From a virus (taxonomy: Duplodnaviria; Heunggongvirae; Uroviricota; Caudoviricetes), in the IMG/VR virus record IMGVR_UViG_3300033070_001565: a stretch of 64,000 nucleotides of DNA; one strand, written 5' to 3'. The notes under the pieces were generated by a model. It had not been told where the DNA came from and searched no databases. It worked only from the letters and a program-made list of their open reading frames with translations. Position 1 is the stretch's first letter; the number at the start of each line of letters is the position of its first letter. Shown here in pieces: positions 1 to 64,000 of this stretch. The position numbers and the translations under genes were made by a program.

Positions 1-694
1 AGAGTATGTAATTGTCTCTGATCCTCCATACGGGAACGTTGTCGATGACCCATGGGATTACTGGCCTAGCGATGATGCAACATTCGCTGCTTGGCTCTTC
101 ACATGTTTCGATGGATGGTCTCGGTGGTTGCCAGATGGCGGAGCAATGTACGTTTGGGGAGGTCTGGGTTCAAAAGGATTCAGACCATTTCCGAAATTTA
201 TCGATCTGATCGAAAGGCATACTGATTTTACTTGTCACAATCAGATTGTTTGGTCAAAGCGTCGAGCGTATGGTGTGAGCCACAATTATCTCTTCACACG
301 TCAGGAGCTCGCGTATTTCGTAAAAGGAGATCCAAAGCATCCAAGAGTGTTCAACGTTCCGCTACTTGACAAACTCAGAGGGTACGAGGGATTCGATCCA
401 GATCACCCTGCAAAGAGCGAATTCTATCGTAGAACGAATGTTTGGACTGATTTCAATGAAATCTTTCAAGGAAAGGTTCACAAGGCTCAGAAACCCGATA
501 AGGCATACGAGATTCCGATCGCTGCGTCTTCGAAAGAGGGAGATGTTATTATCGATCCGTTCGGAGGTTCTGGAGTTGCAGGGTGGGTTTCTGCCAGCAT
601 GGGAAGGAGATTTCTGATTATCGAGAAAGATCCTGTTTCGTGGCAGAATATCTGTAACAGAGTGGGAAAGCAACTTGGAGTACTGAATGTCTGA
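1..694 (+). CDS. DNA methyltransferase (beta-class, N6A/N4C type); 5'-partial, continues upstream of the window
   Basis: The frame is open from nt 2 with no upstream stop. Motif IV VIVSDPPYG lies near nt 14-40 and motif I DPFGGSGVAG lies near the C-terminus, giving the permuted beta order. Confidence 0.75.
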   Translation, partial: EYVIVSDPPYGNVVDDPWDYWPSDDATFAAWLFTCFDGWSRWLPDGGAMYVWGGLGSKGFRPFPKFIDLIERHTDFTCHNQIVWSKRRAYGVSHNYLFTRQELAYFVKGDPKHPRVFNVPLLDKLRGYEGFDPDHPAKSEFYRRTNVWTDFNEIFQGKVHKAQKPDKAYEIPIAASSKEGDVIIDPFGGSGVAGWVSASMGRRFLIIEKDPVSWQNICNRVGKQLGVLNV

Positions 695-1496
695 GGGAGA
701 GAGAGTAGTTGGAGACGCATTCGAATGGATGAGATTTTTCGCGAAACCAGCATCCTACCAGTTTGCGTACATTGATCCGCCATTCAATACTGGTCTCACG
801 CGGGTTGGAGATGCTGGTTCGTATAACGATTACTATGCGCACGAGGATTACCTCATGCAGATGCGCAGAATTCTCGTGTATCTGAGAGAGTGTCTCACCG
901 TCGATGGAGCCGTTGCAGTACATCTCGATTGGAGAGAGTGTCACTATGTCAGAGTGATTCTCGATGAAGTCTTTGGTCGAGATGCATTCATCAACGAGAT
1001 AATCTGGTCTTACGATTTTGGAGGGAGAGGAAAGCGCTGCTGGCCGAGGAAGCACGACAACATTGCTATTTATGCCCGTACACCTGGGAAGCATTATTTC
1101 GACTGGGATTCCGTTCCAAGAGTACCGTACATGATGAAACCCGGAAAAAATCCGAGATTCGTTACTGCTGAAAAGGCAGCAAAGGGAAAGGCTCTCACTG
1201 ATGTGTGGTGGAGATCTGTCATTGGAACCAACTCGTACGAGAGAACGGGATATCCAACACAGAAGCCCGTTGACATTATTCAAAGGCTCATCTCGGTGCA
1301 CTCTGGACCCGGTGGTAAGGTACTTGATGTGTTCGGTGGATCAGGTACAACAGGGGCAGCCTGCGAGGCTCTAGGGCGTCCTTACACTCTGGTTGACAAG
1401 TCCCTCCAGGCTCACGCTGTGATGGAAAAAAGATTGCAGAAATGTGCAAGCGTGACTTATCTGATTGAAAATACTGACGTCGTATCAGATATTTGA
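687..1496 (+). CDS. DNA methyltransferase (beta-class, N6A/N4C type)
   Basis: Motif IV YIDPPFNTG is followed by motif I LDVFGGSGTTG. There is an 8-nt overlap with the upstream MTase. Confidence 0.8.
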   Translation: MSEGERVVGDAFEWMRFFAKPASYQFAYIDPPFNTGLTRVGDAGSYNDYYAHEDYLMQMRRILVYLRECLTVDGAVAVHLDWRECHYVRVILDEVFGRDAFINEIIWSYDFGGRGKRCWPRKHDNIAIYARTPGKHYFDWDSVPRVPYMMKPGKNPRFVTAEKAAKGKALTDVWWRSVIGTNSYERTGYPTQKPVDIIQRLISVHSGPGGKVLDVFGGSGTTGAACEALGRPYTLVDKSLQAHAVMEKRLQKCASVTYLIENTDVVSDI

Positions 1497-1502
1497 TTTG
1501 AA

Positions 1503-1859
1503 ATGACCACCAAAAAGCTCGGTCCCACTGGTAAAAGCGCAGGTCCCAAGCTCACCCCCCGAGAAAGGTGGGCGGTGATGTTGACAGAGAGTTTCGATCG
1601 TGCAAAACGTGCTGGTAGGATCGAGCCTGAAACTGAGTTCGATGGCTTCTTGCAGTGGGTTCGCATGTCGGATGTTGAACGGTTCCAGTCAGCATGGCAA
1701 ACAGCTTGCGATAAGATTGTAGCATGGAAAAATCCTCCCCCGCCTACGACTCCTGGTACTCCCGTGGCAATGGCTGCGTTATATTCGTGGCATGGAGCCA
1801 CTGAATCCAAACGTACCACAGCCGATTCGTTTCGCAGCAAAATACAAAGATGCTGCTGA
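1503..1859 (+). CDS. hypothetical protein
   Basis: ATG ORF of 118 aa that packs tightly after the MTase. Confidence 0.35.
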   Translation: MTTKKLGPTGKSAGPKLTPRERWAVMLTESFDRAKRAGRIEPETEFDGFLQWVRMSDVERFQSAWQTACDKIVAWKNPPPPTTPGTPVAMAALYSWHGATESKRTTADSFRSKIQRCC

Positions 1860-2076
1860 AGGAGAATTCTCGCTCGACGTCGAACTTTACGTTTACGAGC
1901 CAGAGGTTAAGAAACATCTTGGGCACTTTCATGGGGGTGAGATAACGCACATTCCAATCTCTACTGAGACTCCTGTGCTCATTCTCATGCCATACGTTCG
2001 CGTTAACACGCTCGATCTCGAAAAGAAGCGTGTCTTGCGTAGTGCACTGGGCCTTGAAAACAAGACAGTGAAGTGA
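1792..2076 (+). CDS. hypothetical protein
   Basis: ATG ORF of 94 aa. It overlaps the 3' end of the previous ORF in another frame. Confidence 0.3.
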   Translation: MEPLNPNVPQPIRFAAKYKDAAEGEFSLDVELYVYEPEVKKHLGHFHGGEITHIPISTETPVLILMPYVRVNTLDLEKKRVLRSALGLENKTVK

Positions 2077-2384
2077 ACCCTCTCTGGTTTGCTCCCGTTA
2101 TAGCACTGATTGGTACGTGCAGTGCTGTAATCAATTTTTATGTCAGAAATGGTAAACTAGGAATTGCATCGAGCATAATTGCTTCGATTTTTACATCTGC
2201 TCTTTGGGTTTGCATGGTAAAATATGCAAATGGAAAGGTCATAAATACGTCTTTCATATACGATGTGTTTATGACATCGAGCTATGTTGTAGTTCTTTTC
2301 GTGCTTGAGGGAGTAAAACCAATCCAATTTATTGGAATCGCGGTGGCTTGTTTCGGCGTATATTTGATGCAACAAGGAAAATAA
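2073..2384 (+). CDS. small multi-pass membrane protein (SMR/EamA-like size)
   Basis: Strongly hydrophobic protein of 103 aa with about 4 predicted TM segments. The start codon is GTG. Confidence 0.4.
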   Translation: MNPLWFAPVIALIGTCSAVINFYVRNGKLGIASSIIASIFTSALWVCMVKYANGKVINTSFIYDVFMTSSYVVVLFVLEGVKPIQFIGIAVACFGVYLMQQGK

Positions 2385-2614
2385 TGAAACCAAAATACGG
2401 TAATGTCGTTGACATGAACGATGGCAGCGAGATAAAAGTTGTCAGTGTCGAATTTTATCAGAGCATGATTGGCAAGAAATACACTGGTGAGGTCGTATCT
2501 GCATACTCGCAAGATTGTGGAGAGTACATTGATTTCATTGTCATTTCGAAACTTCCTCTCACCACCCGTGCAAGGATCGAGTTCGCAATTGCAAAGGACA
2601 AGTGGAAGAAATGA
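2384..2614 (+). CDS. small protein, paralogue A (EFYxxxxGxKYxG motif)
   Basis: The ATG overlaps the previous TAA. The product is 76 aa and shares an EFYQSMIGKKYTGE core with the next ORF. Confidence 0.45.
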   Translation: MKPKYGNVVDMNDGSEIKVVSVEFYQSMIGKKYTGEVVSAYSQDCGEYIDFIVISKLPLTTRARIEFAIAKDKWKK

Positions 2615-2910
2615 AAAAGATCGCCGATGTACATCTTGTTACCGATTTTTCGAAAGACGGAAAACCAAGAGCGCGTACATTCGTAACCGATGAGTTTTAC
2701 TCAAAGACTTTTGGACGAAAGTATAGTGGAAAGTACGATTATATTACTTTCTACTGTCGCTATGACATGAACTTTGAAAGGCGTAAGGTAATATCGACGA
2801 GCGAAATTCCACAGTGTGATCAAGAGAGACTTCAAAAGTCAATTGAAGTTTACAAGCGGCAGCGCTTGAGCGCGCGCAAGAAGTTACGTTTTAGCTCGCA
2901 AGATCACTGA
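2611..2910 (+). CDS. small protein, paralogue B (EFYxxxxGxKYxG motif)
   Basis: ATGA overlap with the previous gene. The core is DEFYSKTFGRKYSGK. Confidence 0.45.
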   Translation: MKKIADVHLVTDFSKDGKPRARTFVTDEFYSKTFGRKYSGKYDYITFYCRYDMNFERRKVISTSEIPQCDQERLQKSIEVYKRQRLSARKKLRFSSQDH

Positions 2911-2983
2911 ATGGCGGGGATTCCCTGCCATTGCTGCATTTACGAATGAAAATTGATTCTAGCAGGAACGATAATAGAAAAGA

Positions 2984-5900
2984 ATGACCGCCCCAAAACA
3001 ATTTGTTGGTCTTCATGCACACTCGAACTTTTCAACGTTCGATGGGCTTGGATATCCTGATGAGCACCAGGCATTTGCAGTTGAGAACGGACTCGATGCT
3101 CACGCTCTCACAGACCATGGAAACATGAATGGGTTTCCTCATGCTGAGCAAAATGCTCGAGCGCTGAACAAGAAAGGTGTGAAGTTCAAGTTTCTGCCTG
3201 GTGTTGAGGCGTATTACCACCCTGATCTCTCTGACTGGCGCAAGTCTCACGCGGCAGCTGCAGAGGCCCGTAAGGCTGCGAAGAAATCTGAGATTCTCGA
3301 AGAGGACGCCGGCGTCACCGTCGAGAACGAAGAGGAGACGAAGGACACATCTCGCCCCGCTGATCCTATCAGGCGGAGGCATCACATGGTTCTCCTCGCA
3401 AAGTCTCGGCGTGGGTTGCAGAACATGTTTCAGCTCGTCTCACGCTCGTACAATGAGGGATTCTACAAGTTTCCCAGGATTGATCGTGCAATGCTGAAAG
3501 AGCATGGCGAGGATATTGTCGTCACGTCTGCATGCATTGGCGGTGCACTTGCGTACGATGTTAACGAGGCACTCAGGGGCTGCGCAACACGCGGGGCTCA
3601 CGAGCTCGATGATCCTGCAAGGATGGAAGCAGCTCTCAGATCGATTGGAAACACTGTCGATCAGATCACTGATGCTGTTGGCGTTGAGAATTTCTTTCCT
3701 GAGATTCAGTTCAATAAGCTGGACATGCAGCACACTGTGAATCGAGCTCTGCTCGAGTTCTCAAAGCGCAATGGTCTGAAGCCCGTTGCAACTGCAGACT
3801 CTCACTATTGCCGCCCAGAACTCTGGATCGAACGCGAGATCTACAAGAAGCTCGGCAGATTGAAGTTCGAGCAGATCGATCCCTCTCTGATGCCAAAGGA
3901 TAAGTCTCAGCTAAAGTGCGAGCTCTATCCAAAGAACGCACATCAGATGTGGGAAACGTACAACGAGGTGAAGCAAGAATACGATTGGTACGACGATGAA
4001 GTGATCTGCGGTGCAATCGAACGCACGTGGGATATTGCTCACAGTCTGATTGGTAACCCGAGTCCAGATACTTCGATGAAGCTTCCGAAGTTTCTTGTGC
4101 CGGAGGGAATGACTCCCCTCGCATATCTCATCGAACTCTGTAAGACAGGAATCAAAGAGAAAGGTCTTCATACAAAGAAAGAGTATGTTGACCGCTTGCG
4201 CATGGAACTTGAAACGATCAAGACGAAAGACTTTGCTCTCTACTTCATTACGATGAAATCAATCATTGACATTGCAAAGTCAAAGATGATTGTCGGGCCT
4301 GGCCGTGGATCGGCTGCAGGTTCACTGATCTGCTATATATTGGGCATTACGTCAATTGACCCAATTAAGTACAAATTGTTGTTCGAAAGATTCATTTCAC
4401 CTTCGCGAAAAGACTCTCCAGATATTGACAATGACCTATCTGATCGAGATACTCTTGTAAAATCGCTACGTTTGTCATATGGCGAAGAGAACGTGTATCC
4501 AATTCTCAATATCAACACGCTACAATTGAAGTCTCTCGTGAAAGACATCTCAAAGATGCACGGGATACCGTTCGAAGAAGTGAACGAAGCAACGAAGCGC
4601 CTCGATGAAGACGTGCGTCACAAGGCAATGCCAGAGGGTGAGAACAAGTCTCTCTTCATGCTGAAGTACGATGACTGCATGCAGTACTCTGAGCCCTTCC
4701 GCAAATTCATCACTGAGCACCCTGAAGTTGGCGATCATGTCAAAGTACTTTATCGTCAGCCCCGCGGGTTGGGTAAACATGCAGGTGGAGTCATTGTGAC
4801 TCAAGATGCCAGCAAACATATGCCTCTGATTGCAGCTGGAGGTGAAATGCGTACTCCTTGGGTTGAGGGTATGAATAGGAAAGATCTTGAGGTCTATGGG
4901 CTCATCAAATTCGACCTGCTCGGTCTCGAGACTCTGAGAATCATCGAGAACTGCGCGAGACTCATTCTCAAACGTCATGAGGGCGTCAAAAATCCAACAT
5001 GGGATCAGGTGCGTGGATGGGTTGAAAAGAATCTCGATCCCGAGACGATGGATCTCAATGATCAACGCGTTTATGAGAACGTGTTCATTGACGGGAAGTT
5101 TGCCGGCACGTTCCAGTTTACGGCAAAGCACACGCAAAAGTTTATTAAGGCGCTGCAACCGCGTTCGATTGGCGATCTGTCTGTTGCAACTTCGATCTAC
5201 CGGCCCGGTCCTCTTGCGGCAAAGGTCGATAAACTTTATATTGAAAAGAAACGCAGAGCTGAGTCTGGTGAAATTTTCAAGTATGATCACCCTGCGATTG
5301 AGAAAGTACTCGGCCGCACATACGGTTATTTGGTTTTCCAAGAACAGCTCATGCATCTTGCTGCCGAGCTTGCAGGATTCAATCCAGATGAGTGCGATAA
5401 ACTGCGTAAAGTAATCCTTAAGCGTTCAGTACAAGCCCAGGCCGGTCAGAAGGGTGAGGTCCAGATACTTGAGGACAAGTTTATTGACGGCGCTGTTGCA
5501 AACGGACTTAAACGAGAAAAAGCTGTTGCGCTTTTTGACGAAATCGCCGCAATGTGTTCATATGCATTCAACGAAAGTCACGCTGTGTGCTATAGCATTG
5601 ATTCATATCACTGCGCATGGCTCCTAACGTATTACGAGGCCGAATGGCTCTGTGCTTATGCAGAGACAATGATCGGTAATAAAGAGAACCGTGAGATCAT
5701 GATGTCAGAGGTAAAGTCTCTCGGATACACGATTGGAAACGTTGATATCAACCTCTCGTATCCAGAGTGGACAATCGACGATGTGAACAGGCGTCTCATT
5801 CCGTCATTCAAAACAGTCACAGGGATTGGTGATGCTGCAATCGAAGAGATCATGCAAAACCGCCCATACAAGGATCTCAGAGATTTGCTCTGGGAAAATG

Positions 5901-6496
5901 GCGAATGGCGTCATGCGAAGATGAACAAGCGCGTTCTTGATGCTCTGATCAAGATCGGCGGTCTCGAATCGCTGGGAATGATTGGCAAGGGTAAGCTCTT
6001 CGAGCACTCTCGACACTTGCACGAGATCGTGATTGGAAATTTCGATCTTCTACGTAAGAAAAATGGCTTCACGACGCTCATCAATCTCATCGCATCTGAA
6101 CCAGTACCGAAAGATTGGTCTCAGCAAGAGAAGCTAGAAATGATGAGATCGCTCGTCGGAAATGTCAATGTCGACGATCTTGTGTCGCAGTCAATGGTTA
6201 CAAAGCTCGCAGAGAAGGGAATTCCCTCGATTGATGAGCTCGAGCCCGGCGAGAAGCAAATATCTTGGTTCCTTGTTGCAGGATGCGAGGTAAAAAAGAC
6301 AAAAACGGGTAAGAATTACCTTAAGATATCAGCGTACGGTTCGACCTCTACTGCACGCACAATCATGTGCTGGGGTTACAAGTCGGAAGCTCCGCCAGAG
6401 ACGGGTGGTCTCTGGCTTGCAGAGGTAGAACGAAATGAGACCGGGTGGTCAACGGTCGCCTGGCGGATGAGATCAATCACTCAGTCTGCGAATTGA
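2984..6496 (+). CDS. dnaE: DNA polymerase III alpha subunit (DnaE-type, N-terminal PHP domain)
   Basis: The N-terminal PHP motif is GLHAHSNFSTFDG. The core shows PDIDNDLSDRD (catalytic Asp cluster), FDLLGL and FQEQ motifs over 1170 aa. Confidence 0.9.
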   Translation: MTAPKQFVGLHAHSNFSTFDGLGYPDEHQAFAVENGLDAHALTDHGNMNGFPHAEQNARALNKKGVKFKFLPGVEAYYHPDLSDWRKSHAAAAEARKAAKKSEILEEDAGVTVENEEETKDTSRPADPIRRRHHMVLLAKSRRGLQNMFQLVSRSYNEGFYKFPRIDRAMLKEHGEDIVVTSACIGGALAYDVNEALRGCATRGAHELDDPARMEAALRSIGNTVDQITDAVGVENFFPEIQFNKLDMQHTVNRALLEFSKRNGLKPVATADSHYCRPELWIEREIYKKLGRLKFEQIDPSLMPKDKSQLKCELYPKNAHQMWETYNEVKQEYDWYDDEVICGAIERTWDIAHSLIGNPSPDTSMKLPKFLVPEGMTPLAYLIELCKTGIKEKGLHTKKEYVDRLRMELETIKTKDFALYFITMKSIIDIAKSKMIVGPGRGSAAGSLICYILGITSIDPIKYKLLFERFISPSRKDSPDIDNDLSDRDTLVKSLRLSYGEENVYPILNINTLQLKSLVKDISKMHGIPFEEVNEATKRLDEDVRHKAMPEGENKSLFMLKYDDCMQYSEPFRKFITEHPEVGDHVKVLYRQPRGLGKHAGGVIVTQDASKHMPLIAAGGEMRTPWVEGMNRKDLEVYGLIKFDLLGLETLRIIENCARLILKRHEGVKNPTWDQVRGWVEKNLDPETMDLNDQRVYENVFIDGKFAGTFQFTAKHTQKFIKALQPRSIGDLSVATSIYRPGPLAAKVDKLYIEKKRRAESGEIFKYDHPAIEKVLGRTYGYLVFQEQLMHLAAELAGFNPDECDKLRKVILKRSVQAQAGQKGEVQILEDKFIDGAVANGLKREKAVALFDEIAAMCSYAFNESHAVCYSIDSYHCAWLLTYYEAEWLCAYAETMIGNKENREIMMSEVKSLGYTIGNVDINLSYPEWTIDDVNRRLIPSFKTVTGIGDAAIEEIMQNRPYKDLRDLLWENGEWRHAKMNKRVLDALIKIGGLESLGMIGKGKLFEHSRHLHEIVIGNFDLLRKKNGFTTLINLIASEPVPKDWSQQEKLEMMRSLVGNVNVDDLVSQSMVTKLAEKGIPSIDELEPGEKQISWFLVAGCEVKKTKTGKNYLKISAYGSTSTARTIMCWGYKSEAPPETGGLWLAEVERNETGWSTVAWRMRSITQSAN

Positions 6497-6503
6497 GCTA
6501 CAA

Positions 6504-7064
6504 ATGGCAAAGCAAAAGAAAAAATCTTCAGATCCCAATCAGCTTAGAACTCTTGTTGTCGATGCGTCGTACCAACCAATTCGTCTGTGCCCATCAATCA
6601 GGGCGTTCTTGCTCCTCATGAGGAATGCAGGAGAGGTTGTCGAATCTTGGGATGTCGAGCTCGCTCCGGGTATCTATGCGCCCGCCGTTATCCGTCTCAA
6701 GCGTACAGGTGCTGGGATCTGGCTCCGCGCAAAACGTACAAAGTTCCGCCGTGAGGTTGTCTTCACTCGCGATTCGTGGACTTGCCAGTATTGTAGCGCA
6801 AGCGTTACGAACAAGAATGCCACAATCGATCATGTGCTTCCACGTAAACACGGGGGAGATACTTCATGGCAAAACTGTGTCACATGCTGCCTTTCTTGTA
6901 ATTCGAAGAAGGGATCAAAACTTGGAATGCAGCCGCTCAGGAAGCCTGCAACTCCGGATCCTCTTCACTTTCACGGCGCAAAGGGTACAAAACGTCACCC
7001 TGCATGGAAAGATTACGTCAATGAGGATGTACTTAAGGCAGTATGCGGAACAATGACCGTCTGA
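6504..7064 (+). CDS. HNH endonuclease
   Basis: The HNH zinc-finger-like motif is CQYCSA...TIDHVLPRKHGG...WQNCVTCCLSCNSKKG. Confidence 0.8.
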   Translation: MAKQKKKSSDPNQLRTLVVDASYQPIRLCPSIRAFLLLMRNAGEVVESWDVELAPGIYAPAVIRLKRTGAGIWLRAKRTKFRREVVFTRDSWTCQYCSASVTNKNATIDHVLPRKHGGDTSWQNCVTCCLSCNSKKGSKLGMQPLRKPATPDPLHFHGAKGTKRHPAWKDYVNEDVLKAVCGTMTV

Positions 7065-7339
7065 TCGACTCTTACGTGCGAAGAATCGTCGCAGAAGCAG
7101 TCGATACTGATAAGAAATTTTCTAAAGTCGATTACGACAGGGTTGCTCATGAGCTTGTGAGCAAGTATGGCAAGACCACCGAAGTTGGCTGGGAGGTTGT
7201 TGCTGTCAAAACTTTCGTAAAAGCTGAGCACAGCGTTGGCAATGAGTGGGACGAAAAGAAGCTCATTGACGCTGTACGCAAATGCCATGAGGAGAACATG
7301 GAGGCAGTGGCCGATGCCAACGTTCAAAGAATTTATTAA
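7043..7339 (+). CDS. small protein with YVRRIVAEAV N-terminal leader (capsid-targeting-like)
   Basis: N-terminus is MRNNDRLIDSYVRRIVAEAVD, the same leader as the 8-paralogue family. Confidence 0.4.
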   Translation: MRNNDRLIDSYVRRIVAEAVDTDKKFSKVDYDRVAHELVSKYGKTTEVGWEVVAVKTFVKAEHSVGNEWDEKKLIDAVRKCHEENMEAVADANVQRIY

Positions 7340-8042
7340 TGAGATTTCGACGACTCCTGTAAAAGTGCTCGTTCACGATGAGATGAACGATACTGATACT
7401 GAGATCGTTGGATCTGGAGACGATGAAGAATTCAAACTGCCGCTTCCGCAGAGATTCGCAGGTCACCAAGCAAAGTTCGCAGGGTGCGTTTCATCTCATC
7501 TCTGCGTTCTTGCAAGTTTTGCACGTGCAATACATCTTTACGCTCACAGCGCCCACGTGAGCGTAAAGGGACAAACCTTCATGCAAGATCACGAATTTCT
7601 TGGAGATGTATACTCGGCGGCCGGGGATACTGTCGATTCTCTCTTTGAACGTGCGATTGGAACAGGCGGAGACGGTCCCGGTCATGTCCTAGCTCACATG
7701 AAGGTGTGCGCAGAGATACTCAGAGAGCACTGTTGCGACACATGCTGCGGAGTTGGAGTCAATTCGATTCTCTCACGCACCGAGTCTCTCATCAAAGAAT
7801 TCGTTGAGATGATCTCTCACGTCAGAGAATCTTGTGAACTATCTGACGGTACCGATAATCTTCTGTGTGATATCGCAGACAAGTACGAAGTAACTTTGTA
7901 TAAGCTGCAGCAGCGTCTGGCTTTACAGGGATACTCAATCGTTTCCTCCTCGAGCGTTTACCGAGGAGCCCATACTCAATATCGATCGAGCTCAAAGGCG
8001 GCCCGAAGAGCTCAGCCATGTCATATTGAGTCTGCACAATGA
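7314..8042 (+). CDS. Dps/ferritin-like protein (start uncertain)
   Basis: The segment AIHLYAHSAHVSVKGQTFMQDHEFLGDVY resembles the Dps ferroxidase helix pair. The ATG at 7314 is in frame with the longer ORF starting at 7236. Confidence 0.4.
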   Translation: MPTFKEFINEISTTPVKVLVHDEMNDTDTEIVGSGDDEEFKLPLPQRFAGHQAKFAGCVSSHLCVLASFARAIHLYAHSAHVSVKGQTFMQDHEFLGDVYSAAGDTVDSLFERAIGTGGDGPGHVLAHMKVCAEILREHCCDTCCGVGVNSILSRTESLIKEFVEMISHVRESCELSDGTDNLLCDIADKYEVTLYKLQQRLALQGYSIVSSSSVYRGAHTQYRSSSKAARRAQPCHIESAQ

Positions 8043-8073
8043 AAATAAGTGTTTCCATGGAGATAATGTAAGT

Positions 8074-9129
8074 ATGAAAATTGCCATCACGGGTGTTGCA
8101 GGTCTCATTGGTTCTTGGCTTTCTCGTCACGCTCTGGATCTCGGTGACTCTGTCGTTGGATTCGATGACCTTTCTTCTGGCTACCAATCGAACATTGACA
8201 ATAGAGTAAAATTCATCCAGACGAATGTTGCGAGTGCGGCAAACAGTACTCTTTCAAAGGACTTGTTCGGTTGTGATATTGTGTACCACGCCGCTGCAAC
8301 TGCTTATGAGGGCCTGTCTGTTTTCTCTCCAACAACAATTACGAATAACATTATCACCGGCACTACGAATCTCATTACCGCAGCAGTAAATGCCCGAGTT
8401 GGCATGTTCGTGAACATGTCATCAATGGCACGTTATGGACACGGAGATGGTAAATCGTTTTTCAAAGAGACTGATGATTGTCACCCCGTTGATCCGTACG
8501 GAATGGCAAAGTATTTTGCAGAACAGCAAATGCAGATGATTGCATCTCTACACGGGATCAAGTGTATTACTGTTGTGCCTCACTCTGTGAATGGTCCCGG
8601 ACAGAAGTACGATGACCCTTACAGGAATGTTGTGTCGATCATGGCGAACCTCATGCTACAGGGGAGACAGCCATTCATCTATGGCACTGGTGAACAGAAA
8701 CGTGGTTTCTGTGATGTCAGAGATGTCGTGCCAATGATCTATCAGCTTGGATTGTTGAGGTCAGAGATGTCAGATCATGACAACAGCGAAGTGTACAACG
8801 TTGGATTCGACCGACCTGAGGATTTTGTAAGTATCAATGAACTTGCGAGGCTCGTGGCTGCCGAAGTTGGATTTAGTGATCTTAGACCCATTTACATGCC
8901 GGGCCGGCCGGCTGAGGTAAAGATCGCGAATTGCTCATCTGATAAGATCAGAGCGTACTTTCGCGGAAACATCGAGAGAAATATTACTCTCCATGAATCC
9001 GTGCATGATATTGTAGAATCAATCAAAGCGACTGGAGTAAAGCCATTCAGCTACAAGCACATTGGTGTTGAGATTGAGAATTCGAAAAAGCTGAATTGTC
9101 CCGTGACTTGGAAAAATAAGATGTTCTGA
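8074..9129 (+). CDS. NAD-dependent epimerase/dehydratase (extended SDR)
   Basis: Rossmann motif MKIAITGVAGLIGSWL and catalytic YGMAKYFAE (YxxxK). Confidence 0.8.
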   Translation: MKIAITGVAGLIGSWLSRHALDLGDSVVGFDDLSSGYQSNIDNRVKFIQTNVASAANSTLSKDLFGCDIVYHAAATAYEGLSVFSPTTITNNIITGTTNLITAAVNARVGMFVNMSSMARYGHGDGKSFFKETDDCHPVDPYGMAKYFAEQQMQMIASLHGIKCITVVPHSVNGPGQKYDDPYRNVVSIMANLMLQGRQPFIYGTGEQKRGFCDVRDVVPMIYQLGLLRSEMSDHDNSEVYNVGFDRPEDFVSINELARLVAAEVGFSDLRPIYMPGRPAEVKIANCSSDKIRAYFRGNIERNITLHESVHDIVESIKATGVKPFSYKHIGVEIENSKKLNCPVTWKNKMF

Positions 9130-9145
9130 GATATGATGCGAGTAC

Positions 9146-11209
9146 ATGATTATCGGTTACTCGTACCATGGTTTCTGCCAGCACATTACTAATGCGAACG
9201 TAGCAAAAACGCCTGACAGCCAACGTCTCATGCGGATGCAGTTCGTTGATGAGCTAGAGAAGCTCGGATGTAAAATCGTTGCCCTCCAGCCCCAGCGTGA
9301 GGAGGCTGGATCTCTTTACAAGATTACGAACGAGCATGGAAAATTTCCTGAGATTGATGCTCTCTTTCTTGAGTGGCGCTGGCCCACGTGGAAGAACACA
9401 ACAATCAGCGATCCTACCGGGTGGAGCGAGGATCTCGATTCGTTTAAATCGTGTCAAGAGCGTGACTGGGTCGAGCAGAGGAAGCTCATTCAGTACTACA
9501 CAATCGAGCGTGATATTCCGACATTCATTCACGATCTTGATTACAAGTTTACGCAGCAAGATGCAAACGCACTCTTGAATTCGTACTTGAAACATACAAA
9601 TCAGGAGATTAGTTACGAAGCATATCGGCAAGAGATATCGATTCCTAGAATCACGATTCTCGATCCCGGTCTCTCTCCATCATCCCATACCGGACATTTC
9701 AAGCGTATCTCTGTTCCCAATTACAGTAGCTACGATCCTGAGTTTATCAGTGAGTTTCGCAAGTTCTTCCCGCCTGATCCTAACCCACTCATGTACGGGT
9801 ACATTGGAAACAATTACGAAAGAGATCAGCAGTTCGAGCGTTACTATGGTAACCCATCACGTAGGCTGCGTAGAGAGGGAGTGCAGACGATCGTCTACGG
9901 TAACTGGACCTCTCGAAGTCCAGAACGTTGCGATCCCAGCACGACTTTCATCAAGTATCCCAGCATCGCCTTTCCAGGAAGGGTTGGCTTCTCAGATGCA
10001 ATGCACAGGCTCCGTGAGTTTGGATGTGTGACTCACATTGGAAAGGATGAAAAGTTTGCAGAGAATCACGTGATCACAATCAGGTATCACGAGGCGGCTC
10101 TCTGCGGAGTTCCTGCATTCGTTCCCTCTTGTTACAAACATGCAGACATTCTTGGAAAACAGTGGGTTGTGAGCGATGAAAAAGATGTTCTTGACCGCGT
10201 ACGATATGTGAGAGGCATGACGCTTCAAGAACGCCTCCGCGTTGTGGACGATCAAATGGAATCAATGCGTCTCAAGTGTGTTGAACTCAAGACGAGCGTC
10301 GATGTGAGAGACATCACAAAAAGAATTGTACGAATTGTCAATGATGATGATTTCAAGCAGACAATGACGCTATTAGGAGAAAAAAAGATGATAATGCTAT
10401 TCGAAGGTCCTGATCGCTGCGGTAAGACAACAATCGCGAAGTCTGTTTCGCTAGCGACACGCATTCCTTATTTCAAGTCTCGCGGAGAAAGAAAAGCAAT
10501 CTCATCGCGAGATAACGGTGCAGAGTGGTTCAAAAATACGCTTCTCTACTCAGGTCAGTACTTTGCAGATTACATCGAACAAACGAAACCGAGCATTATC
10601 ATTGACCGTGGGTACCCTTCTGAACGCGTGTACTCAAAGTTCTTTGCTCGTGAGACTCTTGAAGACGTACACAAGAAGATTGACGCAGCTTATAACCGCG
10701 CAAACGTTCGGATCATTGTCTGCCGTCGCAAATCTTACAAGGGTATCAAAGACGATGTGCGTCCAGACATTATCAATAGCGAGTCTCTTGAGCGAATCGA
10801 CTCGCTGTACGATGAGTTTGCAAAATGGACAACCTGCCCTGTACACACCGTTTGGGTGGATGATCACGATCTTGCTCGACAGACTGCAGATGTGATCGAG
10901 TTTGCTTGGAATGTGAAGGCATTATGCAAAACGTTCTTGTCACCGGTGGATATGGATTCATCGGCTCTCGCATGTGCAGGTTCCTGTCTCAAAATGGGAT
11001 TCAGTATGACATTGCAGACGATATGTCATTCGCACTGTACAAGCCAAAGTCAGATCACTCGAGCTCGATTAATTTCGGTTCGTGCGATTCTCCGGCTCTT
11101 CTCGCAAGGATTGCATCTGGTTACTACGATACGATCTTTCACTTTGCGGCTTGGGGACGTGTTGGAATGTGCACGAGTCAACCAATCGAGTCTCACGCTT
11201 CGAACGTAA
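9146..11209 (+). CDS. GT-B-like glycosyltransferase fused to a P-loop (dNMP-kinase-like) domain
   Basis: RYHEAALCGVPAFVP is GT-B-like (EAxxxGxPxx). The Walker A motif LFEGPDRCGKTTIAKS lies near residue 410. The tail is low-complexity and overlaps the next gene by about 285 nt. Confidence 0.5.
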   Translation: MIIGYSYHGFCQHITNANVAKTPDSQRLMRMQFVDELEKLGCKIVALQPQREEAGSLYKITNEHGKFPEIDALFLEWRWPTWKNTTISDPTGWSEDLDSFKSCQERDWVEQRKLIQYYTIERDIPTFIHDLDYKFTQQDANALLNSYLKHTNQEISYEAYRQEISIPRITILDPGLSPSSHTGHFKRISVPNYSSYDPEFISEFRKFFPPDPNPLMYGYIGNNYERDQQFERYYGNPSRRLRREGVQTIVYGNWTSRSPERCDPSTTFIKYPSIAFPGRVGFSDAMHRLREFGCVTHIGKDEKFAENHVITIRYHEAALCGVPAFVPSCYKHADILGKQWVVSDEKDVLDRVRYVRGMTLQERLRVVDDQMESMRLKCVELKTSVDVRDITKRIVRIVNDDDFKQTMTLLGEKKMIMLFEGPDRCGKTTIAKSVSLATRIPYFKSRGERKAISSRDNGAEWFKNTLLYSGQYFADYIEQTKPSIIIDRGYPSERVYSKFFARETLEDVHKKIDAAYNRANVRIIVCRRKSYKGIKDDVRPDIINSESLERIDSLYDEFAKWTTCPVHTVWVDDHDLARQTADVIEFAWNVKALCKTFLSPVDMDSSALACAGSCLKMGFSMTLQTICHSHCTSQSQITRARLISVRAILRLFSQGLHLVTTIRSFTLRLGDVLECARVNQSSLTLRT

Positions 11210-11979
11210 CTGCAACACTGAAATTGCTCGATGCATGCTCAAAAGTTGATGGGAAGAAACCGACGGTGATTGTCTCATCCTCTTCTGCTGTGTATGGGAA
11301 TGCACAGTCCGGTGAGCTTGGAGAGGATGGTCCAGTGGGCCCCATTTCACTCTATGGTCACCAGAAACTTACAGTTGAAGGGTATTGCCGTCTCTTTACA
11401 CAAACTCATGGAGTACCAACCGTGTGTCTCCGGTACTTCAATGTGTACGGATCAGGGCAACTTGCAAGAGGACCGTACACGACGGTAATGGCAGCGTGGG
11501 TCGATGCCCATGTAAGAGGTGAGCAGCTCAGGTGGGATGGCGATGGTGAACAGAGACGAGATTACGTGAATGTTGATGATGTCATCAACGCAAACATTCT
11601 CGCTGCAAAGAATCCCACCGGTAAGGTGTACAATGTTGGTACGGGATTTGATTACTCAAATTCTCAGCTGAGAGCAATGCTTGGTGATCTCGGCGTGAGA
11701 TTCGATAACGTCCGCATGGCTCCTGCAAGGATTGGTGACCCAGCAAAGACATGTGCAAATATCGACAGGATAGGTAATGATCTTGGCTGGAGGCCTCTGA
11801 TTCTCCTCAAAGAGGGTCTGAGAAATATGACAGTGATGGCTCTCATGAATAAAAGCCCAAAGAAAGAAGTGTTAAATGGAAGTAACAGGACGAAACTTTA
11901 CAGAAGTTTATGGCAAGCTGGCGAATGCTCTCATCAAATATCGTTACTTGCCCTCTCCAAGGGGATCCGAATCCCGTGA
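10924..11979 (+). CDS. NAD-dependent epimerase/dehydratase (second copy)
   Basis: MQNVLVTGGYGFIGS Rossmann motif, a YGHQK YxxxK motif, and a C-terminal GLRNMT region. Confidence 0.75.
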   Translation: MQNVLVTGGYGFIGSRMCRFLSQNGIQYDIADDMSFALYKPKSDHSSSINFGSCDSPALLARIASGYYDTIFHFAAWGRVGMCTSQPIESHASNVTATLKLLDACSKVDGKKPTVIVSSSSAVYGNAQSGELGEDGPVGPISLYGHQKLTVEGYCRLFTQTHGVPTVCLRYFNVYGSGQLARGPYTTVMAAWVDAHVRGEQLRWDGDGEQRRDYVNVDDVINANILAAKNPTGKVYNVGTGFDYSNSQLRAMLGDLGVRFDNVRMAPARIGDPAKTCANIDRIGNDLGWRPLILLKEGLRNMTVMALMNKSPKKEVLNGSNRTKLYRSLWQAGECSHQISLLALSKGIRIP

Positions 11980-12886
11980 GCTGCTGGGGGTTAATTTCGA
12001 GATCGAAGACCCGCTTGATCGTCTCCCAAGAATCCAGTCAAGGAATTTCAATCTTGCGTACTGTATTGCAGAGATTATCTGGTACCTCTCTGGTTCCAAC
12101 TCTGTCAAATGGATTGCACGGTACTCTCCATTCTGGCTCGGCGTGTCAGATGATGGTGTGACAGCGAATTCGGCTTATGGTAGCAGAATCTTCAGGCAGA
12201 ACGATGCTCTTGGATTCGATATCGTTCAATGGGAGACTGTAAAACAACATCTCATTGATGATCCATTTACACGCAGAGCAGTGATTCACATCAAAACTCC
12301 TGCAGATAATGATCCCTCGAGCAAGGACATTCCTTGCACTCTAGATCTTCAATTCATTTTGAGAGAGGGTCGTCTCAACATGTTTGTCAACATGCGTTCG
12401 AGCGATCTCATCTTTGGGATTGGAAACGACATTCCTGCATTCACATTCTTCCAAGAACTCATGGCAAATGAACTTGGAGTCGAAGTAGGGACGTACTCAC
12501 ACAAGAGCAACTCTCTGCACGTTTACCCGCGTCATTATGCTCTTGTGAATAGCATGGTGAACGAGCTCGATGCTGAGATTCCAACGTTCGTAAGAATGCC
12601 TAAATTGCCTCGAGGCGATGTTCCCATTGTCGATCTTGTGAAGGCTGCAGACGGTCTTGAGAGGAGAGATATCTCTCCCGATGAAGTGAAGGCGATCGTC
12701 GATTATTTCTCGATACTACCGTACTTCAGAGATTGGGTTTCAATCCTTGCTCTGCGGACAATCAAGAGCAGACTTAACAATCTGTCATTCGTGCTTGGCG
12801 CATATGAAATGAGAGCTGATTTTCTGAGTCTCCAGGAAGATCTCATCAAGAGTCTCCATACCGCTTACAGGTGGTATTATGCTTGA
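11876..12886 (+). CDS. thymidylate synthase-fold pyrimidine (hydroxy)methylase (ThyA/dNMP hydroxymethylase family)
   Basis: DIPCTLDLQFIL (catalytic Cys) is followed by MRSSDLIFGIGNDIPAF and SLHVY, matching the ThyA core order. His is absent after the Cys (PCT, not PCH). Confidence 0.6.
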   Translation: MEVTGRNFTEVYGKLANALIKYRYLPSPRGSESRELLGVNFEIEDPLDRLPRIQSRNFNLAYCIAEIIWYLSGSNSVKWIARYSPFWLGVSDDGVTANSAYGSRIFRQNDALGFDIVQWETVKQHLIDDPFTRRAVIHIKTPADNDPSSKDIPCTLDLQFILREGRLNMFVNMRSSDLIFGIGNDIPAFTFFQELMANELGVEVGTYSHKSNSLHVYPRHYALVNSMVNELDAEIPTFVRMPKLPRGDVPIVDLVKAADGLERRDISPDEVKAIVDYFSILPYFRDWVSILALRTIKSRLNNLSFVLGAYEMRADFLSLQEDLIKSLHTAYRWYYA

Positions 12887-13331
12887 TCGTCCGGACTGGG
12901 ACAGCGTGTGGATGCATATGGCACAGACAATTGCTCTGAGGGCCTACGATGAGAAGCTGAAGGTGGGATCCGTAATCGTCTCTGACGATAACACACGGGT
13001 TCTTGCGATCGGGTACAATGGAAATTACAAAGGTGGTCCAAATACCCGAGATTCGTTGGAGCCCGGTCAGAGTGGAATGCTCCACAGCGAGCTAAATGCT
13101 CTGTTGAAACTGAACTATCACGATCCAGTTCGCAAGAAGTTGTATGTGACTTCATCTCCGTGCAAGGACTGTGCAAAATGTATCATACAATCAGCGATTG
13201 ATGAAGTGATATTCTTGAATGTCTTTGCACGAGATCCGAGCGGAATTAGCTTGCTTAGTTCGAACGGGATTAAAGTTAGACAACTGGTGACTACTTACTT
13301 GAGTGATCCTGAACAGAAAGAAGCTCATTGA
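12879..13331 (+). CDS. dCMP deaminase (cytidine/deoxycytidylate deaminase zinc-binding)
   Basis: HSELNAL (HxE) and SPCKDCAKC (PCxxC) motifs. Confidence 0.8.
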   Translation: MLDRPDWDSVWMHMAQTIALRAYDEKLKVGSVIVSDDNTRVLAIGYNGNYKGGPNTRDSLEPGQSGMLHSELNALLKLNYHDPVRKKLYVTSSPCKDCAKCIIQSAIDEVIFLNVFARDPSGISLLSSNGIKVRQLVTTYLSDPEQKEAH

Positions 13332-13560
13332 GGGCATACACACTGCGTACGTTAGCTCAAGGGGGAAACTGCTCGAAGCTCTGTCACTTCAGTCTGACAC
13401 TGCCAAGATTGCTCCAGGCTTGAAAGTATCGCACGAGAGTTCAGGTCTCAGATACGATGTAGTAATCGTCGGATCTGAGGGCGTGAAACTGCGCGCTCCC
13501 GATGGTGGAGAGTTCGTTGTGAGACGTCAAGATTTTGAAAGGGAGTACTCAATTGGCTGA
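13303..13560 (+). CDS. hypothetical protein
   Basis: ORF of 85 aa. Confidence 0.3.
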   Translation: MILNRKKLIEGIHTAYVSSRGKLLEALSLQSDTAKIAPGLKVSHESSGLRYDVVIVGSEGVKLRAPDGGEFVVRRQDFEREYSIG

Positions 13561-14245
13561 TATTAGAGACGTGATAGACATTGAGGAAGTGCTCAGAGAA
13601 GCGGGAGTACCTGTAAAGTCTCGTTCTAAGATTATTACAGAGGCAACTGTTGCGCAGCCGAAGAAATTTCGTGTTGCTAGCGAGTCTGTATCTCAGAATA
13701 CAAAAGACGAGCACGCAGAGCTCTATGAAATGTACGTAAACACGTACAACAAGCTTTCGATCGAACTCGACTCTGAGAAGTCAACAGGCATCAGAAAACG
13801 CGAGTTGAAAATCGATGAGACTTATAACAGAAACGGAATCTACCTCCACGAGCTGTATTTCGCGAATTCGTTTGACGTAAAGTCACAGATATTCGCAGAT
13901 ATGCTATGCTGCGTACGATTTGAGCGTGATTGGGGGAATTTCGACGCATGGCAGAGAGATTTCTTCTCTTGTGCAATGTCTGCGAGAGAGGGCTGGGCAT
14001 GCACTGGATACGGGTTGTGGGAGAAGAAGTACGTAAACTTCTTCATTGATGGTCACGATGCTCATGTTCCGCTAGGCATCATTCCCGTCCTTGTAATCGA
14101 CATGTGGACTCACGCGTCAAAGGATTATGGGAATAACAAGAAAGAGTACTTGACATCACAGCTCAAGGAAATTAATTGGGACGTTGTCGAAGAGCGTGTT
14201 CAAAAATGTGAAAAATTCGAGATCGCATTATGTCATACACTCTAA
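13535..14245 (+). CDS. Fe/Mn superoxide dismutase-like protein (start TTG or GTG, uncertain)
   Basis: DEHAELYEMYVNTYNKL, GIYLHELYFANSF and IDMWTHASKDYGNNKKEYL align with SOD ligand motifs (HHxKHH, HxxFW, DVWEHAYY), with partial ligand conservation. Confidence 0.45.
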   Translation: MKGSTQLADIRDVIDIEEVLREAGVPVKSRSKIITEATVAQPKKFRVASESVSQNTKDEHAELYEMYVNTYNKLSIELDSEKSTGIRKRELKIDETYNRNGIYLHELYFANSFDVKSQIFADMLCCVRFERDWGNFDAWQRDFFSCAMSAREGWACTGYGLWEKKYVNFFIDGHDAHVPLGIIPVLVIDMWTHASKDYGNNKKEYLTSQLKEINWDVVEERVQKCEKFEIALCHTL

Positions 14246-14694
14246 AAAATTTGATAGAAAGGGTTGATCCCGATCTCGGGCAGGGAAACGACTCTCTTGA
14301 TGCAGAGGTAGACCGTCTGCTAACGACATTCTTGCAAGATGCGAAATCAAAGCAGCTAGAATCTCGTTCTCGAATCAAAGAAGCAGAATCACGCAGATTC
14401 GAAAAGCCTGCAGATGGAAAGCAAAAGGGAATCGAGCAAGTCGACTGTGCAAGACTGGCACAGTCAATGCAGCGGCTTATCGAGTCTCCTGAAGATATGC
14501 TCGATCTCAAGGGTCTTGTACTAAGGAGGTGCGTATCTTTCATTTCTCAACGATACGATGAACCGACCGTTGAGGCTCTCAAAAGACAGCTTGCTCAGAG
14601 GGGCATAGATTTCAATGACGTACATGGAAATAATGCAGACCTTGAACATCCTGCTCCTAGGGCAGATCGAGCAGGCCCTGGCGGGGGCTTATGA
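14230..14694 (+). CDS. hypothetical protein
   Basis: ORF of 154 aa, charged and helical. Confidence 0.4.
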   Translation: MSYTLKNLIERVDPDLGQGNDSLDAEVDRLLTTFLQDAKSKQLESRSRIKEAESRRFEKPADGKQKGIEQVDCARLAQSMQRLIESPEDMLDLKGLVLRRCVSFISQRYDEPTVEALKRQLAQRGIDFNDVHGNNADLEHPAPRADRAGPGGGL

Positions 14695-14993
14695 AGCCTG
14701 ATTCGAATCTCGTAGAGGGAAATAAGATACTCAACGTTTCTGTTCCAATAACATGTTACGTTGAAGCACGAAAGAAGCTCGTTGAGAAAAAAATTCCATT
14801 TCAACGCGTCATCGCGCATTTCTTGTACGAGATATCGATCGGATCCTCTGAGGCAAACGAGATAATAGCGAGAACTCACGAAACAAGAGTCGAACAAAAA
14901 ATATCTGAATCAAGATTCAAACTTGATAACATGAATGATGAAGATATGAATTCGCTATATTCGTTGCTTGAAAAAGAACAGAGAAAAAGTTAG
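14691..14993 (+). CDS. hypothetical protein
   Basis: ORF of 100 aa with a 4-nt overlap. Confidence 0.4.
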   Translation: MKPDSNLVEGNKILNVSVPITCYVEARKKLVEKKIPFQRVIAHFLYEISIGSSEANEIIARTHETRVEQKISESRFKLDNMNDEDMNSLYSLLEKEQRKS

Positions 14994-15181
14994 AATACTG
15001 ATATGGCTGCCAAGAAAAAATCAAAAGAAGATACTCAAGTTGAACAGCTCACAGCTGAGATTATCAATCTCAAGGCAAAGATTCTCGCTCTTTTTAATTT
15101 GGCATCGGTCTCACAGCAAAATGATCTCAAACTTCTGCAGCTTTACTCGCAGCAGGCACAATCAAATATGCTGAAAACAAC

Positions 15182-15607
15182 GTGGCCAAAACTTGGTTCT
15201 CTTGGGAAGAGGGAAGAGTACAATTGATTGACTTCATAAAGCTAAAATGGAAACAGATCATGCAATGGGGAATCTTTGTTGCCGGGATTGTCGCTCTAAT
15301 TGCCGCTCGGCTCCTCGTAAAGAAGAGTTCTGATGATTTTAACTCTCAACTTGAAAAAAGCATTGAAAGTCACAGGCTCGAGCTCGAAAATCTGAGAATC
15401 TCTCTCGAGAGAGAGAGGGCAGAAAAAGAGCAAGCGCAGAAGCTATACGAGCAGCAAAAGGCAGACATCGAAAAGAAATACGCCGCAGAACTTGCAAGAT
15501 TGTCAGAAGCTGAGCGTGGAAGAATCGACGATCTCATAAAAGAAAACGCTTCAGATCCCGTGAGTCTTACAAAAAAATTGGCAGACATTTATGGATTCTC
15601 ACAGTGA
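15182..15607 (+). CDS. membrane-anchored coiled-coil protein (i-spanin-like architecture)
   Basis: N-terminal TM segment WGIFVAGIVALIAARLLV followed by a long coiled coil (ELENLRISLERERAEKEQAQ...). Confidence 0.35.
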   Translation: MAKTWFSWEEGRVQLIDFIKLKWKQIMQWGIFVAGIVALIAARLLVKKSSDDFNSQLEKSIESHRLELENLRISLERERAEKEQAQKLYEQQKADIEKKYAAELARLSEAERGRIDDLIKENASDPVSLTKKLADIYGFSQ

Positions 15608-16032
15608 AACGTGTACTTTCTCTGATCATAATTCTTCAAATGCTCGCACTGCCAGTACATGCGCAAGAAAATGGTCGAGCAGTGTACCTTGAGAAGGGCT
15701 CGTCTGCTCCATACACTGGTACGCTGCTCGATGACGCAGCAACAGCAAAGATAATTGCAGATCGAGAGAGACAGGCTGCAGAATCTCGTGCTCTTGCAAA
15801 GAAGCTCGTTGATGAGTCGGCTGCGAAATGGTCGCTTGAGCGAGCAAACCTCATAGCATCACAGAGATCTGATATCAGCATACTCTCAACTCATGCAGCC
15901 GTACTCGAGGAGGATCTCAAGAAACAAAAACAGATCTCAGAGTCCAAATTTTCTTGGACAACTCTTGGACTGACTGGACTTGTTGGCATATCACTTGGGG
16001 TTCTAACAGCACTTTTCGTGCAGAAGAGATAA
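15604..16032 (+). CDS. secreted or membrane protein (N-terminal signal peptide plus C-terminal TM)
   Basis: MKRVLSLIIILQMLALPVHA signal peptide. The C-terminal TM segment is LGLTGLVGISLGVLTALFV. Overlaps neighbours by 4 nt. Confidence 0.35.
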   Translation: MKRVLSLIIILQMLALPVHAQENGRAVYLEKGSSAPYTGTLLDDAATAKIIADRERQAAESRALAKKLVDESAAKWSLERANLIASQRSDISILSTHAAVLEEDLKKQKQISESKFSWTTLGLTGLVGISLGVLTALFVQKR

Positions 16033-16040
16033 TTACAGTT

Positions 16041-16334
16041 ATGAGCGAAGTAACTGAACCGCTGCCAACGCCAGCACCAAGTAGATTTTGGATCAATGAC
16101 TCTGCAGGTCATCCATCAATCACGGTAACATTTCTTACGATTGCATTCGTCGTTACGACAATTGCATACGCTGGAGCGATGTTTGATTCGATTGGACCAC
16201 TACACTTCAGAGCGTTCGATTCTGCTGCATGTGCCGCCTACATGTCTCCTGTAATGGCTCTTTATCTCGGCCGCCGTTACACTGACGCCAGGTATGGAAA
16301 TCCAAATGCTCCACAGGTAGCACCAGGTGGCTGA
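16041..16334 (+). CDS. small TM protein (holin-like size)
   Basis: Product of 98 aa containing ITVTFLTIAFVVTTIAYAGAMF. Confidence 0.3.
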   Translation: MSEVTEPLPTPAPSRFWINDSAGHPSITVTFLTIAFVVTTIAYAGAMFDSIGPLHFRAFDSAACAAYMSPVMALYLGRRYTDARYGNPNAPQVAPGG

Positions 16335-17154
16335 TCACATTAACGATCTCGCATCTGATGTTCTCGATGGTGCAAAACGTAACCCTGTCGTCGGGAATAC
16401 TGCGCCGACAGGAAACGTTCAAAAACCTCGAAATAAGCAAGATGTAAAGAACGCTGTTTCATCTACGCTTGACTCGCAAGAGCTAGATAGTAATGATGCT
16501 CTACGCATATACAATGCAGTACAGCTTGCACTCTCAGACGATAATTCATCAGGTACAGAAATGAAGAACACAAAATCGAATCTCTCAGGCGGAAAAGCCG
16601 CAACACAGTCTTCTTCTCAAAAGAAGCTTGAAGCTCTCGTTCGTGAGAGTGTACGACGTCAACTCAAGAAGTTGAAGGAAGCAGGTCTCTCATTTTCCGG
16701 TTGGGATACGGGATCTGAAGAAGATACGGATGAGTTCGGAACACCAATCCGCGCAAAACGGAAGCACATCGTAGGAAACGAGGAGGAAGGCACATTCGAT
16801 CTTGAATCGATTGGAAAAGAGTTTGGTTGGAAGCCAAGCATGGCGAAGAAAGCCGTGCAACAGGCTCTCGCAAAGCTTCGCTTTCTCGTTGGTGAGATGT
16901 CAGAAGAAGAGAGAGATTCTCTCGTCGCTTCTGCAATCGCGGATTATATCAAGTATCTGAACGCATCTGGTGAGGTCACACCCGAAGAGTTGAAGCTGCT
17001 CAAGGATCACCCTGATCTCGTCAGCGAGCTCGACGGCTTCAGAGAGTTCGCTTCTGATTACATCAAGAAAGAAATGCGCAGAAATGGTGCTCCGGAGATT
17101 ATTGGAAACGCGCCAGGCGACTCAGATATTCCGCTCTTAGTTTGCTCTAATTAG
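16327..17154 (+). CDS. acidic, low-complexity protein (scaffold- or internal-protein-like)
   Basis: Product of 275 aa, rich in D, E and S, with no catalytic motif. Confidence 0.4.
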   Translation: MADHINDLASDVLDGAKRNPVVGNTAPTGNVQKPRNKQDVKNAVSSTLDSQELDSNDALRIYNAVQLALSDDNSSGTEMKNTKSNLSGGKAATQSSSQKKLEALVRESVRRQLKKLKEAGLSFSGWDTGSEEDTDEFGTPIRAKRKHIVGNEEEGTFDLESIGKEFGWKPSMAKKAVQQALAKLRFLVGEMSEEERDSLVASAIADYIKYLNASGEVTPEELKLLKDHPDLVSELDGFREFASDYIKKEMRRNGAPEIIGNAPGDSDIPLLVCSN

Positions 17155-17157
17155 AGC

Positions 17158-17895
17158 ATGATCGTTTCAATCGCTCAGACGCAGCCAATCTCAGACCAGA
17201 GCAAATCAGTTGGTGATGGCTGCAGACTCGTGATTGAGGCTGCGAGAAAAGGAGCTCAGTCAGTTTTTCTGCCTGAGCTTTCGTTCATTTACCGTTTGCC
17301 AACGAACAGACGAGAGGCGGCGGTACTCGCTCACACGAATGAGAGTCTTCCATTCTCGACAATGGCACTTGCATGCACCGGAAAGTGTTATGTTGGATTT
17401 GGATACGTTGGTCTTGAATCGGGCGAACTTTACAATGCTTACAGTATTCTCGACCCTCATGGAAAAATTATCAAAACTTGGAAAGTTGCTGATCTCAAGG
17501 GTCTCGAAGCAAATTGGTGTTCTGTGCCCGTAGTATCGCCAGAGAATGATACTGTGATAATACCAGGGTTGGGCAGGGTTGGATGTCTGATATCAGGACT
17601 GTCAAGAAAAGTCAGATATCAGGATGGTAGTGTTGACACACTTCTGGTGCCAACAAGGGAACGTCACACTGACGCTTGGCCACCAAAGGCTCAATATCTC
17701 TCAAACCTCTTTGATTGCAATCTTATCTATGCGAATATTGTTGATCCTGTCTGCAATGGAGGATCATACGTTAGTAACAGAATGGGCCAGACACAATCAT
17801 ACGGATCGTCTTTTAGCTCAGAAGCGCTAGTCGGAGCAATCATTGAAACATTACACATTCGAGCAATTCAAAAAAGATTCTTCAGAACCGATTGA
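17158..17895 (+). CDS. carbon-nitrogen hydrolase (nitrilase superfamily)-like
   Basis: E-K-C triad candidates in VFLPELSF, GKIIKTWKV and GRVGCLISG, in the canonical order. Confidence 0.45.
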   Translation: MIVSIAQTQPISDQSKSVGDGCRLVIEAARKGAQSVFLPELSFIYRLPTNRREAAVLAHTNESLPFSTMALACTGKCYVGFGYVGLESGELYNAYSILDPHGKIIKTWKVADLKGLEANWCSVPVVSPENDTVIIPGLGRVGCLISGLSRKVRYQDGSVDTLLVPTRERHTDAWPPKAQYLSNLFDCNLIYANIVDPVCNGGSYVSNRMGQTQSYGSSFSSEALVGAIIETLHIRAIQKRFFRTD

Positions 17896-18434
17896 CGTAT
17901 ATCCCGAGAGAGTAAAGCCTCCAATAGAAATTGTGAATCGCTGGGTGCACATTGGAAAATGGATTCAGCAAAGACAGTTTGATCTACCAACGCCAAAAGC
18001 TACTCAAAAATTTGTTCTTGAATGCATGCAAGAACTTGGAATTAAAACAAGCAAAATTACGATCGAGGGGCTCAGGGTCACAGTACAGCTGGGTTCAGAA
18101 CAAAATCCCGATACAGAGTGGTGTTTCTCATCAAGAGAGATCATTGATGATATTTATCGCGACACATTTTACTTGCGGGGCGGTTGAACCGACTAATTTG
18201 AATTATGCATAACGAGATACCAGTAATCGAAGCAGATGATGCAGAGGTTGCTCTGAGAGAGAAGATGATTTTTGAGAGGCTTCTCGGTTTTAGTCTGGAC
18301 TCTCCAGATGAGCCAGAAGTGATCAATGAAACTGTCAAAAAGAAGCCTGTGAAGCAAAAGGAACAACTCACCTGGGCACAAATGCGTGCTAGGAGAATGG
18401 CATCCTGGACTCCTCACGGAATGGAGTACCACAG

Positions 18435-19163
18435 ATGAAGTCAACGCTTTCAATGTCTGAGTGGATTGACAGTATTCTCTGCGAGCAACAGGATACTGAT
18501 ATTCATTCAAGAGAAATGAAAGCGCAAAAGTCTTTTGCAAAACCGCAGAGAGAGGCAGATCTTCCAACACCCCCACGTGGGAATCAGCCAAAACAGCAAA
18601 AGCAGCAAGCGCCAGCTCAGACTCCACCTCCAGCACCTGCAGATCAGCCACAGCAGAATCAAACGGCCCAAACAGAGCAACCGCCTCCGGAGCAGCCTGA
18701 TCAAACAACTGCTCAAAAACCAGAGCAAACATCTCCTGATGTTGATGATGTTGTCGACAAACTGAATCAGATCAGAGCAGGTAAGTCTTTCAAAGACGAT
18801 AACATCAACGCAGCTCTGAGAGTTTACTTCAACGGGCTTCAACCTGATCAGAAAGAAAATCTTCTACAACACCTTAGAGGGATATCACAGATTGTTTCTG
18901 GAGTTGGTGACACTCCAAACGATCAGCAGAACCAATCTCCACCGGCGGATCAGACGGCCCCTGCCCCTCCCGCTGAGCAGCCACAGCAGAATTCTCCCCC
19001 TACGCAGCCTGCGCCGACACCTCCCATTGAGCCGGCTCCACAAGAGAAGCCAAAAGACACGCGTAAGGTTAAAAAAATCAATCCTGCTGTCATTCACAAA
19101 GGAAAATCGCGTGGGATTGAAGACTACAGCCCGCCGACACCGATCTCAATAAAAAAGCGTTGA
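18435..19163 (+). CDS. Pro/Gln-rich intrinsically disordered protein with internal repeat
   Basis: The QTPPPAPADQPQQN and QTAPAPPAEQPQQN blocks are repeated. Confidence 0.45.
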   Translation: MKSTLSMSEWIDSILCEQQDTDIHSREMKAQKSFAKPQREADLPTPPRGNQPKQQKQQAPAQTPPPAPADQPQQNQTAQTEQPPPEQPDQTTAQKPEQTSPDVDDVVDKLNQIRAGKSFKDDNINAALRVYFNGLQPDQKENLLQHLRGISQIVSGVGDTPNDQQNQSPPADQTAPAPPAEQPQQNSPPTQPAPTPPIEPAPQEKPKDTRKVKKINPAVIHKGKSRGIEDYSPPTPISIKKR

Positions 19164-19201
19164 AATAAAGAGTATACTGAAATAAAATGTAAGTAATACT
19201 C

Positions 19202-20383
19202 ATGGGCGGCGCAGCTGGGCACCTCAGTCATGTTGTTGAAGACTATTCTCTAACTTTTTCGCAGGTGTACCAACTGTGCTCGGGAGTTGGGAGGGGAATT
19301 CTTGAGGATGTTAGCGAAAAAATCGACGGAATGAACATCGTGTACACTGTATCAGACAGTGGACAGATTCGCTGTGCAAGGAATGGTGGAGATATCGCTC
19401 GCGGTGGAATGACCGCAGATGAGCTAGCTGCCAAGTTTTCTGGTAGAGGAAATCTTTCGATTGCTTTTAACGAAGGATTTCAGACTCTTTCAGATGTTTG
19501 CTCCGATCTTTCACCTGAGATTATCGATACAGTCTTTCTTGGTGGTAAGAGGTGGTATTCTGCAGAAATCGTATATTCGAATAATCCGAATGTGATCAAT
19601 TACGATGGAAATCACATCGTGTTTCACAGGAGTCCCATTTTCGAATTCAATCCCGAAACAGGTAAAACAGCTCCTGCAGCCGACTCTGCGTGGGCAGATA
19701 AGATTAATCAGCTAGCAAGGAGGTTCGAACAAAAGAAAACATCTACAGGCTGGCATGTGCACTCTGCGCTGAAAACATCACTAAAAGCGATGGCCGATGA
19801 ATCTTCTCTAAATGCTCTTAAGAGCACTCTCAATGAGATGGCTTCTTCTGTTGGAAAGACAGAATCGATTACTCTCGGAGAGTACGTACAGATCTCGCTT
19901 ACTGATATTGTAAAAGGTCGTCTCGGAGATGCAGCGCTGGAGCAGATCGTAAAACGTATGATGGAGATTCCAGGGTGTCTTACGCTGACTCAGATCAAGA
20001 AACTCATCCCTCCAGAAGCATACACGCAAACGAAGGCTCTTGTCGAATCTTCTCCAAAACTCATCAAATCGATTCTAAGACCGCTCGAAATTGCGATTCA
20101 CAAATTCTCTGTTGATCTCCTTAGAGGTATGGGATCCGTCCTCGTAAAGGATCACCGTCAAGAAGTAGAGCGGCTCAGAATGGCCGTTTCTTTCGCTGTC
20201 GATTCAGTAAAAGACAGAATGAATGACAGCATCAAAACTCAGCTTGAAAAGCTTGGTGACATCTCGAACATCTCGTCATCAATGGAGGGCATTGTGGTAA
20301 TGTTCGAGGGTAACGCTTACAAGTTCACAGGAGCATTTGCTCCCGTTAATCAAATTCTAGGAATGGGCCGCTATGCCAAGTGA
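19202..20383 (+). CDS. hypothetical protein (possible nucleotidyltransferase, KxDG-like motif)
   Basis: SEKIDGMNIVY resembles ligase motif I. This is a weak signal. Confidence 0.4.
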   Translation: MGGAAGHLSHVVEDYSLTFSQVYQLCSGVGRGILEDVSEKIDGMNIVYTVSDSGQIRCARNGGDIARGGMTADELAAKFSGRGNLSIAFNEGFQTLSDVCSDLSPEIIDTVFLGGKRWYSAEIVYSNNPNVINYDGNHIVFHRSPIFEFNPETGKTAPAADSAWADKINQLARRFEQKKTSTGWHVHSALKTSLKAMADESSLNALKSTLNEMASSVGKTESITLGEYVQISLTDIVKGRLGDAALEQIVKRMMEIPGCLTLTQIKKLIPPEAYTQTKALVESSPKLIKSILRPLEIAIHKFSVDLLRGMGSVLVKDHRQEVERLRMAVSFAVDSVKDRMNDSIKTQLEKLGDISNISSSMEGIVVMFEGNAYKFTGAFAPVNQILGMGRYAK

Positions 20384-21980
20384 TCAATCGATTCTTTCAA
20401 AAGTACAAGCAAATCAAAAATCTGCACAAACGAATCTTGCTCAAGCAACACAAGAGTACGTTACAGCGCTGATTTCGAGTCTCAATGCAAAACTTCGTAC
20501 AGCGTGGAAGTCGAAATACGATCGATGGTACAGTCAGAACGAAGCAAGTATCAAAGCTCTCAAATCAAATTCAAAATCAAAGAAACTAGTTGATACTGCT
20601 TCGATCAAACGTTCGCTCGATGCATCTTACCCAAAGCTTTATCAGATTCAGCCTCCTGGAGTCTCTGATCGATCGAAAGTTCCACTTAGCGGGGTACAGG
20701 AGAAAATCTATACTCCTGAGCTCTTTACATTCGACGGAATTCGTGTAATGGCGGGTCACATTCCTCCTGCGTTTTGGAGTGCGCCGGCAGTGGAATTTGG
20801 ACCGTCTGATGAAAAGTACGGCTCAGTTCTAAAATCTGATGAGATCAAGCCTTACACTCGTGCGTATCGTCGTAGCTTGGTAGATGTTAAACAGCAGTAT
20901 GATGCAGCACGTGCAGAGGTGCAGTCATTTGTAAAGTATACAAAATCTTCACTTTCAAAGTCTGCCGAAGTTTCACAGACATACGATGCGTCTGTTTACA
21001 TTGACGAGTTGAAATCGCTCGAGAAATATTCTTGGACTGATCCAAGACTTGCCGTAAATCAAGATGCATATGCCGATTACACTGATTTTATTGCAAGAAA
21101 TCCTTACAATCCCGCTCGAGCATCGTCTGGATCTACAGGGACCGGCCCAGGAGAGACTTGGCTCGGAAGACTGTTTGGTGGATCGCTTCAGGGCACGAAG
21201 CAATCTTTTGATCTTGTTCTGCCTACGACTGACGGTCGTAATGTTCGCTATGAAGTAAAGGCGATCGAAAAAGATTCTCGTTCAATCAGAGCTGGTGCTG
21301 CTCACGGCTTGAGAGCGTATCACAGCGTAAGAGAAAAATTGAACGACATATTCAATTCAATGAATGCTTTTTGTTCAATTATTGAGAAACACGAAAGCGC
21401 GTTTAAACTTCTTTCAACAATCAGGCTGCACAAGCTGTATTCAGATGTAAAGAACTTCTATGACGAAAGAAGAGAAAATATGGTGATGAATGGAAACATC
21501 ACAATAGAATCAATCAAGCAGCTTCGCGCAATATTGCATCAGGTTCTTTCAGTACGTTCGCAGATGAGTACTGTAGACTCAGATGTGGAAATTACGTACG
21601 GTGGTAAAACAGTCAAAGTTTCACCACAAAAGCTACGAAGAATTCTTGTTTTGCTTGCAGATGATGACGACGATGGATCATTCGAGTATAATCCAATTCA
21701 GCTTGCATTCGCTGCGATTGGATCATCAGAAGCATTTTCAAATCCTGATGGGTTCATAACCGAGATGATTGATTCTGTTGATATATCAACAGTATTTCCA
21801 GGAGTCGATGGAATCATCGTGGCATCTCCAGATGGATTTACAATCATTAACGCTAAAGATTTCAATTCGGCATTCGTTCTTGGAGGATTTAGAGAAGGCA
21901 GACCTGCATACAACTTTGTTCTATTAGCTTCTCAGAAGCTTCCAGTACGCCACCGGGTCAATACTTGGTGGCGTTCCTGA
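20373..21980 (+). CDS. hypothetical protein
   Basis: Product of 535 aa with an 11-nt overlap with the upstream gene. Confidence 0.45.
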   Translation: MPSDQSILSKVQANQKSAQTNLAQATQEYVTALISSLNAKLRTAWKSKYDRWYSQNEASIKALKSNSKSKKLVDTASIKRSLDASYPKLYQIQPPGVSDRSKVPLSGVQEKIYTPELFTFDGIRVMAGHIPPAFWSAPAVEFGPSDEKYGSVLKSDEIKPYTRAYRRSLVDVKQQYDAARAEVQSFVKYTKSSLSKSAEVSQTYDASVYIDELKSLEKYSWTDPRLAVNQDAYADYTDFIARNPYNPARASSGSTGTGPGETWLGRLFGGSLQGTKQSFDLVLPTTDGRNVRYEVKAIEKDSRSIRAGAAHGLRAYHSVREKLNDIFNSMNAFCSIIEKHESAFKLLSTIRLHKLYSDVKNFYDERRENMVMNGNITIESIKQLRAILHQVLSVRSQMSTVDSDVEITYGGKTVKVSPQKLRRILVLLADDDDDGSFEYNPIQLAFAAIGSSEAFSNPDGFITEMIDSVDISTVFPGVDGIIVASPDGFTIINAKDFNSAFVLGGFREGRPAYNFVLLASQKLPVRHRVNTWWRS

Positions 21981-22472
21981 TTTAAACGATTCAAAATCGT
22001 CATTCATCAGAGCTCTACGCATCTCAGTACCGGAGATTCCACCAGTTTCTTCCCTACTGATATCTTTCACTTCTATCATACCGTTTGAAAGCAGTTCACC
22101 ACCGTGTTTCTGTATGTATGCAGGTCTAAAACGATCGGATGCATCTGCGGGATCTGCATACAGCTTTATTGCCGGATGTCCAGCAGCATTCGCTGACTTG
22201 ATTTTTTCGTACGTTGCTGTCACTGGATTCGCTACGTAATGAACAGAAACATTGTGAGGTAGAGCTGGCAAAATGAGATTTTCCCAAGCACGTCTCATTT
22301 TTTCCCATGTCATTGGAAACTCTCCTGGCTTGACTCTGTTTCCTGTCGAGACATATACAATCACGCTCTCATTCTCCCGTGATGCAATTTCGATAATATG
22401 CTCGTGTCCCTTATGGAAGGGTTTCGCAGCCATTGGTATTATTCCGATTGAATCTTGTACGAATGATGACAT
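21924..22472 (-). CDS. nicotinamide/nicotinate mononucleotide adenylyltransferase-like (cytidylyltransferase fold)
   Basis: PMAAKPFHKGH (HxGH) and GGISGTEMRRAL (ISxT) motifs. The start is an internal Met of the longer track ORF. Confidence 0.55.
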   Translation of the reverse strand: MSSFVQDSIGIIPMAAKPFHKGHEHIIEIASRENESVIVYVSTGNRVKPGEFPMTWEKMRRAWENLILPALPHNVSVHYVANPVTATYEKIKSANAAGHPAIKLYADPADASDRFRPAYIQKHGGELLSNGMIEVKDISREETGGISGTEMRRALMNDDFESFKSGTPPSIDPVAYWKLLRS

Positions 22473-22490
22473 CTGTGATAACCTAATGGT

Positions 22491-23156
22491 ATGAAAACCA
22501 CTATTAAGTACATTGAAGAACACTGTGCCGGGTGCATTGTTCACAGAACTGGTGAAAATGGTACAGAGATCCTCATGATACAGCCTCAAGCAGGATCTGC
22601 ATGGGGACTTCCAAAAGGTCACATTGAAAGAAATGAGTCTTTTGAGACAGCCGCAATCCGAGAAACACGAGAGGAAACCGGTATAAAGGTAAAGATTAGC
22701 GGAACTGTACCGTTTCCGGCAGTGTTTCGAAACAGCAAATTGAAGAAAGAAGTATGGTTCTTTGTAGCAGAGCCCATTGATCCCAACGAAGCACTCGTTA
22801 ACTCTCACGAAACAGTGTGTGTTGCATGGTGGCCAATCTCAGCGCTTCCACCAATCCACGCATACCAACGCGGAGTTGTCGGGTGGTTCCTAGGGCAGCT
22901 CGATGCAAAAGAAATCCCTCATGCTCTTCCGATCGAAATCGAAAAGCAAATGCAAATTGCTGAAAATCTTTTTCCCCCTGACGTGAACTGGATGGAACTC
23001 AAGAAAGAAATCATGTTTCACAGTCCGATCCACGTGAGATGCTTCTTTTCGAGAAGAGATCCGAGAACAAAGAAGCAACGTATGAACTCTTTCGAGAAAT
23101 TGGTATCTGAGGGATGGAAAGCACGTACGGGAGAGTATCCCATATTCAGACCATAA
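22491..23156 (+). CDS. Nudix hydrolase
   Basis: Nudix box GLPKGHIERNESFETAAIRETREETGI. Confidence 0.8.
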   Translation: MKTTIKYIEEHCAGCIVHRTGENGTEILMIQPQAGSAWGLPKGHIERNESFETAAIRETREETGIKVKISGTVPFPAVFRNSKLKKEVWFFVAEPIDPNEALVNSHETVCVAWWPISALPPIHAYQRGVVGWFLGQLDAKEIPHALPIEIEKQMQIAENLFPPDVNWMELKKEIMFHSPIHVRCFFSRRDPRTKKQRMNSFEKLVSEGWKARTGEYPIFRP

Positions 23157-23166
23157 TTTATTTAGC

Positions 23167-24156
23167 ATGCCATCTTTGATCGAACAATACGTAAAAGCCG
23201 TGATCGCTGAGGATAGCGTAGCGGCAGAGGCGGGTGTATCTGGCTACACAGCTGGAGGTGGTATGGGATATGGCGTACAGAGGCTAGGTGGGCCCTCTGT
23301 AGCCCAGATATTTCTCAAACCATTCGCCAATGCATTCAAAGTTGCGGCCTCTGAGGGTGGTCAGACGATCAGCAGAGTGATGTCTCTCATAAAAGCCCAG
23401 GTAGCGACTGTCATATCGAAAGATCTTGCTCTAGAGTACACAAAGATCTGGAAAGATCACGCAACAGCTGTACAGCAATTCAAGCAGAAATACGCGGAGG
23501 CATACAAAGATATCGATCGTGTTACGACAGGAAACGAAGATTTTCTTTTCGTTGCATTCATGCTCGAACCTGGCGCGATGCTTGCAAGTTACATTCTTCC
23601 AAAATCTCCAAAGGTAGGAGTATCAATCGCGAATTGGCTCTCGGGAGGATCTCTTGGGAAGCAATGGGAACGTGAGAAGAGAAATGTGCAGCAAGACATT
23701 GGTCATGCATCGTATCGTTCAAGGAGCGAAGAACTGTCGTTCTATGACTGGCTCAGAAAGAGAATGACGAGAGTATCAGACGTTCTCGATGACAGTCAGG
23801 TTGGATCTGAGATGGCGCACGATGCTCAGAGAATCATCAAAGAGCAAGCTCGAAGAATCAGAGAGATGGTCGTATCTGTCGCAGTTGCACAGACTCCACA
23901 AGATATCGTAAGGGCGCTGCATTCATCAAGACAGATCGATATGAGGGAGATCATCAAGACGCTTAGCGGAAAGATGAATCAGCAACAGATCGACGCTCAG
24001 ATGCTCCATGCAATGAAAGAATCTGTAAAAATGTACGTTCTCACTCAGATCAATACACACATCAAATCAGTTCGTGCAAGTGGAATGTCTGCAGACTCTT
24101 TGTATGTAAAGTCATATACGAAGCTATACCATGAGATTGAACAGGTGAAAATCTAA
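23167..24156 (+). CDS. hypothetical protein with YVKAVIAED N-terminal leader
   Basis: N-terminus is MPSLIEQYVKAVIAEDSV, the same leader class as the 8-paralogue family. Confidence 0.45.
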   Translation: MPSLIEQYVKAVIAEDSVAAEAGVSGYTAGGGMGYGVQRLGGPSVAQIFLKPFANAFKVAASEGGQTISRVMSLIKAQVATVISKDLALEYTKIWKDHATAVQQFKQKYAEAYKDIDRVTTGNEDFLFVAFMLEPGAMLASYILPKSPKVGVSIANWLSGGSLGKQWEREKRNVQQDIGHASYRSRSEELSFYDWLRKRMTRVSDVLDDSQVGSEMAHDAQRIIKEQARRIREMVVSVAVAQTPQDIVRALHSSRQIDMREIIKTLSGKMNQQQIDAQMLHAMKESVKMYVLTQINTHIKSVRASGMSADSLYVKSYTKLYHEIEQVKI

Positions 24157-24425
24157 TGTCAAAAAAGAAAGAATCTCCGCAACTTGATGGTGTGTCTTCC
24201 GAGGATACAAAACGTTACGTTAGAGAGTTTGTTGCTGCAATTGATGCAATCGATAGTGAGATCGAAACTCTGAAGGAAGATCGTAAGGATACGATCGAGG
24301 ATTACAAAGAGAAGCTCGATATGAAGACTCTCAAGGCCGTTCTCTCTGTCATGAAGATCATGAAGCGTGTTGATAATAAGGGAACCTTCGATGAGTACAA
24401 AGAAGCGATCTCAACGGACGTCTGA
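24156..24425 (+). CDS. small acidic coiled-coil protein
   Basis: Product of 89 aa with an ATGA-type overlap. Confidence 0.4.
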   Translation: MSKKKESPQLDGVSSEDTKRYVREFVAAIDAIDSEIETLKEDRKDTIEDYKEKLDMKTLKAVLSVMKIMKRVDNKGTFDEYKEAISTDV

Positions 24426-25119
24426 GACGCTGGTAGGATTGAAGCTTACTAAGAAAGAGCTGAAATTTCTTTATAGGCTTTCATCGGTCTACGTTAATGA
24501 GAGTACTGCTGTGTCAGAGCTGCTTGCGCATTCTTTGAAGTGTACAAAATCAGAGCAAACTCTTGTTAACAAGATCGTCGAAGCATGTAAGAGATCGGGA
24601 ATTCCTGCAGGTCAGTCCGCACCTGATTTCTTGCTCGTTCCTAACGGGATTGTTCCTCTTGGAATCGTACAAGCAAAGAGAGAATTAACAGTGACAGTTC
24701 TGTCAATATCTCCTGGCGAGCTTGTATACGTTTACGAGCTCAAACGTGCTGCAATCATTCTCGGACTCTGTACAGAGCGTATCACACGGGAGAAAAAAGA
24801 TGGCACGCACACGTATCACACAGTTAAATTGCACGATCGTGCTCCGGTCGCACTTGAGGATCTCAAACCAGAAGAATTCTACTGGACGAAGGACAGAGAA
24901 GCATTCACGAATAAAATTCTGAGTATGGTGAAGGAAAAATTGAACGTCACAATAGATACTCAGACAGCTTCACTGAATGTGGGAGAAAACGATCACGAGA
25001 GTGATAATTTAACATGTGCCAAAACCACCAGAAGCCCCAGACGGCGCGCCCCTAGAAAAATGGGCGTGGGCGCCCCAACGCTCAGACGGTGTACCCGAGG
25101 AGGCGAATACCGAACATGA
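24391..25119 (+). CDS. hypothetical protein
   Basis: Internal Met start. The tail reads through a GC-rich island. Confidence 0.35.
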   Translation: MSTKKRSQRTSETLVGLKLTKKELKFLYRLSSVYVNESTAVSELLAHSLKCTKSEQTLVNKIVEACKRSGIPAGQSAPDFLLVPNGIVPLGIVQAKRELTVTVLSISPGELVYVYELKRAAIILGLCTERITREKKDGTHTYHTVKLHDRAPVALEDLKPEEFYWTKDREAFTNKILSMVKEKLNVTIDTQTASLNVGENDHESDNLTCAKTTRSPRRRAPRKMGVGAPTLRRCTRGGEYRT

Positions 25120-25612
25120 GAAACAGCTGCTAGGACAGATAGCAGCTTTTTTGAATTATTCGAAGCCACTTCCTCCAGAGACTATCAAAGAACTCAATAT
25201 GTACCTCAAAAAGGGCTGGTACAGAGGAGTGTTGAAAACGCCTGATTCCAAAAAAGTGTACAGAGGAATTTATTTGCCATCTGATTCATTCAGACAGGCT
25301 TACAGGATTCCTCCGGACGTTTCTGAGGGAGTGATTACAAACAATCAGTGGTACACCGCTCCAAATGGTTGTTCGTCATGGACAACGAATAAAACCGTTG
25401 CATCAATCGGCGCGAAACCAAGACCATTTCGCCCAGCACCAGGTCTTGCTCAGGTAGTTCTGCATGCTTATACAGCACAGAATCAATTCAAGTTCGTCGT
25501 TTGCAGATCGGGTCTCTATAAGATTGCTGGTCTTGATTCGAACGATGAAAAATCAGAGGTCATTGGACTCGGTAGAATCGAAATCTTCAAAATAGAGTAC
25601 GAGATTGGCTGA
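25016..25612 (+). CDS. hypothetical protein (GTG start or later Met)
   Basis: Product of 198 aa, upstream of the paralogue array. Confidence 0.35.
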   Translation: MPKPPEAPDGAPLEKWAWAPQRSDGVPEEANTEHEKQLLGQIAAFLNYSKPLPPETIKELNMYLKKGWYRGVLKTPDSKKVYRGIYLPSDSFRQAYRIPPDVSEGVITNNQWYTAPNGCSSWTTNKTVASIGAKPRPFRPAPGLAQVVLHAYTAQNQFKFVVCRSGLYKIAGLDSNDEKSEVIGLGRIEIFKIEYEIG

Positions 25613-26226
25613 TGTTCGAATCATACGTTCGTTCAATCGTCGAAGCTGCAGTCAAACCAATGCAAGCTGCCGAAAATGGTCTCGCTCTGTGCAAGAAGCA
25701 AGGCAGCATTACTCTGTACGATCCTGCAAAGCTCCTGAGCGATCCCACTGGCTCTCTCCCAAATATCGGTCAGTCTTATTCAAAAATTGTGATGGCTCAC
25801 TTGAAGTACGTAACGAAATCAGCGGGAGGTGAGAAACTCAATCAAGTAAAATCTGCAGCAGCGAAACACGGATACGGGCCCGTGATCTATGACGCTCTGC
25901 TGAATACAGGGTGGACAATGCCAGACAGACTCTCTGTATCTCACGAGGCCCTACGCGTTTGGAACTATTACGCGAATAAACGCGGAGATGTTTCGATGAA
26001 GCCTCTGCCTCCAGCATTCTGTGTACCAGATGATGATGTGTACAATGACGAACAGTTGAAACTCGTAAACTCTGCGTACTTTGTACCAGATCTACAATCG
26101 GGTTACTCTGAACTGATCGATGCGCACGAGGAATTTGTACGCGCTCTCCGTCCGTATCACACAGCAAATTCTGTCGAAACGTACCTGTCAAAGGCAGGAG
26201 ATCTTCTATTCGGTGAGCTGTACTGA
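25612..26226 (+). CDS. tandem paralogue 1 of 8 (YVRSIVEAAV leader; GYGPxxYD / PDRxSVS / RVWxYY core)
   Basis: MFESYVRSIVEAAV...HGYGPVIYD...PDRLSVSHEALRVWNYY. Confidence 0.6.
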   Translation: MFESYVRSIVEAAVKPMQAAENGLALCKKQGSITLYDPAKLLSDPTGSLPNIGQSYSKIVMAHLKYVTKSAGGEKLNQVKSAAAKHGYGPVIYDALLNTGWTMPDRLSVSHEALRVWNYYANKRGDVSMKPLPPAFCVPDDDVYNDEQLKLVNSAYFVPDLQSGYSELIDAHEEFVRALRPYHTANSVETYLSKAGDLLFGELY

Positions 26227-26846
26227 TGATCAACACTTATGTAAAGAGGATCGTAGAAGCAGCTGTACAACCCTCTCGTGCGCTTTCGGAGGGTCTCGCT
26301 CTTTGCTTCTCTCAACCACTTGATATTATCGTGCTGTACAAACCATCCGTGTTTGGAAATCCGGATGAAGGATTGCTGAAGACTTCACACAAGGGAGTTG
26401 TCTTTGGATACCTCTCGTACAGAGATAGAAGCGTTGACGATTATCACATCAGAGAGGTAACGGCCTCAGCAGCAACTCATGGGTATGGTCCGATTCTGTA
26501 CGATACTCTCCTACACAGTGGCTGGGCGATACCTGATCGCGGAAGCGTTTCAAAAGCAGCTCTCAGAGTTTGGGAGTATTACGCAAAATCACGACCCGAA
26601 ACTGTGATCAAGAAGATTCCAGATCCACTCAGAGATACGTCAGACAACTTGCAGTTTGATGAAAGAAAAAATCATCTTCTCAACTCAATGTACTCTCTCC
26701 CAAGCATTGATCAGAGATATGACGATCTGCTCGCAGAACACGAGAAATTCGTTGAGTCAATGCGTCGTTACAGACAACAGATCGTAATAGAGAAGAAGCT
26801 CGACGATCTTGGACAAGACTTCTTTGCGGAGAAATACAGTGGTTGA
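26226..26846 (+). CDS. tandem paralogue 2 of 8
   Basis: MINTYVKRIVEAAV...HGYGPILYD...PDRGSVSKAALRVWEYY, joined by an ATGA overlap. Confidence 0.6.
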   Translation: MINTYVKRIVEAAVQPSRALSEGLALCFSQPLDIIVLYKPSVFGNPDEGLLKTSHKGVVFGYLSYRDRSVDDYHIREVTASAATHGYGPILYDTLLHSGWAIPDRGSVSKAALRVWEYYAKSRPETVIKKIPDPLRDTSDNLQFDERKNHLLNSMYSLPSIDQRYDDLLAEHEKFVESMRRYRQQIVIEKKLDDLGQDFFAEKYSG

Positions 26847-27459
26847 GAGGTATGTACGTGCAATTGTTGAGAAGGCCATTGTACCAGAGAAGGCTCTGCA
26901 ACATGGTCTGTCACTCCTAAAAGGAAAGGACTGTCTGGTCCTCTACAATGGGTGGGAGGCCACCAACAGGGCCCGGGCCTCGAAGGGAGGTATTCCACCT
27001 GCCAGTGTCATTCCCATCATTGGATTCTTGCAGTGGTACGACCGCCTGGGCACTCCGGCAGTGAGAGAGATCAAAGCTTCGTTTGCAGTACACGGATGCG
27101 GACCGCTTCTTTACGATATTGCAATGTCTGGTTGCGAGTGGATGATGGCTGACAGATTTTCAGTTTCTGCAGCTGCAGAGCGTGTTTGGTTGTATTACTA
27201 CTCAAAACGTAGCGATGTTGAGCACGCTCCTCTTCCAGAGAAATATCAGAAAGATCCCGAAGAACTTACTGAGCGGGAGAGAACAGTTCTCAATTCGATG
27301 TATAGAATCAAAGACAAGATCGACTCACACGAACTTGAAGCTGCTCACAGAGATCACTGTGAAGAAATCGCGCGGATTTCTGGTGAGGCAGGAATAAGAA
27401 AATTCGAGAGACAGATTGTCCTCGCTGGCGAACAAAAGTTTTCGGATGCATTCACATGA
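26839..27459 (+). CDS. tandem paralogue 3 of 8 (GTG start)
   Basis: VVERYVRAIVEKAIV...HGCGPLLYD...RVWLYYY. Confidence 0.5.
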   Translation: MVERYVRAIVEKAIVPEKALQHGLSLLKGKDCLVLYNGWEATNRARASKGGIPPASVIPIIGFLQWYDRLGTPAVREIKASFAVHGCGPLLYDIAMSGCEWMMADRFSVSAAAERVWLYYYSKRSDVEHAPLPEKYQKDPEELTERERTVLNSMYRIKDKIDSHELEAAHRDHCEEIARISGEAGIRKFERQIVLAGEQKFSDAFT

Positions 27460-28073
27460 TTATCAAAGAAGCAGCTAGCACAATATCAGACGCAATAGGC
27501 GATGGTCTGGCACTGTACGATTCAGATCCTGGTAACATCAGCGCGAGTATTATTCTGTACGATCCGGTCATCGCTAGACTGAGACCGACCGCAGAGTGTA
27601 TTACTGCTTACGTTGGCGTCGATAATGATCCATACATTGCTGGAAGATTTGGGATGGTTTCGTCATCAGTGGCAGAGTCGGGTTATGGACCTCTGACGTA
27701 CGATTACGCTCTCTCGAGAGGATTCAAAATCATCTCTGACAGATCGTCAGTCTCGTCATCTGCTCAGAGAGTATGGGTGTACTACTATCTCAAGCGTAGC
27801 GATGTCATGAAACAGCGAATCATTGCTCCTGACACGAAACCGGTAATAAAGGCTTGGACATATCCATCTTACAAGATTGAAGATGACGATACGAGAGATG
27901 CTCTCAATCATGCTTACTGGATTCCGAACGGAGAGGAAAAATTCGTAGATCTCCTCGAGGCCCATGATACGCGTTTGAACAGTATCAAAGGTCAGGCAGC
28001 CAAGAGACAGTTCCTGCAGTCTCTCCGTAGTGCGGCACTGTCGTTTTTCCACGCTAATTACAAGGACGAGTGA
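27456..28073 (+). CDS. tandem paralogue 4 of 8 (diverged leader)
   Basis: MIIKEAASTISDAIGDGLALYD...SGYGPLTYD...RVWVYYY. Confidence 0.55.
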   Translation: MIIKEAASTISDAIGDGLALYDSDPGNISASIILYDPVIARLRPTAECITAYVGVDNDPYIAGRFGMVSSSVAESGYGPLTYDYALSRGFKIISDRSSVSSSAQRVWVYYYLKRSDVMKQRIIAPDTKPVIKAWTYPSYKIEDDDTRDALNHAYWIPNGEEKFVDLLEAHDTRLNSIKGQAAKRQFLQSLRSAALSFFHANYKDE

Positions 28074-28732
28074 TGTCTCTCCAAGCGTATGTAAGAAAAA
28101 TTGTCGAGGCGGCGCTGACATCATCTGATGCAGAGAGTTCAGGTCTTGCCCTTTGCGTTGTTAACAGAGACGGTACGCTTGCGATACTTTACAACGTTAG
28201 TAAAATGAAAGACGCTCTTTGGCATCACAAGGGAAGAGACGTTGACGCAATTGTCGGGATGATTCACGTAACTTCGGCTGAGTATAACGTTCATGGACCG
28301 AGTTACGGTGGGCTTGAGGTTGTGGCAGCTGCGGCGGAGAAAGGTTACGGCCCACTACTTTACGATTTTGCACTGAGTTTGGGAAAACCGATTATGCCAG
28401 ATCGTGAGTCGGTTTCGAAAAAAGCTTCTGCAATATGGGATTACTTCTATTCAAAGAGACCAGATGTCAAGAAACTGAGGCTTGACAACAAGTATGATCC
28501 AAAAACGCCAGACCCGTATGATGATTCGTGGTATCACAAAGAGACTGGAAAGGAGAATCCACTAAATTTCGCATACGTTGGCGAGGGAAATCCTTGCACG
28601 TCACTGATTGCTGCTCATGATCGTCTCTGCGAAACATTCGAACGTCTCGGTGTTTGCAAGAAAGAAAACTTTGTCAACCTACTGAAGATTGTTGGAGACA
28701 GATACTTCATTGGGAGATATAGACACGGATGA
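28073..28732 (+). CDS. tandem paralogue 5 of 8
   Basis: MSLQAYVRKIVEAAL...KGYGPLLYDFALS...IWDYFY...LRLDNKYDPKTPDPYDDS. Confidence 0.6.
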   Translation: MSLQAYVRKIVEAALTSSDAESSGLALCVVNRDGTLAILYNVSKMKDALWHHKGRDVDAIVGMIHVTSAEYNVHGPSYGGLEVVAAAAEKGYGPLLYDFALSLGKPIMPDRESVSKKASAIWDYFYSKRPDVKKLRLDNKYDPKTPDPYDDSWYHKETGKENPLNFAYVGEGNPCTSLIAAHDRLCETFERLGVCKKENFVNLLKIVGDRYFIGRYRHG

Positions 28733-29478
28733 TCGCTGAACAGTACATCAAAAGTCTCGTCGAGGCTGCAGTGACAGCAGACGCTGCGCAGTCTGCAGGA
28801 ATGGCTCTCATGATCACTGCCACTGGTGACAAGATGGATATTGTCCTCTATGATCCAAAGAAATTCTTGAGATTTGCGCAAGAGAATCTTCAAGGGGAGG
28901 ACGCGCATTCTGATTCAGACTGTAGCGATTGCATCTATGGCCATGTTCAGATGAGACCTGTACCGCAGAGTTATGGACAGAGCTATGGAGCCTATGTCAT
29001 CAATACGACGTCGTCTCTCAAGGGATACGGTCCTCTCATGTACGATATTGCTCTTGGGCTGGGTCGACCCGTAATACCAGACCGTTCATCTGTTTCTCCC
29101 GCTGCGAAGAAGATCTGGACAGTTTACAAACTCAATCGTTCAGATGTGAAGAAGCTTCCACTGGATAACAAGGACGCTCCAAGAACGCCTGATCCAAAAG
29201 ACGATTCTGTCATTTATCCTGGCGATGACGAGCTCACGAATCCGCTCAACTTTGCGTACATCCGTCCGGGTTCGAACGCACAGTACTCCGGAATGCTCGA
29301 GAAGCACAGGAAAGTTGCGAGAATCGTGACGGCAAAGGTCCCAAGCATCACTGTGAAAGACGTTGAAGAGATGCTGAGACACGGTGGCGGAGAGTTCTTC
29401 TTCAGGAGATACGCAAGTGAAAACTTACGTGAAGCTCATTGTAGAGGCTGCAATGGGAGTCGACTCTGCAGCCTCTGA
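28729..29478 (+). CDS. tandem paralogue 6 of 8 (no stop at the family end, reads about 60 nt into the next copy)
   Basis: MIAEQYIKSLVEAAV...KGYGPLMYD...LPLDNKDAPRTPDPKDDS...FFFRRY, then an extension. Confidence 0.55.
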   Translation: MIAEQYIKSLVEAAVTADAAQSAGMALMITATGDKMDIVLYDPKKFLRFAQENLQGEDAHSDSDCSDCIYGHVQMRPVPQSYGQSYGAYVINTTSSLKGYGPLMYDIALGLGRPVIPDRSSVSPAAKKIWTVYKLNRSDVKKLPLDNKDAPRTPDPKDDSVIYPGDDELTNPLNFAYIRPGSNAQYSGMLEKHRKVARIVTAKVPSITVKDVEEMLRHGGGEFFFRRYASENLREAHCRGCNGSRLCSL

Positions 29479-30079
29479 GGGATACGCCCTCTATTCGAAC
29501 GACTATGGTCGAGGTCAGACAGCACTCCTGTACGATCCCGAATACGTGTGGAGAGTCTCGTCTTCTGGAAAGCTCCCACAACAATCCTCGGGACCCGTAG
29601 TTGCGTATATCAACACGCGGAAGAGAGAGAATATCAAGGGTCACATGTACGGAGCTCGCGCAATTGCGTCTGCAGCTGCTCGTAAGGGATGGGGACCCAT
29701 GCTGTACGATTTCATCATCTCTTCAGGAAAAGTCGCACCAGATCGTCTCTCTGTTTCATCTAGCGCAGAGTCTGTTTGGTCGTATTACAAAAACAAGCGT
29801 CCTGATGTAGAAAAAGAGAAGATAGACAATGTTCTCGCACCGAAGACACCGACACCAGTCGACGATGGCGAGGTCTATGATAAGGGAAGTGATGAGAATC
29901 CTCTCAATTACGTGTACTCAATGAAATCAGATATCGCGAGTCAGTACTCTCCGCTCATCAGATCTCACAGCGAATTTTGCGATAGGATGCAGCAGAAGAG
30001 AGGAATCTCACGAGATGATCTCGAAGCGTACCTCAAGAAGTGCGGAAGCATGTTCTTCATGAAGAAATACGAAGGATAA
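29417..30079 (+). CDS. tandem paralogue 7 of 8 (GTG start)
   Basis: VKTYVKLIVEAAMG...KGWGPMLYD...VWSYYKNKRPDV. Confidence 0.5.
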   Translation: MKTYVKLIVEAAMGVDSAASEGYALYSNDYGRGQTALLYDPEYVWRVSSSGKLPQQSSGPVVAYINTRKRENIKGHMYGARAIASAAARKGWGPMLYDFIISSGKVAPDRLSVSSSAESVWSYYKNKRPDVEKEKIDNVLAPKTPTPVDDGEVYDKGSDENPLNYVYSMKSDIASQYSPLIRSHSEFCDRMQQKRGISRDDLEAYLKKCGSMFFMKKYEG

Positions 30080-30080
30080 A

Positions 30081-30773
30081 ATGATCGGGTCTTATGTCAA
30101 ACGTCTCGTTGAAGCTGCACTCGGAATCGACTCTGCACTAGCTGCAGGTCTTGCACTCTGTGTAAATAAAGGTTCAGGTGGAGCTTACATTGTGCTTTAC
30201 GATGCAAAGGAGTACGTTAAACACGCTCTTGCGAATGCGAAACACATTGGCGAAATGACAGATCCCCGTACGGCTGAATGTGTGTACGGGTTTATCAGAA
30301 TGCATGTGGTCGATCCAAGCAACGGAGAGAGTTACGGTTCATACGAGATTGCGAACTCAGTTGCAAGGAAAGGGTACGGACCGTTCATGTACGATGTTGC
30401 AATGAGTCTTGGAAAACCCGTCATATCAGATCGCGGATCTGTTTCTCCAGATGCACAAAAAATTTGGAAATACTACAAAGATAACAGATCTGACGTGAAG
30501 AAGCTTCCGCTCGATAACAAATCTGCACCGAGAACACCAGAAACTTTTGATGACTCGATTGTATTTGACGCCGGAAAGGAATCTGAACTCACGAACCCTC
30601 TTAATTTTGCATATAAGAGTGGTGGAATCGATTTTTCAAAATTGACTCAGAGACACGAAAAAGTCTTGCAGCTGCTGAAAACGAAAATACCAGAACTGAC
30701 TCCTGACAGAGTAGAGTCAAGTCTTAATCATTTTGCTGAAGATTACTTCATCAAGAGATATCACGGAGTCTGA
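30081..30773 (+). CDS. tandem paralogue 8 of 8
   Basis: MIGSYVKRLVEAAL...KGYGPFMYD...LPLDNKSAPRTPETFDDS. Confidence 0.6.
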   Translation: MIGSYVKRLVEAALGIDSALAAGLALCVNKGSGGAYIVLYDAKEYVKHALANAKHIGEMTDPRTAECVYGFIRMHVVDPSNGESYGSYEIANSVARKGYGPFMYDVAMSLGKPVISDRGSVSPDAQKIWKYYKDNRSDVKKLPLDNKSAPRTPETFDDSIVFDAGKESELTNPLNFAYKSGGIDFSKLTQRHEKVLQLLKTKIPELTPDRVESSLNHFAEDYFIKRYHGV

Positions 30774-30809
30774 GCAACTTTTCTGATTTGTCTCTCCATA
30801 CTTACGTGT

Positions 30810-31853
30810 ATGGGAACAAAAGTAACGCCTGAAAAGATACAGTGGGGATCTTATGGGGGAACGTCTGGTCCAATGCACTTGGGTTTGCTACGTTATGAGC
30901 TTCCAAAGACTGCAGATGTTCAAGATCGCTGTCTCTATGTCGTTACGTCGACAGAGGGTGCAACGTACGATGCCGTGAACATGTACGATCAGTGTATTGT
31001 ATCTCTCGGTCTCATTCAGTGGGCAGGTGCGTCTGTCGATAGGTTGCTGGGACAGATCGTGGACAGCTGCGGATACTCTGTAATCGATTCTGCGCTGGGC
31101 GAGACCTTCCATGAGTATGGAGTTGGTTTCGTGAAACATGGAGACGGTAAGTGGGGCTTCATAGAATCTGAAACAGGTAAGGCCATTGTCACTAAGCAAG
31201 ACAGGCAGAGAGTGTTCTGGGGCTGCGATGGAGTCTCGTGGACACCAGATGCAAAGAAGAGAGCAAAGTCCTGGGCTGCGGCTTTTGCTAACGTGTGGCT
31301 CGATCCCGGAGCAAGACAGATCCAAGTACAGTGGACAAAACCGAAGCTAAAAGATTTTCTTCTTCCTCAAGTGGAAAAAGTCTTGTTTGACGGTTCACAG
31401 GGACCTGATCGCGATGCTTTCAGAGCTGCTTGCATGTCTTATGCAGCAAATAACCCCGCAAAGCTAGGAGAGATGTTTGCTGCTGGCCTCAAGAGAGCAG
31501 AGTCTGCAGAGCTCGCGAAATGGTCTCACGATTGGATTTGCAGCATTTTGAAATCGATTGTCGTCGAATCAACTTGGAAAATCTGGCCGGCTCGGTGGAC
31601 AAAGGTTCAGCCTGCGTGTAAAATAGCGTTTGGAATTGAACTTCCACTCTTTGAGCTGATCAAAGAGTGGAATCCTCCAGCAAAAGAAGAAGAGAAAAAG
31701 TCACCAGACCCAGTGAAAGAGACCGTCGTTGAGATTCCCGTTACGGTCGAGCCTCCACCACCCACTGAGGTAATAGTCACGCCAGAGCCCGTACAGTCTC
31801 AGGGCTGGGTAACACGGTTGCTAAAGTGGATCGCTTCTCTTTTTTCGAAATAA
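30810..31853 (+). CDS. hypothetical protein (C-terminal Pro/Glu/Val-rich linker)
   Basis: Product of 347 aa. Confidence 0.45.
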   Translation: MGTKVTPEKIQWGSYGGTSGPMHLGLLRYELPKTADVQDRCLYVVTSTEGATYDAVNMYDQCIVSLGLIQWAGASVDRLLGQIVDSCGYSVIDSALGETFHEYGVGFVKHGDGKWGFIESETGKAIVTKQDRQRVFWGCDGVSWTPDAKKRAKSWAAAFANVWLDPGARQIQVQWTKPKLKDFLLPQVEKVLFDGSQGPDRDAFRAACMSYAANNPAKLGEMFAAGLKRAESAELAKWSHDWICSILKSIVVESTWKIWPARWTKVQPACKIAFGIELPLFELIKEWNPPAKEEEKKSPDPVKETVVEIPVTVEPPPPTEVIVTPEPVQSQGWVTRLLKWIASLFSK

Positions 31854-32597
31854 TCGATTCATCATCAGAGTCCCGCGCGGGCCTCTCTTCGGCTTCTGAT
31901 TCTGAAGCGGAAGTGCCGTGTTTGTGCGCGTTTGTGCTGCGCCTGCTTGCTGTGTTGACGAAACGGGTGCCTCTGCTGACTTCTGAGCACCGGGGCCCAT
32001 TGTCTGCGCATTCGGATCATTGACTGGAGGAGTTGCTCCCGTTCGGCTGAGCTGATTCTTTGCTCTATTCGCTTTCGCTGTGTTACCTACAGAGTTGCCT
32101 CCCTTCTGATGAGTGATCGCATCTTGCTTCAGAGTTTGCATCTGCTGAGGAGTCTTTCTCTGCATGTACGTGTCGCATGCCATGTTGATTGCAGATACTG
32201 CAGATAGGACAGCACCGTAAGCTGTGAACTCAGGGCTTGGGTGACCGTTCTTCTGTGCATGCGCAAGCGCAATACCGTGGACTTGATCGAGCAGTTTGAC
32301 GAGATATTTTGTTGTCTGACCCCTGAGTGTCTGAGTCATGTTCACGTATTCAGATTCCTGCTCATCTTTTAGATTTGCCTTCACTTGTTGCGAGAATTCA
32401 TCTGCGGCTTGTTTTACACTGCTGGTTGCCTTCTGAGCAATTGCTTTGACACCCTTTACGAGAGCTGATGGGGCAGCTGTCGCTTTCTGTCCAAGGGTCT
32501 TGAGCATTGCGCCAATGACAGACGCCTCGTTAAGCTCTTCGTAACCCTCGTCGAGTTTGATCTCGTTGAGAATATCCTCGAGAGTATAATCGTTCAT
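31821..32597 (-). CDS. hypothetical protein (Gln/Ala-rich C-terminus)
   Basis: Product of 258 aa on the minus strand. Confidence 0.4.
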   Translation of the reverse strand: MNDYTLEDILNEIKLDEGYEELNEASVIGAMLKTLGQKATAAPSALVKGVKAIAQKATSSVKQAADEFSQQVKANLKDEQESEYVNMTQTLRGQTTKYLVKLLDQVHGIALAHAQKNGHPSPEFTAYGAVLSAVSAINMACDTYMQRKTPQQMQTLKQDAITHQKGGNSVGNTAKANRAKNQLSRTGATPPVNDPNAQTMGPGAQKSAEAPVSSTQQAGAAQTRTNTALPLQNQKPKRGPRGTLMMNRLFRKKRSDPL

Positions 32598-33139
32598 AAC
32601 TTGCTCCTCATCGGTACTGTTTTATTCTGCTTCTTTGGCATTACCGTCGTCTTTGCGGCGGGTTGCTTAATACGCTCCTGTACTGGAGCTCGCGATTTTA
32701 CGGGATCGGCTGGTGGTTGACCGGGACCGTGAGGCGTTTCAGGTACCGGTTTTTCCATGGCAGGGTGTGGCTCTTTTGTCTGAGTTGGCGTCGCCTCTGT
32801 CGAATCTTCTGCAGGGGCGTGATTCACTGCATGCGCCCTGTATGCTAGCGCGAATGCGTAGAGCGCATCATCAGCCGTTCCACCCAGCTTTTCAAATTCT
32901 GCAGTGTACTTTGCTATGAGCTTATCAATCTCTGCAGTCATCTTCTTCGCGGCATTCGAACGAGCTCGCGAGACATACTTGTTTTGCATGTCAACGTGCA
33001 GTCCTCGTACCATGTCTGACGCCGCACCGAGAAGCGCTCTGACATCGAATTCTTTGATGAGCTGAGCTCTCGCAGCTTCTCTTATGATCTGTTCGACACT
33101 CGGTTCGAGTTTGTGCATGTATTTATGTATATGACACAA
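32594..33139 (-). CDS. hypothetical protein
   Basis: Product of 181 aa with a 4-nt overlap with the downstream minus-strand gene. Confidence 0.4.
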   Translation of the reverse strand: MCHIHKYMHKLEPSVEQIIREAARAQLIKEFDVRALLGAASDMVRGLHVDMQNKYVSRARSNAAKKMTAEIDKLIAKYTAEFEKLGGTADDALYAFALAYRAHAVNHAPAEDSTEATPTQTKEPHPAMEKPVPETPHGPGQPPADPVKSRAPVQERIKQPAAKTTVMPKKQNKTVPMRSKL

Positions 33140-33922
33140 CCTGTGCTAGGTGGGTATAAAAGTGATTCAGCGTCAGCAACTGGTTCTGGCGGTCTATATA
33201 CGAGCGCGACAGAGCTAGCTCCGCTTGCAAGCTCGATTGATGGAGCAGAAATCGATCTCCGCAAGTGGGACTCTCCCGTAGAGAGACAGTTGAGGACGAG
33301 CTCTTGCACTGCGAATGCAACAGTTGCAGATCTCGAGCATCTCAGAATTGCGGCAGGAAAGTCGCACGTTGATCTCTCGAGACTCTTTCTCTATTACAAT
33401 GCTCGAGCGCAGCATCAGGCCACGTCGATTGACGATGGAACGTACATCTCGCTCGCATTTGACACACTGAGAACTCTTGGAACCTGTAGAGAGGCAACGT
33501 GGGCATTCGATCAGAGCAGAGTGAATGTGAGACCCTCATGGGACTCGTACAGAGAGGCCTACACGCACAAGATCTCTGAATTCTACAGAATTCAGGACAC
33601 AGACTCTGAGAAATTCAGACTCATTGATGAGTCACTTCGCCGGGGCCATCCGATTGTATTCGGGTGCACAGTCGATGAGGTCTTCATCAAGGGCACTGGG
33701 TCATCCGGTATTGTCGCTCCTCCCGCAAAGGTCAGAGTGAACACAGGAGGGCACGCAATGCTCATTGTTGGTAAGCTTAGATCCGGATGCTACATTGTCA
33801 AGAACTCATGGGGGACTGACTGGGGTGACGAGGGATACTGCTACATGCCTCAGGCATACCTATCAGAGGAGAATGCACATGATTTTTGGGTTTCGACAAT
33901 CGGATGGGAAAATGCTTCGTAA
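33113..33922 (+). CDS. papain-like (C1 family) cysteine peptidase
   Basis: Cys candidate in RTSSCTANATVADLEHL. The His/Asn region GGHAMLIVGKL...IVKNSWGTDWGDEGYCYM matches the papain signature. Confidence 0.65.
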   Translation: MHVFMYMTQPVLGGYKSDSASATGSGGLYTSATELAPLASSIDGAEIDLRKWDSPVERQLRTSSCTANATVADLEHLRIAAGKSHVDLSRLFLYYNARAQHQATSIDDGTYISLAFDTLRTLGTCREATWAFDQSRVNVRPSWDSYREAYTHKISEFYRIQDTDSEKFRLIDESLRRGHPIVFGCTVDEVFIKGTGSSGIVAPPAKVRVNTGGHAMLIVGKLRSGCYIVKNSWGTDWGDEGYCYMPQAYLSEENAHDFWVSTIGWENAS

Positions 33923-34235
33923 GTTTATTGCTCTCGTTGCATTCTGCATAGTCTTCATTGTGCAGATTGGATGCTCTGGCTGCTCTGGTAGCAAGATCAC
34001 CCCCGTACCGAATCCAGCTGTGATCTCTGACACGAACATGTGCGAGCCGGCATGCAATCATTTGAGAGAGCTGCACTGCGCGCAGGGAGAGCCGCTCTCT
34101 GACGGAACATCTTGTGAGACCGTCTGTGTGAATACTCAGAAACACGGTGTCTGGCTCAATCCAACATGTGTGATCACACTGAAAACATGCGAACAGCTCG
34201 AGCCGGTGTGCGCTGAGAGTCATCCACTAGAATAA
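33912..34235 (+). CDS. Cys-rich small lipoprotein
   Basis: MLRKFIALVAFCIVFIVQIGC lipobox-like signal and 10 Cys in 107 aa. Confidence 0.45.
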   Translation: MLRKFIALVAFCIVFIVQIGCSGCSGSKITPVPNPAVISDTNMCEPACNHLRELHCAQGEPLSDGTSCETVCVNTQKHGVWLNPTCVITLKTCEQLEPVCAESHPLE

Positions 34236-34275
34236 AGAGGGTGCAAAAAATCTGGGTTGGTGGTATAACTGTTAT

Positions 34276-35148
34276 ATGCCAATCCCACCTGACACTGGGT
34301 TCACGCCCCCACAGTCCCCTGAGCCTCTCTTGCAGGAGCTCTTTGTGGGTTCGGAGGCATGGCCTTGGCGCATTCTCGTTCTCTGTGTGATGCTTAATCA
34401 GACATCACGCAAGCAAGTTGAGCCCGTGTGTCACAAGTTCTTCGCTGCATTTCCGAATCCCGAGTCTCTGCTTAGCGCTGACCACGAGGACATTCACAAG
34501 ATTGTCCGCCCGCTCGGGTTTGGTAATAAGCGTGCGAAGACGATCAAGAAGATGTCGATCGAGTATCTCACAGACGCCTGGGAGGATGTGAGCGAGCTCT
34601 TCGGGGTTGGCAAGTACGCAGTCGATGCGTGGAGAATCTTTGTCGAGGGACGGTGGAATGACGTCACTCCCGATGATCACGCCCTCTGTGATTATCACCG
34701 CTGGGTCACTGGAGCGAAACCCAAGCCGAAAGTCGATCCCGATGATGTCTCTTGGGATGAGATGATCCGCGCGAAGCGAGAGTGGTGGAGTCAATTCAGC
34801 GAAGATGATCAGCCAAACCGTACATGGTCCTCTGGCGCGACTCTCTGGTTGAGCTCTCAGCAGTATCTCGCGAACGTCGGTCTCGCTCACTCAGATGAGT
34901 GGGTTGAGTCTCTCAGAATCGCTTGCGATAGCAAACTGCGCCGCGCTGTTCCAAGCGAGATTCCTCCCGGTACTCCCGTTTTCATTCTGCTCCCGCACGA
35001 GAGGAGACTTGCAGAGGCAGTGTGGTTTGGTAAACCCCCGCACGATTCATGGGGTGCCTGGCGCGATATCGGCACTGGCGAGATCTACACTCTCATTGAG
35101 AGAATCGTGAAAGATGTGGGAGTGCAGGTCTGGTACAAAGAGTGTTGA
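34276..35148 (+). CDS. HhH-GPD DNA glycosylase, MBD4-like (mismatch/uracil-type)
   Basis: PWRILVLCVMLNQTSRKQV...GFGNKRAKTIKKMSIEYL...GVGKYAVDAWRIFVEGRWNDVTPDDHAL parallels the MBD4 glycosylase domain. Confidence 0.65.
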   Translation: MPIPPDTGFTPPQSPEPLLQELFVGSEAWPWRILVLCVMLNQTSRKQVEPVCHKFFAAFPNPESLLSADHEDIHKIVRPLGFGNKRAKTIKKMSIEYLTDAWEDVSELFGVGKYAVDAWRIFVEGRWNDVTPDDHALCDYHRWVTGAKPKPKVDPDDVSWDEMIRAKREWWSQFSEDDQPNRTWSSGATLWLSSQQYLANVGLAHSDEWVESLRIACDSKLRRAVPSEIPPGTPVFILLPHERRLAEAVWFGKPPHDSWGAWRDIGTGEIYTLIERIVKDVGVQVWYKEC

Positions 35149-35261
35149 AAATAAAAGATCGGCGACTTACAAATAACACATGATCGAAACTCGAAGCGAA
35201 AAAAGATGAGGGTACCCATATCACACAAGCGGATCTCAAGACAGCTCTCGCAGGTGCAGCT

Positions 35262-35759
35262 GTGACAGTGACCCGGTTGACAGACCGTACAACTGATGAT
35301 GAGTGGCCGACTGGATATCGTGGTCCGCGTGATCACGGTATGATTGTTGCAATGTATGGGATCCCTCCCACGCCGAATTTCGATTACCCGGAAACTCCAT
35401 GGGCTCCTGTACCCGTTGCTCCTGTGCAGCCTCTCATTCCACGTCCAAAGAAAGATTTGCTAGACAAGCTTGTTCCCGAGGACAAGAAAGACACAGATCC
35501 ACCTCCCACTGATCCCAACGGTTATCACAAGCGCAAGATTGCTCGTGGTAAGCTCGGCGAGATCTCGAAGGTGAAGGAGGAGTGCGAAGAGTTCGAGGAT
35601 GCGATCGAACAGGGAATTGTCATCATGGCTCACGCAGAGCTGGCAGATATCTACGGTGCACTGAAAGCTCTCGCAGCTGCACACGGTCTCAAGATGTCTG
35701 ATCTCGAGAAGATGGATTCAGCGACTGAACGAGCGTTCAATTCGGGCCGGAGGAAGTGA
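35262..35759 (+). CDS. MazG-like nucleotide pyrophosphohydrolase (start uncertain)
   Basis: KEECEEFEDAIEQG...AHAELADIYGAL gives the EExxE...ExxD pattern. Confidence 0.4.
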   Translation: MTVTRLTDRTTDDEWPTGYRGPRDHGMIVAMYGIPPTPNFDYPETPWAPVPVAPVQPLIPRPKKDLLDKLVPEDKKDTDPPPTDPNGYHKRKIARGKLGEISKVKEECEEFEDAIEQGIVIMAHAELADIYGALKALAAAHGLKMSDLEKMDSATERAFNSGRRK

Positions 35760-36326
35760 ATGAAAGATATTCGCTGGGATCTCATTACACAAGCTGTCAC
35801 ATTCTACAAGATAAAATCGTGGGACTACTACGAGCTCCCATGGCACATTCAAGAGAGCACTCACTCTCTTATTTCGCAAAAGACTCCTCACCGCACAGTT
35901 GATGGGTGCTTTGTCGGTTCTGCTGAGCAGTCATTCGTTCAGCTCATGATCGATGGAAAGCTCCCGACTGTGCACGGGATGGGAGTCACACCTTGTCTGA
36001 GAGATGACACTCCTGATCCTCTACACAAGAGAGAGTTCATGAAAGTTGAACTCTTCTGTGGAGGATTGAGAGAGCATTTCGATACGGGAAGTTGCATTCC
36101 GCTCTCTTGGCTCGAGATGATTCTCCGTAGCGCAAAAGAGTTTTTCTACGAGATAGACACACAGAAGCTTCGTGTTGAAGAGACTGAAGAAGGGTACGAT
36201 ATCACTTCGAACGGAATTGAGATTGGCTCTTACGGGATTCGAAGGAGCGAAAAGTATGTCTGGGCCTATGGTACTGGACTTGCTGAGCCACGGTGGTCGA
36301 CGGCTCAAAAGGAGATTACTTACTAA
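35760..36326 (+). CDS. hypothetical protein
   Basis: Product of 188 aa with a 1-nt gap after the previous gene. Confidence 0.4.
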   Translation: MKDIRWDLITQAVTFYKIKSWDYYELPWHIQESTHSLISQKTPHRTVDGCFVGSAEQSFVQLMIDGKLPTVHGMGVTPCLRDDTPDPLHKREFMKVELFCGGLREHFDTGSCIPLSWLEMILRSAKEFFYEIDTQKLRVEETEEGYDITSNGIEIGSYGIRRSEKYVWAYGTGLAEPRWSTAQKEITY

Positions 36327-36877
36327 TGATTACCGTTTGGTGGATGATAGCAACTGCGATCATTACCTTCATCGCGACAAGTCATTTTTTCGATTTTTGG
36401 AAGAATCGAAAAGAATCAAAAGATAATGTCCGCGCGCAACTCAGACGCGCTCTCGAGTCAGATGATCACAAGCAGATCAGGGCCGCAGCGGTGCAGCACA
36501 AACCAGATATCGAAAAAGAGACGTTCATTTTCATGATCAATCGTGCAGATTCTCTCGAAGCAGGAGCCGTGTTCGCTCGTGAAGATCACAGTAAATTACT
36601 CGCTCACGTGTTCGACTGGAAGTTACTCAGCAAAGATCGATGGCGATCAGGTTCAGGTGCCATTCAGAATCGCATCTCTTGCACGTCATTTCTCGAAGCG
36701 TGATGATGCTGATGTGTTCATCGTAGCTGCATACAGTTTCCCGAGCACTGTTGCAGAGCATACCGGGTGGACAGACAGAGAAGTTGCTCGAGCAAATCAA
36801 GAGCTCTACGATACCCTGAGACCTCATCTGAGTTCAGAGTGTCAGTCAATGATCAACCTCGCAAAACTCAAAGCAAA

Positions 36878-37180
36878 ATGACAAAACAAGAACGCATTGC
36901 TGTTGTAAAACAAAAAATTTCGAACGTTGAGCCAGAATACGAACGTTTGAGAGTTCAACTCGCATCTCTTAGAGATGAACTCGAATGCGAGAAAAATTCG
37001 TTTGATGTCGGAGAAAGCGTATATCTCATCGTGAGTTCTTGTGATCGTGGGTGTTGTAACAACACGTACCCTTGCAAAATTCTCAAAAGAATCGACATCA
37101 AAAATTACTTGATTGCTCTCGATAAAATTGGAACAGAGCGAGATGCAAGTTACAAAGAGCTCTCGCGTTATAACTGCTGA
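36878..37180 (+). CDS. hypothetical protein
   Basis: Product of 100 aa with an internal ATG start. Confidence 0.35.
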   Translation: MTKQERIAVVKQKISNVEPEYERLRVQLASLRDELECEKNSFDVGESVYLIVSSCDRGCCNNTYPCKILKRIDIKNYLIALDKIGTERDASYKELSRYNC

Positions 37181-37211
37181 AATCTAAAACATAGAGACAT
37201 ACACTAAGAAC

Positions 37212-38129
37212 ATGAATATCCGATCAAATCTGATTGCGGCCATTCTCGCTATCTCGTCTCTCATGACAGCTGGCTGCGATACAGACGATGTTCCTGCCTC
37301 ACATGTTGGCAGGAAGTTTGCGCGTACTGGTGCAGCTGCACTGTACCTTGGCGATACTGGCTTCGTAGGAGGCATTCTTCCTCCTGGAACCTATTACACG
37401 GGTCTGTACGATGAGATTCGTCTCGTGGAATGCGGTCAGCAGACGAAGAAAGAGACAATGCAAGCCCTCACAAAGGATGGGGTGCAGTTCAACATTGATC
37501 TCTATATCTCATTTGGGATTAAGTGCGATGATCCTAAAACTGTCGCAAAGCTCTTCTCGACTGTTGGACCTGCGCCCACTCAAGCTGGAAATCCTTCGAA
37601 GTACATTATGGGCAGTCAGATGTACGATATCTTCTTGAAGCCATCGCTTTCTGAAGCCGTACGCTCTGCTGTGTCTCCCTACATTGCAAATGCGATCAAT
37701 GCCTCACGCGAGGAGATCTTCAAGTCAATCCGCGATCAGTTCACACTTTCTCTCAAAACTCGTGGAGATGAATTCGTAACCGTACACCAGATCTCGATGT
37801 CGAATCTCGATTTTCCAGATGCAATGGACACTGCGAATACAGATCGTGCCGTTCAAGATGTTCTGAAAGACAAAGCCGTTGCAGAACGTGCGAGGGTCGA
37901 GGCAGAGATTGAGACGACCGTCATGAGGAAGAAGCTCTCTGCATCAAAGGGCGAAGCCATTGCAGCTGAGATTGACGCTGTTGGTGCTGCCCTCTCACGT
38001 CACCCTGAGTACACAAACTACATGCTCTACCAATCTCTACCTGATGTCTACATCAAAGCAGCAGAAAAGGGGAACATGGTGATCGCCGCTCCAAATCCGT
38101 ATACCATTACACCGAAGGTGAAGTTATGA
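37212..38129 (+). CDS. SPFH/band-7-like lipoprotein
   Basis: LMTAGC lipobox and an Ala/Glu-rich coiled-coil tail KAVAERARVEAEIE. Confidence 0.45.
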   Translation: MNIRSNLIAAILAISSLMTAGCDTDDVPASHVGRKFARTGAAALYLGDTGFVGGILPPGTYYTGLYDEIRLVECGQQTKKETMQALTKDGVQFNIDLYISFGIKCDDPKTVAKLFSTVGPAPTQAGNPSKYIMGSQMYDIFLKPSLSEAVRSAVSPYIANAINASREEIFKSIRDQFTLSLKTRGDEFVTVHQISMSNLDFPDAMDTANTDRAVQDVLKDKAVAERARVEAEIETTVMRKKLSASKGEAIAAEIDAVGAALSRHPEYTNYMLYQSLPDVYIKAAEKGNMVIAAPNPYTITPKVKL

Positions 38130-38470
38130 TCCGCGTCGTCGAAATAATCGTTTTCCTGTCAATCGCTTATTTCGGCGTTGGCGGAATGAGAGCGTTTTTC
38201 GCATATCTCTCATCGAGAACTAGCAAGAAGCAGAGTGCATACAACGAGTGCGCTGCGGCTCTCTCTTCAAAAGATCCAATGGAAATCTGTTCAGTTGCAA
38301 CACGAAATGCTGAGATCGTGAATTCTCAAACACTCTCACACATGTATGCAGAAGCAGCTCGATTGTCAGATAATCTTGAGAGAGAATCTCTTTATGAGAG
38401 AGCTCGCCAAGTTCACTTGCAGATTGATAGCAAATTCGAAACCCGAAAGAAAGAGATTCTTCATCAATGA
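38126..38470 (+). CDS. small membrane protein
   Basis: N-terminal TM segment VEIIVFLSIAYFGVGG with an ATGA overlap. Confidence 0.4.
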   Translation: MIRVVEIIVFLSIAYFGVGGMRAFFAYLSSRTSKKQSAYNECAAALSSKDPMEICSVATRNAEIVNSQTLSHMYAEAARLSDNLERESLYERARQVHLQIDSKFETRKKEILHQ

Positions 38471-39840
38471 GTGATCTGAAAAATTTGTACTCGTCCCTGC
38501 GCTCGAAGCTTGCTACGATCAATCGTTCAAAACTGTTTAGTAGTGCTCAGCAAGTGGGAGACATTTTCAATTCCGTTTCGGATTTCAGAGATAGCCCTGG
38601 ATTCCTTACGGGCGGGCAGGCAGCATTCAGGCTGATTGCGTTTGCCGATCAGATGCTGCAGCCTGACGATGCAGACGAGTTCTTCAAGAATGAATTCAAA
38701 GGAAAGACCTGGGTACAGATCTACTCTAATGACGTTCAGTCTCTGATCGCAAAAATGCTTGCAAAACACGTTGTCGAGCAGCATACGACAAAATGGACTT
38801 GGCAAATGGTTGACATTGCTCAAGTCAATGGGATCACATTCGGCTGGCTCCGTGAACAATCTTTCGCAAGCGGGAATGAGAAGTATCAGATGCTTCACGT
38901 TCTGCACGACGAAGTGCAACAAGCGAAAGACATCGTCAAGTCAATGGTGTGGAAGGCCGCTGGCTGCGATAACATAATCGCGTACAAGCTGAATGTACCA
39001 ACGAGCGAGTACGATGACGGCGATCAGATGAACGTCAGAAGGGATGATGAATATGAGTGTCACGAGAGTCTCCGTGCAACTCGTTGTGCAGCAAGGATCA
39101 AGAAATACATCTCGAATGGTAAGACTCGTTCGATCATGTTTTACGGTCCTCCGGGTACTGGCAAATCGACCCTCATCAGAACAATCGTAGCGAAGCTCAA
39201 GCTCAGAACTCTCAGAATCAACGTCGAACACATTAGAAATACAGAGACAATTCGTCAGCTCTGCGAGCTCTTCATGCCAGATGCCATCATCTTTGATGAT
39301 ATCGACAGAACAAACACGAGCGCAAGCTTGCTTGCACTCCTTGAGCAGCTGAGACATATCGTGAAGGTAATGCTCACATCTGCGAACTGGACATCCGAGT
39401 TTGATTGTGCCACCATCCGCCCTGGTCGAATTGACGAAATCGTACCAGTGATCAGGCTTGATAAGATTGCTCTGATGAAAATCTTGGGTGAGGAGAACAT
39501 CGATCTTTACTCGAGAGTGAGACGGTGGCCCATGGCTTACATCCAAGAAGCCTGTCTCCGGAGGAAGATCGAATCTGCAAAAGCGTTCGAACGTTCAATG
39601 AGCGAACTTGCACAGAGATGTGCTCATGATACCGAAATCTTTGAAGAAAAAGATCCCATTGGCCTAGGTACGAATCCTGCACGCAGGAAGCTCGCAAAGA
39701 AGCGCGCAAAAGAAAAGAAGCTCGTCGCTAGCGCTCCAAAAAATGGAACTTTCACGAGTGAACCACCAGGAAGAATTGCAAGACGCGGGGCTGCAATGCG
39801 TAGACTAGAGCGTATCAATCGGCGCCGCCTCTTACGATAA
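38467..39840 (+). CDS. AAA+ ATPase
   Basis: Walker A motif FYGPPGTGKSTL and Walker B motif IIFDDIDR. Confidence 0.75.
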   Translation: MSDLKNLYSSLRSKLATINRSKLFSSAQQVGDIFNSVSDFRDSPGFLTGGQAAFRLIAFADQMLQPDDADEFFKNEFKGKTWVQIYSNDVQSLIAKMLAKHVVEQHTTKWTWQMVDIAQVNGITFGWLREQSFASGNEKYQMLHVLHDEVQQAKDIVKSMVWKAAGCDNIIAYKLNVPTSEYDDGDQMNVRRDDEYECHESLRATRCAARIKKYISNGKTRSIMFYGPPGTGKSTLIRTIVAKLKLRTLRINVEHIRNTETIRQLCELFMPDAIIFDDIDRTNTSASLLALLEQLRHIVKVMLTSANWTSEFDCATIRPGRIDEIVPVIRLDKIALMKILGEENIDLYSRVRRWPMAYIQEACLRRKIESAKAFERSMSELAQRCAHDTEIFEEKDPIGLGTNPARRKLAKKRAKEKKLVASAPKNGTFTSEPPGRIARRGAAMRRLERINRRRLLR

Positions 39841-39881
39841 TGGTTCGGTGCAACACTCCTTACGAGGTGGTATGATGTCAT

Positions 39882-40793
39882 ATGGGCCTAGGTCTTGTAT
39901 GTCACCATGTCACTCTAGTGCGCGGTAAGCCTGTTAATTCGCTGTCTCCTCGTGCATTGCGAGTTTGTGACTTGCGAAGCGGCAAGCTTACAACAAACCA
40001 GATTCTTGCTGTCTGGCACGAGAATATCTCGTCTCACCGCGGCCTGCCAGCCAAGCTCTCTGCTTGCGGTGCTTCCACGTATCGCATTTCATCATCTCTG
40101 CTCCCGCTGTGGGATCTTGTTGACGATTCTGTGAAATACGATGCATCTGTCTCGGCTGCGCTAGCGCAAATTGGCTCAGAACTGGCTGGCATCCGCTGCG
40201 TCATGCATCCTGGCCAGTTCGTCTCGCTTTCATCTCAAGATCCCCGTGTGCAAGCATCGTCTCTTGGCGATCTCGCAATGCACGCGTACATTCTTGACTG
40301 TATGGGTTTTCCACGGTCTCAGCACGCTGCGATCAATATCCACGGTGGCTCGAAAGCTGGTCTCTTCGACACTATCGATGCTATCAACCGGCTGCCCGCT
40401 TCCATCAAGTCTCGCATTACTCTCGAGAACGACGAGCTCTGCTTCGCTACCGAACATCTCTTGTTTGCTCATTCCGAGACTGGCTGCCCCATCGTTTTCG
40501 ATTCTCACCACCACTCTCTCAATCCTGGCCGGCTCTCCACGCAGGATGCCTACGATGTTGCAGTATCGACTTGGCCATCTGGTATCCGCCCTCTTCAGCA
40601 CATCTCGTCATCCCGTCCCGAGTCAGTTGGCGGTACTCTGTCTCAACTCCGCGCGCACGGTGATTACATTACACACATCTACGAGTGTCAGGCGGCCGGT
40701 GTTATCTCGAACTCGATCGACCTCGAGATCGAGGCGAAAGCCAAGAATTTTGCCGTTGCCCGTGTACGTGATAATCTCTTTCCGGGAGCATAA
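39882..40793 (+). CDS. uvdE: UV damage endonuclease (UvdE family)
   Basis: LGLVCHHVTL N-terminus and VMHPGQFVSLSS...AAINIHGGS, typical of UvdE TIM-barrel nucleases. Confidence 0.65.
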   Translation: MGLGLVCHHVTLVRGKPVNSLSPRALRVCDLRSGKLTTNQILAVWHENISSHRGLPAKLSACGASTYRISSSLLPLWDLVDDSVKYDASVSAALAQIGSELAGIRCVMHPGQFVSLSSQDPRVQASSLGDLAMHAYILDCMGFPRSQHAAINIHGGSKAGLFDTIDAINRLPASIKSRITLENDELCFATEHLLFAHSETGCPIVFDSHHHSLNPGRLSTQDAYDVAVSTWPSGIRPLQHISSSRPESVGGTLSQLRAHGDYITHIYECQAAGVISNSIDLEIEAKAKNFAVARVRDNLFPGA

Positions 40794-40802
40794 TATGGGT
40801 GT

Positions 40803-42413
40803 ATGCAAGAACATGAAACAGAGCTCCCGAGCCAGAACACGGCACAGGGACCAACCCGTGTGCTCTTTGGAGACGAAGCTCGCGCAGCAGTACTCGTTGG
40901 CGTTGAGATTGCTGGCCGCGCAGTCGGCGCGACCATGGGCCCCGGTGGCCGCACAGTCATCATCGAAAATAAGGGGAAGTCACCAACCGTAACAAAGGAC
41001 GGAGTGACAGTATGTGGGTTTGTGAACCCCAGAGACCCCTTTGCGCGGCTTGGGGCTGACTTGGTGAAGGAAGCAGCGCAGAAGACGAATGAGATTGCGG
41101 GAGATGGAACGACGACGGCATCTGTCCTTGCCTCTGCACTCTGTACCCGTGCGAGGAAGCATCTCTCTGTTGGAGTAGATCCCGTTGCTCTGAGAACAGG
41201 ATACGAGAAGGCTGCTCAAATCGCTCTCGAATATGTTGAGAAGCTAGCTCGACCCGTACAGACGAATGAGGATCTTGCACACGTTGCGAGGATCTCTGCG
41301 AATGGTGATAAGTTCGTCGGAGATCTCGTTGCACGTGCTCTTGCAAGGGTTGGAGCTCACGGAATCGTCACTGTAGAAGAATCACGTGGGGTACAGACAG
41401 AGCTCGAGGTTGTTGCGGGTACCCGGATTGATAGAGGGTATGCATCGCCGTATTTTGTGACATCTGGATCCGATCGTACGGCGAGACTTGAGCAGCCATT
41501 CGTCTTTCTCACAGACAGAAAGATCACGTCTTTCAAGGAGATTATGACAATTCTCGAGCACGTGAATAACTCGAGACGCTCCCTTCTCATTGTCGCAGAT
41601 GATTACGATTCTGATGTTTTGCAGGCTCTCGTTCTCAACAAAACACGTGGGGGATTGAAGGTATGCGCGATTAAGGCCCCCGCGGCTGGAGTGATCAGAG
41701 CCCAGCTTCTCGAGGATCTTGCGGTGCTTACTGGAGCTACAGTACTCATGGGGTCTGATAGCTGGGAGAGTCTAAAGCCCGATCACCTGGGTCAGTGCGA
41801 AACAGTCGTTGTCGATGCAAAGAAAACGACATTCATAAGAGGAAAGGGTACTCCAGAAGCGATTGCAGGAAGAGTTGCCGATCTCACTCTCAGAGTGAAT
41901 AATCCTGTTCTTACAGACATGGAGAGGAACTTTGTGAGAGGCAGACTTGCAGGATTGACTGCGGGAATTGGAGTTATCAAAGTCGGAGGGTACACTGATG
42001 TTGAGATCGGTGAACTCAAGCATCGCATTGAGGATGCTCTCAATGCAGCTCTCGGTGCTGCTGCTCAGGGAGTTGTTCCTGGAGGTGGAAGAGTACTCCA
42101 GCTCGCTTCAGGGGTCGTAAGTGCAGCGCGCAGACTGAACGATAACGAGGATGAGGCACTCGGAATGGCACAGTTTGCAGATGCTCTCCTCGATCCTGCA
42201 CGCAAGATTCTTGAAAATGCCGGGATGAAGACGATCGTATTTGACACTGAAGATGAGTGGTCGACTTACGATATCTCAGCAAAGAAAGCCGTGAATGCCT
42301 ACACTGCAGGTCTTCTCGATTCTGCGCGGGTTACTCTGGCTGCAATTGCAAATGCAACATCGGTTGCAAAGGCATTCGTATCTCTCGATGTTGCAATCAT
42401 CTCAGAGACATAA
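40803..42413 (+). CDS. groL: chaperonin GroEL (Cpn60)
   Basis: ATMGPGGRTVII, TKDGVTV and AGDGTTTASVLA motifs. Full length is 536 aa and the GGM tail is absent. Confidence 0.9.
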   Translation: MQEHETELPSQNTAQGPTRVLFGDEARAAVLVGVEIAGRAVGATMGPGGRTVIIENKGKSPTVTKDGVTVCGFVNPRDPFARLGADLVKEAAQKTNEIAGDGTTTASVLASALCTRARKHLSVGVDPVALRTGYEKAAQIALEYVEKLARPVQTNEDLAHVARISANGDKFVGDLVARALARVGAHGIVTVEESRGVQTELEVVAGTRIDRGYASPYFVTSGSDRTARLEQPFVFLTDRKITSFKEIMTILEHVNNSRRSLLIVADDYDSDVLQALVLNKTRGGLKVCAIKAPAAGVIRAQLLEDLAVLTGATVLMGSDSWESLKPDHLGQCETVVVDAKKTTFIRGKGTPEAIAGRVADLTLRVNNPVLTDMERNFVRGRLAGLTAGIGVIKVGGYTDVEIGELKHRIEDALNAALGAAAQGVVPGGGRVLQLASGVVSAARRLNDNEDEALGMAQFADALLDPARKILENAGMKTIVFDTEDEWSTYDISAKKAVNAYTAGLLDSARVTLAAIANATSVAKAFVSLDVAIISET

Positions 42414-42662
42414 TGATCTCACCTGGCTCTCTCGTAAGCTCGACACTGCGTGATGGTCATGGTGGATTTGGTATGGGACCTGTTTTCAAGTGCGGAATCG
42501 TTTACTGCATGCGGCCTTCTCCTCGGTCTGTACTTGAGCAGATGTACTGTTATGTCATCACACACAACAACATATACTGGTTGCCAATGACACCGGGAGA
42601 GCTTCACGCTATTGTGTTAAAAGCATTGAAAATTGTGCACGTTTTGATAAGAATGTGGTTAC

Positions 42663-44225
42663 ATGGCACGCGATTGGACTGCATTCTTTCCACATCCCAC
42701 TCCTCGCCCGGAACAGATCAAGACGCTAGACGCAATTGCAGATGCCTATGAGGCTGGTCACACGCATTTTATTGCAGCGCTGCCGACAGGAACAGGCAAG
42801 TCTGCAATTGCGCTTGCCTTTGCTCGGTGGTTCGACTCCCGTACAGCGGGTGGTGCTCACATTCTCACATCCCAGAGAATCTTGCAGGATCAGTATGCAA
42901 AAGAATTTACCGGAGCTGTCTCTGACATGAGATCGTCCGGAAATTTTACTTGCAATGGAAAACCCGATCACACGTGCGGTCAAGTTTCTCGCTTGAGGCA
43001 GTCGCTCCCTAAGGTTGGCTGGGTGAAGGGAATCTCTTGCAAAGTTTGTCCCTATCAGGTCAAAAAAGAGGAGTACATCAACAATCCGATTGGCTGCACA
43101 AATTACTCGTTCTTCCTCTCAGAAAGAGTCTATGCCGGTAAGCTCCCCCTGCGCGGACTCATGATCTGCGATGAGGCTCACAATGTCGAGGATGAGGTTC
43201 GTCGTTGGGCAACAGTGAGTATTAACAGGAAGTTCGCCGTTGGAAAGCTAAAACTTGACTGGCCCACCGAAGCAGATCTCCCTGCGTGGATTCTCGATGT
43301 GTACCGGCCGGCAGTCATGAAGTACTACGAGAAGCTTGTTCTCAAGGTCAAGAAAACTGGTGAAGGACCTCACCAGGCAAACATGCCCTCTCTCGTAGCG
43401 GAACTCGATTTCATGGACAAGCATCGGTGTCAGCTGAACCGAATGGATCTCGTCGATGTATCTTATGTGTACACGTACGGATTCGATGAGGCTTCTGCGA
43501 TTCCTCTCGATGTCACTGTCGAGATTAACGAGAATCTTTGGAAGGGTACTTCGTTCGTTCTCTTGATGACAGCGACAGCCCTAGATCGACGTCTGTTCAT
43601 CCAATCAACTGCGGTACCTGATACCACACCATATTTTGAGCTGCCCTCTCCATTCGAGGCCTGGAGGTACGGAATCACATATACGGCAACGGCAAGGATG
43701 TCCGGTGGTGGGATCAAGCTTCACGGAGACAAGATCAAACGCGCAATCAAGGAGATTCTGCGTCTCCACCCGAACGATAAGGGAATTATCCACGCAAACA
43801 GCTACGAGATCACTCGAGTGATCGAAGAGCTCAGGGATCCGAGGTTGCTCATTCAAAAGACGGGAGCAGATCGAGAGGGAATGCTCGAGAGACACAAGAT
43901 GAGCTCTCAGCCAACAGTGCTCGTATCTCCCGGTATGACAGAGGGAGTTGATCTCAGGGGAGACATGGGAAGGTTTCAGGTGATTGCAAAGATCCCTTAC
44001 CCGTACTTTGGAGATCCCGTTGTATCTGCTCACGTAAAATCAGACCGTGAGTGGTATGCATGGCAGACAATTATGACGCTTGTTCAGGCGGTTGGCCGCT
44101 GCGTGAGGAACAAGGAAGACTGGGCAAAAACGTACATTCTCGATCAGTGCTTTGTCGATCTTCTCAATCAACACCCGAAATTCTTTCCTGAATACTTCGA
44201 ACATCTGGAAGTGATCAGCTTGTAA
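42663..44225 (+). CDS. SF2 DEAH-box helicase (DinG/Rad3-like)
   Basis: Walker A motif LPTGTGKSAIALA and Walker B motif LMICDEAHNVED. Confidence 0.7.
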   Translation: MARDWTAFFPHPTPRPEQIKTLDAIADAYEAGHTHFIAALPTGTGKSAIALAFARWFDSRTAGGAHILTSQRILQDQYAKEFTGAVSDMRSSGNFTCNGKPDHTCGQVSRLRQSLPKVGWVKGISCKVCPYQVKKEEYINNPIGCTNYSFFLSERVYAGKLPLRGLMICDEAHNVEDEVRRWATVSINRKFAVGKLKLDWPTEADLPAWILDVYRPAVMKYYEKLVLKVKKTGEGPHQANMPSLVAELDFMDKHRCQLNRMDLVDVSYVYTYGFDEASAIPLDVTVEINENLWKGTSFVLLMTATALDRRLFIQSTAVPDTTPYFELPSPFEAWRYGITYTATARMSGGGIKLHGDKIKRAIKEILRLHPNDKGIIHANSYEITRVIEELRDPRLLIQKTGADREGMLERHKMSSQPTVLVSPGMTEGVDLRGDMGRFQVIAKIPYPYFGDPVVSAHVKSDREWYAWQTIMTLVQAVGRCVRNKEDWAKTYILDQCFVDLLNQHPKFFPEYFEHLEVISL

Positions 44226-44236
44226 TTATCCACAGC

Positions 44237-45004
44237 GTGGAAAAGAAAATAAAGCTGTTTCGTAGGCTTGAGATTGAAACGCAATCGACTTGTAACCGTC
44301 ACTGTGTTACATGCTTGCGTAATTCAATACCAGACAGGGAGTCTGTAGCTCCATGGTTCACGAAGAACCAGCTCTCGCTGCAAGATATCGAAAGGATCTT
44401 GCAAGAATCCAAGGCGATTGGATTCAGCGGAGAGGTGTGCCTGTCTCATTACAATGAGCCTCTGCAAGACGAGAGAATTATCGACATAGCAAAACTCGTG
44501 AGGTCTCTTGGCTTCTCGAGACTTTTCTTTTGTACGAATGGCGATTATCTCACAGACGAGATTGCAGAGAGCCTCGATGGTCTCTTGAACGACATCGGTG
44601 TTGCGCTATACATGGAAGATCCCGTACGTGGGAAGCGCGAGAAATGGATCAGAGGTCTTTTCAAGAAAACTCGTCTCAATCTCTCACACGGTGAGCACAT
44701 GGTCACACACTATAGTCCGCTCATCGAAACTGGAAATCTCGTCAAATCGAACAGGGGTAATCCGTGTCACCATCCGACGGTACGTATGATTGTGAATCAC
44801 AGGGGTCAGATGCTCCTATGCTGTGATGATCTGACTGGTAACTTTGATCTTGGAACGATCCATGAGAAATCGGTCGAAGAGCTCTGGTTCGGCGAGAAGC
44901 ACCAAAATTATGTGATCGAGCTCTCACAGAGGGGAGGAAGAAAGATTCATCCTCACTGTCTCTCTTGTCCGAGGGCTGGATTATGGGCACACCAAGAAAG
45001 CTAG
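44237..45004 (+). CDS. radical SAM protein with a C-terminal Cys cluster (SPASM/twitch-like)
   Basis: CNRHCVTC (CX3CX2C) plus C-terminal CHHP...LLCCDD...HPHCLSCP. Confidence 0.6.
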   Translation: MEKKIKLFRRLEIETQSTCNRHCVTCLRNSIPDRESVAPWFTKNQLSLQDIERILQESKAIGFSGEVCLSHYNEPLQDERIIDIAKLVRSLGFSRLFFCTNGDYLTDEIAESLDGLLNDIGVALYMEDPVRGKREKWIRGLFKKTRLNLSHGEHMVTHYSPLIETGNLVKSNRGNPCHHPTVRMIVNHRGQMLLCCDDLTGNFDLGTIHEKSVEELWFGEKHQNYVIELSQRGGRKIHPHCLSCPRAGLWAHQES

Positions 45005-45564
45005 CGAGAAGATCAGACAAGAAAGAAGTGAGAGTTGGTACTCATGTTCCTGTTCTTGAGATCTGTTTTAAATCTGCAAACATACGGAGAGTACTCGAAC
45101 ACGGAATGGGTAAGGTGAGCACAGGATTCTTTCATGAAATGCGAGGTCTTGATCTCGTACTGTCTCTCGAGGATGATCCCGCATGGAAGAAGTGCGATCA
45201 CTGCGGTCTTTTGAGTCCATTCCACACAGTTGCGAGTTACACGAACAAAAGTGATATGGAGCTCCTCATGGCGACTGCATTCGATCCAGCCGAGACTCTC
45301 GTTTTCTTGGACGGCCCTCACAAACAGAGAGGAGAAATATTCGAGCTAGCGATCTCAATGGGATTCGAAAACATTGTCGAGCACGATACAGAGTCTCTGA
45401 GCGATACGGAGATGAGACAGAGATGTAAGATTGCCGGCGATGCTGGTTACGAGTCTCTTGCATACATCCAGCTCAACCCCGAAACCACCCTCTACACGCT
45501 GAGTGGAATCTCTCACGAGCACCTCATTCCAGTACACAAAATAAGGTCGTTAGTTGGCCACTGA
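44983..45564 (+). CDS. hypothetical protein
   Basis: Product of 193 aa. Confidence 0.35.
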   Translation: MGTPRKLARRSDKKEVRVGTHVPVLEICFKSANIRRVLEHGMGKVSTGFFHEMRGLDLVLSLEDDPAWKKCDHCGLLSPFHTVASYTNKSDMELLMATAFDPAETLVFLDGPHKQRGEIFELAISMGFENIVEHDTESLSDTEMRQRCKIAGDAGYESLAYIQLNPETTLYTLSGISHEHLIPVHKIRSLVGH

Positions 45565-45681
45565 GTGTCACCAGGACACACCACAGTACACTTTCTAAAA
45601 GTCAGTGCCAGTCCCTAATGAAAGTGTACGTAGACAGTCCAATGTGAACTAAGCCAGCAAGAGCGCTCCATACATATACTC

Positions 45682-47412
45682 ATGAGAGCGCTTCGTGAGT
45701 ATATTCGTCTTCATATTCAAGATATCCTTGTGGAGGGACGACTTGAAGATGCAAAGAAGAAGTACGCAGATCGTGTTGACGATCAGATATTTCAACTGAT
45801 TGTTGCGAATGATCCATCTGGAAATCACAAGTATCTCGATTGGGCATGCAGAGAGATTGTCGCAGGAGCGAAACCAGATGATGTCATCCCAACGTTTAAC
45901 GAATGGGAAAGAGTCGGAAAAAATCTGCCTCAAAAAGACATCTATAAGTTCTCAGCAAAACAAGCAGAGGATGCTCTCAAGGATTACGATGCAAAGCAAG
46001 CTGGTAAGAGAAAACAGAAATATGGGAACATTTCAGGTGCCACACCGATTGGAGAGACTGAGAGATATCTTGTCTACAGAATTACATCGCATGAGGCATC
46101 ACAAACGCTTGGATCTGGTACGAAGTGGTGTATCACAATGAGTACCGATCGATACTGGAACATGTATACTGAAGAGAAGGGTGGAAAGTTTCACTTCTTC
46201 ATACCAAAGAGTTCATCTAACGAAAAGCTTGCATGTCTGACTTACAGAAATGGTTCTCAAGAAGTTTATGCCGAAGATGATTCGATTGTAGATCTTGCGC
46301 TGACGCCTCAGCAAGAGTGTCGTATTGCGTGGACTGATGTTGACAATAGCGTCAGAAAACTTTTTCTGTCTCAAGATATCGAGAAATACGATAGTAATAC
46401 TCTGAGATGGATTCTCAGCGGAGATCATCTAAAAGATCAGCAAATCGTCGACGAACTCATCAAGGCTCTCTACGATGACAGTCTTGATCTCAACGATGCG
46501 AAAAATATTGTTGACGCTCTCTCGAAGTCACAGGGCAACATTCAACGTTTGCGAGAATTGCTGAGAAATGAACGTATCAATACATCACGTATGATGGCAC
46601 TCTGTTCGCTGATTATCAAGCATCTCGGTGATGATCTGCTTGAAGACGTTGCACTCCATGATGAACTATCTCGTGGAGCAAGATTCGCATTTTCGCATGT
46701 TTACGAGAAACTTGCTAGAAAAGCAGACCAGAATAACGATGAGCATCTCAAACGAGCTCTTATCTCGATGCTCGATAAGCCAGGAATGAACTCATCTGCA
46801 ATCGTTCAAATTTCGTTGTTGCTTCCAGCAGAGACTCTTCTCAAAATTGCTAGCGATCCATCCGCCGAAGTGTTCTCTCTTATCGCAGCGTCGAAATACT
46901 ATCCAAAACAAGTCGTTAACAATCCTGCATTCAAAAAAATAGTTGAGGCCGACCGTGTAGACCTCTGGCACACGATATCACAGCGAGAATTGATCCGCCA
47001 AAACGTAATGCTCAACGAGGACACGTCAATGCTTCTCATCGAGAATAGCAATGAACCTGTTTGGTTTGATGAAATAATCTACACAGATAGAACTGTAACT
47101 GCAACTCTCGAACGGTGGCCAGAGGTGCTCCGTTATGCGACTAATGATGCAATCGAAAGATTGAAAAAATCAAATATTTCTTGGAATACGTGGAAATACG
47201 TCATTGAAAACTCTCAAAGCTTTCAAAATCAATTCAAGAATGCATCTGTCCTCCTTAAAAAGGGTCTCGTATCACAATCTGACATCATGCAGTGGATGCA
47301 TTCTATTCCTGTGAGAAATGTACAGAACATGCTACTTGCATGGCACAAGTACGGGATTAACGACGCTGCTATGAAATCACTAGCGCAGCAATATGCTGAG
47401 TCTGCTGACTAA
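45682..47412 (+). CDS. large paralogue 1 (LREYIRLxIxxILxEGRLEDAK leader)
   Basis: Product of 576 aa. Shares MRALREYIRLHIQDILVEGRLEDAKKKY and KDYDAKQAGKRKQKY with the next gene. Confidence 0.55.
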   Translation: MRALREYIRLHIQDILVEGRLEDAKKKYADRVDDQIFQLIVANDPSGNHKYLDWACREIVAGAKPDDVIPTFNEWERVGKNLPQKDIYKFSAKQAEDALKDYDAKQAGKRKQKYGNISGATPIGETERYLVYRITSHEASQTLGSGTKWCITMSTDRYWNMYTEEKGGKFHFFIPKSSSNEKLACLTYRNGSQEVYAEDDSIVDLALTPQQECRIAWTDVDNSVRKLFLSQDIEKYDSNTLRWILSGDHLKDQQIVDELIKALYDDSLDLNDAKNIVDALSKSQGNIQRLRELLRNERINTSRMMALCSLIIKHLGDDLLEDVALHDELSRGARFAFSHVYEKLARKADQNNDEHLKRALISMLDKPGMNSSAIVQISLLLPAETLLKIASDPSAEVFSLIAASKYYPKQVVNNPAFKKIVEADRVDLWHTISQRELIRQNVMLNEDTSMLLIENSNEPVWFDEIIYTDRTVTATLERWPEVLRYATNDAIERLKKSNISWNTWKYVIENSQSFQNQFKNASVLLKKGLVSQSDIMQWMHSIPVRNVQNMLLAWHKYGINDAAMKSLAQQYAESAD

Positions 47413-47420
47413 TTTACTAT

Positions 47421-49148
47421 ATGAGCTATCTCCGTGAGTATATTCGTCTTTGCATTCCAGAAATTCTGATAGAGGGTCGGCTCGAGGATGCAAAGGCGAA
47501 GTATCGCAAGAGACTCAGTCCTTCAACAATCGACGGTCTTGCAAGTCACGATCCAACTCCAAACAAGAAATATCTTGATTGGATGTGTAGAGAGCTAGCT
47601 CTTGCAGGAGAAGCATCAGGCAGAGTATTCGACATTACAGCGACTGCAAACGAGTGGGAGAGGGTTGGAAGCAATCTTCCAGAACGAGACATTTACAAGC
47701 TCACTGCAAAAGAAGCAGAGGATGCTCTCAAGGATTACGATGCAAAGCAAGCCGGCAAGAGAAAGCAGAGATACAAAGATGTTTCAGGAGCTGCTTTCGT
47801 AGGCGAGACCGACGAGCACATTGTGTATCACATTACCACTCACGCGGCAGCCCAGGCGCTTGGAACTGGAACGAAGTGGTGCATCACAATGTCTACAGAT
47901 CAGTACTGGAAGATGTATACAAACGGATCGAATGGCGACGCAAGATTTTATTTCTTGATACCCAAATCAAGCACTGCTGTCAAGTACGCACTGCTCGTTG
48001 AACGGTATCCAACAGACCCGCCAATCTTCAGATTCGAAGCGTACAATCCTCCAGATGAGAATCTTGGAGACAGCGAGCTACCAGAGATTGTAGCTGCAAA
48101 ACCAATTGTGCGGAGACACTTCGCTGCAACGGGAGGACCTCTCAAACTGACTTCGATGGAAGCAGCTGAGAAGACGATCTACCGTGCAAGCGAGCAAGGA
48201 TACGATATTACGTTCGATGCTCTCAACACCGTCGAGCCCTCACCAAATGAATCGCCTTCTCGCATGTATAGTGTTGGAATCGCAATCAACAACAAAGTTC
48301 ACACGCTCGATGATAGAAAGGCGATGCTTGATCGTGCAAAGACTCCCGAGGCCAGAAGGATCATCGAATTCTATCTTACGCACACAAAGAAAAATGATCT
48401 CATAAACATTGTAGGAGTTGAGAGACTCAATGCACTGCTCGCGAATCCCGATACTCTGAAGGCTCTAAAGGCAGTAGGGCTAGCTGAGCAGATGATGAGT
48501 GCGAACGAACTCATTACGGGTGAGCTCATTCCATTCGTGACAGCTGTCGATGATTTCCCAAGTCAGAGAGTGAACGAGCTCGTTCTTGAGTACGCAGCTT
48601 CAAGTATTCCTCAGCTTAACTGGATTGCTGCTGCATATCTTCCTGTGTGTAGGGACATATGGAAACAGTGCAGAACTGTAACAGACTCGCCGGCAGTTAA
48701 GGGCTGCGCAGATATGCTCATCAATGCTCGACTTGGTGATCTCCCTGATTGCATCCCGCCAGTTGAGGATTATTTCAGAGACACAATTATGAACTCGCGA
48801 GTTGCTCTCATGCACCAGAAGCTACCAAAGCATGCAATGTCAGTTCGCGCATTCGCGGCAAATGTTGCGAATGTTTACTTTCAGCGTGTTAACGAACTGT
48901 ACACGCCGGCAGATGCACTAGCGACAGTAAATGATGCAATGGTACACTTCAGGAAGAACCCACGTACAATTGAGTACTTCAACTATTTCGCGGACATTCA
49001 GCAGAGATACATTGCGGCCTGGAAGGCCGGCCACAAGTACGGATTAGTGCTGCATCTTTCTGCGCCAGAAAGCATCCTCGGCACGTTGAGCCAGTTTCGC
49101 GTTCAGGGCTCCGATCGGATTTCCTCCGCCCCATCCCGATTTTGCTAG
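47421..49148 (+). CDS. large paralogue 2
   Basis: MSYLREYIRLCIPEILIEGRLEDAKAKY...EAEDALKDYDAKQAGKRKQRY. Confidence 0.55.
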   Translation: MSYLREYIRLCIPEILIEGRLEDAKAKYRKRLSPSTIDGLASHDPTPNKKYLDWMCRELALAGEASGRVFDITATANEWERVGSNLPERDIYKLTAKEAEDALKDYDAKQAGKRKQRYKDVSGAAFVGETDEHIVYHITTHAAAQALGTGTKWCITMSTDQYWKMYTNGSNGDARFYFLIPKSSTAVKYALLVERYPTDPPIFRFEAYNPPDENLGDSELPEIVAAKPIVRRHFAATGGPLKLTSMEAAEKTIYRASEQGYDITFDALNTVEPSPNESPSRMYSVGIAINNKVHTLDDRKAMLDRAKTPEARRIIEFYLTHTKKNDLINIVGVERLNALLANPDTLKALKAVGLAEQMMSANELITGELIPFVTAVDDFPSQRVNELVLEYAASSIPQLNWIAAAYLPVCRDIWKQCRTVTDSPAVKGCADMLINARLGDLPDCIPPVEDYFRDTIMNSRVALMHQKLPKHAMSVRAFAANVANVYFQRVNELYTPADALATVNDAMVHFRKNPRTIEYFNYFADIQQRYIAAWKAGHKYGLVLHLSAPESILGTLSQFRVQGSDRISSAPSRFC

Positions 49149-49769
49149 CAACTTACCAGCTTGTTGCAGCGTCTGCTTGTGTGCAGCTTGAAAACTCTGA
49201 AGCGCTTCTTTATCTCCTGGCATGCTATACGAGTAGTTTAGAGAGTCGCTTCCCTGCCCACCGTAGAGGCGAGAATCATCATTGGGATCCTTTGTCTTGG
49301 GAGCCTGCATGTTATCAAGAGCTTTCTTTGGAGTGTTGTCCTGAAACCTCTTCTGCCAGTGAGACTTTGCATCTCCTGTCATTGACGCTCTGTCAGAGAT
49401 CAGAGTTCCATTTGGAGCTAGAGCGAATGCAAGTGCATACATTCCTCCGATCTCGTTCGTTGTCTTTGCGATCTTGGTAACCTCCCAAGCACCATTCGAT
49501 GGACCGTCTCCGGCAGACTTTGCAAGCGTTATTTCGATTGCTCCCCGCATGCACTCTAGAGCACAGTCTTCAATAGCTTCTGCAATATCTGCTTTTGACT
49601 GAATTGCCCGTTGGATGCCCTGAAGAAGCACCTTCGGATCATACAGAGCGCAGATTCTCTGATTTCCCCCGTTCTGAAATGCAACATAGGCGGCGAGACC
49701 CTCGCCACCCTTGATAGCTTCTGTCAGAACGATTGTTCTGACGAACTTTGCCAGATTCGTAAGTTTCAC
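49044..49769 (-). CDS. diverged ninth member of the 8-paralogue family (reverse strand, GTG start)
   Basis: KFVRTIVLTEAIKG leader-like N-terminus plus GMYALAFALA...SDRASMTGDAKSHWQKRF...KKALDNMQAPKTKDPNDDS. Confidence 0.45.
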   Translation of the reverse strand: MKLTNLAKFVRTIVLTEAIKGGEGLAAYVAFQNGGNQRICALYDPKVLLQGIQRAIQSKADIAEAIEDCALECMRGAIEITLAKSAGDGPSNGAWEVTKIAKTTNEIGGMYALAFALAPNGTLISDRASMTGDAKSHWQKRFQDNTPKKALDNMQAPKTKDPNDDSRLYGGQGSDSLNYSYSMPGDKEALQSFQAAHKQTLQQAGKLLAKSGWGGGNPIGALNAKLAQRAEDAFWRRKMQH

Positions 49770-50695
49770 ATCATAAATAACTTACCCGGTACCCTTGTGA
49801 GGATCGTTGTATCATCTGCGTAAGATACGAACTCACGGATTGCGTCATTACCCAGTGCATCTGCAAGTGCAGTAAGATCGAAGTCGCAGATCTCATCGAT
49901 CCAATCTCCGATGATGTAAAGCTTGTTCTGACCGCGAAGCACTCCAAACAGGATGGGATCTTTCTTTGCTTGTTTCTGTGCATTCGTGAGTTCGAATGAC
50001 TTTCCATCGGGATCAAAATGTAGCACACAGTAGTTATCGAAGAGTCCGAGTTCGTCTGCTCTCTGCTTCTTCGCAAGAATAGCATCAGGAATCATCCGCG
50101 TGTAATTCTTGACCCAATCGAGTCTAAGAGCACCGATCTTTCTCTGCGAGTATCGTTTCGTAACAGGAGAGAGCTTGTACAGTCGTATCATATCGTCTTC
50201 CGTGACATATTTCGTGATTCCGACTGAAATCATCTGCGACTCATATTTGTATGCCCTTAGCGCATCCGTGAGTCTCTCGTACAAAGCTTTCTGGCCGGAA
50301 GACTTTGCAGCCACCAGAGCACGCTCATATCCATCTGCTCGAGCAGTGATGATCTCAAGTTCTTTTACAGAAGCTTTTACGTTTGAAAAATACTCTTGTA
50401 TCGTAAACTTTCTTCGAAAAATGCGATCGTAAGTGAACCCTAGAAACTCCGCAATTCGCATGAAGATACGTCTGAAGAATGGAAGCCGCCGTTCTCTCGG
50501 CGAAAGCATTACTCTTCCGTCAGAAGAGACATCGAAATCTGCTGCACCTCCCATTGACATGTCGTCATCGAATTCTTCTCCTGGAAAGCGAACGAGAGTG
50601 GCGCCCTTCCTCTTCTTCTTGTCTTCTGCAAACTTTGGAAGACTTCTGTCTGTGACGAAGTTTTCAAGAATGCTGAGTCGATTTCCATCAAGCAT
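49766..50695 (-). CDS. hypothetical protein (RNA-ligase neighbour)
   Basis: Product of 309 aa with an internal Met start. The 8-nt overlap with the ligase suggests translational coupling. Confidence 0.45.
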   Translation of the reverse strand: MLDGNRLSILENFVTDRSLPKFAEDKKKRKGATLVRFPGEEFDDDMSMGGAADFDVSSDGRVMLSPRERRLPFFRRIFMRIAEFLGFTYDRIFRRKFTIQEYFSNVKASVKELEIITARADGYERALVAAKSSGQKALYERLTDALRAYKYESQMISVGITKYVTEDDMIRLYKLSPVTKRYSQRKIGALRLDWVKNYTRMIPDAILAKKQRADELGLFDNYCVLHFDPDGKSFELTNAQKQAKKDPILFGVLRGQNKLYIIGDWIDEICDFDLTALADALGNDAIREFVSYADDTTILTRVPGKLFMM

Positions 50696-51728
50696 ATTCA
50701 ACACCGGCTTCCACTTGTTCGAGATACCAAACTTTTGCGTATTTCTGCGCAGTCGAGATTGCGACTTTCTGATTGCAGCCCGATGCCTCGATCTCTGCTT
50801 GCGTTTCACGCTCGAGATCAGCCGCCAGCCACTTCATGAATGCACCGATATGTTTCATTGAGATTGAACCATCCGACGAGGCGGCTGCAGCTCCCTGCCT
50901 CAAGCGAGAAATCGTACACACGAGCTTTGCGTACTCATTTGCACCCTCTGTTTTTGTGGCATCGGCTTGAGCTGGTTTCGTATGAGCAACAACCTGATGC
51001 TCTTCACCTTTTGCCTTGAAGGCATAGGATTCGAAGTGCTCGTAATCGCTGAGAGTCGGATTGCACGGGTAGAACACGAGACCCTCTCCAATCCCAGAGA
51101 TCCCGTATGTCTCTTTCACCCAGGGATCGCACGCTTCGACGAGCTTCACTTGTTCATTGATCCAATCAATCTCTGATTGGAGATCTTCTGCTGGCGAGTC
51201 CCAACTGATATCGACCTCGCTTCCACCATCGTACCAGGGAAGAACATGAAGCTGCGGGCAGACTGCCTTGTACTGTGAGTGCTTCAGATAGAGCTCAATC
51301 TCACGTGGATCTTTGATGAAGATCTCGTGATTCCCCCTGTATAGTCTCATTGCAAAGACGGCAAAGATCTTGTGAGGAAGCTGAGATACTGCGACTCCAC
51401 GTTGAATCTTTGGACCTGCCCACTCGCCAAACACGATCAGCTTCTCATCACTGTGTAGAGAGTTCGATATCTCATTGAACGTGGCACGATTCTGCTCAAC
51501 CCACCCAGCAAAGCCCATGTTATCCACCGCAGGAGTGAGAATCGAATCTCGAGACTGCACCACAGGAGGCTTTCCATTCTCGAGCTGGATTGCTGCATTC
51601 GATCCATGCAACTTCACTTTTGCCATGTACCGCACGCAGACGGGAGGGAGCCACTCGGGATTCTTTTTCAAATCCCGCCTGAGCGTATGAAAGTTTCTGA
51701 TGGATGCCCAACGTACGTGATTTGCCAT
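50688..51728 (-). CDS. RNA ligase (Rnl2-like nucleotidyltransferase)
   Basis: Motif I AKVKLHGSN (KxHGxN), motif III IVFGEWAG, motif IV GEGLVFYP and motif V AFKAKG. Confidence 0.6.
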   Translation of the reverse strand: MANHVRWASIRNFHTLRRDLKKNPEWLPPVCVRYMAKVKLHGSNAAIQLENGKPPVVQSRDSILTPAVDNMGFAGWVEQNRATFNEISNSLHSDEKLIVFGEWAGPKIQRGVAVSQLPHKIFAVFAMRLYRGNHEIFIKDPREIELYLKHSQYKAVCPQLHVLPWYDGGSEVDISWDSPAEDLQSEIDWINEQVKLVEACDPWVKETYGISGIGEGLVFYPCNPTLSDYEHFESYAFKAKGEEHQVVAHTKPAQADATKTEGANEYAKLVCTISRLRQGAAAASSDGSISMKHIGAFMKWLAADLERETQAEIEASGCNQKVAISTAQKYAKVWYLEQVEAGVEYA

Positions 51729-51776
51729 TTGATTCAAATCTATATTTGTTGTTGCGTGTTTTCAGCTAATTGATTT

Positions 51777-51977
51777 ATGAAGATCGAAAGGATACCAGTG
51801 AAGGGACCCCTGTCAAAGGGAACGCTCGCTGGTGTGAGAGCAGAGGCTGCCGGCAAGCCGTACGACAGATTCGGTGTTGTTCTCAGTGTAGAGAACGGCA
51901 GACTGTTTTTGATAACTGCAGCAGGACCAACGTGGTGGCCCTGGCGTATGTCCTACGTGGCTCTTGGCATGTCATAG
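51777..51977 (+). CDS. small ORF, possibly related to the microgene family
   Basis: ATG ORF of 66 aa. IPVKGPL...VVLSVENGRLFLI...WWPW resembles the family. Confidence 0.2.
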   Translation: MKIERIPVKGPLSKGTLAGVRAEAAGKPYDRFGVVLSVENGRLFLITAAGPTWWPWRMSYVALGMS

Positions 51978-52144
51978 TGCCACCGCGCGTACCTTCTGAT
52001 TGAACTAGCAGCCATCCATTTAGAAAATTCGTTGAAATGGGCGTCAATCCTACGAGTACGTTCGCAGACTGCAATTGCAATATACAAGTAATACGAATCG
52101 TCAAGACTGTCTGCAAAAAGAGTTCCCGGTGTTACGGCTTCCAC
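51953..52144 (-). CDS. microgene array member (MET-PG...WKP family), most downstream copy
   Basis: GTG-EAVTPGTLF. The junction GTGGAAGCCGTAA is shared with the upstream copy. Confidence 0.4.
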   Translation of the reverse strand: MEAVTPGTLFADSLDDSYYLYIAIAVCERTRRIDAHFNEFSKWMAASSIRRYARWHYDMPRAT

Positions 52145-52317
52145 AATACCTCGCGATTCATGAGATCAGCTCTTTCAAAGAACAATCCCATGTGAACGTA
52201 TCCATCGTTATCAATGATATACGTCCCTCTTATACAGCATGACACGATGATTCTTATCTTATCTCGATCGATTTGAGCTCTGTACACGCAGCCTGGAATG
52301 AGATCAGCTCGTTTCAC
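52132..52317 (-). CDS. microgene array member
   Basis: MKRADLIPGCVY...IRIIVSC...VLWKP*. Confidence 0.5.
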   Translation of the reverse strand: MKRADLIPGCVYRAQIDRDKIRIIVSCCIRGTYIIDNDGYVHMGLFFERADLMNREVLWKP

Positions 52318-52321
52318 AGGA

Positions 52322-52519
52322 TTAAGTACATTTCCACAGAGTTACTCGTTTATAGGCGCCGTTAGAGTCTATCGAATCTGGCGTACGGACGATCTTGCCA
52401 GCGATAAACACGTAACGAGTTCCGATTAGAACAGATATTGAACTGAGCATTTCCTCGTAAAAGAAATCAGCTCTCAGAGATCCTGATACATCACACTCTC
52501 GCGAATCTGATCGACTCAT
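52322..52519 (-). CDS. microgene array member
   Basis: ...VSGSL...ISVLIG...TLWKCT*. Confidence 0.4.
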   Translation of the reverse strand: MSRSDSRECDVSGSLRADFFYEEMLSSISVLIGTRYVFIAGKIVRTPDSIDSNGAYKRVTLWKCT

Positions 52520-52742
52520 GAGTGTATCTCAAGTTTCTTTTTGCAATTTTTGATCGTGCTGTGAGAGTTTTGCCATTCACACCTCTACCTGGGTAGTACA
52601 AAACGATCTGCACTGTTATTTGCGGGTCAACGGTTGGCCATACTTGAACTCTCAGATCTCCTACGCCTGGAGCAATATCAATCGCCTCCTCTGTGTGGGT
52701 TTTGAGAATTTGTTTCATTTCCTGAATTGCGATTTTTCTCAT
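52491..52742 (-). CDS. microgene array member (diverged)
   Basis: IAPGVGDLRVQVW...ITVQIVLY. Confidence 0.3.
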   Translation of the reverse strand: MRKIAIQEMKQILKTHTEEAIDIAPGVGDLRVQVWPTVDPQITVQIVLYYPGRGVNGKTLTARSKIAKRNLRYTHESIRFARV

Positions 52743-52972
52743 GCCGGCTCGATGTAATAGCAGTGTGGAGTCCTACGACACACGAGATACATTTTTGTTT
52801 CGCATACGATTCCCGTTGAGACGAGATGTATCAATTCTTCATTGTGAATTGAAAGTGTCACGCCCATGTAATACCTGATGAATCTGTCCCCTGGGCGCAG
52901 CGACTTTTCCTTGCTTACGAGAAGCGATCCATTTGGAATCTTGTTTGCAGAGAGTTCGTCAATGATGAGCAT
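52739..52972 (-). CDS. microgene array member
   Basis: KIPNGSLLV...VTLSIHN, with an ATGA junction. Confidence 0.4.
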   Translation of the reverse strand: MLIIDELSANKIPNGSLLVSKEKSLRPGDRFIRYYMGVTLSIHNEELIHLVSTGIVCETKMYLVCRRTPHCYYIEPA

Positions 52973-53225
52973 TCTTTTTTGGGTTCCAGATGAGCTTGTG
53001 TTGTGCTACATAGTAGATTCTTACTGGCAAAAAAACATAATTTTCGATTGCGTGCTGAGACAGGGTACGAATTTCACCCTCTTTGAAATTTACGCCAATA
53101 ATCGCAGAAACACGTAGTGATCTAACATGTTTGCAAACAGAGAGCTGGCCTGGCTGCGGTGTCGGAGTCCATTTCGGACGATCCTGTCTTACAGCACGAT
53201 CAAGATCTTCTACAATATCTCTCAT
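52959..53225 (-). CDS. microgene array member
   Basis: PQPGQLSV...LRVSAIIGV...LIWNP plus an extension. Confidence 0.4.
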   Translation of the reverse strand: MRDIVEDLDRAVRQDRPKWTPTPQPGQLSVCKHVRSLRVSAIIGVNFKEGEIRTLSQHAIENYVFLPVRIYYVAQHKLIWNPKKNAHH

Positions 53226-53452
53226 ATCTTTGGAGCAAAGATAACACGTGGCAAGCAGAATTGAGTTTGAAGCATGCTACCAATCTTCACTTCTGTGCTT
53301 GCGAGCTCAACGAGTCCTCCTTGCACAGTGATCTCGAGTCTCACGGAGTTGGCTCCTTGCTTGTAACCAGGCAGAAACTGGAGAAGCGACCCTGGCAGTG
53401 ACATGTCATGCATCTGAGTCAGAAATGACAATTTGGTATTCATCATAGCCAC
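53222..53452 (-). CDS. microgene array member
   Basis: MSLPGSLLQF...VRLEITVQ, with an ATGA junction. Confidence 0.4.
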   Translation of the reverse strand: MAMMNTKLSFLTQMHDMSLPGSLLQFLPGYKQGANSVRLEITVQGGLVELASTEVKIGSMLQTQFCLPRVIFAPKI

Positions 53453-53545
53453 CTGATGTTAGCTGTTTTACTGATGCAATGTCGTCATCAAGATCTACGT
53501 GCCAGCCTACGAGAATGTAAACATTTGCTACACCGTTATCGTGCG

Positions 53546-53770
53546 TTAGCCAACCGATGGTACCCGGTAGCTTAACTTGCATGTGTACAATACATTGGCA
53601 TCGCGCGAGATAATTCTATTTCTCAGTCCGTCTGAAGTCAGAGTAATAGTGTGCGCTTGTACACACTCTACAATACTAGAACTGATGATAATGTGGAGCA
53701 GACGATTAGTACTGGCCGGATGATATGCGTAACGTCTTATATTTCCTGGATGCATGTAGCTATTTTCCAT
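53546..53770 (-). CDS. microgene array member
   Basis: MENSYMHPGNIRRYAY...LLHIIISSS. Confidence 0.45.
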   Translation of the reverse strand: MENSYMHPGNIRRYAYHPASTNRLLHIIISSSIVECVQAHTITLTSDGLRNRIISRDANVLYTCKLSYRVPSVG

Positions 53771-53993
53771 TTGTCAGTTCCTCGAGCGTTGTGATACCTT
53801 TCTTCCACATTGAATATGATATTGAAAATCCGACAACGCCATGAACGTTCTGCAGAACAGTGACCCAGAAATCTTTCTTTTTGTGACGTTTTATAGCTAT
53901 GCACAGCATTGGCATACAAGAGTTGTTGATCTTGTTATAGCGCATAGCAAGTCTTAGCTGTCCAGTTACAGGCCCACGATATTTTGTTTGCAT
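53760..53993 (-). CDS. microgene array member
   Basis: GPVTGQLRLAM...MLCIAI...SMWKKG. Confidence 0.35.
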   Translation of the reverse strand: MQTKYRGPVTGQLRLAMRYNKINNSCMPMLCIAIKRHKKKDFWVTVLQNVHGVVGFSISYSMWKKGITTLEELTNGK

Positions 53994-54172
53994 ATCAGAG
54001 CTTTATGTTCGTACCAGGGAATCGAGAGATTTACATTTTTTGCAACACCTTCGGCTGACAGCATGTAAGCATCGAAAGATGTCTGCGATTTCTGTTTGCA
54101 CGATATGATAATGAACGGATACTTCGTAACGATCGCATATAGGCAGCCAGACTCAATTTTCATGGGTGTCAT
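53966..54172 (-). CDS. microgene array member
   Basis: MKIESGCLYAIVTKYPFIIISC...IPWYE. Confidence 0.4.
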   Translation of the reverse strand: MTPMKIESGCLYAIVTKYPFIIISCKQKSQTSFDAYMLSAEGVAKNVNLSIPWYEHKALICKQNIVGL

Positions 54173-54587
54173 GATTGAGTCTCTCCTCGACGAGGCGTAG
54201 ATGCTCAGATGGGAATGTCACATGAACTACTTGCTTGAAATCATCGTGAACAAGCTTCCACCGCCAGGCTTTGCTCTTTCGTGTTCCAAATCCTTGCATC
54301 CAATCTTTGACACGATCGGAATCAGAGTCTCTCTTCACAAGCTTGAGAAATTTTTGTGCTGATCGTGAGTCGGAGAATACGATCCAGATCCTGTCTCGGC
54401 ACGCCAGCGGCACTCGATGCTTGTGACTCACTCCGCAGATTCCTCCGCAGCTTCCCTGACAAGAATTACGGGTCGCACATCCCAGTTCGTTTAGTAGAAC
54501 AATGAGCTTCGATATTTTCTTATCGACACTCACGATCTGGCCACCGAGAGCGATCTTGTCTTTTCTGTGACGCTTCAATTGCACCAT
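54153..54587 (-). CDS. array-embedded larger Cys-rich ORF (144 aa)
   Basis: LGGQIVSV...CATRNSCQGSCGGIC...WRWKL. The N-terminal junction is ATGGTGCAATTGA. Confidence 0.35.
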   Translation of the reverse strand: MVQLKRHRKDKIALGGQIVSVDKKISKLIVLLNELGCATRNSCQGSCGGICGVSHKHRVPLACRDRIWIVFSDSRSAQKFLKLVKRDSDSDRVKDWMQGFGTRKSKAWRWKLVHDDFKQVVHVTFPSEHLRLVEERLNHDTHEN

Positions 54588-54757
54588 ACTTCTTCGAATC
54601 CAGTGAAATGGTGAGAAAATTCGATAAATTTCGGACCAGCCATAATTCGAAGTTGTTTTCCGTATGCTATGCTGATCACGATTAGAATTTGACGTTTGTG
54701 ACCGTTGAGGCCGGCTGTCACTTCAATGTTTCCCGGGGCCGGCGAGATCTTATTCAC
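54575..54757 (-). CDS. microgene array member
   Basis: MNKISPAPGNIEV...ILIVISIA...EEVWCN*. Confidence 0.5.
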   Translation of the reverse strand: MNKISPAPGNIEVTAGLNGHKRQILIVISIAYGKQLRIMAGPKFIEFSHHFTGFEEVWCN

Positions 54758-54930
54758 GATTTTACTTCTATGTAATGTTGCTTACGGCACCACAAGTCAC
54801 TGCTAAATCCAGCAGACGAGAGTCCCTGAAATGTGTACAAATACTGATTTATTGAGAAATTCAAATGTTTCTCAGCTAGCGCGATTCTTACGCACGTAAA
54901 CGTTTCTCCTTCAACATTCCTGACATAGAA

Positions 54931-55167
54931 TCATAATTTCATATTACACCGAGTTGAGCCTGGTTGCACCAACGTACGGAGTGATCGGAATTCTCGTGTT
55001 TCCCACCAAGTGTTGTTGCTAAATTCGGTGGAACCAATCCATGAGATTGTGTGATCGGGAGAGTACTCTGACATTCGACTTTTTTTATGACTTGTTATCG
55101 TTGAAAGAGTAATGAAATACCTATTGCCGATTTCAACAAGGCACCCTGGTACAGGATCACAGTTCAT
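54931..55167 (-). CDS. microgene array member
   Basis: MNCDPVPGCLVEI...FITLSTI...ISWIGS plus an extension. ATGA overlap with the upstream copy. Confidence 0.45.
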   Translation of the reverse strand: MNCDPVPGCLVEIGNRYFITLSTITSHKKSRMSEYSPDHTISWIGSTEFSNNTWWETREFRSLRTLVQPGSTRCNMKL

Positions 55168-55349
55168 TGTGGACTCCACAGAACATCACGTGCAGAGTTA
55201 CGGTACCTGTCATCTAGTCTCGTGCAAGTACCATTTGAAAATATTACAAGGTTGAGATGATTTTTTCTATGAATCGTAATATACGTTTGAGTCGTCCACC
55301 GACTTTCGTAGTGTATGATCGAACCTGGCAGAATATTCGTGTCAGACAT
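55164..55349 (-). CDS. microgene array member
   Basis: MSDTNILPGSIIHY...YITIH...VLWSPQ*. Confidence 0.5.
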   Translation of the reverse strand: MSDTNILPGSIIHYESRWTTQTYITIHRKNHLNLVIFSNGTCTRLDDRYRNSARDVLWSPQ

Positions 55350-55352
55350 ATC

Positions 55353-55553
55353 TTATGTGATACTATATTTTTTCACAGTGTCGTGAAATAGCGTCGTACG
55401 TCGAATCGTACCTTCAGAATGAAGAAAGATAAATTTTTTTCTTTTGTAGCCAGTAACATCTTCGCAACTCAATACCACTGAGAGTTTAAGTTCGTTTCCG
55501 GAAAATTCATTGTATAGAGATCCAATCGTCCCTAGAGGAATAAACGTGACCAT
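55353..55553 (-). CDS. microgene array member
   Basis: MVTFIPLGTIGSLY...LKLSVVLSC. Confidence 0.4.
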   Translation of the reverse strand: MVTFIPLGTIGSLYNEFSGNELKLSVVLSCEDVTGYKRKKFIFLHSEGTIRRTTLFHDTVKKYSIT

Positions 55554-55741
55554 ATCAATTCCTTTCTCATGCTCAGATGTGGAAAATCTGAGAACGAGTT
55601 ATCAATCCCGTGTGGTGTAATGTATTTTGATTGTGAATCTGTTGATGATAGAACGATTGCAAGAATTTCGAACGATTCATCTCCGCTGATCGCGCCAGCA
55701 AAGCAGATCGAATCTTTCATCAGTGCGCCTGGACGATTCAT
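55532..55741 (-). CDS. microgene array member
   Basis: MNRPGALM...FEILAIVLSS...ELIWSR. Confidence 0.45.
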   Translation of the reverse strand: MNRPGALMKDSICFAGAISGDESFEILAIVLSSTDSQSKYITPHGIDNSFSDFPHLSMRKELIWSRLFL

Positions 55742-55944
55742 ACGAGAATTTTCACTCCGCTTACATCACCTTTTAGACTGATTCTTTCGAATTTGTGAGA
55801 TTGCAGAAAGTAAAAATATCTGTAATCAGGATTATCAGACGGCGTGATTGCAACCGTCAACCAAAGATTTGCTGTCATTCCTTTGGATCGAACGTTTGAT
55901 TTGAAGATTATCACGCATCCCAACCCGAGCCCAAGAACACTCAT
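55738..55944 (-). CDS. microgene array member
   Basis: LGLGCVIIF...LWLTVAIT, with an ATGA junction. Confidence 0.4.
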   Translation of the reverse strand: MSVLGLGLGCVIIFKSNVRSKGMTANLWLTVAITPSDNPDYRYFYFLQSHKFERISLKGDVSGVKILV

Positions 55945-56147
55945 GTTACAGAATGGCTTGCAAAGCAGTCAAATTCATCATCGTCCATTCGTGATACCCT
56001 TACACGATGATTTCCACCGATCGTAACGATTTCGTAAATCTTCTCATCTTCGAGATAGACGAATGAAAGCAAGATTCTCGAGTAACAAGGATTATCTTGT
56101 TTGATGTCTCGATATGTGTAAAGCCGGCCGATCGTTACATCGCTCAA
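55941..56147 (-). CDS. microgene array member
   Basis: MSDVTIGRLYTY...ILLSFVYL...IVTIGG, with an ATGA junction. Confidence 0.4.
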   Translation of the reverse strand: MSDVTIGRLYTYRDIKQDNPCYSRILLSFVYLEDEKIYEIVTIGGNHRVRVSRMDDDEFDCFASHSVT

Positions 56148-56410
56148 TAGAGAATCTTTCTTCCGCCTCGCGGTCCAACTGCGTACAGGGATGTAGCGTA
56201 ATTCTCGACTCCTCCCAATCTCAAAAGCTTCTCTAGAATTGTTTTCATAAACTCCCGTGCTTCCGGCTCGCTATCGAATGAGTACTCACGTACGTTTTCA
56301 TCAGCGTTTGGATCGAGCCAATCATCGTGGTACGTACCGTCTGTCATCATGTCTGCAAATTCATCACGATTCTGGTACACGCCGACAATATACGATTTTA
56401 CATTCTTCAC
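56144..56410 (-). CDS. array-embedded acidic ORF (non-family, 88 aa, GTG start)
   Basis: Rich in D and E, with no PG or WKP motif. ATGA overlap with the downstream member. Confidence 0.35.
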   Translation of the reverse strand: MKNVKSYIVGVYQNRDEFADMMTDGTYHDDWLDPNADENVREYSFDSEPEAREFMKTILEKLLRLGGVENYATSLYAVGPRGGRKILY

Positions 56411-56450
56411 TTTTGAATTGTACGCTTTCGTGACAGTGATTACACGTCAG

Positions 56451-56609
56451 TTACATCACAAGTTTCGTGAGTCTGTTGTTAGTTCTGAGGCATAGGAAGT
56501 ATCGCACGCCGCTAATGTTAACACAAGATAGAACGATTGCGCTGTAAGAAATCTCAGCATGATAGTCGATTTCAATGATTTTGCCGGGCTCCATCACTAC
56601 ACGCTCCAT
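56451..56609 (-). CDS. microgene array member (52 aa, below the ORF-track cutoff)
   Basis: My translation gives MERVVMEPGKIIEIDYHAEISYSAIVLSCVNISGVRYFLCLRTNNRLTKLVM*. The upstream 13-nt junction is ATGGAGCGTGTAG. Confidence 0.45.
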   Translation of the reverse strand: MERVVMEPGKIIEIDYHAEISYSAIVLSCVNISGVRYFLCLRTNNRLTKLVM

Positions 56610-56794
56610 GTACACATTTTTGTATACTCTCGTTGCAAATCAAGAATGACCCCGCGGGCTGAAACTTTAAAACAACGTTTCCATGATCTTGGAGATCTGT
56701 AATCATTCACAGATATGATGACGTCAACATACGAACGTTTCTGTTCCTTCGAGAATGTTGACACCAGAATTCCCTGCACTGTCAGAGCTTCCAT
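56597..56794 (-). CDS. microgene array member
   Basis: MEALTVQGILVS...YVDVIISV...CTWSV*. Confidence 0.45.
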   Translation of the reverse strand: MEALTVQGILVSTFSKEQKRSYVDVIISVNDYRSPRSWKRCFKVSARGVILDLQREYTKMCTWSV

Positions 56795-57000
56795 TCTGCT
56801 GTTATCCCAAAGGGAAGTTTGAATTCGTAGGCGCTCAGAGCAATCGCTCTCTTTTGCATTCCGTGGTACGAAATATACTTGTAGTATCTGAATCGCTCGT
56901 CTGAGTCAGCTGACAAAACGATTGACAGTGAGAGAAAATTGTCATGTTCCTCTCGTGCAAAAGACACGATCGAACCCGGGTTACTCAAGCAGGAATCCAC
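56782..57000 (-). CDS. microgene array member
   Basis: MDSCLSNPGSIVSF...LSLSIVLSA...AEWKL*. Confidence 0.5.
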   Translation of the reverse strand: MDSCLSNPGSIVSFAREEHDNFLSLSIVLSADSDERFRYYKYISYHGMQKRAIALSAYEFKLPFGITAEWKL

Positions 57001-57215
57001 CGTGCTTCTATCGCCGATAGTTCGAATGAGTCATGAGGAAGTTCGCTCGGCTCTGATACGCCCTCAGGAAATGCCACAGAGATAATATCAAATTTGTCGC
57101 AAAACTTTACAGACACTACAATTCGAATCTGAGCTGAATTATCATGTGGGAGCAAGTCATAGCTATAGATCATCCCAGGACAAGATAGCTTTCTTTCGAA
57201 GTTCACGGTTTCCAT
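56985..57215 (-). CDS. microgene array member
   Basis: METVNFERKLSCPGMIYSY...IRIVVSV...ARWIPA*. Confidence 0.5.
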   Translation of the reverse strand: METVNFERKLSCPGMIYSYDLLPHDNSAQIRIVVSVKFCDKFDIISVAFPEGVSEPSELPHDSFELSAIEARWIPA

Positions 57216-57418
57216 ATCACACGCTGTCCTTCTAGCGCTTCAGTACTCCATCTGGATTGACTCAGCCTATGTGGGCCCAAAAATGTGAATATCGAAACGT
57301 TCCCTCTGTATGTATCCCTATTTTTCTTGTTCTGCACGACAACGTAAATGTGTATTTGAGATGTACCTGAACAGTTCGCAGATGTGAAATTGCTTATGAA
57401 CACCGTGCCAGGATTCAT
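57203..57418 (-). CDS. microgene array member
   Basis: MNPGTVFISNF...IHIYVVVQ...RVIWKP*. Confidence 0.5.
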   Translation of the reverse strand: MNPGTVFISNFTSANCSGTSQIHIYVVVQNKKNRDTYRGNVSIFTFLGPHRLSQSRWSTEALEGQRVIWKP

Positions 57419-57624
57419 CTACGCTTCCACACAACGAGAGTTTCGTTGATATTCGGTATAACATTCAGTTCGCGTATTTCAGAGTCAGATCCAATCATAT
57501 ATGCACGGTTTTGTGCATCAACGCAGATTGACAACCATATCACCGGTGCATCTGGATAATGCGCATTCATCAGCATTCCAAACCACAACGTATTGTGTAC
57601 TTTTCCATCCATTCTGATCTCCAA
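57415..57624 (-). CDS. microgene array member (diverged, no PG)
   Basis: ...PVIWLSICV...LVVWKRR*. Confidence 0.4.
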   Translation of the reverse strand: MEIRMDGKVHNTLWFGMLMNAHYPDAPVIWLSICVDAQNRAYMIGSDSEIRELNVIPNINETLVVWKRR

Positions 57625-57767
57625 TGCTGAGATTTCGGTCTACCATCTGACTCAAGCGTTATCAATTTGTAATCGTACGAGATCAGATCAGATACTTGGA
57701 TCGATAGAATTATCGAAGGATATGTTCCGACGAATATGATCATCCCTGGACTTTGTTTGCACTCCAT
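57570..57767 (-). CDS. microgene array member (stop lost at the junction)
   Basis: MECKQSPGMIIFV...IILSIQV...HWRSEW, then reads into the next copy. Confidence 0.4.
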   Translation of the reverse strand: MECKQSPGMIIFVGTYPSIILSIQVSDLISYDYKLITLESDGRPKSQHWRSEWMEKYTIRCGLEC

Positions 57768-57913
57768 ATCAGAGATCTCTCTATTCTTGCATTTGAAATT
57801 TCGAAAGAAATCGATATTCCGCGCGTTTCGAGCATTCTGAGCTCCATGATTGTATCATTCATCACTGATTTTGCGCTGATGATGATTCCTCCGCAAGAGA
57901 GGCTTCCGATCAT
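57740..57913 (-). CDS. microgene array member
   Basis: (VEP)MIGSLSCGGIIISA...SLIWSAN. Confidence 0.45.
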   Translation of the reverse strand: MIGSLSCGGIIISAKSVMNDTIMELRMLETRGISISFEISNARIERSLIWSANKVQG

Positions 57914-58077
57914 GGGTTCCACACGCTTTTCGCTGATGCACCCTTACTCTTAAGCATCTTCTCAAATCCAATTTTGTTACGTGAAACTCCGGTCGACCAC
58001 CCTCCAGAAAGAAAAATGTTATCCGTACCGAGTCTGATTTGGAGTTTCATGAAGAAGCTCTGACTGATCATGATCAT
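57910..58077 (-). CDS. microgene array member (55 aa, missing from the ORF track)
   Basis: My translation gives MIMISQSFFMKLQIRLGTDNIFLSGGW...KSVWNP*. ATGA overlaps with both neighbours. Confidence 0.45.
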   Translation of the reverse strand: MIMISQSFFMKLQIRLGTDNIFLSGGWSTGVSRNKIGFEKMLKSKGASAKSVWNP

Positions 58078-58277
58078 TTCACCTGGCATGGTGACTCATC
58101 ATAGTATCGTATAATCTCATTTTCATGTATCTTTACGATAGAATCGTGATCAAGAATCATGCAATGCGACCCCATTCCTCCGAGGTCAATACGAGATATG
58201 ACGATCATGAGTCCGCGAGATATTGCGTTAACCCAACGTATCTGACCAGGAGCAGGCCGATTCAGTGACTTTTCCAT
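58074..58277 (-). CDS. microgene array member
   Basis: MEKSLNRPAPGQIRWV...LMIVISRI. Confidence 0.5.
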   Translation of the reverse strand: MEKSLNRPAPGQIRWVNAISRGLMIVISRIDLGGMGSHCMILDHDSIVKIHENEIIRYYDESPCQVK

Positions 58278-58430
58278 ACAGATTTCATTTGAATTTTAAT
58301 AAATTCACCTTGCACTGAGAAAATCTTTGATCCTGAGCCTATGACTGAATATTCCATTTTTGCTGCGATAGAACGAAATACATCATTGCAGAAGTTCCAA
58401 GGTAATCTTTGATGCAGATCAGATCTCCGC

Positions 58431-58637
58431 TCATTGACATTCTGAATTCCACACTTCTTCGAAGAACACGCTCATTGATAGATCAGAAAACCAGCCCAAC
58501 GACTTCCCGTTCAATACGACTTGAGTAATCGGACCATTTGAAATGTACTTTGCGATTACAATTCTGAAATCTTTTTTGTGATCGCCAGAAGCAATACTTC
58601 CGGGTGCATAGTTCACACTGTCCACACGACCTCCCAC
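58431..58637 (-). CDS. microgene array member
   Basis: MGGRVDSVNYAPGSIA...FRIVIAKY...EEVWNSECQ*. Confidence 0.5.
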   Translation of the reverse strand: MGGRVDSVNYAPGSIASGDHKKDFRIVIAKYISNGPITQVVLNGKSLGWFSDLSMSVFFEEVWNSECQ

Positions 58638-58843
58638 TTGTCCGTAACGTACGCTACTGAAATTCTCTTCTCAAATCCGTTTACCTGAAGAATTCCAACG
58701 TACGCTCGTTCGAATCTTGAGATGATAATGACAGGGTAACCGTAATCGCTTGAACTCATATCGAAGTGTGTTATGAGATCTCCCGGTTTGGGATCACTGC
58801 ACGTAGTCACTTGTCGTGCTCCAAAAAGTTTCATGTTTGGCAT
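58613..58843 (-). CDS. microgene array member
   Basis: KPGDLITHF...YPVIIISR...KWEVVWTV*. Confidence 0.45.
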   Translation of the reverse strand: MPNMKLFGARQVTTCSDPKPGDLITHFDMSSSDYGYPVIIISRFERAYVGILQVNGFEKRISVAYVTDKWEVVWTV

Positions 58844-58951
58844 CGATGAGCAACTCAGTTACAATTCTGTGAACTGTTTTCGATGTGAGTGTGTTTTCGG
58901 TCCGCATTGAGCGAGATCGAAATATAGAAAAGATTGCCAGTGTAATTCATA

Positions 58952-59176
58952 TCACCCGGGATGTGCTGAGGCTTCTTCAACTGACCACTCCAGCAGATTG
59001 TAACGAGAGTATATGGACCCTGTACCAACAGTCGTCCCTCGTACAGAGAGAATCATGTACTTGTTCTCGTATCGACCAAGTGCAATGTACAGTCTTTTAC
59101 CCACGCTGGTCTCAGTTGAGAGCACGATTCCGGGTATCACGCTGATGTATATACCGCTATTAGAATAGTCTGACAA
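58952..59176 (-). CDS. microgene array member (TTG/GTG start)
   Basis: VIPGIVLST...RLYIALG...LLEWSV. Confidence 0.4.
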   Translation of the reverse strand: MSDYSNSGIYISVIPGIVLSTETSVGKRLYIALGRYENKYMILSVRGTTVGTGSIYSRYNLLEWSVEEASAHPG

Positions 59177-59333
59177 TCTCGGCCCCCGCGCTTTTCATGT
59201 TCTCTCTCCAAGCAAAACTGTGCAAAAATATACCATTCGTATAAAGAAATTTATTTTCTCCAATGTGAATGTGAATCGTTCTGCTTGCTCTAATCTTTGT
59301 GTGCTCGAGTGTCCCAGGCTCGTCGTCTTGCAT
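59160..59333 (-). CDS. microgene array member (57 aa, missing from the ORF track)
   Basis: My translation gives MQDDEPGTLEH...TIHIHIGE...FAWREN...LF*. Confidence 0.4.
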   Translation of the reverse strand: MQDDEPGTLEHTKIRASRTIHIHIGENKFLYTNGIFLHSFAWRENMKSAGAEIVRLF

Positions 59334-59376
59334 GCTGATTCGATAAAATGTACGTTTTACTACCGTTGATTACACA

Positions 59377-59562
59377 TCATCGTGGCTGCCAAATCGCAAT
59401 TGCAGCAATTTTTTCTGTTAGCGATCGAGCGATGTGTCCGCGTTCGTGGAGACTCAGAAATGAACTGTCATTGCGCAAATACTGATTCGATAGTGCAACG
59501 TGCAAGATTCCTGATTCGAAAAATTTGAAAATCTGTCCTGGCGGGATTCTAATGGAGTCCAT
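59377..59562 (-). CDS. microgene array member
   Basis: MDSIRIPPGQIFKF...ILHVALS...AIWQPR*. Confidence 0.5.
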   Translation of the reverse strand: MDSIRIPPGQIFKFFESGILHVALSNQYLRNDSSFLSLHERGHIARSLTEKIAAIAIWQPR

Positions 59563-59744
59563 AGCGCTCCCTCACTAATCATGTAAGATTTTCTGAGATC
59601 TATTTTAGAGACGCCATCATATGAAATCAATCTCAGTGTGCTCCACTCTTTCTGCTCTGAATCTCGGCAAGATATCACCAGTCGTATTCGACAACCTGCG
59701 AATGAGAATGCGACTCCCGGTACGAATGACTTAACGGTTTCCAC
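59454..59744 (-). CDS. microgene array member with read-through (stop TGA to TTA)
   Basis: VETVKSFVPGVAFSF...IRLVISC...ALWTP-L, then an extension. Confidence 0.45.
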   Translation of the reverse strand: METVKSFVPGVAFSFAGCRIRLVISCRDSEQKEWSTLRLISYDGVSKIDLRKSYMISEGALWTPLESRQDRFSNFSNQESCTLHYRISICAMTVHF

Positions 59745-59944
59745 TGCACTCCTGCACCCGCGGCCGGCGCGTAATCGAACCCAATCCCGATGTCTTCGAT
59801 TCTGAATACAGACACAGAGAAAACACGATTCATGTTATTATTCTCGTCTCTGATGACCGCAAGAATCGCGTAAAGAGTACCGTGTTTTCTGAATGTGAAG
59901 ACTCCTCCTGGGACGAGATCAGCTTTCACTATTTGCATCTCCAC
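59675..59944 (-). CDS. microgene array member with read-through
   Basis: (VE)MQIVKADLVPGGVFTF...LYAILAV...VQWKP-L, then an extension. Confidence 0.45.
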   Translation of the reverse strand: MEMQIVKADLVPGGVFTFRKHGTLYAILAVIRDENNNMNRVFSVSVFRIEDIGIGFDYAPAAGAGVQWKPLSHSYRESHSHSQVVEYDW

Positions 59945-60180
59945 AAGAGATTTTCATTTTCATTTTCACTGTCATTGTCAGTAGAATCGTGTTTTACGTG
60001 CCATATCTTCATGCCAGTATACGAGATCATTGTCTTTTTGAGGAGATCATCCCACCGATCATGTACACGTACTGCTATTGATACGAATAGCGAGTCTCCG
60101 AGAGACACGATATCGCCTGGAATATGACGTACGTTAACGGAATCCAAGATATCTCTCCACTGTCTGAGAGTCGTCTCCAC
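59929..60180 (-). CDS. microgene array member (TTG start at the junction; N-terminally fused frame)
   Basis: ...LDSVNVRHIPGDIVSL...VSIAVRV...LLWRCK*. Confidence 0.4.
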   Translation of the reverse strand: METTLRQWRDILDSVNVRHIPGDIVSLGDSLFVSIAVRVHDRWDDLLKKTMISYTGMKIWHVKHDSTDNDSENENENLLWRCK

Positions 60181-60359
60181 AGTTTACGTGTTATTCCGTT
60201 AGACTGCAGACGTAGTACTGAATCTATCATTCTGTTCGGATCTCTTGTCGATATCCTGCAAGGAGATAGAGTGATGTAACAGCTGGTCACTCTACAATCG
60301 TGCGTGACAAAATAAATGCCACCGTGAATTGTGTCGAATCTATCGCTCATGGTGACCAT
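60075..60359 (-). CDS. microgene array member with read-through
   Basis: MVTMSDRFDTIHGGIYFV...EISWIP-L, then an extension. Confidence 0.45.
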   Translation of the reverse strand: MVTMSDRFDTIHGGIYFVTHDCRVTSCYITLSPCRISTRDPNRMIDSVLRLQSNGITRKLWRRLSDSGEISWIPLTYVIFQAISCLSETRYSYQ

Positions 60360-60538
60360 GAAACGTCATCATCGCAGATCATTCCCTCTTTTCCTTCGTA
60401 AACGCTACGATTGCTAATTCTCACGAAATTTTGCTCTCCACGTTGCGCTACGAGAATGTGTGCAGAGAACACGACGTCTCCGGCCAGCAAGAACCGAATT
60501 GTGCCAGATACTCTCTTGTGGTGCTTCAAGGTTTCCAT
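60347..60538 (-). CDS. microgene array member
   Basis: METLKHHKRVSGTIRF...VSWSP*. The junction ATGGAAACCTTGA was verified. Confidence 0.55.
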   Translation of the reverse strand: METLKHHKRVSGTIRFLLAGDVVFSAHILVAQRGEQNFVRISNRSVYEGKEGMICDDDVSWSP

Positions 60539-60717
60539 ATTGCTTGCGGTACTCTATTCGTCGTTATGCGTTTCTTGATACCACAGCTGTACAGCACGAG
60601 TACGATGTTGTTGCTCGCCAGCCCTGTGAACGCATCCAGAGATCTTCCGATAGATATCGAACACACTCCGTTTGCGTTTTCAAAAAGACACCCTGGAATC
60701 TTGTTAACGAGTTCCAT
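60526..60717 (-). CDS. microgene array member
   Basis: MELVNKIPGCLF...VCSISIG...AIWKP*. Confidence 0.55.
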   Translation of the reverse strand: MELVNKIPGCLFENANGVCSISIGRSLDAFTGLASNNIVLVLYSCGIKKRITTNRVPQAIWKP

Positions 60718-60902
60718 TTGTAGCGACTGATGTGCAATTTCTTTTGCATCTCTCTATCGTAGAACCCATGTACTGTACCGAAGCTCCACAATCTCATGCA
60801 ATGCGTGTACCCTTCCTCGATTCCACCAGATAGAAAAAGTACAACATATGGGTGATTCTCCCAAGTTACGAGTTCTCCAGGAGTAAGATCTGCGGATTCC
60901 AC
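60564..60902 (-). CDS. microgene array member with read-through
   Basis: MESADLTPGELVTW...YVVLFLSG...RYKWNS-L, then an extension. Confidence 0.45.
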   Translation of the reverse strand: MESADLTPGELVTWENHPYVVLFLSGGIEEGYTHCMRLWSFGTVHGFYDREMQKKLHISRYKWNSLTRFQGVFLKTQTECVRYLSEDLWMRSQGWRATTSYSCCTAVVSRNA

Positions 60903-61093
60903 ACGATATCCTTTTGCATCTCGTGATACACATAAGACTTTCGAACTCTAAGTTGCTCGCCAAGCCTAAAATGAGAGCCGACATACAGTGATTGTAGGTG
61001 ACCGTGACCGAATACGATGTAAAGCGCAGTTGATCGATCGTTTCTTCGGCCATAACTGTAAATGCTTCCTGATATCATCGTTACTGACTCCAT
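60866..61093 (-). CDS. microgene array member with read-through
   Basis: MESVTMISGSIYSY...ALYIVFG...IVWNP, then an extension. Confidence 0.45.
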   Translation of the reverse strand: MESVTMISGSIYSYGRRNDRSTALYIVFGHGHLQSLYVGSHFRLGEQLRVRKSYVYHEMQKDIVWNPQILLLENS

Positions 61094-61269
61094 TTGATGA
61101 AATTCTTCTCTTCAGACGCCCATATCATGTACAGATGCGCAGCTCTCGAATTTAGTGTGAGAGATGGTTTGCCCGATGAGACTCTCGAGATGATAACGTA
61201 AGGGTACGTTGAGCAATCAACAGTGAAGCCAGCGTGAGAAATCAAGCAACCAGGAGTAATGATCTCCAT
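61081..61269 (-). CDS. microgene array member
   Basis: MEIITPGCLISH...YVIISRV...IKWSQ*. Confidence 0.5.
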   Translation of the reverse strand: MEIITPGCLISHAGFTVDCSTYPYVIISRVSSGKPSLTLNSRAAHLYMIWASEEKNFIKWSQ

Positions 61270-61311
61270 TCGTTCTAATATCATCATACAAAATTTGTGA
61301 AATCTATACAA

Positions 61312-61494
61312 TCACGCGTGTGTCCATATCATTCCATCTTTGCTAGCCCATCTGAGACCACATACACCACTTTTCGTTAGTTGACGAACTGTCTGAGTGA
61401 ACTTTCCATATGAAACGAAGATCGGAATGTACACGAAGCAAGATCCGTTAAACTTTTTAACTGAATGAAGACACCCTGGCGTAACGGTTCCCAT
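61312..61494 (-). CDS. microgene array member
   Basis: MGTVTPGCLHSV...FVYIPIFV...MIWTHA*. Confidence 0.5.
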   Translation of the reverse strand: MGTVTPGCLHSVKKFNGSCFVYIPIFVSYGKFTQTVRQLTKSGVCGLRWASKDGMIWTHA

Positions 61495-61676
61495 TCGTTC
61501 ACCGCGTCGTCATCGTCCCACACTGATTCTTCTTGTATCGTACCATCAGAGAGCGTGAACAGCGCAGATGCAATACTGAGATGCGAAGATGATATCACGA
61601 CCCTTAGCCACAGTGTTCCTCTGGGCCGGTAGCAGACACCACTCAAGATCGCTCCTACTTTCACTGTGAGCTCCAT
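61377..61676 (-). CDS. microgene array member with read-through
   Basis: MELTVKVGAILSGVCY...LRVVISS...NEWEP-L, then an extension. Confidence 0.45.
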   Translation of the reverse strand: MELTVKVGAILSGVCYRPRGTLWLRVVISSSHLSIASALFTLSDGTIQEESVWDDDDAVNEWEPLRQGVFIQLKSLTDLASCTFRSSFHMESSLRQFVN

Positions 61677-61915
61677 ATTTCATCACCGTGGATGAGAACG
61701 CATATGTGAACCCCAGTATGATCGAGTTTGTATCTCAACTGAAATCTCATCGCTTCGTACACTTCATTTTTTACGTAAGAAATACAAATCTGTACGTGAG
61801 AAGAATTTTCGCCGAGTATTGAATACATGCATCCGGGAATTATCTTTTCCATAGTCTTATGTCGTACTTCGTAACCTTTCACCCGCCCGGGCTGGTACAT
61901 AAATTTGGTACCCAC
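61661..61915 (-). CDS. microgene array member (two N-terminal modules: MGTKFMYQPG and MEKIIPGCMY)
   Basis: ...VQICISYV...EIWSSQ*. Confidence 0.45.
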   Translation of the reverse strand: MGTKFMYQPGRVKGYEVRHKTMEKIIPGCMYSILGENSSHVQICISYVKNEVYEAMRFQLRYKLDHTGVHICVLIHGDEIWSSQ

Positions 61916-62252
61916 AGGACTGGATCGTCTTTGGGATCGAATCTGATGCAGTGACGATAACCCACCGATGTGATTCGATTCTCGGATTCAAAAGCAATCT
62001 GAATCGACATACGAACAATTCCGTTTTGATCTGTTCTCGGACGGATATTTCGGAGCGTGCCAGACGTAATTGCTGTTCCCAAAGTATCCACGGTTCAATC
62101 AGCTCCCTGTCCCATGATTCGATCTCGTTTACACCACGATGAGTGAGAATGGCTGTATTTTCTTTTTGCTTCCATGAGATTGTCACATTCACCGCAGCAG
62201 AACACTCCGTGAGTTCGAACGATACAAGCATACCTGGAGTTACGGTTTCCAT
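61857..62252 (-). CDS. microgene array member with long read-through
   Basis: METVTPGMLVSF...AAVNVTIS...PWILWEQQ, then an extension. Confidence 0.45.
   Translation of the reverse strand: METVTPGMLVSFELTECSAAVNVTISWKQKENTAILTHRGVNEIESWDRELIEPWILWEQQLRLARSEISVREQIKTELFVCRFRLLLNPRIESHRWVIVTASDSIPKTIQSCGYQIYVPARAGERLRSTT
61879..62091 (-). CDS. microgene array member (GTG start)
   Basis: VDTLGTAITSGTL...IVRMSIQIA...VLWVP, then an extension. Confidence 0.4.
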   Translation of the reverse strand: MDTLGTAITSGTLRNIRPRTDQNGIVRMSIQIAFESENRITSVGYRHCIRFDPKDDPVLWVPNLCTSPGG

Positions 62253-62422
62253 GCAATGATCTTTCCGTCGATCACCACGTAAGCATCGATTGTACCGATT
62301 CTGTATTTCGAAAGAGTCGTGACATCGTTAAACTGATGAGCATGTTTCAGCACAAAGCAGAGATGTCGCTTGCCTTGAAAGCTAGAGAAACATAGGAGAC
62401 TTCCGGGTGGAACTGGATTCAT
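62240..62422 (-). CDS. microgene array member
   Basis: MNPVPPGSLLCF...HLCFVLK...IIAWKP*. Confidence 0.55.
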   Translation of the reverse strand: MNPVPPGSLLCFSSFQGKRHLCFVLKHAHQFNDVTTLSKYRIGTIDAYVVIDGKIIAWKP

Positions 62423-62610
62423 GATCCCTTTGGACAGTACAAGATACACTCTTTGTAACCTTGCGTCCACGAGTGAAAACCGACAGAGCACAGTCTTACG
62501 GATACATTTTTTACAATGCTCTTGTGCTGTACAAGTATTGTTAGCTTTGCGCATTTATCGTGCTTGATGTTGACCCTTGCGATAATCGATCCTGGCAACA
62601 CACTTTTCAT
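62419..62610 (-). CDS. microgene array member
   Basis: (ME)MKSVLPGSIIAR...KLTILVQ. The ATGA overlap was verified at 62607-62610. Confidence 0.55.
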   Translation of the reverse strand: MKSVLPGSIIARVNIKHDKCAKLTILVQHKSIVKNVSVRLCSVGFHSWTQGYKECILYCPKGS

Positions 62611-62798
62611 TTCCATATAACTTTATCTCCTTTTGCAAATGTCCACGTGAAAATTCCAACCTGTGAGATTCCCACGTACCGAAACGTATTTTCACTCTCA
62701 CGTGAGATGTACAGTTCAACGTTGCTGATATTTGCTCTCAAATTAGAATTGTTGTACAGAGATATCAGCGAGCCTGAAAGGAATGCGTTATCACTCAT
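62607..62798 (-). CDS. microgene array member
   Basis: MSDNAFLSGSLISL...VELYISR...KVIWK*. Confidence 0.5.
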   Translation of the reverse strand: MSDNAFLSGSLISLYNNSNLRANISNVELYISRESENTFRYVGISQVGIFTWTFAKGDKVIWK

Positions 62799-62961
62799 CT
62801 TGAGCACTCCAAACGATTCGATCGCTATCACTGCAAATCCATGTACGAACTTGCCCCCGCACGAAGTATTTGTAGTCTCCGAGATACAATACGGGTACTT
62901 CGTGACTCATGAACCACGGACACACGAGAGCTCCTGACGTTGGAAATTTTACGGTTTCCAC
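62791..62961 (-). CDS. microgene array member (GTG start)
   Basis: VETVKFPTSGALVC...PVLYLGD...IVWSAQDE*. Confidence 0.45.
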   Translation of the reverse strand: METVKFPTSGALVCPWFMSHEVPVLYLGDYKYFVRGQVRTWICSDSDRIVWSAQDE

Positions 62962-62966
62962 ATGAC

Positions 62967-63131
62967 TCAATCGTTCTCCCACAGTATCCATTGTTCGATT
63001 CCCTCTGACGAAATACACGTAAATTTGAAGCGCTTCCCAGCTTTAAATTCTGAGAGATATATGCAAGCTTTTGCTTGATTTTCTATATCTGTGACTGCTT
63101 CGAACAGCATACCTGGTACGCAGCCTTTCAT
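62967..63131 (-). CDS. microgene array member
   Basis: MKGCVPGMLFEAV...ACIYLSE...WILWEND*. A remnant MWKP* follows immediately. Confidence 0.4.
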   Translation of the reverse strand: MKGCVPGMLFEAVTDIENQAKACIYLSEFKAGKRFKFTCISSEGIEQWILWEND

Positions 63132-63147
63132 CTGATGAGGTGCTATT

Positions 63148-63327
63148 TTAGCCACTCTGCGACCTCCATATGGCCCGTACGGGCATCTTTGATGACCAGA
63201 TGCCAACTCCTCCGACGCTAATGCACAGTGTACCAGAACTCAACCTGGGTGTCAGAAATATGAGCAGTTTTCCATTAAAATCAGCCCATACGGCCGGTGG
63301 AGAAATGGAAAAAAGACCTCCGATCAT
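63148..63327 (-). CDS. microgene array member
   Basis: MIGGLFSISPP...LLIFLTP...AIWRSQSG*, with an ATGA junction. Confidence 0.5.
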   Translation of the reverse strand: MIGGLFSISPPAVWADFNGKLLIFLTPRLSSGTLCISVGGVGIWSSKMPVRAIWRSQSG

Positions 63328-63551
63328 GGTTTCCACAGTGCACCTCTCATTCCAATCTGTCTGTGATGCCATGTGTAGCACCCATCCCAAGAGAGTCTCA
63401 AGTCTCCTCCCTCCCATCCTGAAAGTACAATCACGAGAAAGATCTTACCTATTCTTTCTTTTACGGGAGAAGAAGAAACGAGACACCCTGGAATATCGTA
63501 AACTGAACGGTTGTTCATCTTTATCTCCCCAGAGCAGACCAAGATCTCCAA
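63324..63551 (-). CDS. microgene array member
   Basis: ...SVYDIPGCLVSS...IFLVIVLS...ALWKP*. Confidence 0.5.
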   Translation of the reverse strand: MEILVCSGEIKMNNRSVYDIPGCLVSSSPVKERIGKIFLVIVLSGWEGGDLRLSWDGCYTWHHRQIGMRGALWKP

Positions 63552-63744
63552 TTGTCCTGTTGTACCATAGCTGCATACATCTTGTATGAAGTCTCAGATC
63601 GCCAATTATCTCGCTACCTGGAATACTCTTAGGACCAAGCACAATCGCTAGCACCGGTGCTCCTTGCGATTCGCTGTACCAAGAAATAGAGATCAGATTT
63701 CCAGGAATATCATACACAGACGGTCCGATCACGTGGCTCGCCAT
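63445..63744 (-). CDS. microgene array member with read-through
   Basis: MASHVIGPSVYDIPGNLISI...VLAIVLG...LLWG, then an extension. Confidence 0.4.
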   Translation of the reverse strand: MASHVIGPSVYDIPGNLISISWYSESQGAPVLAIVLGPKSIPGSEIIGDLRLHTRCMQLWYNRTIGDLGLLWGDKDEQPFSLRYSRVSRFFFSRKRKNR

Positions 63745-63926
63745 AGTACCCTCTCCAGAACGCTTTTCCCATAGATGTATGACACACCCTTTACTGAAAT
63801 CCTGTAATGTGCGTCAGATGCCCAGATGGGAGAAGATGAGATGACAACCGAGAGCTCGATCTTCTTTCTATTGCCTATATGTTTGAACTCAAGCAGTATC
63901 ACGCTTCCAGGAGTCATGTTTCCCAT
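63729..63926 (-). CDS. microgene array member
   Basis: MGNMTPGSVILLEF...ELSVVISS...VLWRAT*. Confidence 0.5.
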   Translation of the reverse strand: MGNMTPGSVILLEFKHIGNRKKIELSVVISSSPIWASDAHYRISVKGVSYIYGKSVLERVLWRAT

Positions 63927-64000
63927 ACGATCATCTGAGTTTTATCTGAAAATGTTCCTATTCCAACTCTTCTATACGTGAGCATGGTATGCTCGTACCA
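63914..64000 (-). CDS. microgene array member, 5'-partial (continues beyond the window)
   Basis: Open frame from the window edge. ...VGIGTF...MIVWET* with the junction ATGGGAAACATGA into the next copy. Confidence 0.35.
   Translation of the reverse strand, partial: WYEHTMLTYRRVGIGTFSDKTQMIVWET

Follow-up and report, generated by a model that had tools for sequence, protein, structure and literature searches.

A tandem array of remotely GNAT-like phage proteins with a leader resembling the T4 capsid-targeting sequence

Phage proteins that are injected with the DNA act ahead of any phage gene expression, and known anti-restriction and host-takeover factors are among them. So far, such proteins have been found phage by phage, via proteomics. 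The internal proteins of T-even phages have only their capsid-targeting sequence (CTS) in common; in T4 this comprises the first 10 residues, with residues 4 and 7 used for targeting and residues 8 and 10 for processing (PMC9026906, PMC3012670). The T4 protease gp21 cuts after L/I-X-E (PMC9026906), and one CTS-delivered protein, IPI*, is a non-enzymatic inhibitor (PMC3012670, PMC9026906). For GNAT domains, and for solo GNATs encoded next to late structural genes, deployment from the capsid has been predicted (Iyer et al. 2017, PMC5512222).

Here we describe a gene array in a 64,000-nt stretch of DNA from an uncultured giant phage of the Caudoviricetes (IMG/VR record IMGVR_UViG_3300033070_001565; hereafter the window). 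Like the CTS-tagged internal proteins of T4, its products form a multi-gene, diversifying set and carry an N-terminal tag of ~10 residues that is common to unrelated proteins and terminates in L/I-x-E, with a small residue next. The leader of one copy, c7, matches the T4 CTS, MKTYQEFIAE, in Tyr 4, Ile 8 and Glu 10 and, like it, is hydrophobic at position 7. As in the T4 system, carrier phages code for an S77 protease, a gp20 portal and a gp23 capsid protein. Unlike the T4 internal proteins, the mature domains are larger (21–26 kDa), not basic and enzymatic-looking, and the two sets are unrelated. The family consensus, LLREYIRxLLxE, differs from the T4 CTS in its middle positions, and the tag occurs on far more genes per genome. 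Packaging and tag cleavage, known for T4, are predictions for the window proteins.

In concept, enzymes that travel in the head and modify host proteins after injection would also parallel T4 Alt and the enzymatic effectors or polyvalent proteins that phages deliver from the capsid. Rac of the phiKMV-like phages and the anti-CRISPR AcrVA5 have no sequence similarity with the family. Both are made after infection, without a leader, from single-copy genes. The ejection and inner-body families of the giant phages phiKZ, 201phi2-1 and SPN3US are likewise tandem paralogous head-internal proteins, processed by a gp21-related protease that cuts behind Glu; their motif is S/A-X-E (PMC9026906), unlike the L/I/V at P3 here. 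We found no sequence or fold relation to these families, and the RNA polymerase and nucleus genes of that group were not seen.

The array and its family

An ORF check of the window recovered nine ORFs (c1–c9), the eight tandem paralogues and ninth, reverse-strand copy that an earlier note on this DNA had described. The first, c1 (25612..26226, + strand, 204 aa), consists of the leader MFESYVRSIVE (25612–25644) and a GNAT-like domain after it. It is followed by c2 (26226..26846, +, 206 aa; leader MINTYVKRIVE) and c3 (26839..27459, +, 206 aa), which has the leader M-VERYVRAIVE, then KA, and the motif G-C-G-P. For c3 the ORF list gave a TTG start at 26809; GTG 26839 is most likely, as in its orthologue P0013, which starts MVKSYVRAIVEKA. 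The leader of c4 (27456..28073, +, 205 aa) is shortened to MIIKE, with I-x-E kept and AA behind it. c5 (28073..28732, +, 219 aa; leader MSLQAYVRKIVE; orthologue P0001) starts at ATG 28073 or alternatively at GTG 28070. c6 (28729..29478, +, 249 aa; leader MIAEQYIKSLVE) ends in a 21-aa tail coded by the 62 nt common to c6 and c7. A second corrected start is that of c7 (29417..30079, +, 220 aa; leader MKTYVKLIVE), most likely GTG 29417, as in the orthologue P0010 (MKTYVK...), with AGGAG 8 nt upstream. The last tandem gene, c8 (30081..30773, +, 230 aa; leader MIGSYVKRLVE), was the copy chosen for structure modelling. The diverged c9 (49044..49769, −, 241 aa) has a longer leader, MKLTNLAKFVRTIVLTE, followed by AI, and is without the G-x-G-P loop, Y-D, R136 and D138.

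The genes c1–c8 are tightly coupled, because their junctions overlap or nearly abut. This coupling agrees with the earlier note; its 4-nt overlap applies to c3/c4 and c5/c6 (ATGA) and not throughout. Overlaps of 1 nt (TGATG) join the upstream gene to c1, c1 to c2 and c4 to c5, the c2/c3 overlap is 8 nt (GTGGTTGA), the c6/c7 overlap is 62 nt, and c7 and c8 are separated by a 1-nt gap. A promoter scan for the T4 late promoter (TATAAATA) gave 0 sites, and a sigma-70 scan gave matches at chance level only. Terminator-like sites numbered 24 versus a shuffle mean of 12.1 (~2-fold), and none delimits the array. A tRNA search found no tRNAs.

Non-significant pairwise homology, which the earlier note had named as a ground for doubt, was not observed: all pairs among c1–c8 were significant (E 6e-7 to 9e-70, blastp, database size 1e6). 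c9 matched c5–c8 at E 1e-7 to 1e-15 and c4 weakly (E 0.004, blastp). The family HMM, run on six frames of the window, returned exactly c1–c9 and nothing more. Genes flanking the array were rejected as family members, as they were unrelated by blastp and the family HMM. Each of c1–c8 has a positional orthologue in a 255-kb contig at 63–87% identity, whereas the paralogues share 28–47% identity. We propose that the paralogues are old and individually conserved.

An exhaustive homologue search returned 2,553 representative clusters of the family at E ≤ 1e-3; a word-indexed search gave close relatives only (7 and 8 matches). Near-absence from cellular genomes was evident from a DNA pattern scan, in which the family motif had only 2 matches in 185,579 species genomes, and by these searches the family is restricted to phages. 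Among the deposited phages of INPHARED, there was no match to the array by blastn or to c8, P0025 and the family consensus by tblastn. The window's DnaE polymerase had only relatives of 27–31% identity there. As judged from sequence, the family and its tag are widespread in uncultured phages and absent from the annotation libraries searched.

A remotely GNAT-like domain

The motifs quoted in the earlier note are real in the sequences, and the L-D-N..P-[KR]-T-P..D-D block is kept in c5–c9 and degenerate in c1–c4. Across 134 diverse members and c1–c8, the G-x-G-P loop, D-R, S, W, Y and R are near-invariant. The family loop, A-[RKE]-[KH]-G-[YFW]-G-P, sits in the register of GNAT motif A (Q/R-x-x-G-x-G/A); it shares G-x-G with that motif and has Ala in place of Q/R, with an hhalign E-value of just 0.11. 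The c8 model has a mixed alpha/beta fold with the GNAT core beta4-alpha3-beta5-alpha4. Its fold matches include AcrVA5, MprF and AHL synthases. A Foldseek search of the model against the PDB gave no significant match, and a BFVD fold search gave one relative.

No significant sequence or profile match to any GNAT family was found in Pfam, NCBIfam or a PDB sequence search, the last of which returned nothing for profiles A1 and A2. c1–c9 had no usable match in Pfam, PHROGs or NCBIfam, and Pfam over the 134 aligned members gave one Acetyltransf_1 match (E 0.13) and two weak LPD16 matches. Compared with the GNATs of polyvalent proteins, the window proteins are single-domain and fall outside the described RimI-like GNAT families. 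Of the two resemblances that the earlier note had suggested looking for, the one to GNATs was found, in remote form, and there is no ADP-ribosyltransferase-like active site in the family itself. The model suggests that the mature part of c1–c9 has a fold remotely like that of GNATs. Members of the GNAT fold may also use aminoacyl-tRNA or acyl-ACP as donor.

A separable leader

The alignments and the c8 model both indicate that the common N-terminus behaves as a separable leader, as the earlier note had assumed. Residues 1–10 are unpacked in the model (mean pLDDT 50), and a short amphipathic helix is predicted for residues 3–8. The leader is strictly N-terminal and better conserved than the domains behind it, and leaderless family members begin exactly at position 11. 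Its codons vary synonymously among c1–c8, which excludes conservation at the nucleotide level.

The end of the leader carries a gp21-type motif. Of 124 aligned sequences, 123 have Glu at P1 (E11), P1'–P2' are mostly A-A, and all nine window copies conform to the L/I-x-E type. The four commonest P3 residues (L 72, I 35, V 8, M 5) account for 120 of the 124 sequences; none is S, A or G, and we rejected a phiKZ-type S/A-X-E motif. On a leader-only PSSM, the true T4 CTS, aligned in register, scored +9.2 bits; the fraction of random 10-mers that score as high is 4.5e-5.

The leader also occurs outside the family. The PSSM matched 36 of 1,236 non-family N-termini versus 33 of 18,040 internal windows (odds ratio 16, P = 5e-25); the matches comprised 10 unrelated clusters and 11 singletons, including a NUDIX and a HAD hydrolase. 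At one locus (L046), 15 of 30 genes in a single 20-kb stretch bear it. Within the window, two tandem paralogues of 575 aa each (45682–47412 and 47421–49148, both +), unrelated to the family, share the leader type (MRALREYIRLHIQDILVEG and MSYLREYIRLCIPEILIEG), and an unrelated 329-aa protein (23167..24156, +) has a leader-like start, MPSLIEQYVKAVIAED. The gene upstream of the array (25016..25612, +), TGATG-coupled to c1, is unrelated to the family, and its homologues in other phages bear the same leader. Its conserved YRG / SWT / E-V motifs resemble those of ADP-ribosyltransferases; we rejected this assignment, as it had motif resemblance only and the AlphaFold model was unusable (pLDDT 49.9).

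Proposed function and alternatives

We propose, with a probability of about 0.5, that c1–c9 join a T4-CTS-like propeptide to a GNAT-like domain and are packaged, cleaved and ejected to acylate host targets. The first part would be an N-terminal propeptide of 5–17 residues (consensus L-L-R-E-Y-I-R-L-L-x-E) that acts like the T4 CTS and docks the protein onto the scaffold core while the prohead assembles. Cleavage behind the near-invariant Glu of L/I-x-E, by a prohead protease of the gp21 type (Peptidase_S77), would then leave A-A-V/I as the mature N-terminus. The second part would be a remote GNAT (acyl-CoA N-acyltransferase) domain of 21–26 kDa, which retains the G-x-G-P loop at cofactor-binding motif A and the near-invariant polar residues. 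The mature proteins would remain in the head with the DNA and be ejected into the next host, where each old paralogue may acylate a target of its own. Because the leader resembles the T4 capsid-loading tag, c1–c9 are probably injected with the DNA. The leader features support the virion packaging claimed in the earlier note and stop short of proving it. Its anti-restriction or anti-defence function is without direct support; it draws on the T4 internal-protein analogy, the AcrVA5 fold match and the neighbours of P0015, a polyvalent-type protein that adjoins Acb2/Tad1-like and DarA_C-like genes.

The array itself lies among enzyme genes, with no head genes around it. The head genes of the window phage were not within reach, as past the window edges we found just replication genes and small ORFs. 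This setting would suit cytoplasmic GNAT-like enzymes that work in the infected cell. After de novo synthesis they could modify host proteins, and other possible substrates are metabolites or, Mom-like, hypermodified phage DNA; the leader would be a shared oligomerisation, regulatory or partner-binding element. Leaderless family members exist, and the window may hold genes of a DNA hypermodification pathway: a thymidylate-synthase homologue, two NDP-sugar epimerases and a kinase-like gene. Jumbo phages are known to have DNA-modifying enzymes of the GNAT superfamily, Mom among them (PMC7824862). We nevertheless consider this reading unlikely. One metabolic step hardly accounts for nine conserved paralogues, and such a role would not predict the same leader on unrelated folds, unpacked, ending in a protease motif and outlasting its domains in conservation. 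In other phages, moreover, the genes lie within head and neck modules. Carriers whose head module was captured have T4-type head genes: at three loci (L012, L014 and L016) a family gene follows the T4 portal, Peptidase_S77 protease (3e-23) and Gp23 capsid protein (2e-74), and at four (L005, L015, L022 and L031) it lies between gp13 and gp15/sheath genes. At two more (L052 and L071), the S77 protease/T4-type head was assigned by clustering.

The proteins may instead be packaged through the leader and lack catalysis. They would then be inert components of the head interior, accessories of its scaffold, or stoichiometric inhibitors, for which T4 IPI* is a precedent, and the GNAT-like fold would serve just as a scaffold. 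The GNAT similarity is weak, the putative cofactor loop is lost in c9, and the P-K-T-P..D-D block is lost in c1–c4. Against this stand the near-invariant G-x-G-P, D-R, S, W, Y and R, a pattern typical of an active site, and the 1,367-aa P0015, in which three copies of the family core are joined to classical GNAT domains. We regard a purely non-catalytic role as quite improbable.

The short amphipathic helix of the leader would also suit a signal that sends proteins to the membrane, to a replication compartment or into secretion instead of the prohead, and its link to the capsid is predicted from sequence. Such a destination is doubtful indeed: P1 is an invariant Glu and P3 is L/I, the true T4 CTS scores positively, carriers encode a T4-type protease, and the gene of a small protein with a comparable N-terminus lies between those for the protease and the scaffold. 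Phage-borne GNAT toxins of the toxin-antitoxin type (TacT/KacT-like) are highly improbable, as the genes number nine, cellular genomes almost lack the family, and no antitoxin-sized gene lies between the copies because these abut or overlap by 1–8 nt, leaving no intervening space.

Beyond the packaged, GNAT-like reading of c1–c9, we tentatively suggest, at somewhat less than even odds, that a cargo-loading tag conserved in sequence, about M-x-L-L-R-E-Y-I-R-x-L-L-x-E, defines whole 'injectome' islands in T4-type phages and jumbo phages that are uncultured, with tens of unrelated enzymes per genome. The commonest cargo would be the large, unannotated GNAT-like family, not described before and repeatedly amplified to arrays of up to nine genes. 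Foreign cargo could also be brought into capsids with a short, defined tag, a use to which the T4 CTS has already been put. If the tag reading is true, the injected protein set would be readable directly from a phage genome sequence, and the family would rank as a major class, so far unrecognised, of injected enzymes that modify the host. A leader that is a true CTS would allow a sequence-only listing of injected proteins for thousands of uncultured T4-type and jumbo phages, and would make the family a prime candidate source of new host- or defence-modifying enzymes.

The nine-gene array and its family

We observed eight successive plus-strand ORFs at 25612-30773 (c1-c8) and one minus-strand ORF at 49044-49769 (c9). 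ORF listing, blastp and a six-frame family HMM thus bore out the nine paralogous genes described in the earlier note, and the HMM detected exactly nine members in the window. Genes flanking the array did not match the family copies (blastp). In a nine-way alignment with 14 invariant columns, the tandem copies were 30-40% identical and the ninth copy 19%. The earlier note had allowed that pairwise homology might prove insignificant; blastp was significant for every c1-c8 pair (E 6e-7 to 9e-70) and for c9 against c5-c8 (E 1e-7 to 1e-15).

The starts of c3 and c7 were corrected to GTG at 26839 and 29417, respectively, each in agreement with its orthologue. Junctions within the array were overlaps of 1, 4 or 8 nt, except c6/c7 (62-nt overlap) and c7/c8 (1-nt gap), and G+C content was uniform throughout. 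The C-terminus of c6 is a 21-residue Cys-rich tail (ASENLREAHCRGCNGSRLCSL; window 29417-29478), encoded by the same 62 nt as the N-terminal leader of c7 in a different frame. The c6/c7 overlap was also present, at 47 nt, in L001, a 255-kb metagenomic contig carrying the same eight genes in unchanged order. Because window copies were 63-87% identical to their positional counterparts in L001 and only 28-47% identical to paralogues, we conclude that the duplications are old and that each copy has been retained.

Sequence searches of Pfam, PHROGs, NCBIfam and the PDB gave no family match. Searching 1.84 billion representatives exhaustively with a family profile, we recovered 2,553 proteins at E ≤ 1e-3, 225 of them at E ≤ 1e-30. 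Homologues in other large phages, which the earlier note had proposed to look for, were found in IMG/VR (151 matching stretches, 76 loci, contigs up to 398 kb). When 185,579 cellular species genomes were scanned with a degenerate DNA pattern for the motif G-Y-G-P-L-x-Y-D-I, two matched, both metagenome-assembled. One held a solo family member; the other, a Peribacteria MAG (L086), held a single family core in a bacterial protein of >2,082 aa with a cNMP-binding domain. The family is large, unannotated and phage-restricted. Copies numbered 1 to 9 per 20-kb locus. At locus L032, all six full-length copies formed one clade in a rough neighbour-joining tree, suggesting that this locus expanded independently of the window array.

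The leader and a possible link to T4 capsid targeting

Across the 134-sequence alignment, the N-terminal consensus was L-L-R-E-Y-I-R-L-L-x-E-A-A. Its Glu was present in 123 of 124 sequences, with L/I/V/M three positions ahead of the putative cut and A-A usually following the Glu. The leader is a separable module, because it is the sole low-confidence region in the structural model of c8, absent from some members, under selection as a peptide and found on unrelated proteins. Leaderless members start M-P-A exactly where the Glu would be; for one, a hidden leader is impossible because only 10 nt separate the gene from the preceding one. Leader codons vary synonymously across c1-c8, which places selection on the peptide rather than the DNA. 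Using a leader-only PSSM with a threshold of 10 bits, we recovered 36 of 1,236 non-family N-termini compared to 33 of 18,040 internal windows (odds ratio 16, P = 5e-25, Fisher). The positive proteins fell into 10 unrelated clusters and 11 singletons at 18 loci, and included a HAD-like hydrolase and a NUDIX hydrolase; at L017, a NUDIX protein itself bears the leader (MSLLRSYISLIVE). A NUDIX hydrolase gene is also present in the window (22491-23156, plus strand) and recurs near family genes (cluster 6, 9 loci).

In L046 (IMGVR_UViG_3300020442_000005, 273 kb), 15 of 30 consecutive genes start MK[NHY]LR[QR]YIR..LL.E. Positions 137-15350 form an island of ~20 consecutive genes, 15 of them leader-bearing, including nine family members alongside unrelated proteins. 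Within the window, two tandem 575-aa paralogues (45682-47412 and 47421-49148, plus strand) showed leader-type starts (MRALREYIRLHIQDILVEG and MSYLREYIRLCIPEILIEG, respectively) and no credible Pfam match; such starts make both proteins candidate tagged cargo as well. A 329-aa protein encoded at 23167 (plus strand) also has a leader-like N-terminus. The string LLREYIR occurred in no paper of the literature library searched.

The only part common to T4 internal proteins is the 10-residue capsid-targeting sequence (CTS) MKTYQEFIAE (PMC8442874, PMC3012670). Its residues 4 and 7 serve targeting and residues 8 and 10 processing, and the prohead protease gp21 cleaves after the Glu of L/I-X-E (PMC9026906). 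The c7 start, MKTYVKLIVE, shares residues 1-4, 8 and 10 with the T4 tag and has a hydrophobic residue at position 7. On the leader PSSM, built without it, the T4 tag scored +9.2 bits in register; among random 10-mers, a fraction of 4.5e-5 score at least as high. Carriers with a captured head module had T4-type heads. In L012, L014 and L016, a gp20-like portal, a Peptidase_S77 protease (3e-23) and a Gp23 capsid protein (2e-74) are followed by a family gene and more leader-tagged ORFs. In L005, L015, L022 and L031, gp13 lies on one side of two or three family copies, with the gp15 and sheath genes on the other. Between the protease and scaffold genes is a gene for a small protein whose N-terminus resembles the leader.

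Gene context in the window

Genes for a DnaE-type polymerase, GroEL, a DinG/XPD-like helicase and an AAA protein lie in the window, along with nucleotide-metabolism genes; we did not find a close relative among deposited phages. A plus-strand cluster at 8026-12886 may form a module for hypermodifying DNA bases; it comprises two NDP-sugar epimerases (8026-9129 and 10906-11979), a 687-aa kinase-like protein (9146-11209) and a thymidylate-synthase homologue (11876-12886). L001 genes corresponding by position to 33113-33922 and 37212-38129 (plus strand) are annotated Peptidase_C1 (papain-like peptidase) and Band_7/SPFH. Such accessory genes, like the full-length GroEL encoded at 40803-42413 (plus strand), are unusual in a phage.

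The GC skew switches sign near 48-49 kb, marking two convergent transcription blocks, and c9 is the final gene of the minus-strand block. It overlaps by 4 nt a 347-aa minus-strand ORF (49766-50809) matching phrog_10081, annotated as transposase (7e-15). Upstream, a minus-strand ORF with a K-L-H-G-S-N motif (50688-51737) resembles an Rnl2-type RNA ligase by eye. Isolated from the array, c9 may have been moved to its present site. The ~12 kb at 51700-64000 (minus strand) contain dozens of 57-144-aa ORFs, which had no database matches.

Upstream of the array, a plus-strand gene (25016-25612) is coupled to c1 via a TGATG overlap. Members of its small family share invariant YRG, SWT and E-V motifs that recall the R-S-E triad of ADP-ribosyltransferases (ARTs); the AlphaFold model of the window protein was poor (pLDDT 50). 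Two homologues (P0161 and L025:6630-7283) bear an LLREYIR-type leader, whereas the N-terminus of the window copy differs.

Fold and proposed function

The AlphaFold2 model of c8, built from the 134-sequence alignment, reached pLDDT 92.2 and pTM 0.89, with uncertainty confined to the N-terminus (residues 1-5 below 50; residues 1-10, mean 50). Comparison of the family with two classical GNAT domains was not significant (hhalign, E 0.11 and 0.6); in this non-significant alignment, family A-R-K-G-Y-G lies opposite the motif A sequence Q-R-R-G-W-A. c1-c8 keep the G-x-G-P loop, Y-D, D-R, S, A, W, Y and R, and c9 has lost the loop. The L-D-D..P-K-T-P..D-D block, near-invariant elsewhere in the family, is lost in c1-c4. 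We take the mature domain to have a derived fold, remotely GNAT-like; it probably retains acyl-donor binding, and its activity is inferred. A 1,367-aa relative (L008, JGI 3300018080, 124-kb contig; 10001-14104) combines three family cores (the repeated catalytic core, HMM positions about 66-165) with classical GNAT and HNH domains, and adjoins Acb2/Tad1-like and DarA_C-like genes.

The best-supported model from these comparisons is CTS-tagged cargo with a GNAT-like mature part. Leader-tagged proteins would be loaded into the prohead and trimmed after the conserved Glu; the mature proteins would remain in the head beside the DNA, be ejected into the host and act there as GNAT-like enzymes. The 1,367-aa protein and the leader on relatives of the c1-coupled gene give this model circumstantial support. 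Its weak points are that no head genes or protease were reached for this phage, the T4-type heads being those of other carriers; that the array's local neighbourhood is not structural; that the mature proteins are not basic; that leaderless members exist; that the GNAT assignment is remote; and that L/I-x-E is a short motif. A rival is that these are cytoplasmic enzymes sharing an N-terminal helix, possibly acting in DNA hypermodification, for which the encoded thymidylate-synthase homologue and sugar epimerases speak. Others are internal head proteins without catalysis, a leader that is another kind of sorting signal, and GNATs of toxin-antitoxin type.

Diversifying internal proteins with a CTS tag are already known, as are GNAT or ART effectors delivered by the capsid (PMC3012670, PMC5512222, PMC7824862). 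What appears new is a large GNAT-like family unmatched in searches of Pfam, PHROGs and NCBIfam, a second CTS consensus with far wider use in uncultured T4-type and jumbo phages, and tagged-gene arrays at a scale unreported for T4. Under the cargo model, the conservation of so many copies and the separate expansions at other loci suggest that targets have diversified.

Follow-up and report, generated by a model that had tools for sequence, protein, structure and literature searches.

The window, that is, the whole stretch of 64,000 nucleotides that was analysed, encodes on its plus strand a 290-residue protein (34276-35148) with an N-terminal HhH-GPD DNA glycosylase domain of the MBD4 type (residues 1-145, 34276..34710) and, fused to it, a C-terminal orphan domain (residues 146-290, 34711..35148). 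A MazG-like or PRA-PH-like all-alpha NTP pyrophosphohydrolase (35262..35759) and a UV damage endonuclease with a TIM barrel, UvdE (39882..40793), follow on the same strand. These three genes, which the preliminary description of this DNA grouped as a DNA-repair and hygiene set, do lie in a single co-directional block. They are, however, not a contiguous module: unrelated genes for an aaRS-like protein of 188 residues, an SPFH/Band_7 protein and an AAA ATPase intervene, and the three do not constitute a dedicated repair operon. At a distance of 22 kb from the glycosylase gene, also on the plus strand, are a thymidylate synthase (TS) homologue of the dCMP 5-hydroxymethylase type (11876..12886) and, adjoining it, a dCMP-deaminase-family protein (12879..13331). 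The source of the window is a jumbo phage that appears to have 5-hydroxymethylcytosine (5hmC) in place of cytosine.

The Pfam HhH-GPD model matches the glycosylase reading frame with 52 bits (cut-off 26.2), and the MBD4-type domain spans residues 9-145. Among solved structures (PDB), the MBD4 catalytic domain, represented by 15 distinct sequences, gives the top matches, with E-values of 5.6e-32 to 1e-30 and a lead of 27 orders of magnitude over all else; the runners-up are MutY (5.5e-5), Mig (1.2e-4) and endonuclease III (2.3e-4). Identity to human MBD4 is 44% (59 of 133 residues). The Cys-x6-Cys-x2-Cys-x5-Cys motif of the 4Fe-4S loop is absent from the sequence, and few Cys residues lie beyond the end of the domain (around residue 145). 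In a Pfam search with the 290-residue protein, HhH-GPD alone was found and no N-terminal methyl-CpG-binding domain. By sequence comparison, then, the glycosylase is of the MBD4 type and not of the endonuclease III or AlkA type. The preliminary description had proposed an MBD4-like catalytic domain, and the best match to endonuclease III or AlkA that it named as speaking against this was not seen.

The catalytic residue is also retained: Asp560 of MBD4 corresponds to D134, which is placed by 'LFGVGKYAVD' and then 'PDDHA', the Gly-rich hairpin of the HhH motif and the catalytic Asp. Both base-reading residues are kept (Gln449 as Q20, Tyr540 as Y114), as are Leu466, Asn467, Thr469, Ser470 and Leu506; the roles of Asp560, Gln449, Tyr540 and the others are taken from the work on MBD4, where Gln449 is essential (PMC3479182). 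The protein departs from MBD4 at Arg468 (Q42), Gly471 (R45) and Lys562 (A136). Such departures could indicate a catalytically altered reader protein, in which the MBD4 fold and the C-terminal domain recognise modified DNA and excise nothing, and the authors who described AXL1 deemed the active site of the homologue in the Xp12 group absent (PMC9206674). We regard this as very improbable, as Asp560, Gln449, Tyr540, Asn467 and Thr469 are invariant in all 56 well-aligned viral homologues and dN/dS for the domain is 0.06 (measured against an 81%-identical relative). Endonuclease III and MutY likewise have Gln at the wedge position. Moreover, position 468 is Leu in 41 and Gln in 15 of the 56 viral homologues and Arg in none, while 42 of them have Arg at the position of Gly471. 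It looks as though the Arg has moved systematically to 471, within the same DNA-penetrating loop, which would be a functional substitution and not decay. The substrate range could nevertheless differ from that of MBD4, since the Arg468 finger is missing (Gln42). The HhH loop has Tyr and not Lys, which indicates that the enzyme has no lyase activity and would therefore need a separate AP endonuclease (PMC9945173). As part of the explanation we favour, we propose that the 290-residue protein has MBD4-type DNA glycosylase activity and is monofunctional.

The C-terminal domain gave no match in Pfam and PHROG searches, and a search of 1.84 billion representative proteins brought up no homologue other than members of its own cluster. 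AlphaFold reached a pLDDT of less than 50 in two attempts. Compared with the relative P0002, the domain shows 77% identity and a dN/dS of 0.11; it is an orphan domain under selection. Such a domain could serve as a targeting module, and cytosine-substituted phages discriminate against host C-DNA, as known from T4 biology. Both points would suit a use in offence or counter-defence, in which the enzyme excises bases from unmodified host DNA or repairs lesions made by a host anti-phage deaminase; the latter involves the same chemistry as the repair that we favour. We consider such a use improbable by a wide margin. The pocket residues that read O2, N3 and O4 of uracil-type bases are unchanged, which argues against the attack on unmodified host DNA raised in the preliminary description, and cytosine bound in MBD4 is an inhibitor, not a substrate (PMC3479182). 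In addition, a PHROG search with the glycosylase gave no match, and other family members are stand-alone proteins of about 140-160 residues that do not have the C-terminal domain. MBD4 removes T, U or 5hmU when the base faces G (PMC3458566, PMC3479182). Its contacts with 5hmU do not involve the 5-hydroxymethyl group (PMC3479182), and for this reason C5 substituents are tolerated there.

The nature of the modified base is suggested by the TS homologue, whose best PDB match is the CMP hydroxymethylase MilA (E 7e-40). Its catalytic Cys154 is present, Asp151 occupies the position of L143 in ThyA, and Asp185 that of N177; Asp185 follows the Cys by 31 residues, matching the C146/N177 spacing of ThyA. 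In dCMP hydroxymethylases, Asp at the N177 position gives cytosine specificity and Asp or Glu at the L143 position gives access to water (PMC13326640), a residue rule also set out in bioRxiv 2024.12.05.627091. Our controls at L143/N177 were the dUMP-hydroxymethylase SPO1 gp29 (D/N) and the Xp12 enzyme (N/D). With Asp at both positions in the window enzyme, the phage probably makes DNA that carries 5hmC, possibly further decorated, instead of C. A C5-modified cytosine is thus more likely than hmU, and the relevant lesion would accordingly be 5hmU:G or T:G. The adjoining protein matches dCMP_cyt_deam_1 (E 7e-19) and MafB19-deam (E 1.6e-10) in Pfam as well as phrog_174; phage dCMP deaminases linked to N177D TS genes act on 5mC and 5hmC nucleotides and on single-stranded DNA (bioRxiv 2024.12.05.627091). 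A kinase-like protein is also encoded in the window.

The preliminary description called such a glycosylase unusual in phages. This holds for GenBank, where tblastn found the gene in 16 of 50,697 phage records, the carriers being only phages of the Xp12 group, S-TIM54 and one archaeal virus. It does not hold for IMG/VR, in which 416 stretches encode relatives. The family comprises 2,826 metagenomic clusters, and when 185,579 prokaryotic genomes were scanned for the motif, only three loci turned up. The MBD4-type family is thus common in uncultured phages, where it has not previously been described. An N177D TS homologue is present in each cultured bacteriophage lineage that has the glycosylase (the Xp12 group and S-TIM54). 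Xp12, which has a 5mC genome, has the gene order glycosylase, PRA-PH, TS (N177D), dCMP deaminase, DHFR, and in Donnerlittchen the glycosylase lies immediately 5' of PRA-PH, TS (N177D), dCMP deaminase and DHFR; the gene directly after the glycosylase was identified as PRA-PH in both (E 1e-15). The cyanophage S-TIM54 encodes an N177D 'ThyA', ThyX and a T4-type DNA alpha-glucosyltransferase. In IMG/VR, 14 ThyA-family genes were found at no more than 10 kb from the glycosylase gene, and 10 of them are of the Asp/Asp type.

The wider set of 80 viral loci is less uniform. Neighbouring genes most often belong to replication and nucleotide metabolism (dUTPase_2-like NTPase at 42 loci, 5'-3' exonuclease at 39, RNR at 38, PolIII-alpha at 22), an N177D TS homologue is in range at only 10 loci, and a canonical ThyA is present in one lineage (L088-L091). 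A ThyX-like gene lies within 10 kb at 41 loci, and at 25 that range contains no TS at all, so that for most lineages a tie to cytosine modification cannot be made. The protein might then be a general-purpose U:G/T:G glycosylase of the replication module, unrelated to a modified cytosine, that backs up or replaces the uracil and mismatch repair of the host while the phage replicates rapidly. We judge this unlikely, although more probable than the other alternatives. It does not account for the N177D TS homologue in every cultured bacteriophage lineage with the glycosylase or for the embedding of the gene in a 5mC cluster in the Xp12 group. ThyX is no bar to cytosine modification, since S-TIM54 has both ThyX and an N177D TS, and flanks of 10 kb overlook distant genes, such as the TS gene of the window itself. 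At two loci (L013 and L015), the glycosylase lies directly upstream of a module of PolIII-alpha, TS, kinase and epimerase genes that the window shares at 2984-12886.

The identity of the MazG-like protein is less clear-cut than the preliminary description implied. It matches the Pfam PRA-PH model with 18.5 bits (E 0.0027), under the cut-off of 21.3, a PDB search gave no match, and its pairwise similarity to the PRA-PH protein of Donnerlittchen is weak (E 0.002). On the other hand, residues 86-165 match phrog_6408 (E 4.6e-25), and both ExxE ('EECE' in 'KEECEEFED') and ExxD ('ELAD' in 'HAELADIY') are intact and also kept in relatives. Paired acidic metal-binding motifs of this kind, ExxE and ExxD on two helices, are a trait of the MazG/PRA-PH family. 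Its last 85 or so residues form the conserved core, and the N-terminal region is conserved only in part among relatives; translation probably begins at an internal ATG near 35340. The NTP-pyrophosphatase class in which we place it accompanies cytosine-modification genes (bioRxiv 2024.12.05.627091), and for that reason a generic 'hygiene' role is not obvious.

The UvdE assignment was borne out. Pfam UvdE gives 152 bits (cut-off 24), the PDB entries 3tc3 and 2j6v match with E-values of 1e-20 to 1e-23, and NCBIfam TIGR00629 scores 117.5, slightly under its equivalog cut-off of 124.45. Aligned to Tth UVDE, the equivalents of H101, H143, E175, D200, H203 and H231, which we take to be the metal ligands, are conserved; K229 is replaced by Leu, and the probing finger is Gln-Phe and not Gln-Tyr. 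In five other viral loci, no more than 1.5 kb separates UvdE from the glycosylase. Cutting at AP sites varies widely among UVDE orthologues, and SacUVDE has almost none (PMC3553973). We regard the protein as a candidate for incising UV lesions and perhaps also abasic sites made by the glycosylase.

Taken together, these observations lead us to favour, with somewhat better than even confidence, base-excision repair of 5hmU, T or U opposite G in a cytosine-substituted phage genome. The TS homologue would give rise to 5hmC-bearing DNA, and deamination of 5hmC, whether spontaneous or by the dCMP-deaminase-family enzyme of the phage acting on single-stranded DNA, would produce 5hmU:G (T:G in 5mC phages); neither mispair would be visible to uracil-DNA glycosylase. 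The pyrimidine mispaired with G would be flipped into a pocket whose walls are Gln20, Tyr114 and the main chain near Leu19. Asp134 would cleave the glycosidic bond, so excising the deaminated base. UvdE or a host AP endonuclease might then cut the abasic site, which would be refilled with modified dCTP. The MazG/PRA-PH-like pyrophosphatase most likely acts on the nucleotide pool in the manner of a dCTPase, keeping out canonical C. The sequences themselves show to which family the protein belongs, that its catalytic and base-reading residues are kept, which residue type the TS has and which genes occur together; we infer the substrate, the in vivo role, the steps assigned to UvdE and the MazG-like protein, and the DNA modification itself. 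T4-like 5hmC phages, to our knowledge, do without such a glycosylase, and if the 5hmC is glycosylated, the pocket may not accommodate the base that its deamination leaves. A role in correcting deamination had been anticipated in the preliminary description; the cytosine-type TS in the window and the position of the glycosylase inside the 5mC cluster of the Xp12 group support that role, but not hmU as the base.

The closest known system is human and mouse MBD4 (MED1; PDB 4dk9, 4e9e, 1ngn and 3iho), which has in common with the window protein an HhH-GPD fold of the class that lacks an Fe-S cluster. Shared features are an N-terminal 'TPPxSP' segment, the Leu466-Asn467-x-Thr469-Ser470 loop, Leu506, Asp560 and the Gln449/Tyr540 pair. 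The window protein differs in being phage-encoded, in having no methyl-CpG-binding domain, in its C-terminal orphan domain of 145 residues, and in Arg468 to Gln, Gly471 to Arg and Lys562 to Ala, a viral-type signature. The 'ENDO3c' proteins of the Xp12 group (Xp12 QNN97216.1, AXL1 gp65 and Donnerlittchen USN14433.1; 33-39% identity) are also MBD4-type, and for the Xp12 protein the best PDB match is again MBD4 (E 5e-14); in the literature, they are annotated as hypothetical proteins or endonuclease III, and one paper judged the active site to be missing (PMC9206674). They too occur in phages with a cytosine-specific TS homologue and are directly followed by a PRA-PH-type NTP pyrophosphatase; unlike the window protein, they are single-domain (156-160 residues) and lie inside the TS/deaminase/DHFR cluster. 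The TS of this group shows Asn at the L143 position, and the phage DNA contains 5mC; for this reason we take the enzyme to be of the methylase type. Mig.Mth (the Methanothermobacter T/U:G glycosylase, PDB 1kea), endonuclease III and MutY share the HhH-GPD superfamily but are far more distant (Mig E 1e-4), and the window protein does not have the Cys-rich motif of their 4Fe-4S cluster loop. The T:G mispairs that Mig repairs stem from deamination of 5mC, linked to a methyltransferase. Escherichia coli Vsr (very-short-patch repair) is dedicated to correcting T:G after (methyl)cytosine deamination, and TDG corrects U, T or 5hmU opposite G from the same source; Vsr and TDG/MUG are functional analogues of the window glycosylase with unrelated folds and chemistry and no detected sequence similarity. 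T4, for which we know of no MBD4-type glycosylase, makes 5hmC by means of gp42 (dCMP hydroxymethylase), gp56 (dCTPase), gp1 (kinase) and glucosyltransferases, and the window resembles it in having a gp42-type Asp/Asp TS homologue, a kinase-like protein and a candidate all-alpha NTPase.

The 290-residue product of the ORF at 34276-35148 (+) matches the Pfam HhH-GPD family with 52 bits; PHROGs has no family for it. Against all PDB sequences, its top 15 distinct matches are MBD4 catalytic domains (E 5.6e-32 to 1e-30, over query residues 9-145), and MutY, Mig and EndoIII rank after them (E 5e-5 to 2e-4). The protein is 44% identical to human MBD4 across 133 aligned residues. A profile search of the PDB with alignment A3 is not independent, since A3 includes human MBD4, and was excluded from the evidence. 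We reject a glycosylase of the EndoIII or AlkA type, and the MBD4-type assignment proposed in the preliminary description is secure. In MBD4-DNA structures, the active pocket is made up of residues 447-449, 560-562, Leu466, Gly471, and Tyr540; Gln449 is essential, Asp560 is catalytic, Leu506 packs against the orphan G, and Arg468 takes up the space vacated by the flipped base (PMC3479182). The viral protein keeps the equivalents of Gln449 (Q20), Tyr540 (Y114), Asp560 (D134), Leu466, Asn467, Thr469, Ser470, and Leu506, and differs from human MBD4 at three positions (Arg468 is Gln42, Gly471 is Arg45, and Lys562 is Ala136). No loss of catalytic residues is seen, and the enzyme looks catalytically competent; we discarded the idea of a pseudo-enzyme. 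The HhH loop has Tyr instead of Lys, so lyase activity is not expected, and the Fe-S cluster motif is absent from the sequence.

Among 56 homologues from viral contigs that align well, Gln449, Asn467, Thr469, Gly538, Tyr540, and Asp560 do not vary. Position 468 holds Leu in 41 and Gln in 15 of them, with Arg in none; Arg (42) or Tyr (13) stands at position 471, and Ala, Glu, or Val at position 562. Both eukaryotic sequences in the alignment carry Arg468, Gly471, and Lys562. The viral Arg is systematically displaced by three residues within the DNA-penetrating loop, which looks like an alternative solution rather than decay.

The C-terminal domain (residues 146-290) has no match in Pfam or PHROG, and an exhaustive HMMER search with it against 1.84 billion representative proteins returned its own cluster and one repeat-protein artefact only. 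It is 77% identical in a diverged relative, with a dN/dS of 0.11 compared to 0.06 for the N-terminal domain (dS is about 1.5-1.7 in this comparison and thus near saturation); on the basis of this identity and dN/dS, we regard it as a real, selected domain. AlphaFold gives the N-terminal domain of the full-length protein a pLDDT of about 80, residues 147-290 a pLDDT below 50, and the C-terminal domain modelled alone a pLDDT of 40, too low for its model to be usable. Nearly all other family members are stand-alone proteins of 140-160 residues, and the C-terminal fusion is specific to the lineage of the window. By analogy with the MBD of MBD4, one may speculate that the domain is a targeting module.

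The window also encodes PolIII-alpha (2984-6496), directly followed by an HNH endonuclease that is possibly a homing endonuclease (6504-7064), and a module at 8026-12886 that looks like a sugar-decorated 5hmC pathway. The module consists of two NAD-dependent sugar epimerase/dehydratases, a 687-residue kinase-like protein, and a thymidylate-synthase (TS) homologue (11876-12886), which a dCMP-deaminase-family protein adjoins (12879-13331). The 687-residue protein, with its thymidylate-kinase-like region, lies between the two epimerase/dehydratases, and this group of three is next to the TS homologue. The best structural relative of the TS homologue is MilA, a CMP 5-hydroxymethylase (E 7e-40). 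Its catalytic residue is Cys154; Asp185 occupies the position of ThyA N177 (31 residues after the Cys, as in ThyA) and Asp151 that of L143. By published criteria, N177D marks cytosine specificity and L143D/E marks hydroxymethylation (PMC13326640; bioRxiv 2024.12.05.627091). Our controls were as expected: reading L143 and N177 in that order, SPO1 gp29 (a dUMP hydroxymethylase) is D/N and the Xp12 TS (5mC synthesis) is N/D. Judged by these criteria, the Asp/Asp pair of the TS homologue means that the phage most probably produces 5hm-dCMP and that its DNA contains 5hmC, perhaps decorated with sugar. Deamination of 5hmC would give 5hmU:G, a documented MBD4 substrate whose hydroxymethyl group has no protein contact in the pocket (PMC3479182). 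Elsewhere, the window encodes an N6/N4 DNA methyltransferase (687-1496), a protein with an Fe/Mn superoxide-dismutase C-terminal domain (13535-14245), a NUDIX hydrolase (22491-23156), and an RNA-ligase-family protein (50688-51737, -).

By tblastn, the glycosylase domain occurs in only 16 of 50,697 phage records, namely, the Xp12 group (phages of Xanthomonas, Stenotrophomonas, and Janthinobacterium), the cyanophage S-TIM54 and, distantly, one archaeal virus. Xp12 is a classical phage whose 5mC substitution is complete (bioRxiv 2024.12.05.627091). Its 160-residue homologue (16329-16811 of the Xp12 locus, L009) has MBD4 as best PDB match (E 5e-14) and, like that of Donnerlittchen (11887-12357 of locus L010), is annotated as hypothetical protein / endonuclease III. 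The authors of the AXL1 genome paper described the product of the Xp12-group gene as an ‘ENDO3c’ protein whose active site they considered absent or doubtful (PMC9206674), a verdict that our alignments contradict. In Xp12, the glycosylase comes first in the order glycosylase, PRA-PH pyrophosphatase, TS (N177D), dCMP deaminase, and DHFR, and Donnerlittchen has the same order. S-TIM54 has a ‘ThyA’ with Asp at N177 and Cys at L143 (45397-46239 of locus L098), a ThyX, a deaminase, and a T4-type DNA alpha-glucosyltransferase (PF11440; 6566-7846 of locus L096), a gene content that suggests cytosine modification, so far unreported, in this cultured cyanophage.

A scan of IMG/VR with the single protein found no relatives, and an alignment-based scan, which rests on a single motif and so sets a lower bound, found at least 416 stretches encoding them. 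From these we retained 80 loci, each with at most 10 kb of flanking sequence on either side. A ThyA-family gene is in range in 14 of the 80: ten are Asp/Asp and span at least four sequence groups, and four are canonical ThyA from one group. ThyX-like genes alone are present in 41 loci, and in 25 no type of TS is within range. In two loci (L013 and L015), the glycosylase is found just upstream of the same module of PolIII-alpha, TS, kinase, and epimerase genes that the window has. The link between glycosylase and modified cytosine is strong wherever it is readable; in most lineages, it is unreadable or absent, and general-purpose repair with no such link therefore keeps appreciable weight. In 27 viral loci (for example, 13095-14093 of L074, with 26 other IMG/VR loci besides), a divergent, long ThyX-like protein (about 333 residues; only 65 bits to PF02511), which may make dTMP or a different C5-modified pyrimidine, is encoded some 2.9 kb 3' of the glycosylase; four of these loci have another ThyX of more typical kind as well.

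The best-supported reading of the role of the glycosylase is the repair, opposite G, of modified cytosines that have been deaminated, and we would put it somewhat ahead of even chances. Such an enzyme would remove the T:G or 5hmU:G lesions arising in 5mC or 5hmC genomes. The phages' own 5mC/5hmC deaminases would be a further source of lesions: phage dCMP-deaminase-family enzymes linked to N177D TS deaminate 5mC and 5hmC, both in nucleotides and in ssDNA (bioRxiv 2024.12.05.627091), and it is plausible that they feed the MBD4-type enzyme.

The MazG/PRA-PH-like ORF (35262-35759, +) directly follows the glycosylase in gene order. It scores 18.5 bits against Pfam PRA-PH, under the cut-off of 21.3, has the ExxE/ExxD motifs, and matches phrog_6408 (E 4.6e-25); a PDB search gave nothing significant. 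Good conservation among its relatives is confined to the last 85 or so residues, and translation probably begins at an internal ATG. An all-alpha NTP pyrophosphatase is near or after the glycosylase in several independent settings: a PRA-PH gene is directly 3' of it in Xp12 and Donnerlittchen (E 1e-15), and 42 of the 80 viral loci have a dUTPase_2-like gene some 1.5 kb downstream. On cytosine-modified metavirome contigs, PRA-PH also ranks in the top five of the domains that co-localise with deaminase/TS genes (bioRxiv 2024.12.05.627091). In view of this recurrence beside both glycosylase and deaminase/TS genes, we infer that the MazG-like protein belongs to the modified-nucleotide pool machinery, as a dCTPase-like enzyme, rather than to generic house-cleaning.

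The UvdE assignment (39882-40793, +) is secure. The equivalents of H101, H143, E175, D200, H203, and H231, which we take to be the metal ligands of Tth UVDE, are conserved; the K229 equivalent is Leu. In five further viral loci, less than 1.5 kb separates UvdE from the glycosylase, in differing gene order, and a coupled pair of glycosylase and AP-incision enzyme is plausible. UV repair alone would explain the presence of UvdE, and abasic-site cutting by UVDE enzymes differs greatly between orthologues (PMC3553973).

These genes sit in a single, tightly packed co-directional (+) block at 33113-44225. It opens with a papain-family peptidase (33113-33922) and a small Cys-rich ORF; after the glycosylase and MazG-like genes come a 188-residue protein (35760-36326), two small ORFs, an SPFH/Band_7 protein (37212-38129), a 114-residue ORF, and an AAA ATPase (38467-39840), and UvdE is followed by a GroEL-type chaperonin (40803-42413), a Rad3/DinG-like helicase, and a radical-SAM/SPASM protein. 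The DNA-repair and hygiene gene set first described at 34276-40793 is a real observation; a contiguous repair operon is rejected, the glycosylase, MazG-like, and UvdE genes forming a loose neighbourhood with unrelated genes between. A promoter and terminator scan of 33000-43000 was at or below chance, and we therefore claim no operon structure. Contigs of 99% identity keep the gene order of the block, as does a relative of 81% identity on a metagenomic contig of 255.8 kb, and this indicates that the window comes from an uncultured jumbo phage. A DNA-level search of 34276-40793 against the 50,697 phage records gave no relative, the sole match being 89 nt in Caulobacter phages CcrBL9/CcrSC, inside the MazG-like gene. 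The start of the 188-residue protein abuts the MazG-like stop; the protein has a faint class-II aaRS core match in Pfam, matches phrog_4806 ‘histidyl tRNA synthetase’ (E 5e-35), found nothing significant in the PDB, and could act as an amino-acid ligase in base hypermodification. At 25612-30773 are eight back-to-back paralogous genes (204-249 residues, 28-47% mutual identity, blastp E 1e-9 to 1e-72), none with a Pfam match; the array is conserved in the 255-kb relative (1319-6509 of locus L001).

Deamination turns 5mC and 5hmC into T and 5hmU, which uracil-DNA glycosylase ignores, and fully 5mC- or 5hmC-substituted genomes therefore face a repair problem. The searchable literature describes no phage solution to it, and we found no description of phage MBD4-type glycosylases, or of a tie to 5mC/5hmC genomes, in the literature searched, including the MetaGPA paper and its supplements. 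What is new is a viral subfamily of MBD4 in which the Arg finger is relocated, its fusion to an orphan domain in the lineage of the window, and its previously undescribed context. A dedicated phage enzyme would explain the stability of 5mC/5hmC-substituted genomes, its gene would add a marker for cytosine-modified phages in metagenomes, and compact (about 140 residues) T:G/5hmU:G glycosylases would serve sequencing and base-editing tools.

A first word-indexed protein search returned two close relatives and one eukaryotic protein only. A profile search of 5.8 billion clustered proteins gave 2,826 clusters at E <= 1e-10, most of them short stand-alone proteins from marine metagenomes and some on contigs of 255-288 kb. 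Run on one genome from each of 185,579 bacterial and archaeal species, the corresponding motif scan, again a single-motif lower bound, found at least three loci, all in MAGs or SAGs. The copy in a Ca. Actinomarina single-cell genome (5959-6348 of locus L093) has ordinary cellular neighbours (hydrolases, CbiM, and an EamA transporter), which mark it as a genuine rare bacterial copy. The MBD4-type family is essentially shared by viruses and eukaryotes. A rough neighbour-joining tree without support values places both eukaryotic sequences among those of viruses, which is no more than suggestive of a eukaryotic MBD4 inside viral diversity; together with the three loci in 185,579 prokaryotic genomes, this placement means that exchange with phages or viruses could have occurred. 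We offer only tentatively, and with more doubt than belief, the combined proposal that MBD4-type enzymes are an unrecognised, widespread ‘proof-keeping’ arm of phage cytosine substitution, paired with an all-alpha NTP pyrophosphatase, and that the animal and plant catalytic domain was exchanged with phages or viruses. The viral family would have a bearing on how the catalytic domain of eukaryotic MBD4, which in animals and plants guards methylated CpG, arose in evolution.

Follow-up and report, generated by a model that had tools for sequence, protein, structure and literature searches.

A divergent, tail-less GroEL with an N-terminal extension, encoded without a recognisable GroES nearby by a probable uncultivated jumbo phage

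Jumbo-phage chaperonins that lack co-chaperonins have been the subject of structural studies (PMC7185714; PMC9598537), and the chaperonin of phage EL was shown experimentally not to bind GroES (PMC7185714). The Marine 2017 study found viral GroELs to be common in marine viromes, including a clade on contigs without GroES, whose proteins were suggested either to need no co-chaperonin or to employ that of the host; its alignments were trimmed to residues 8-514, and terminal architecture was not discussed (PMC5649160). Other phages encode GroES-GroEL operons, examples being Flavobacterium phage vB_FspM_immuto and the Cellulophaga phages. The window examined here, by which we mean the whole 64-kb stretch of DNA that was analysed, encodes a further GroEL-type protein:

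40803 to 42413, plus strand: GroEL/Cpn60, a divergent, tail-less group I chaperonin of 536 aa with an ATG start and Pfam, PHROG, PDB and NCBIfam matches.

Like E. coli GroEL, the window protein has the three-domain architecture over its full length (residues 20-529 aligned with 5-517, E 1e-105), identical ATP-site and catalytic residues, and a conserved apical groove with its GroES contacts; unlike E. coli GroEL, to which it is 38.5% identical, it is tail-less, carries a 17-residue N-terminal extension and has no groES upstream of its gene. With EL gp146, OBP gp246 and the AR9 chaperonin, which are encoded by jumbo phages, it shares the lack of a co-chaperonin gene and a short C-terminus without GGM, but those proteins are only 21-23% identical to it, fall outside its clade, and have a groove that has diverged at Y203, L259, V263, V264, E238 and R268, positions which the window protein keeps (V264 with a conservative change to L). 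The GroES-less clade of Marine 2017 is comparable in gene context, in that a GroEL gene lies on an (inferred) viral contig without GroES; the present lineage differs in coming from other samples and from jumbo-sized contigs. The phage GroES-GroEL operons share canonical length and an intact ATP site and groove, but have a clear Cpn10 beside GroEL (4e-21), a GroEL scoring 713 bits on TIGR02348, and 37% identity to the window protein. Set among these systems, the window protein is a deep-branching new member of the known GroES-less viral GroELs, and no new principle is shown by it.

The identity of the protein is secure in several databases: 218.6 bits against Pfam Cpn60_TCP1 (cutoff 34.3), 427 bits against PHROG 5725 'chaperonin groEL', GroELs of the PDB matching residues 19-533 with E-values between 1e-105 and 1e-119, and two NCBIfam GroEL subfamily models passed, NF000592 (484 bits, cutoff 397) and NF009487 (478 bits, cutoff 352). 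These matches and the end-to-end alignment bear out a preliminary description of this DNA, in which the gene had been read as a full-length Cpn60 of 536 aa. On the TIGR02348 GroEL equivalog model the protein scores 475 bits and stays under the threshold of 582.1; on the same scale a protein of its sister clade (P0021) scores 636, the Flavobacterium phage GroEL 713 and EL gp146 158 bits. In an alignment with 126 other chaperonins, from which residues were called in E. coli numbering, T30, G32, P33, K51, D52, G53, D87-T91, S151, D398, G414-416 and D495 are as in E. coli and GDGTTT is intact. All ATP/Mg-site residues are thus identical to those of E. coli, and the intact ATP-binding signature of the preliminary description was correctly read.

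The gene differs from that of its 87% relative by 66/39/272 substitutions at codon positions 1/2/3 and is under strong purifying selection, and its GC3 of 0.46 is typical for the genome. Because of this native GC3 and this selection, the window groEL is an old resident, neither a recent host capture nor a pseudogene. Its close relatives, in a database of 5.8 billion proteins, are only P0001 (98% identity), P0002 (87%) and P0005 (50%), all other proteins being at or below 44%; Vibrio and Flavobacterium phage GroELs are 36-37% identical to it. The best cellular GroEL does not exceed 43%, so that, together with GC3, the recent host-derived identity which the preliminary description had named as making the gene less distinctive was looked for and not found.

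A neighbour-joining tree of 127 sequences (525 columns, 200 bootstraps) puts the query in a clade with these three metagenomic proteins at 100% support, and this clade joins 53 further sequences; the joint group has 50% support, the 53 by themselves 91%. The 53-sequence sister clade, whose members occur on contigs as long as 324 kb, shares its architecture with the query clade: its proteins have an N-terminal extension and end in ...TFLSLDAVI and a short acidic stub. The query clade is probably part of a wider set of uncultivated GroELs that are tail-less and N-extended, and neither part of this group was found in deposited phage genomes or in IMG/VR at more than 47% identity; a look there for close relatives of the query and of the sister clade gave nothing above 41%. 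The comparison with EL-type and bacterial GroELs that had been suggested at the outset places the query with stub-tailed GroELs and apart from EL, OBP and AR9.

Three longer proteins, P0003, P0004 and P0006 (712-749 aa, about 500 bits), were considered as closer or fused relatives and rejected as assembly or gene-call chimeras, since they are ordinary GroELs that have a GGM tail and in which internal segments are duplicated. Also set aside as relatives were the top 'phage' matches, namely Salmonella contigs and small 'phage' records of Enterococcus, Listeria and Staphylococcus, which look like host GroEL contamination. Such contamination accounts for some of the 269 deposited phage records that match GroEL; given these records and the abundance of viral GroELs in viromes (PMC5649160), the earlier statement that phage chaperonins are rare has to be abandoned.

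At its C-terminus (...SLDVAIISET) the window protein ends 2 residues beyond E. coli position 524, and no GGM or Gly-Met motif was found there, as had been claimed. Tailed GroELs of the set (GGM- or otherwise-tailed, and presumed cellular) run a median of 18.5 residues beyond this position; the phage GroELs of the set have a median tail of 7 residues, so that short or absent tails are usual among them. The other end of the protein is extended:

40803 to 40856, plus strand: N-terminal extension MQEHETELPSQNTAQGPT, 17 residues before the equivalent of E. coli K4, polar and faster-evolving than the rest of the protein.

The preliminary description makes no mention of this extension. It is truly translated, because its start ATG is kept in the 87% relative, because the sole alternative start of the window gene, a GTG (V20), reads ATT in that relative, and because its substitutions between the two genomes fall 7/4/16 at codon positions 1/2/3, which is a coding pattern. 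Extensions have a median length of 10 residues in the sister clade and 3 in tailed GroELs. The N- and C-termini of GroEL both point into the floor of the folding chamber, and one could speculate that the N-terminal extension makes up for the lost tail. C-terminal tails have roles in restraining apical dynamics, in tuning GroES engagement and in encapsulation (bioRxiv 10.64898/2026.09.01.748644; PMC11978752); a ring that is tail-less and N-extended is for this reason a reasonable test object and, since it is GroES engagement that the E. coli tails tune, may behave differently from a tailed one.

The groEL gene is part of a co-directional gene string, headed by a pair of genes for an SPFH/Band_7 protein and a membrane protein:

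37212 to 38470, plus strand: SPFH/Band_7 protein and 114-aa membrane-anchored protein, with stop/start overlaps between the two and with the AAA gene.
38467 to 39840, plus strand: classical-clade AAA ATPase of 457 aa (Pfam AAA), a conserved neighbour of the GroEL clade.
39882 to 40793, plus strand: UvdE UV-damage endonuclease (Pfam UvdE, 152 bits), ending 9 nt before the GroEL start.
42663 to 44225, plus strand: XPD/DinG-like DNA helicase (Pfam Helicase_C_2, ResIII and DEAD_2; PHROG 2488, 293 bits).

The order AAA ATPase, UvdE, GroEL, helicase is found in the window, in the locus of the 87% relative (L003) and in L015, and AAA and/or UvdE accompany GroEL in L014, L021 and L022. Taken singly, the AAA ATPase lies upstream of GroEL in L003, L014, L015 and L022, UvdE has the same position in L003, L021 and L022, and the helicase the same position downstream of GroEL in L003 and L015. 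The best PDB matches of the AAA ATPase are AFG2, Cdc48, VAT and Rpt, and a functional tie between this putative partner and the chaperonin is plausible. The helicase is closest to those of jumbo/huge phages with genomes of 309-735 kb. Synteny with an isolated phage was sought in Tunturiibacter phage Tunturi_5, which has the most similar helicase, and was discarded, there being no GroEL nearby.

Other genes of the window encode a DnaE-type Pol III alpha with an adjacent HNH, ThyA, dCMP deaminase, two DNA methyltransferases, Fe-SOD, NUDIX, RNA ligase and many ORFans, and DnaB, RNR, ThyX and dUTPase are encoded just upstream of it. Between 51.7 and 64 kb about 45 tightly packed genes of 57-144 aa occupy the minus strand, and the contigs at hand for extending the window to the right stop inside this block. 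The 87% homologue lies on a contig of 255.8 kb with identical gene order, and at loci of the sister clade there are anti-defence genes (Tad2/Tad4), a sigma factor and a weak match to T4 Gp23. The window very probably belongs to a jumbo phage that is uncultivated and whose genome measures about 256 kb. Since no capsid, portal or terminase gene was found in the 64 kb, we infer the phage origin from gene content and jumbo-phage affinities, and it is in this sense that the words 'phage-encoded' in the preliminary description can be kept.

The missing virion genes would also be explained if the DNA came from a cellular genome, a megaplasmid or another mobile element, with GroEL as a divergent bacterial paralogue; a nucleotide search of 50,697 deposited phage records gave no match to the window, IMG/VR has no close relative of it, and bacteria can possess stand-alone GroEL paralogues whose tails are not of the GGM type (PMC11978752). 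We regard such an origin as very unlikely: no tRNA, no rRNA or housekeeping gene and no Rfam match was found in the window, the packed small ORFs, the ORFan-rich large genes and the HNH beside DnaE are what one usually sees in phages, many of the PHROG families matched serve phage replication and nucleotide metabolism, Tad2/Tad4 and the weak Gp23 match accompany the sister clade, and the helicase has its closest counterparts in jumbo phages.

Several other leads on the nature of the window were dropped. A PHROG 'portal protein' match proved to be a NUDIX ORF (22491-23156) in which only the NUDIX motif was covered, and it was rejected as a virion hallmark. An alternative genetic code in the ORF-poor 51.7-64 kb region was also rejected, as no coherent long ORFs emerged when TGA, TAG or TAA was recoded. 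The large ORFans at 20373-21980 and 45682-47412 had no tblastn match in phages.

A search for cpn10, which the preliminary description had advised, was made at several levels. The window has 732 stop-to-stop segments that are 45 aa or longer; with E. coli and phage GroES as queries, phmmer matched none of them at an E-value under 0.29, and Pfam gave no Cpn10 at E<0.033 on 76 greedy-called small ORFs of the window. On the same 76 ORFs no co-chaperonin family was among the best 25 PHROG matches, which reach down to E = 3e-8 and so exclude a strong co-chaperonin match only. Pfam annotations on the source contigs, available for the genes called between about -7 kb and +46 kb, included no Cpn10, and no cpn10 was found near any of 7 related loci. 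As positive controls, the Flavobacterium phage GroES adjoining its GroEL was recovered at 4e-21, and the same GroES probes find cpn10 beside GroEL in two IMG/VR loci. There is no recognisable cpn10 within about 71 kb of the genome of about 256 kb, in agreement with the earlier statement that no GroES-like gene is adjacent.

Directly after groEL, however, the sequence is not empty:

42413 to 42751, plus strand: uncalled small ORF of 112 aa, a lineage-restricted orphan whose ATG overlaps the GroEL stop (TAATG).

The 249-nt 'gap' 3' of groEL thus holds a conserved ORF that gene callers had missed. In the 87% relative its counterpart has 65 aa and an ATGA overlap with the GroEL stop; the frame of the small ORF is the only one open in both genomes, with 36/65 residues identical, and the differences fall 27/15/38 at codon positions 1/2/3 and include 20 synonymous codon changes. 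From this pattern 42413-42751 is a real, fast-evolving gene, and the overlap of start and stop suggests that it is translationally coupled to groEL. When 1.84 billion representatives were scanned exhaustively with HMMER, the counterpart from the relative was its only homologue.

Since a GroEL-GroES gene order is documented in viruses, the small ORF was tested as a minimal GroES, and this was rejected. Cpn10 similarity was absent in Pfam, PHROG and NCBIfam, hhalign against a GroES alignment gave a probability of 1.8%, a PDB profile search found neither GroES nor gp31, and a single-sequence AF2 model was of low confidence (pLDDT 57) with no fold match. As far as sequence comparison goes, coupling to groEL is suggestive and a co-chaperonin role has no support. 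In the sister clade there is no such coupled ORF; a different, helical ORF of 86-97 aa lies directly upstream of GroEL. This ORF was itself considered as a cryptic GroES and discarded, having no predicted Cpn10 fold: it has 30 homologues and an AF2 model (pLDDT 71.5) of helix-helix-beta-hairpin form, with no significant PDB match, and its family is absent from the window.

A partner encoded by the phage itself could nonetheless have escaped recognition, either as the orphan ORF or as a cpn10/gp31-like gene elsewhere in the genome. In both lineages the orphan ORF, which is conserved and coding, has its start overlapping the stop of groEL, the viral gene order just mentioned is on record (PMC5649160), and the cpn10 search covered about 71 kb, with some 185 kb lying beyond. 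The T4 lid gp31 is a precedent, too, for lids can lose their sequence similarity to GroES. Yet the orphan protein, at 65 aa in the relative, is too short for a Cpn10 fold, the family, hhalign and PDB profile searches were all negative, and the sister clade does without it; we consider a partner of this kind improbable.

What the protein retains for docking a lid bears on its mechanism. In the alignment the apical groove is kept at Y199, S201, Y203, F204, L237, L259 and V263, with L234M and V264L as conservative changes, and the further GroES contacts E238, N265 and R268 are also kept. This groove is conserved in the query and the 53 sister-clade sequences, and diverged in EL, OBP and AR9. Other regions have changed relative to E. 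coli, with F44G and K327A, with D283V, R284I and K286A in the GFGDRRK loop, and with E461K, S463I and A109V at the inter-ring interface. K327 is invariant in 62/62 tailed GroELs, and F44 and D283/R284 are almost invariant there; in E. coli itself, mutation E461K is known to rearrange the inter-ring interface. Together the interface changes, the loss of K327 and F44 and the remodelling of the GFGDRRK loop suggest that ring-ring coupling and allostery are altered.

We propose, as an explanation to which we would give an even chance of being right as a whole, that the window encodes a functional, ATP-driven group I jumbo-phage chaperonin which likely borrows the GroES of its host. The lineage would be an old, virus-associated GroEL whose disordered C-terminal tail has gone completely and whose N-terminus has acquired a polar extension. 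Its subunits are predicted to form heptameric rings, which would bind non-native proteins on the apical groove and, through ATP cycling, would aid in folding phage proteins during infection. As the GroES-docking residues are kept, the lid would most likely be host GroES, recruited in place of the lidless mode of EL, OBP and AR9; the groove also binds substrates, however, so that its conservation does not prove the use of GroES. In bacteria, a groEL that stands alone and depends on GroES from another locus is a common arrangement (PMC5406781).

The preliminary description held that phage chaperonins often work without a co-chaperonin, and for EL, OBP and AR9 this is so. By the same mode, the window protein could bind and release non-native phage proteins (endolysin or capsid, for example) in an ATP-dependent manner without a lid, possibly as a single ring. 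Such action would fit the lack of cpn10 both in the window and near the 7 related loci, the changed inter-ring contacts (E461K, S463I), the loss of the tail that in E. coli tunes GroES engagement (bioRxiv 10.64898/2026.09.01.748644), and the finding that all three biochemically studied phage chaperonins need no lid (PMC9598537; PMC7185714). But the relation to those chaperonins is at family level only, the groove and GroES contacts which the window protein conserves are not conserved in them, and on TIGR02348 it scores 475 bits against 158 for EL; with the groove kept, we do not favour lidless action here and hold it to be a serious but rather less likely rival. The phage could also possess a folding module free of any Cpn10 lid, in which the orphan protein and/or the N-terminal extension replaced the functions of lid and cavity floor while the upstream AAA+ ATPase unfolded substrates. 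This we regard as a very long shot; if true, unfoldase and foldase would work as a pair that only one clade of uncultivated jumbo phages has.

What is mildly new in this lineage is a terminal architecture common to a sizeable uncultivated clade. In addition, the protein stays below the equivalog threshold although its active site and groove are intact, its gene keeps the AAA/UvdE/helicase surroundings across the clade, and an orphan ORF is coupled to it. The practical value of the protein is modest, and similar GroES-less viral GroELs have already been published. Phage chaperonins are nevertheless natural experiments in chaperonin design and show how viruses reshape host proteostasis. Among them this lineage is intermediate in divergence, having kept the ATPase site and the GroES-docking groove and lost the tail, to which recent work gives a part in allosteric timing and encapsulation; the N-terminal extension that it gained sits at the position of the tail in the cavity. 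The window GroEL could thus serve as a natural tail-deletion variant in work on tail function, and could test whether a viral GroEL ring runs on borrowed host GroES.

Upstream of the GroEL gene (536 aa) lie the following features:
window 37212-39840, + strand: genes for an SPFH/Band_7 protein, for a 114-aa protein carrying a membrane anchor at its N-terminus, and for a classical AAA ATPase
window 33113-33922, + strand: papain-like cysteine protease (Pfam Peptidase_C1)

The stop and start codons of the first three genes overlap, and the AAA ATPase has a highly basic C-terminus; together these genes may form a membrane-associated proteostasis unit 5′ of GroEL. The protease is conserved in L003, the contig that carries the 87% GroEL relative. 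Papain-like cysteine proteases (Peptidase_C1) are characteristically found in eukaryotes and the viruses that infect them, and such an enzyme is unusual for a tailed-phage-like genome.

In the stub-tailed sister clade of GroELs, a conserved ORF of 86-97 aa, from a family of 30 homologues, is always found directly 5′ of GroEL:
L012:9669-9962
L014:9686-9955
L021:9679-9966
L022:9707-9967

This ORF had no match in Pfam. AF2 models it (pLDDT 71.5) as a helix-helix-beta-hairpin that hints weakly at a winged helix and is not a Cpn10 fold. The window lineage has no member of this family. The sister clade also has a small membrane-like ORF on the 3′ side of GroEL.

Further features of the window and its genome concern metabolism and a tandem gene array:
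window 11876-12886, + strand: ThyA
L005:4556-5296, roughly 5 kb before the start of the window: ThyX
13535-14245: Fe-superoxide dismutase C-terminal domain protein
window 25612-30773, + strand: tandem array of eight paralogous genes, each encoding 204-249 aa

The genome has ThyA (in the window) as well as ThyX (at L005), and it also encodes a dCMP deaminase, a dUTPase_2 protein and the superoxide dismutase domain protein. One of the 76 small window ORFs (≤200 aa) matched the PHROG ‘histidyl tRNA synthetase’ family (E = 5.2e-35), and could represent part of an aminoacyl-tRNA synthetase-like protein, either a fragment or a domain. The eight tandem paralogues are 28-47% identical to one another in pairs (lowest E 2e-72), have no match in Pfam or PHROG, and are kept as an array in contigs L007 and L008; they are an orphan gene family that has expanded locally.

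Gene orientation flips at approximately 49 kb of the window, and the first two of these features are located at this switch:
window 49766-50809, - strand: ORF that matches a ‘transposase’ PHROG (7.4e-15)
window 50688-51737: RNA ligase gene, adjoining the ‘transposase’-match ORF
window 51770-64000, mostly - strand: block of about 45 very small, densely packed genes (57-144 aa)

Database matches within this block are almost nil, and the sister-clade loci L012 and L014 have comparable blocks of small genes downstream of GroEL. We tested whether stop-codon recoding could account for the block and rejected this explanation.

Among the database matches, we rejected P0003, P0004 and P0006 (GroEL entries of 712-749 aa with internally duplicated segments) as close relatives of the window GroEL: they are assembly or gene-call chimeras, whose bit scores are inflated by repeated matches, so that they falsely rank as close relatives. 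Host-type GroEL genes in phage-collection records (PQ520251.1, OR846590.1, OR848861.1, OR844996.1, AGRM01000005.1 and AFYI01000007.1) head the tblastn lists. Some of these ‘phage’-labelled records are only 3-6 kb and some are really Salmonella contigs; these entries seem to be mislabelled or to stem from host contamination. Such host-type GroELs push up counts of ‘phage GroEL’.
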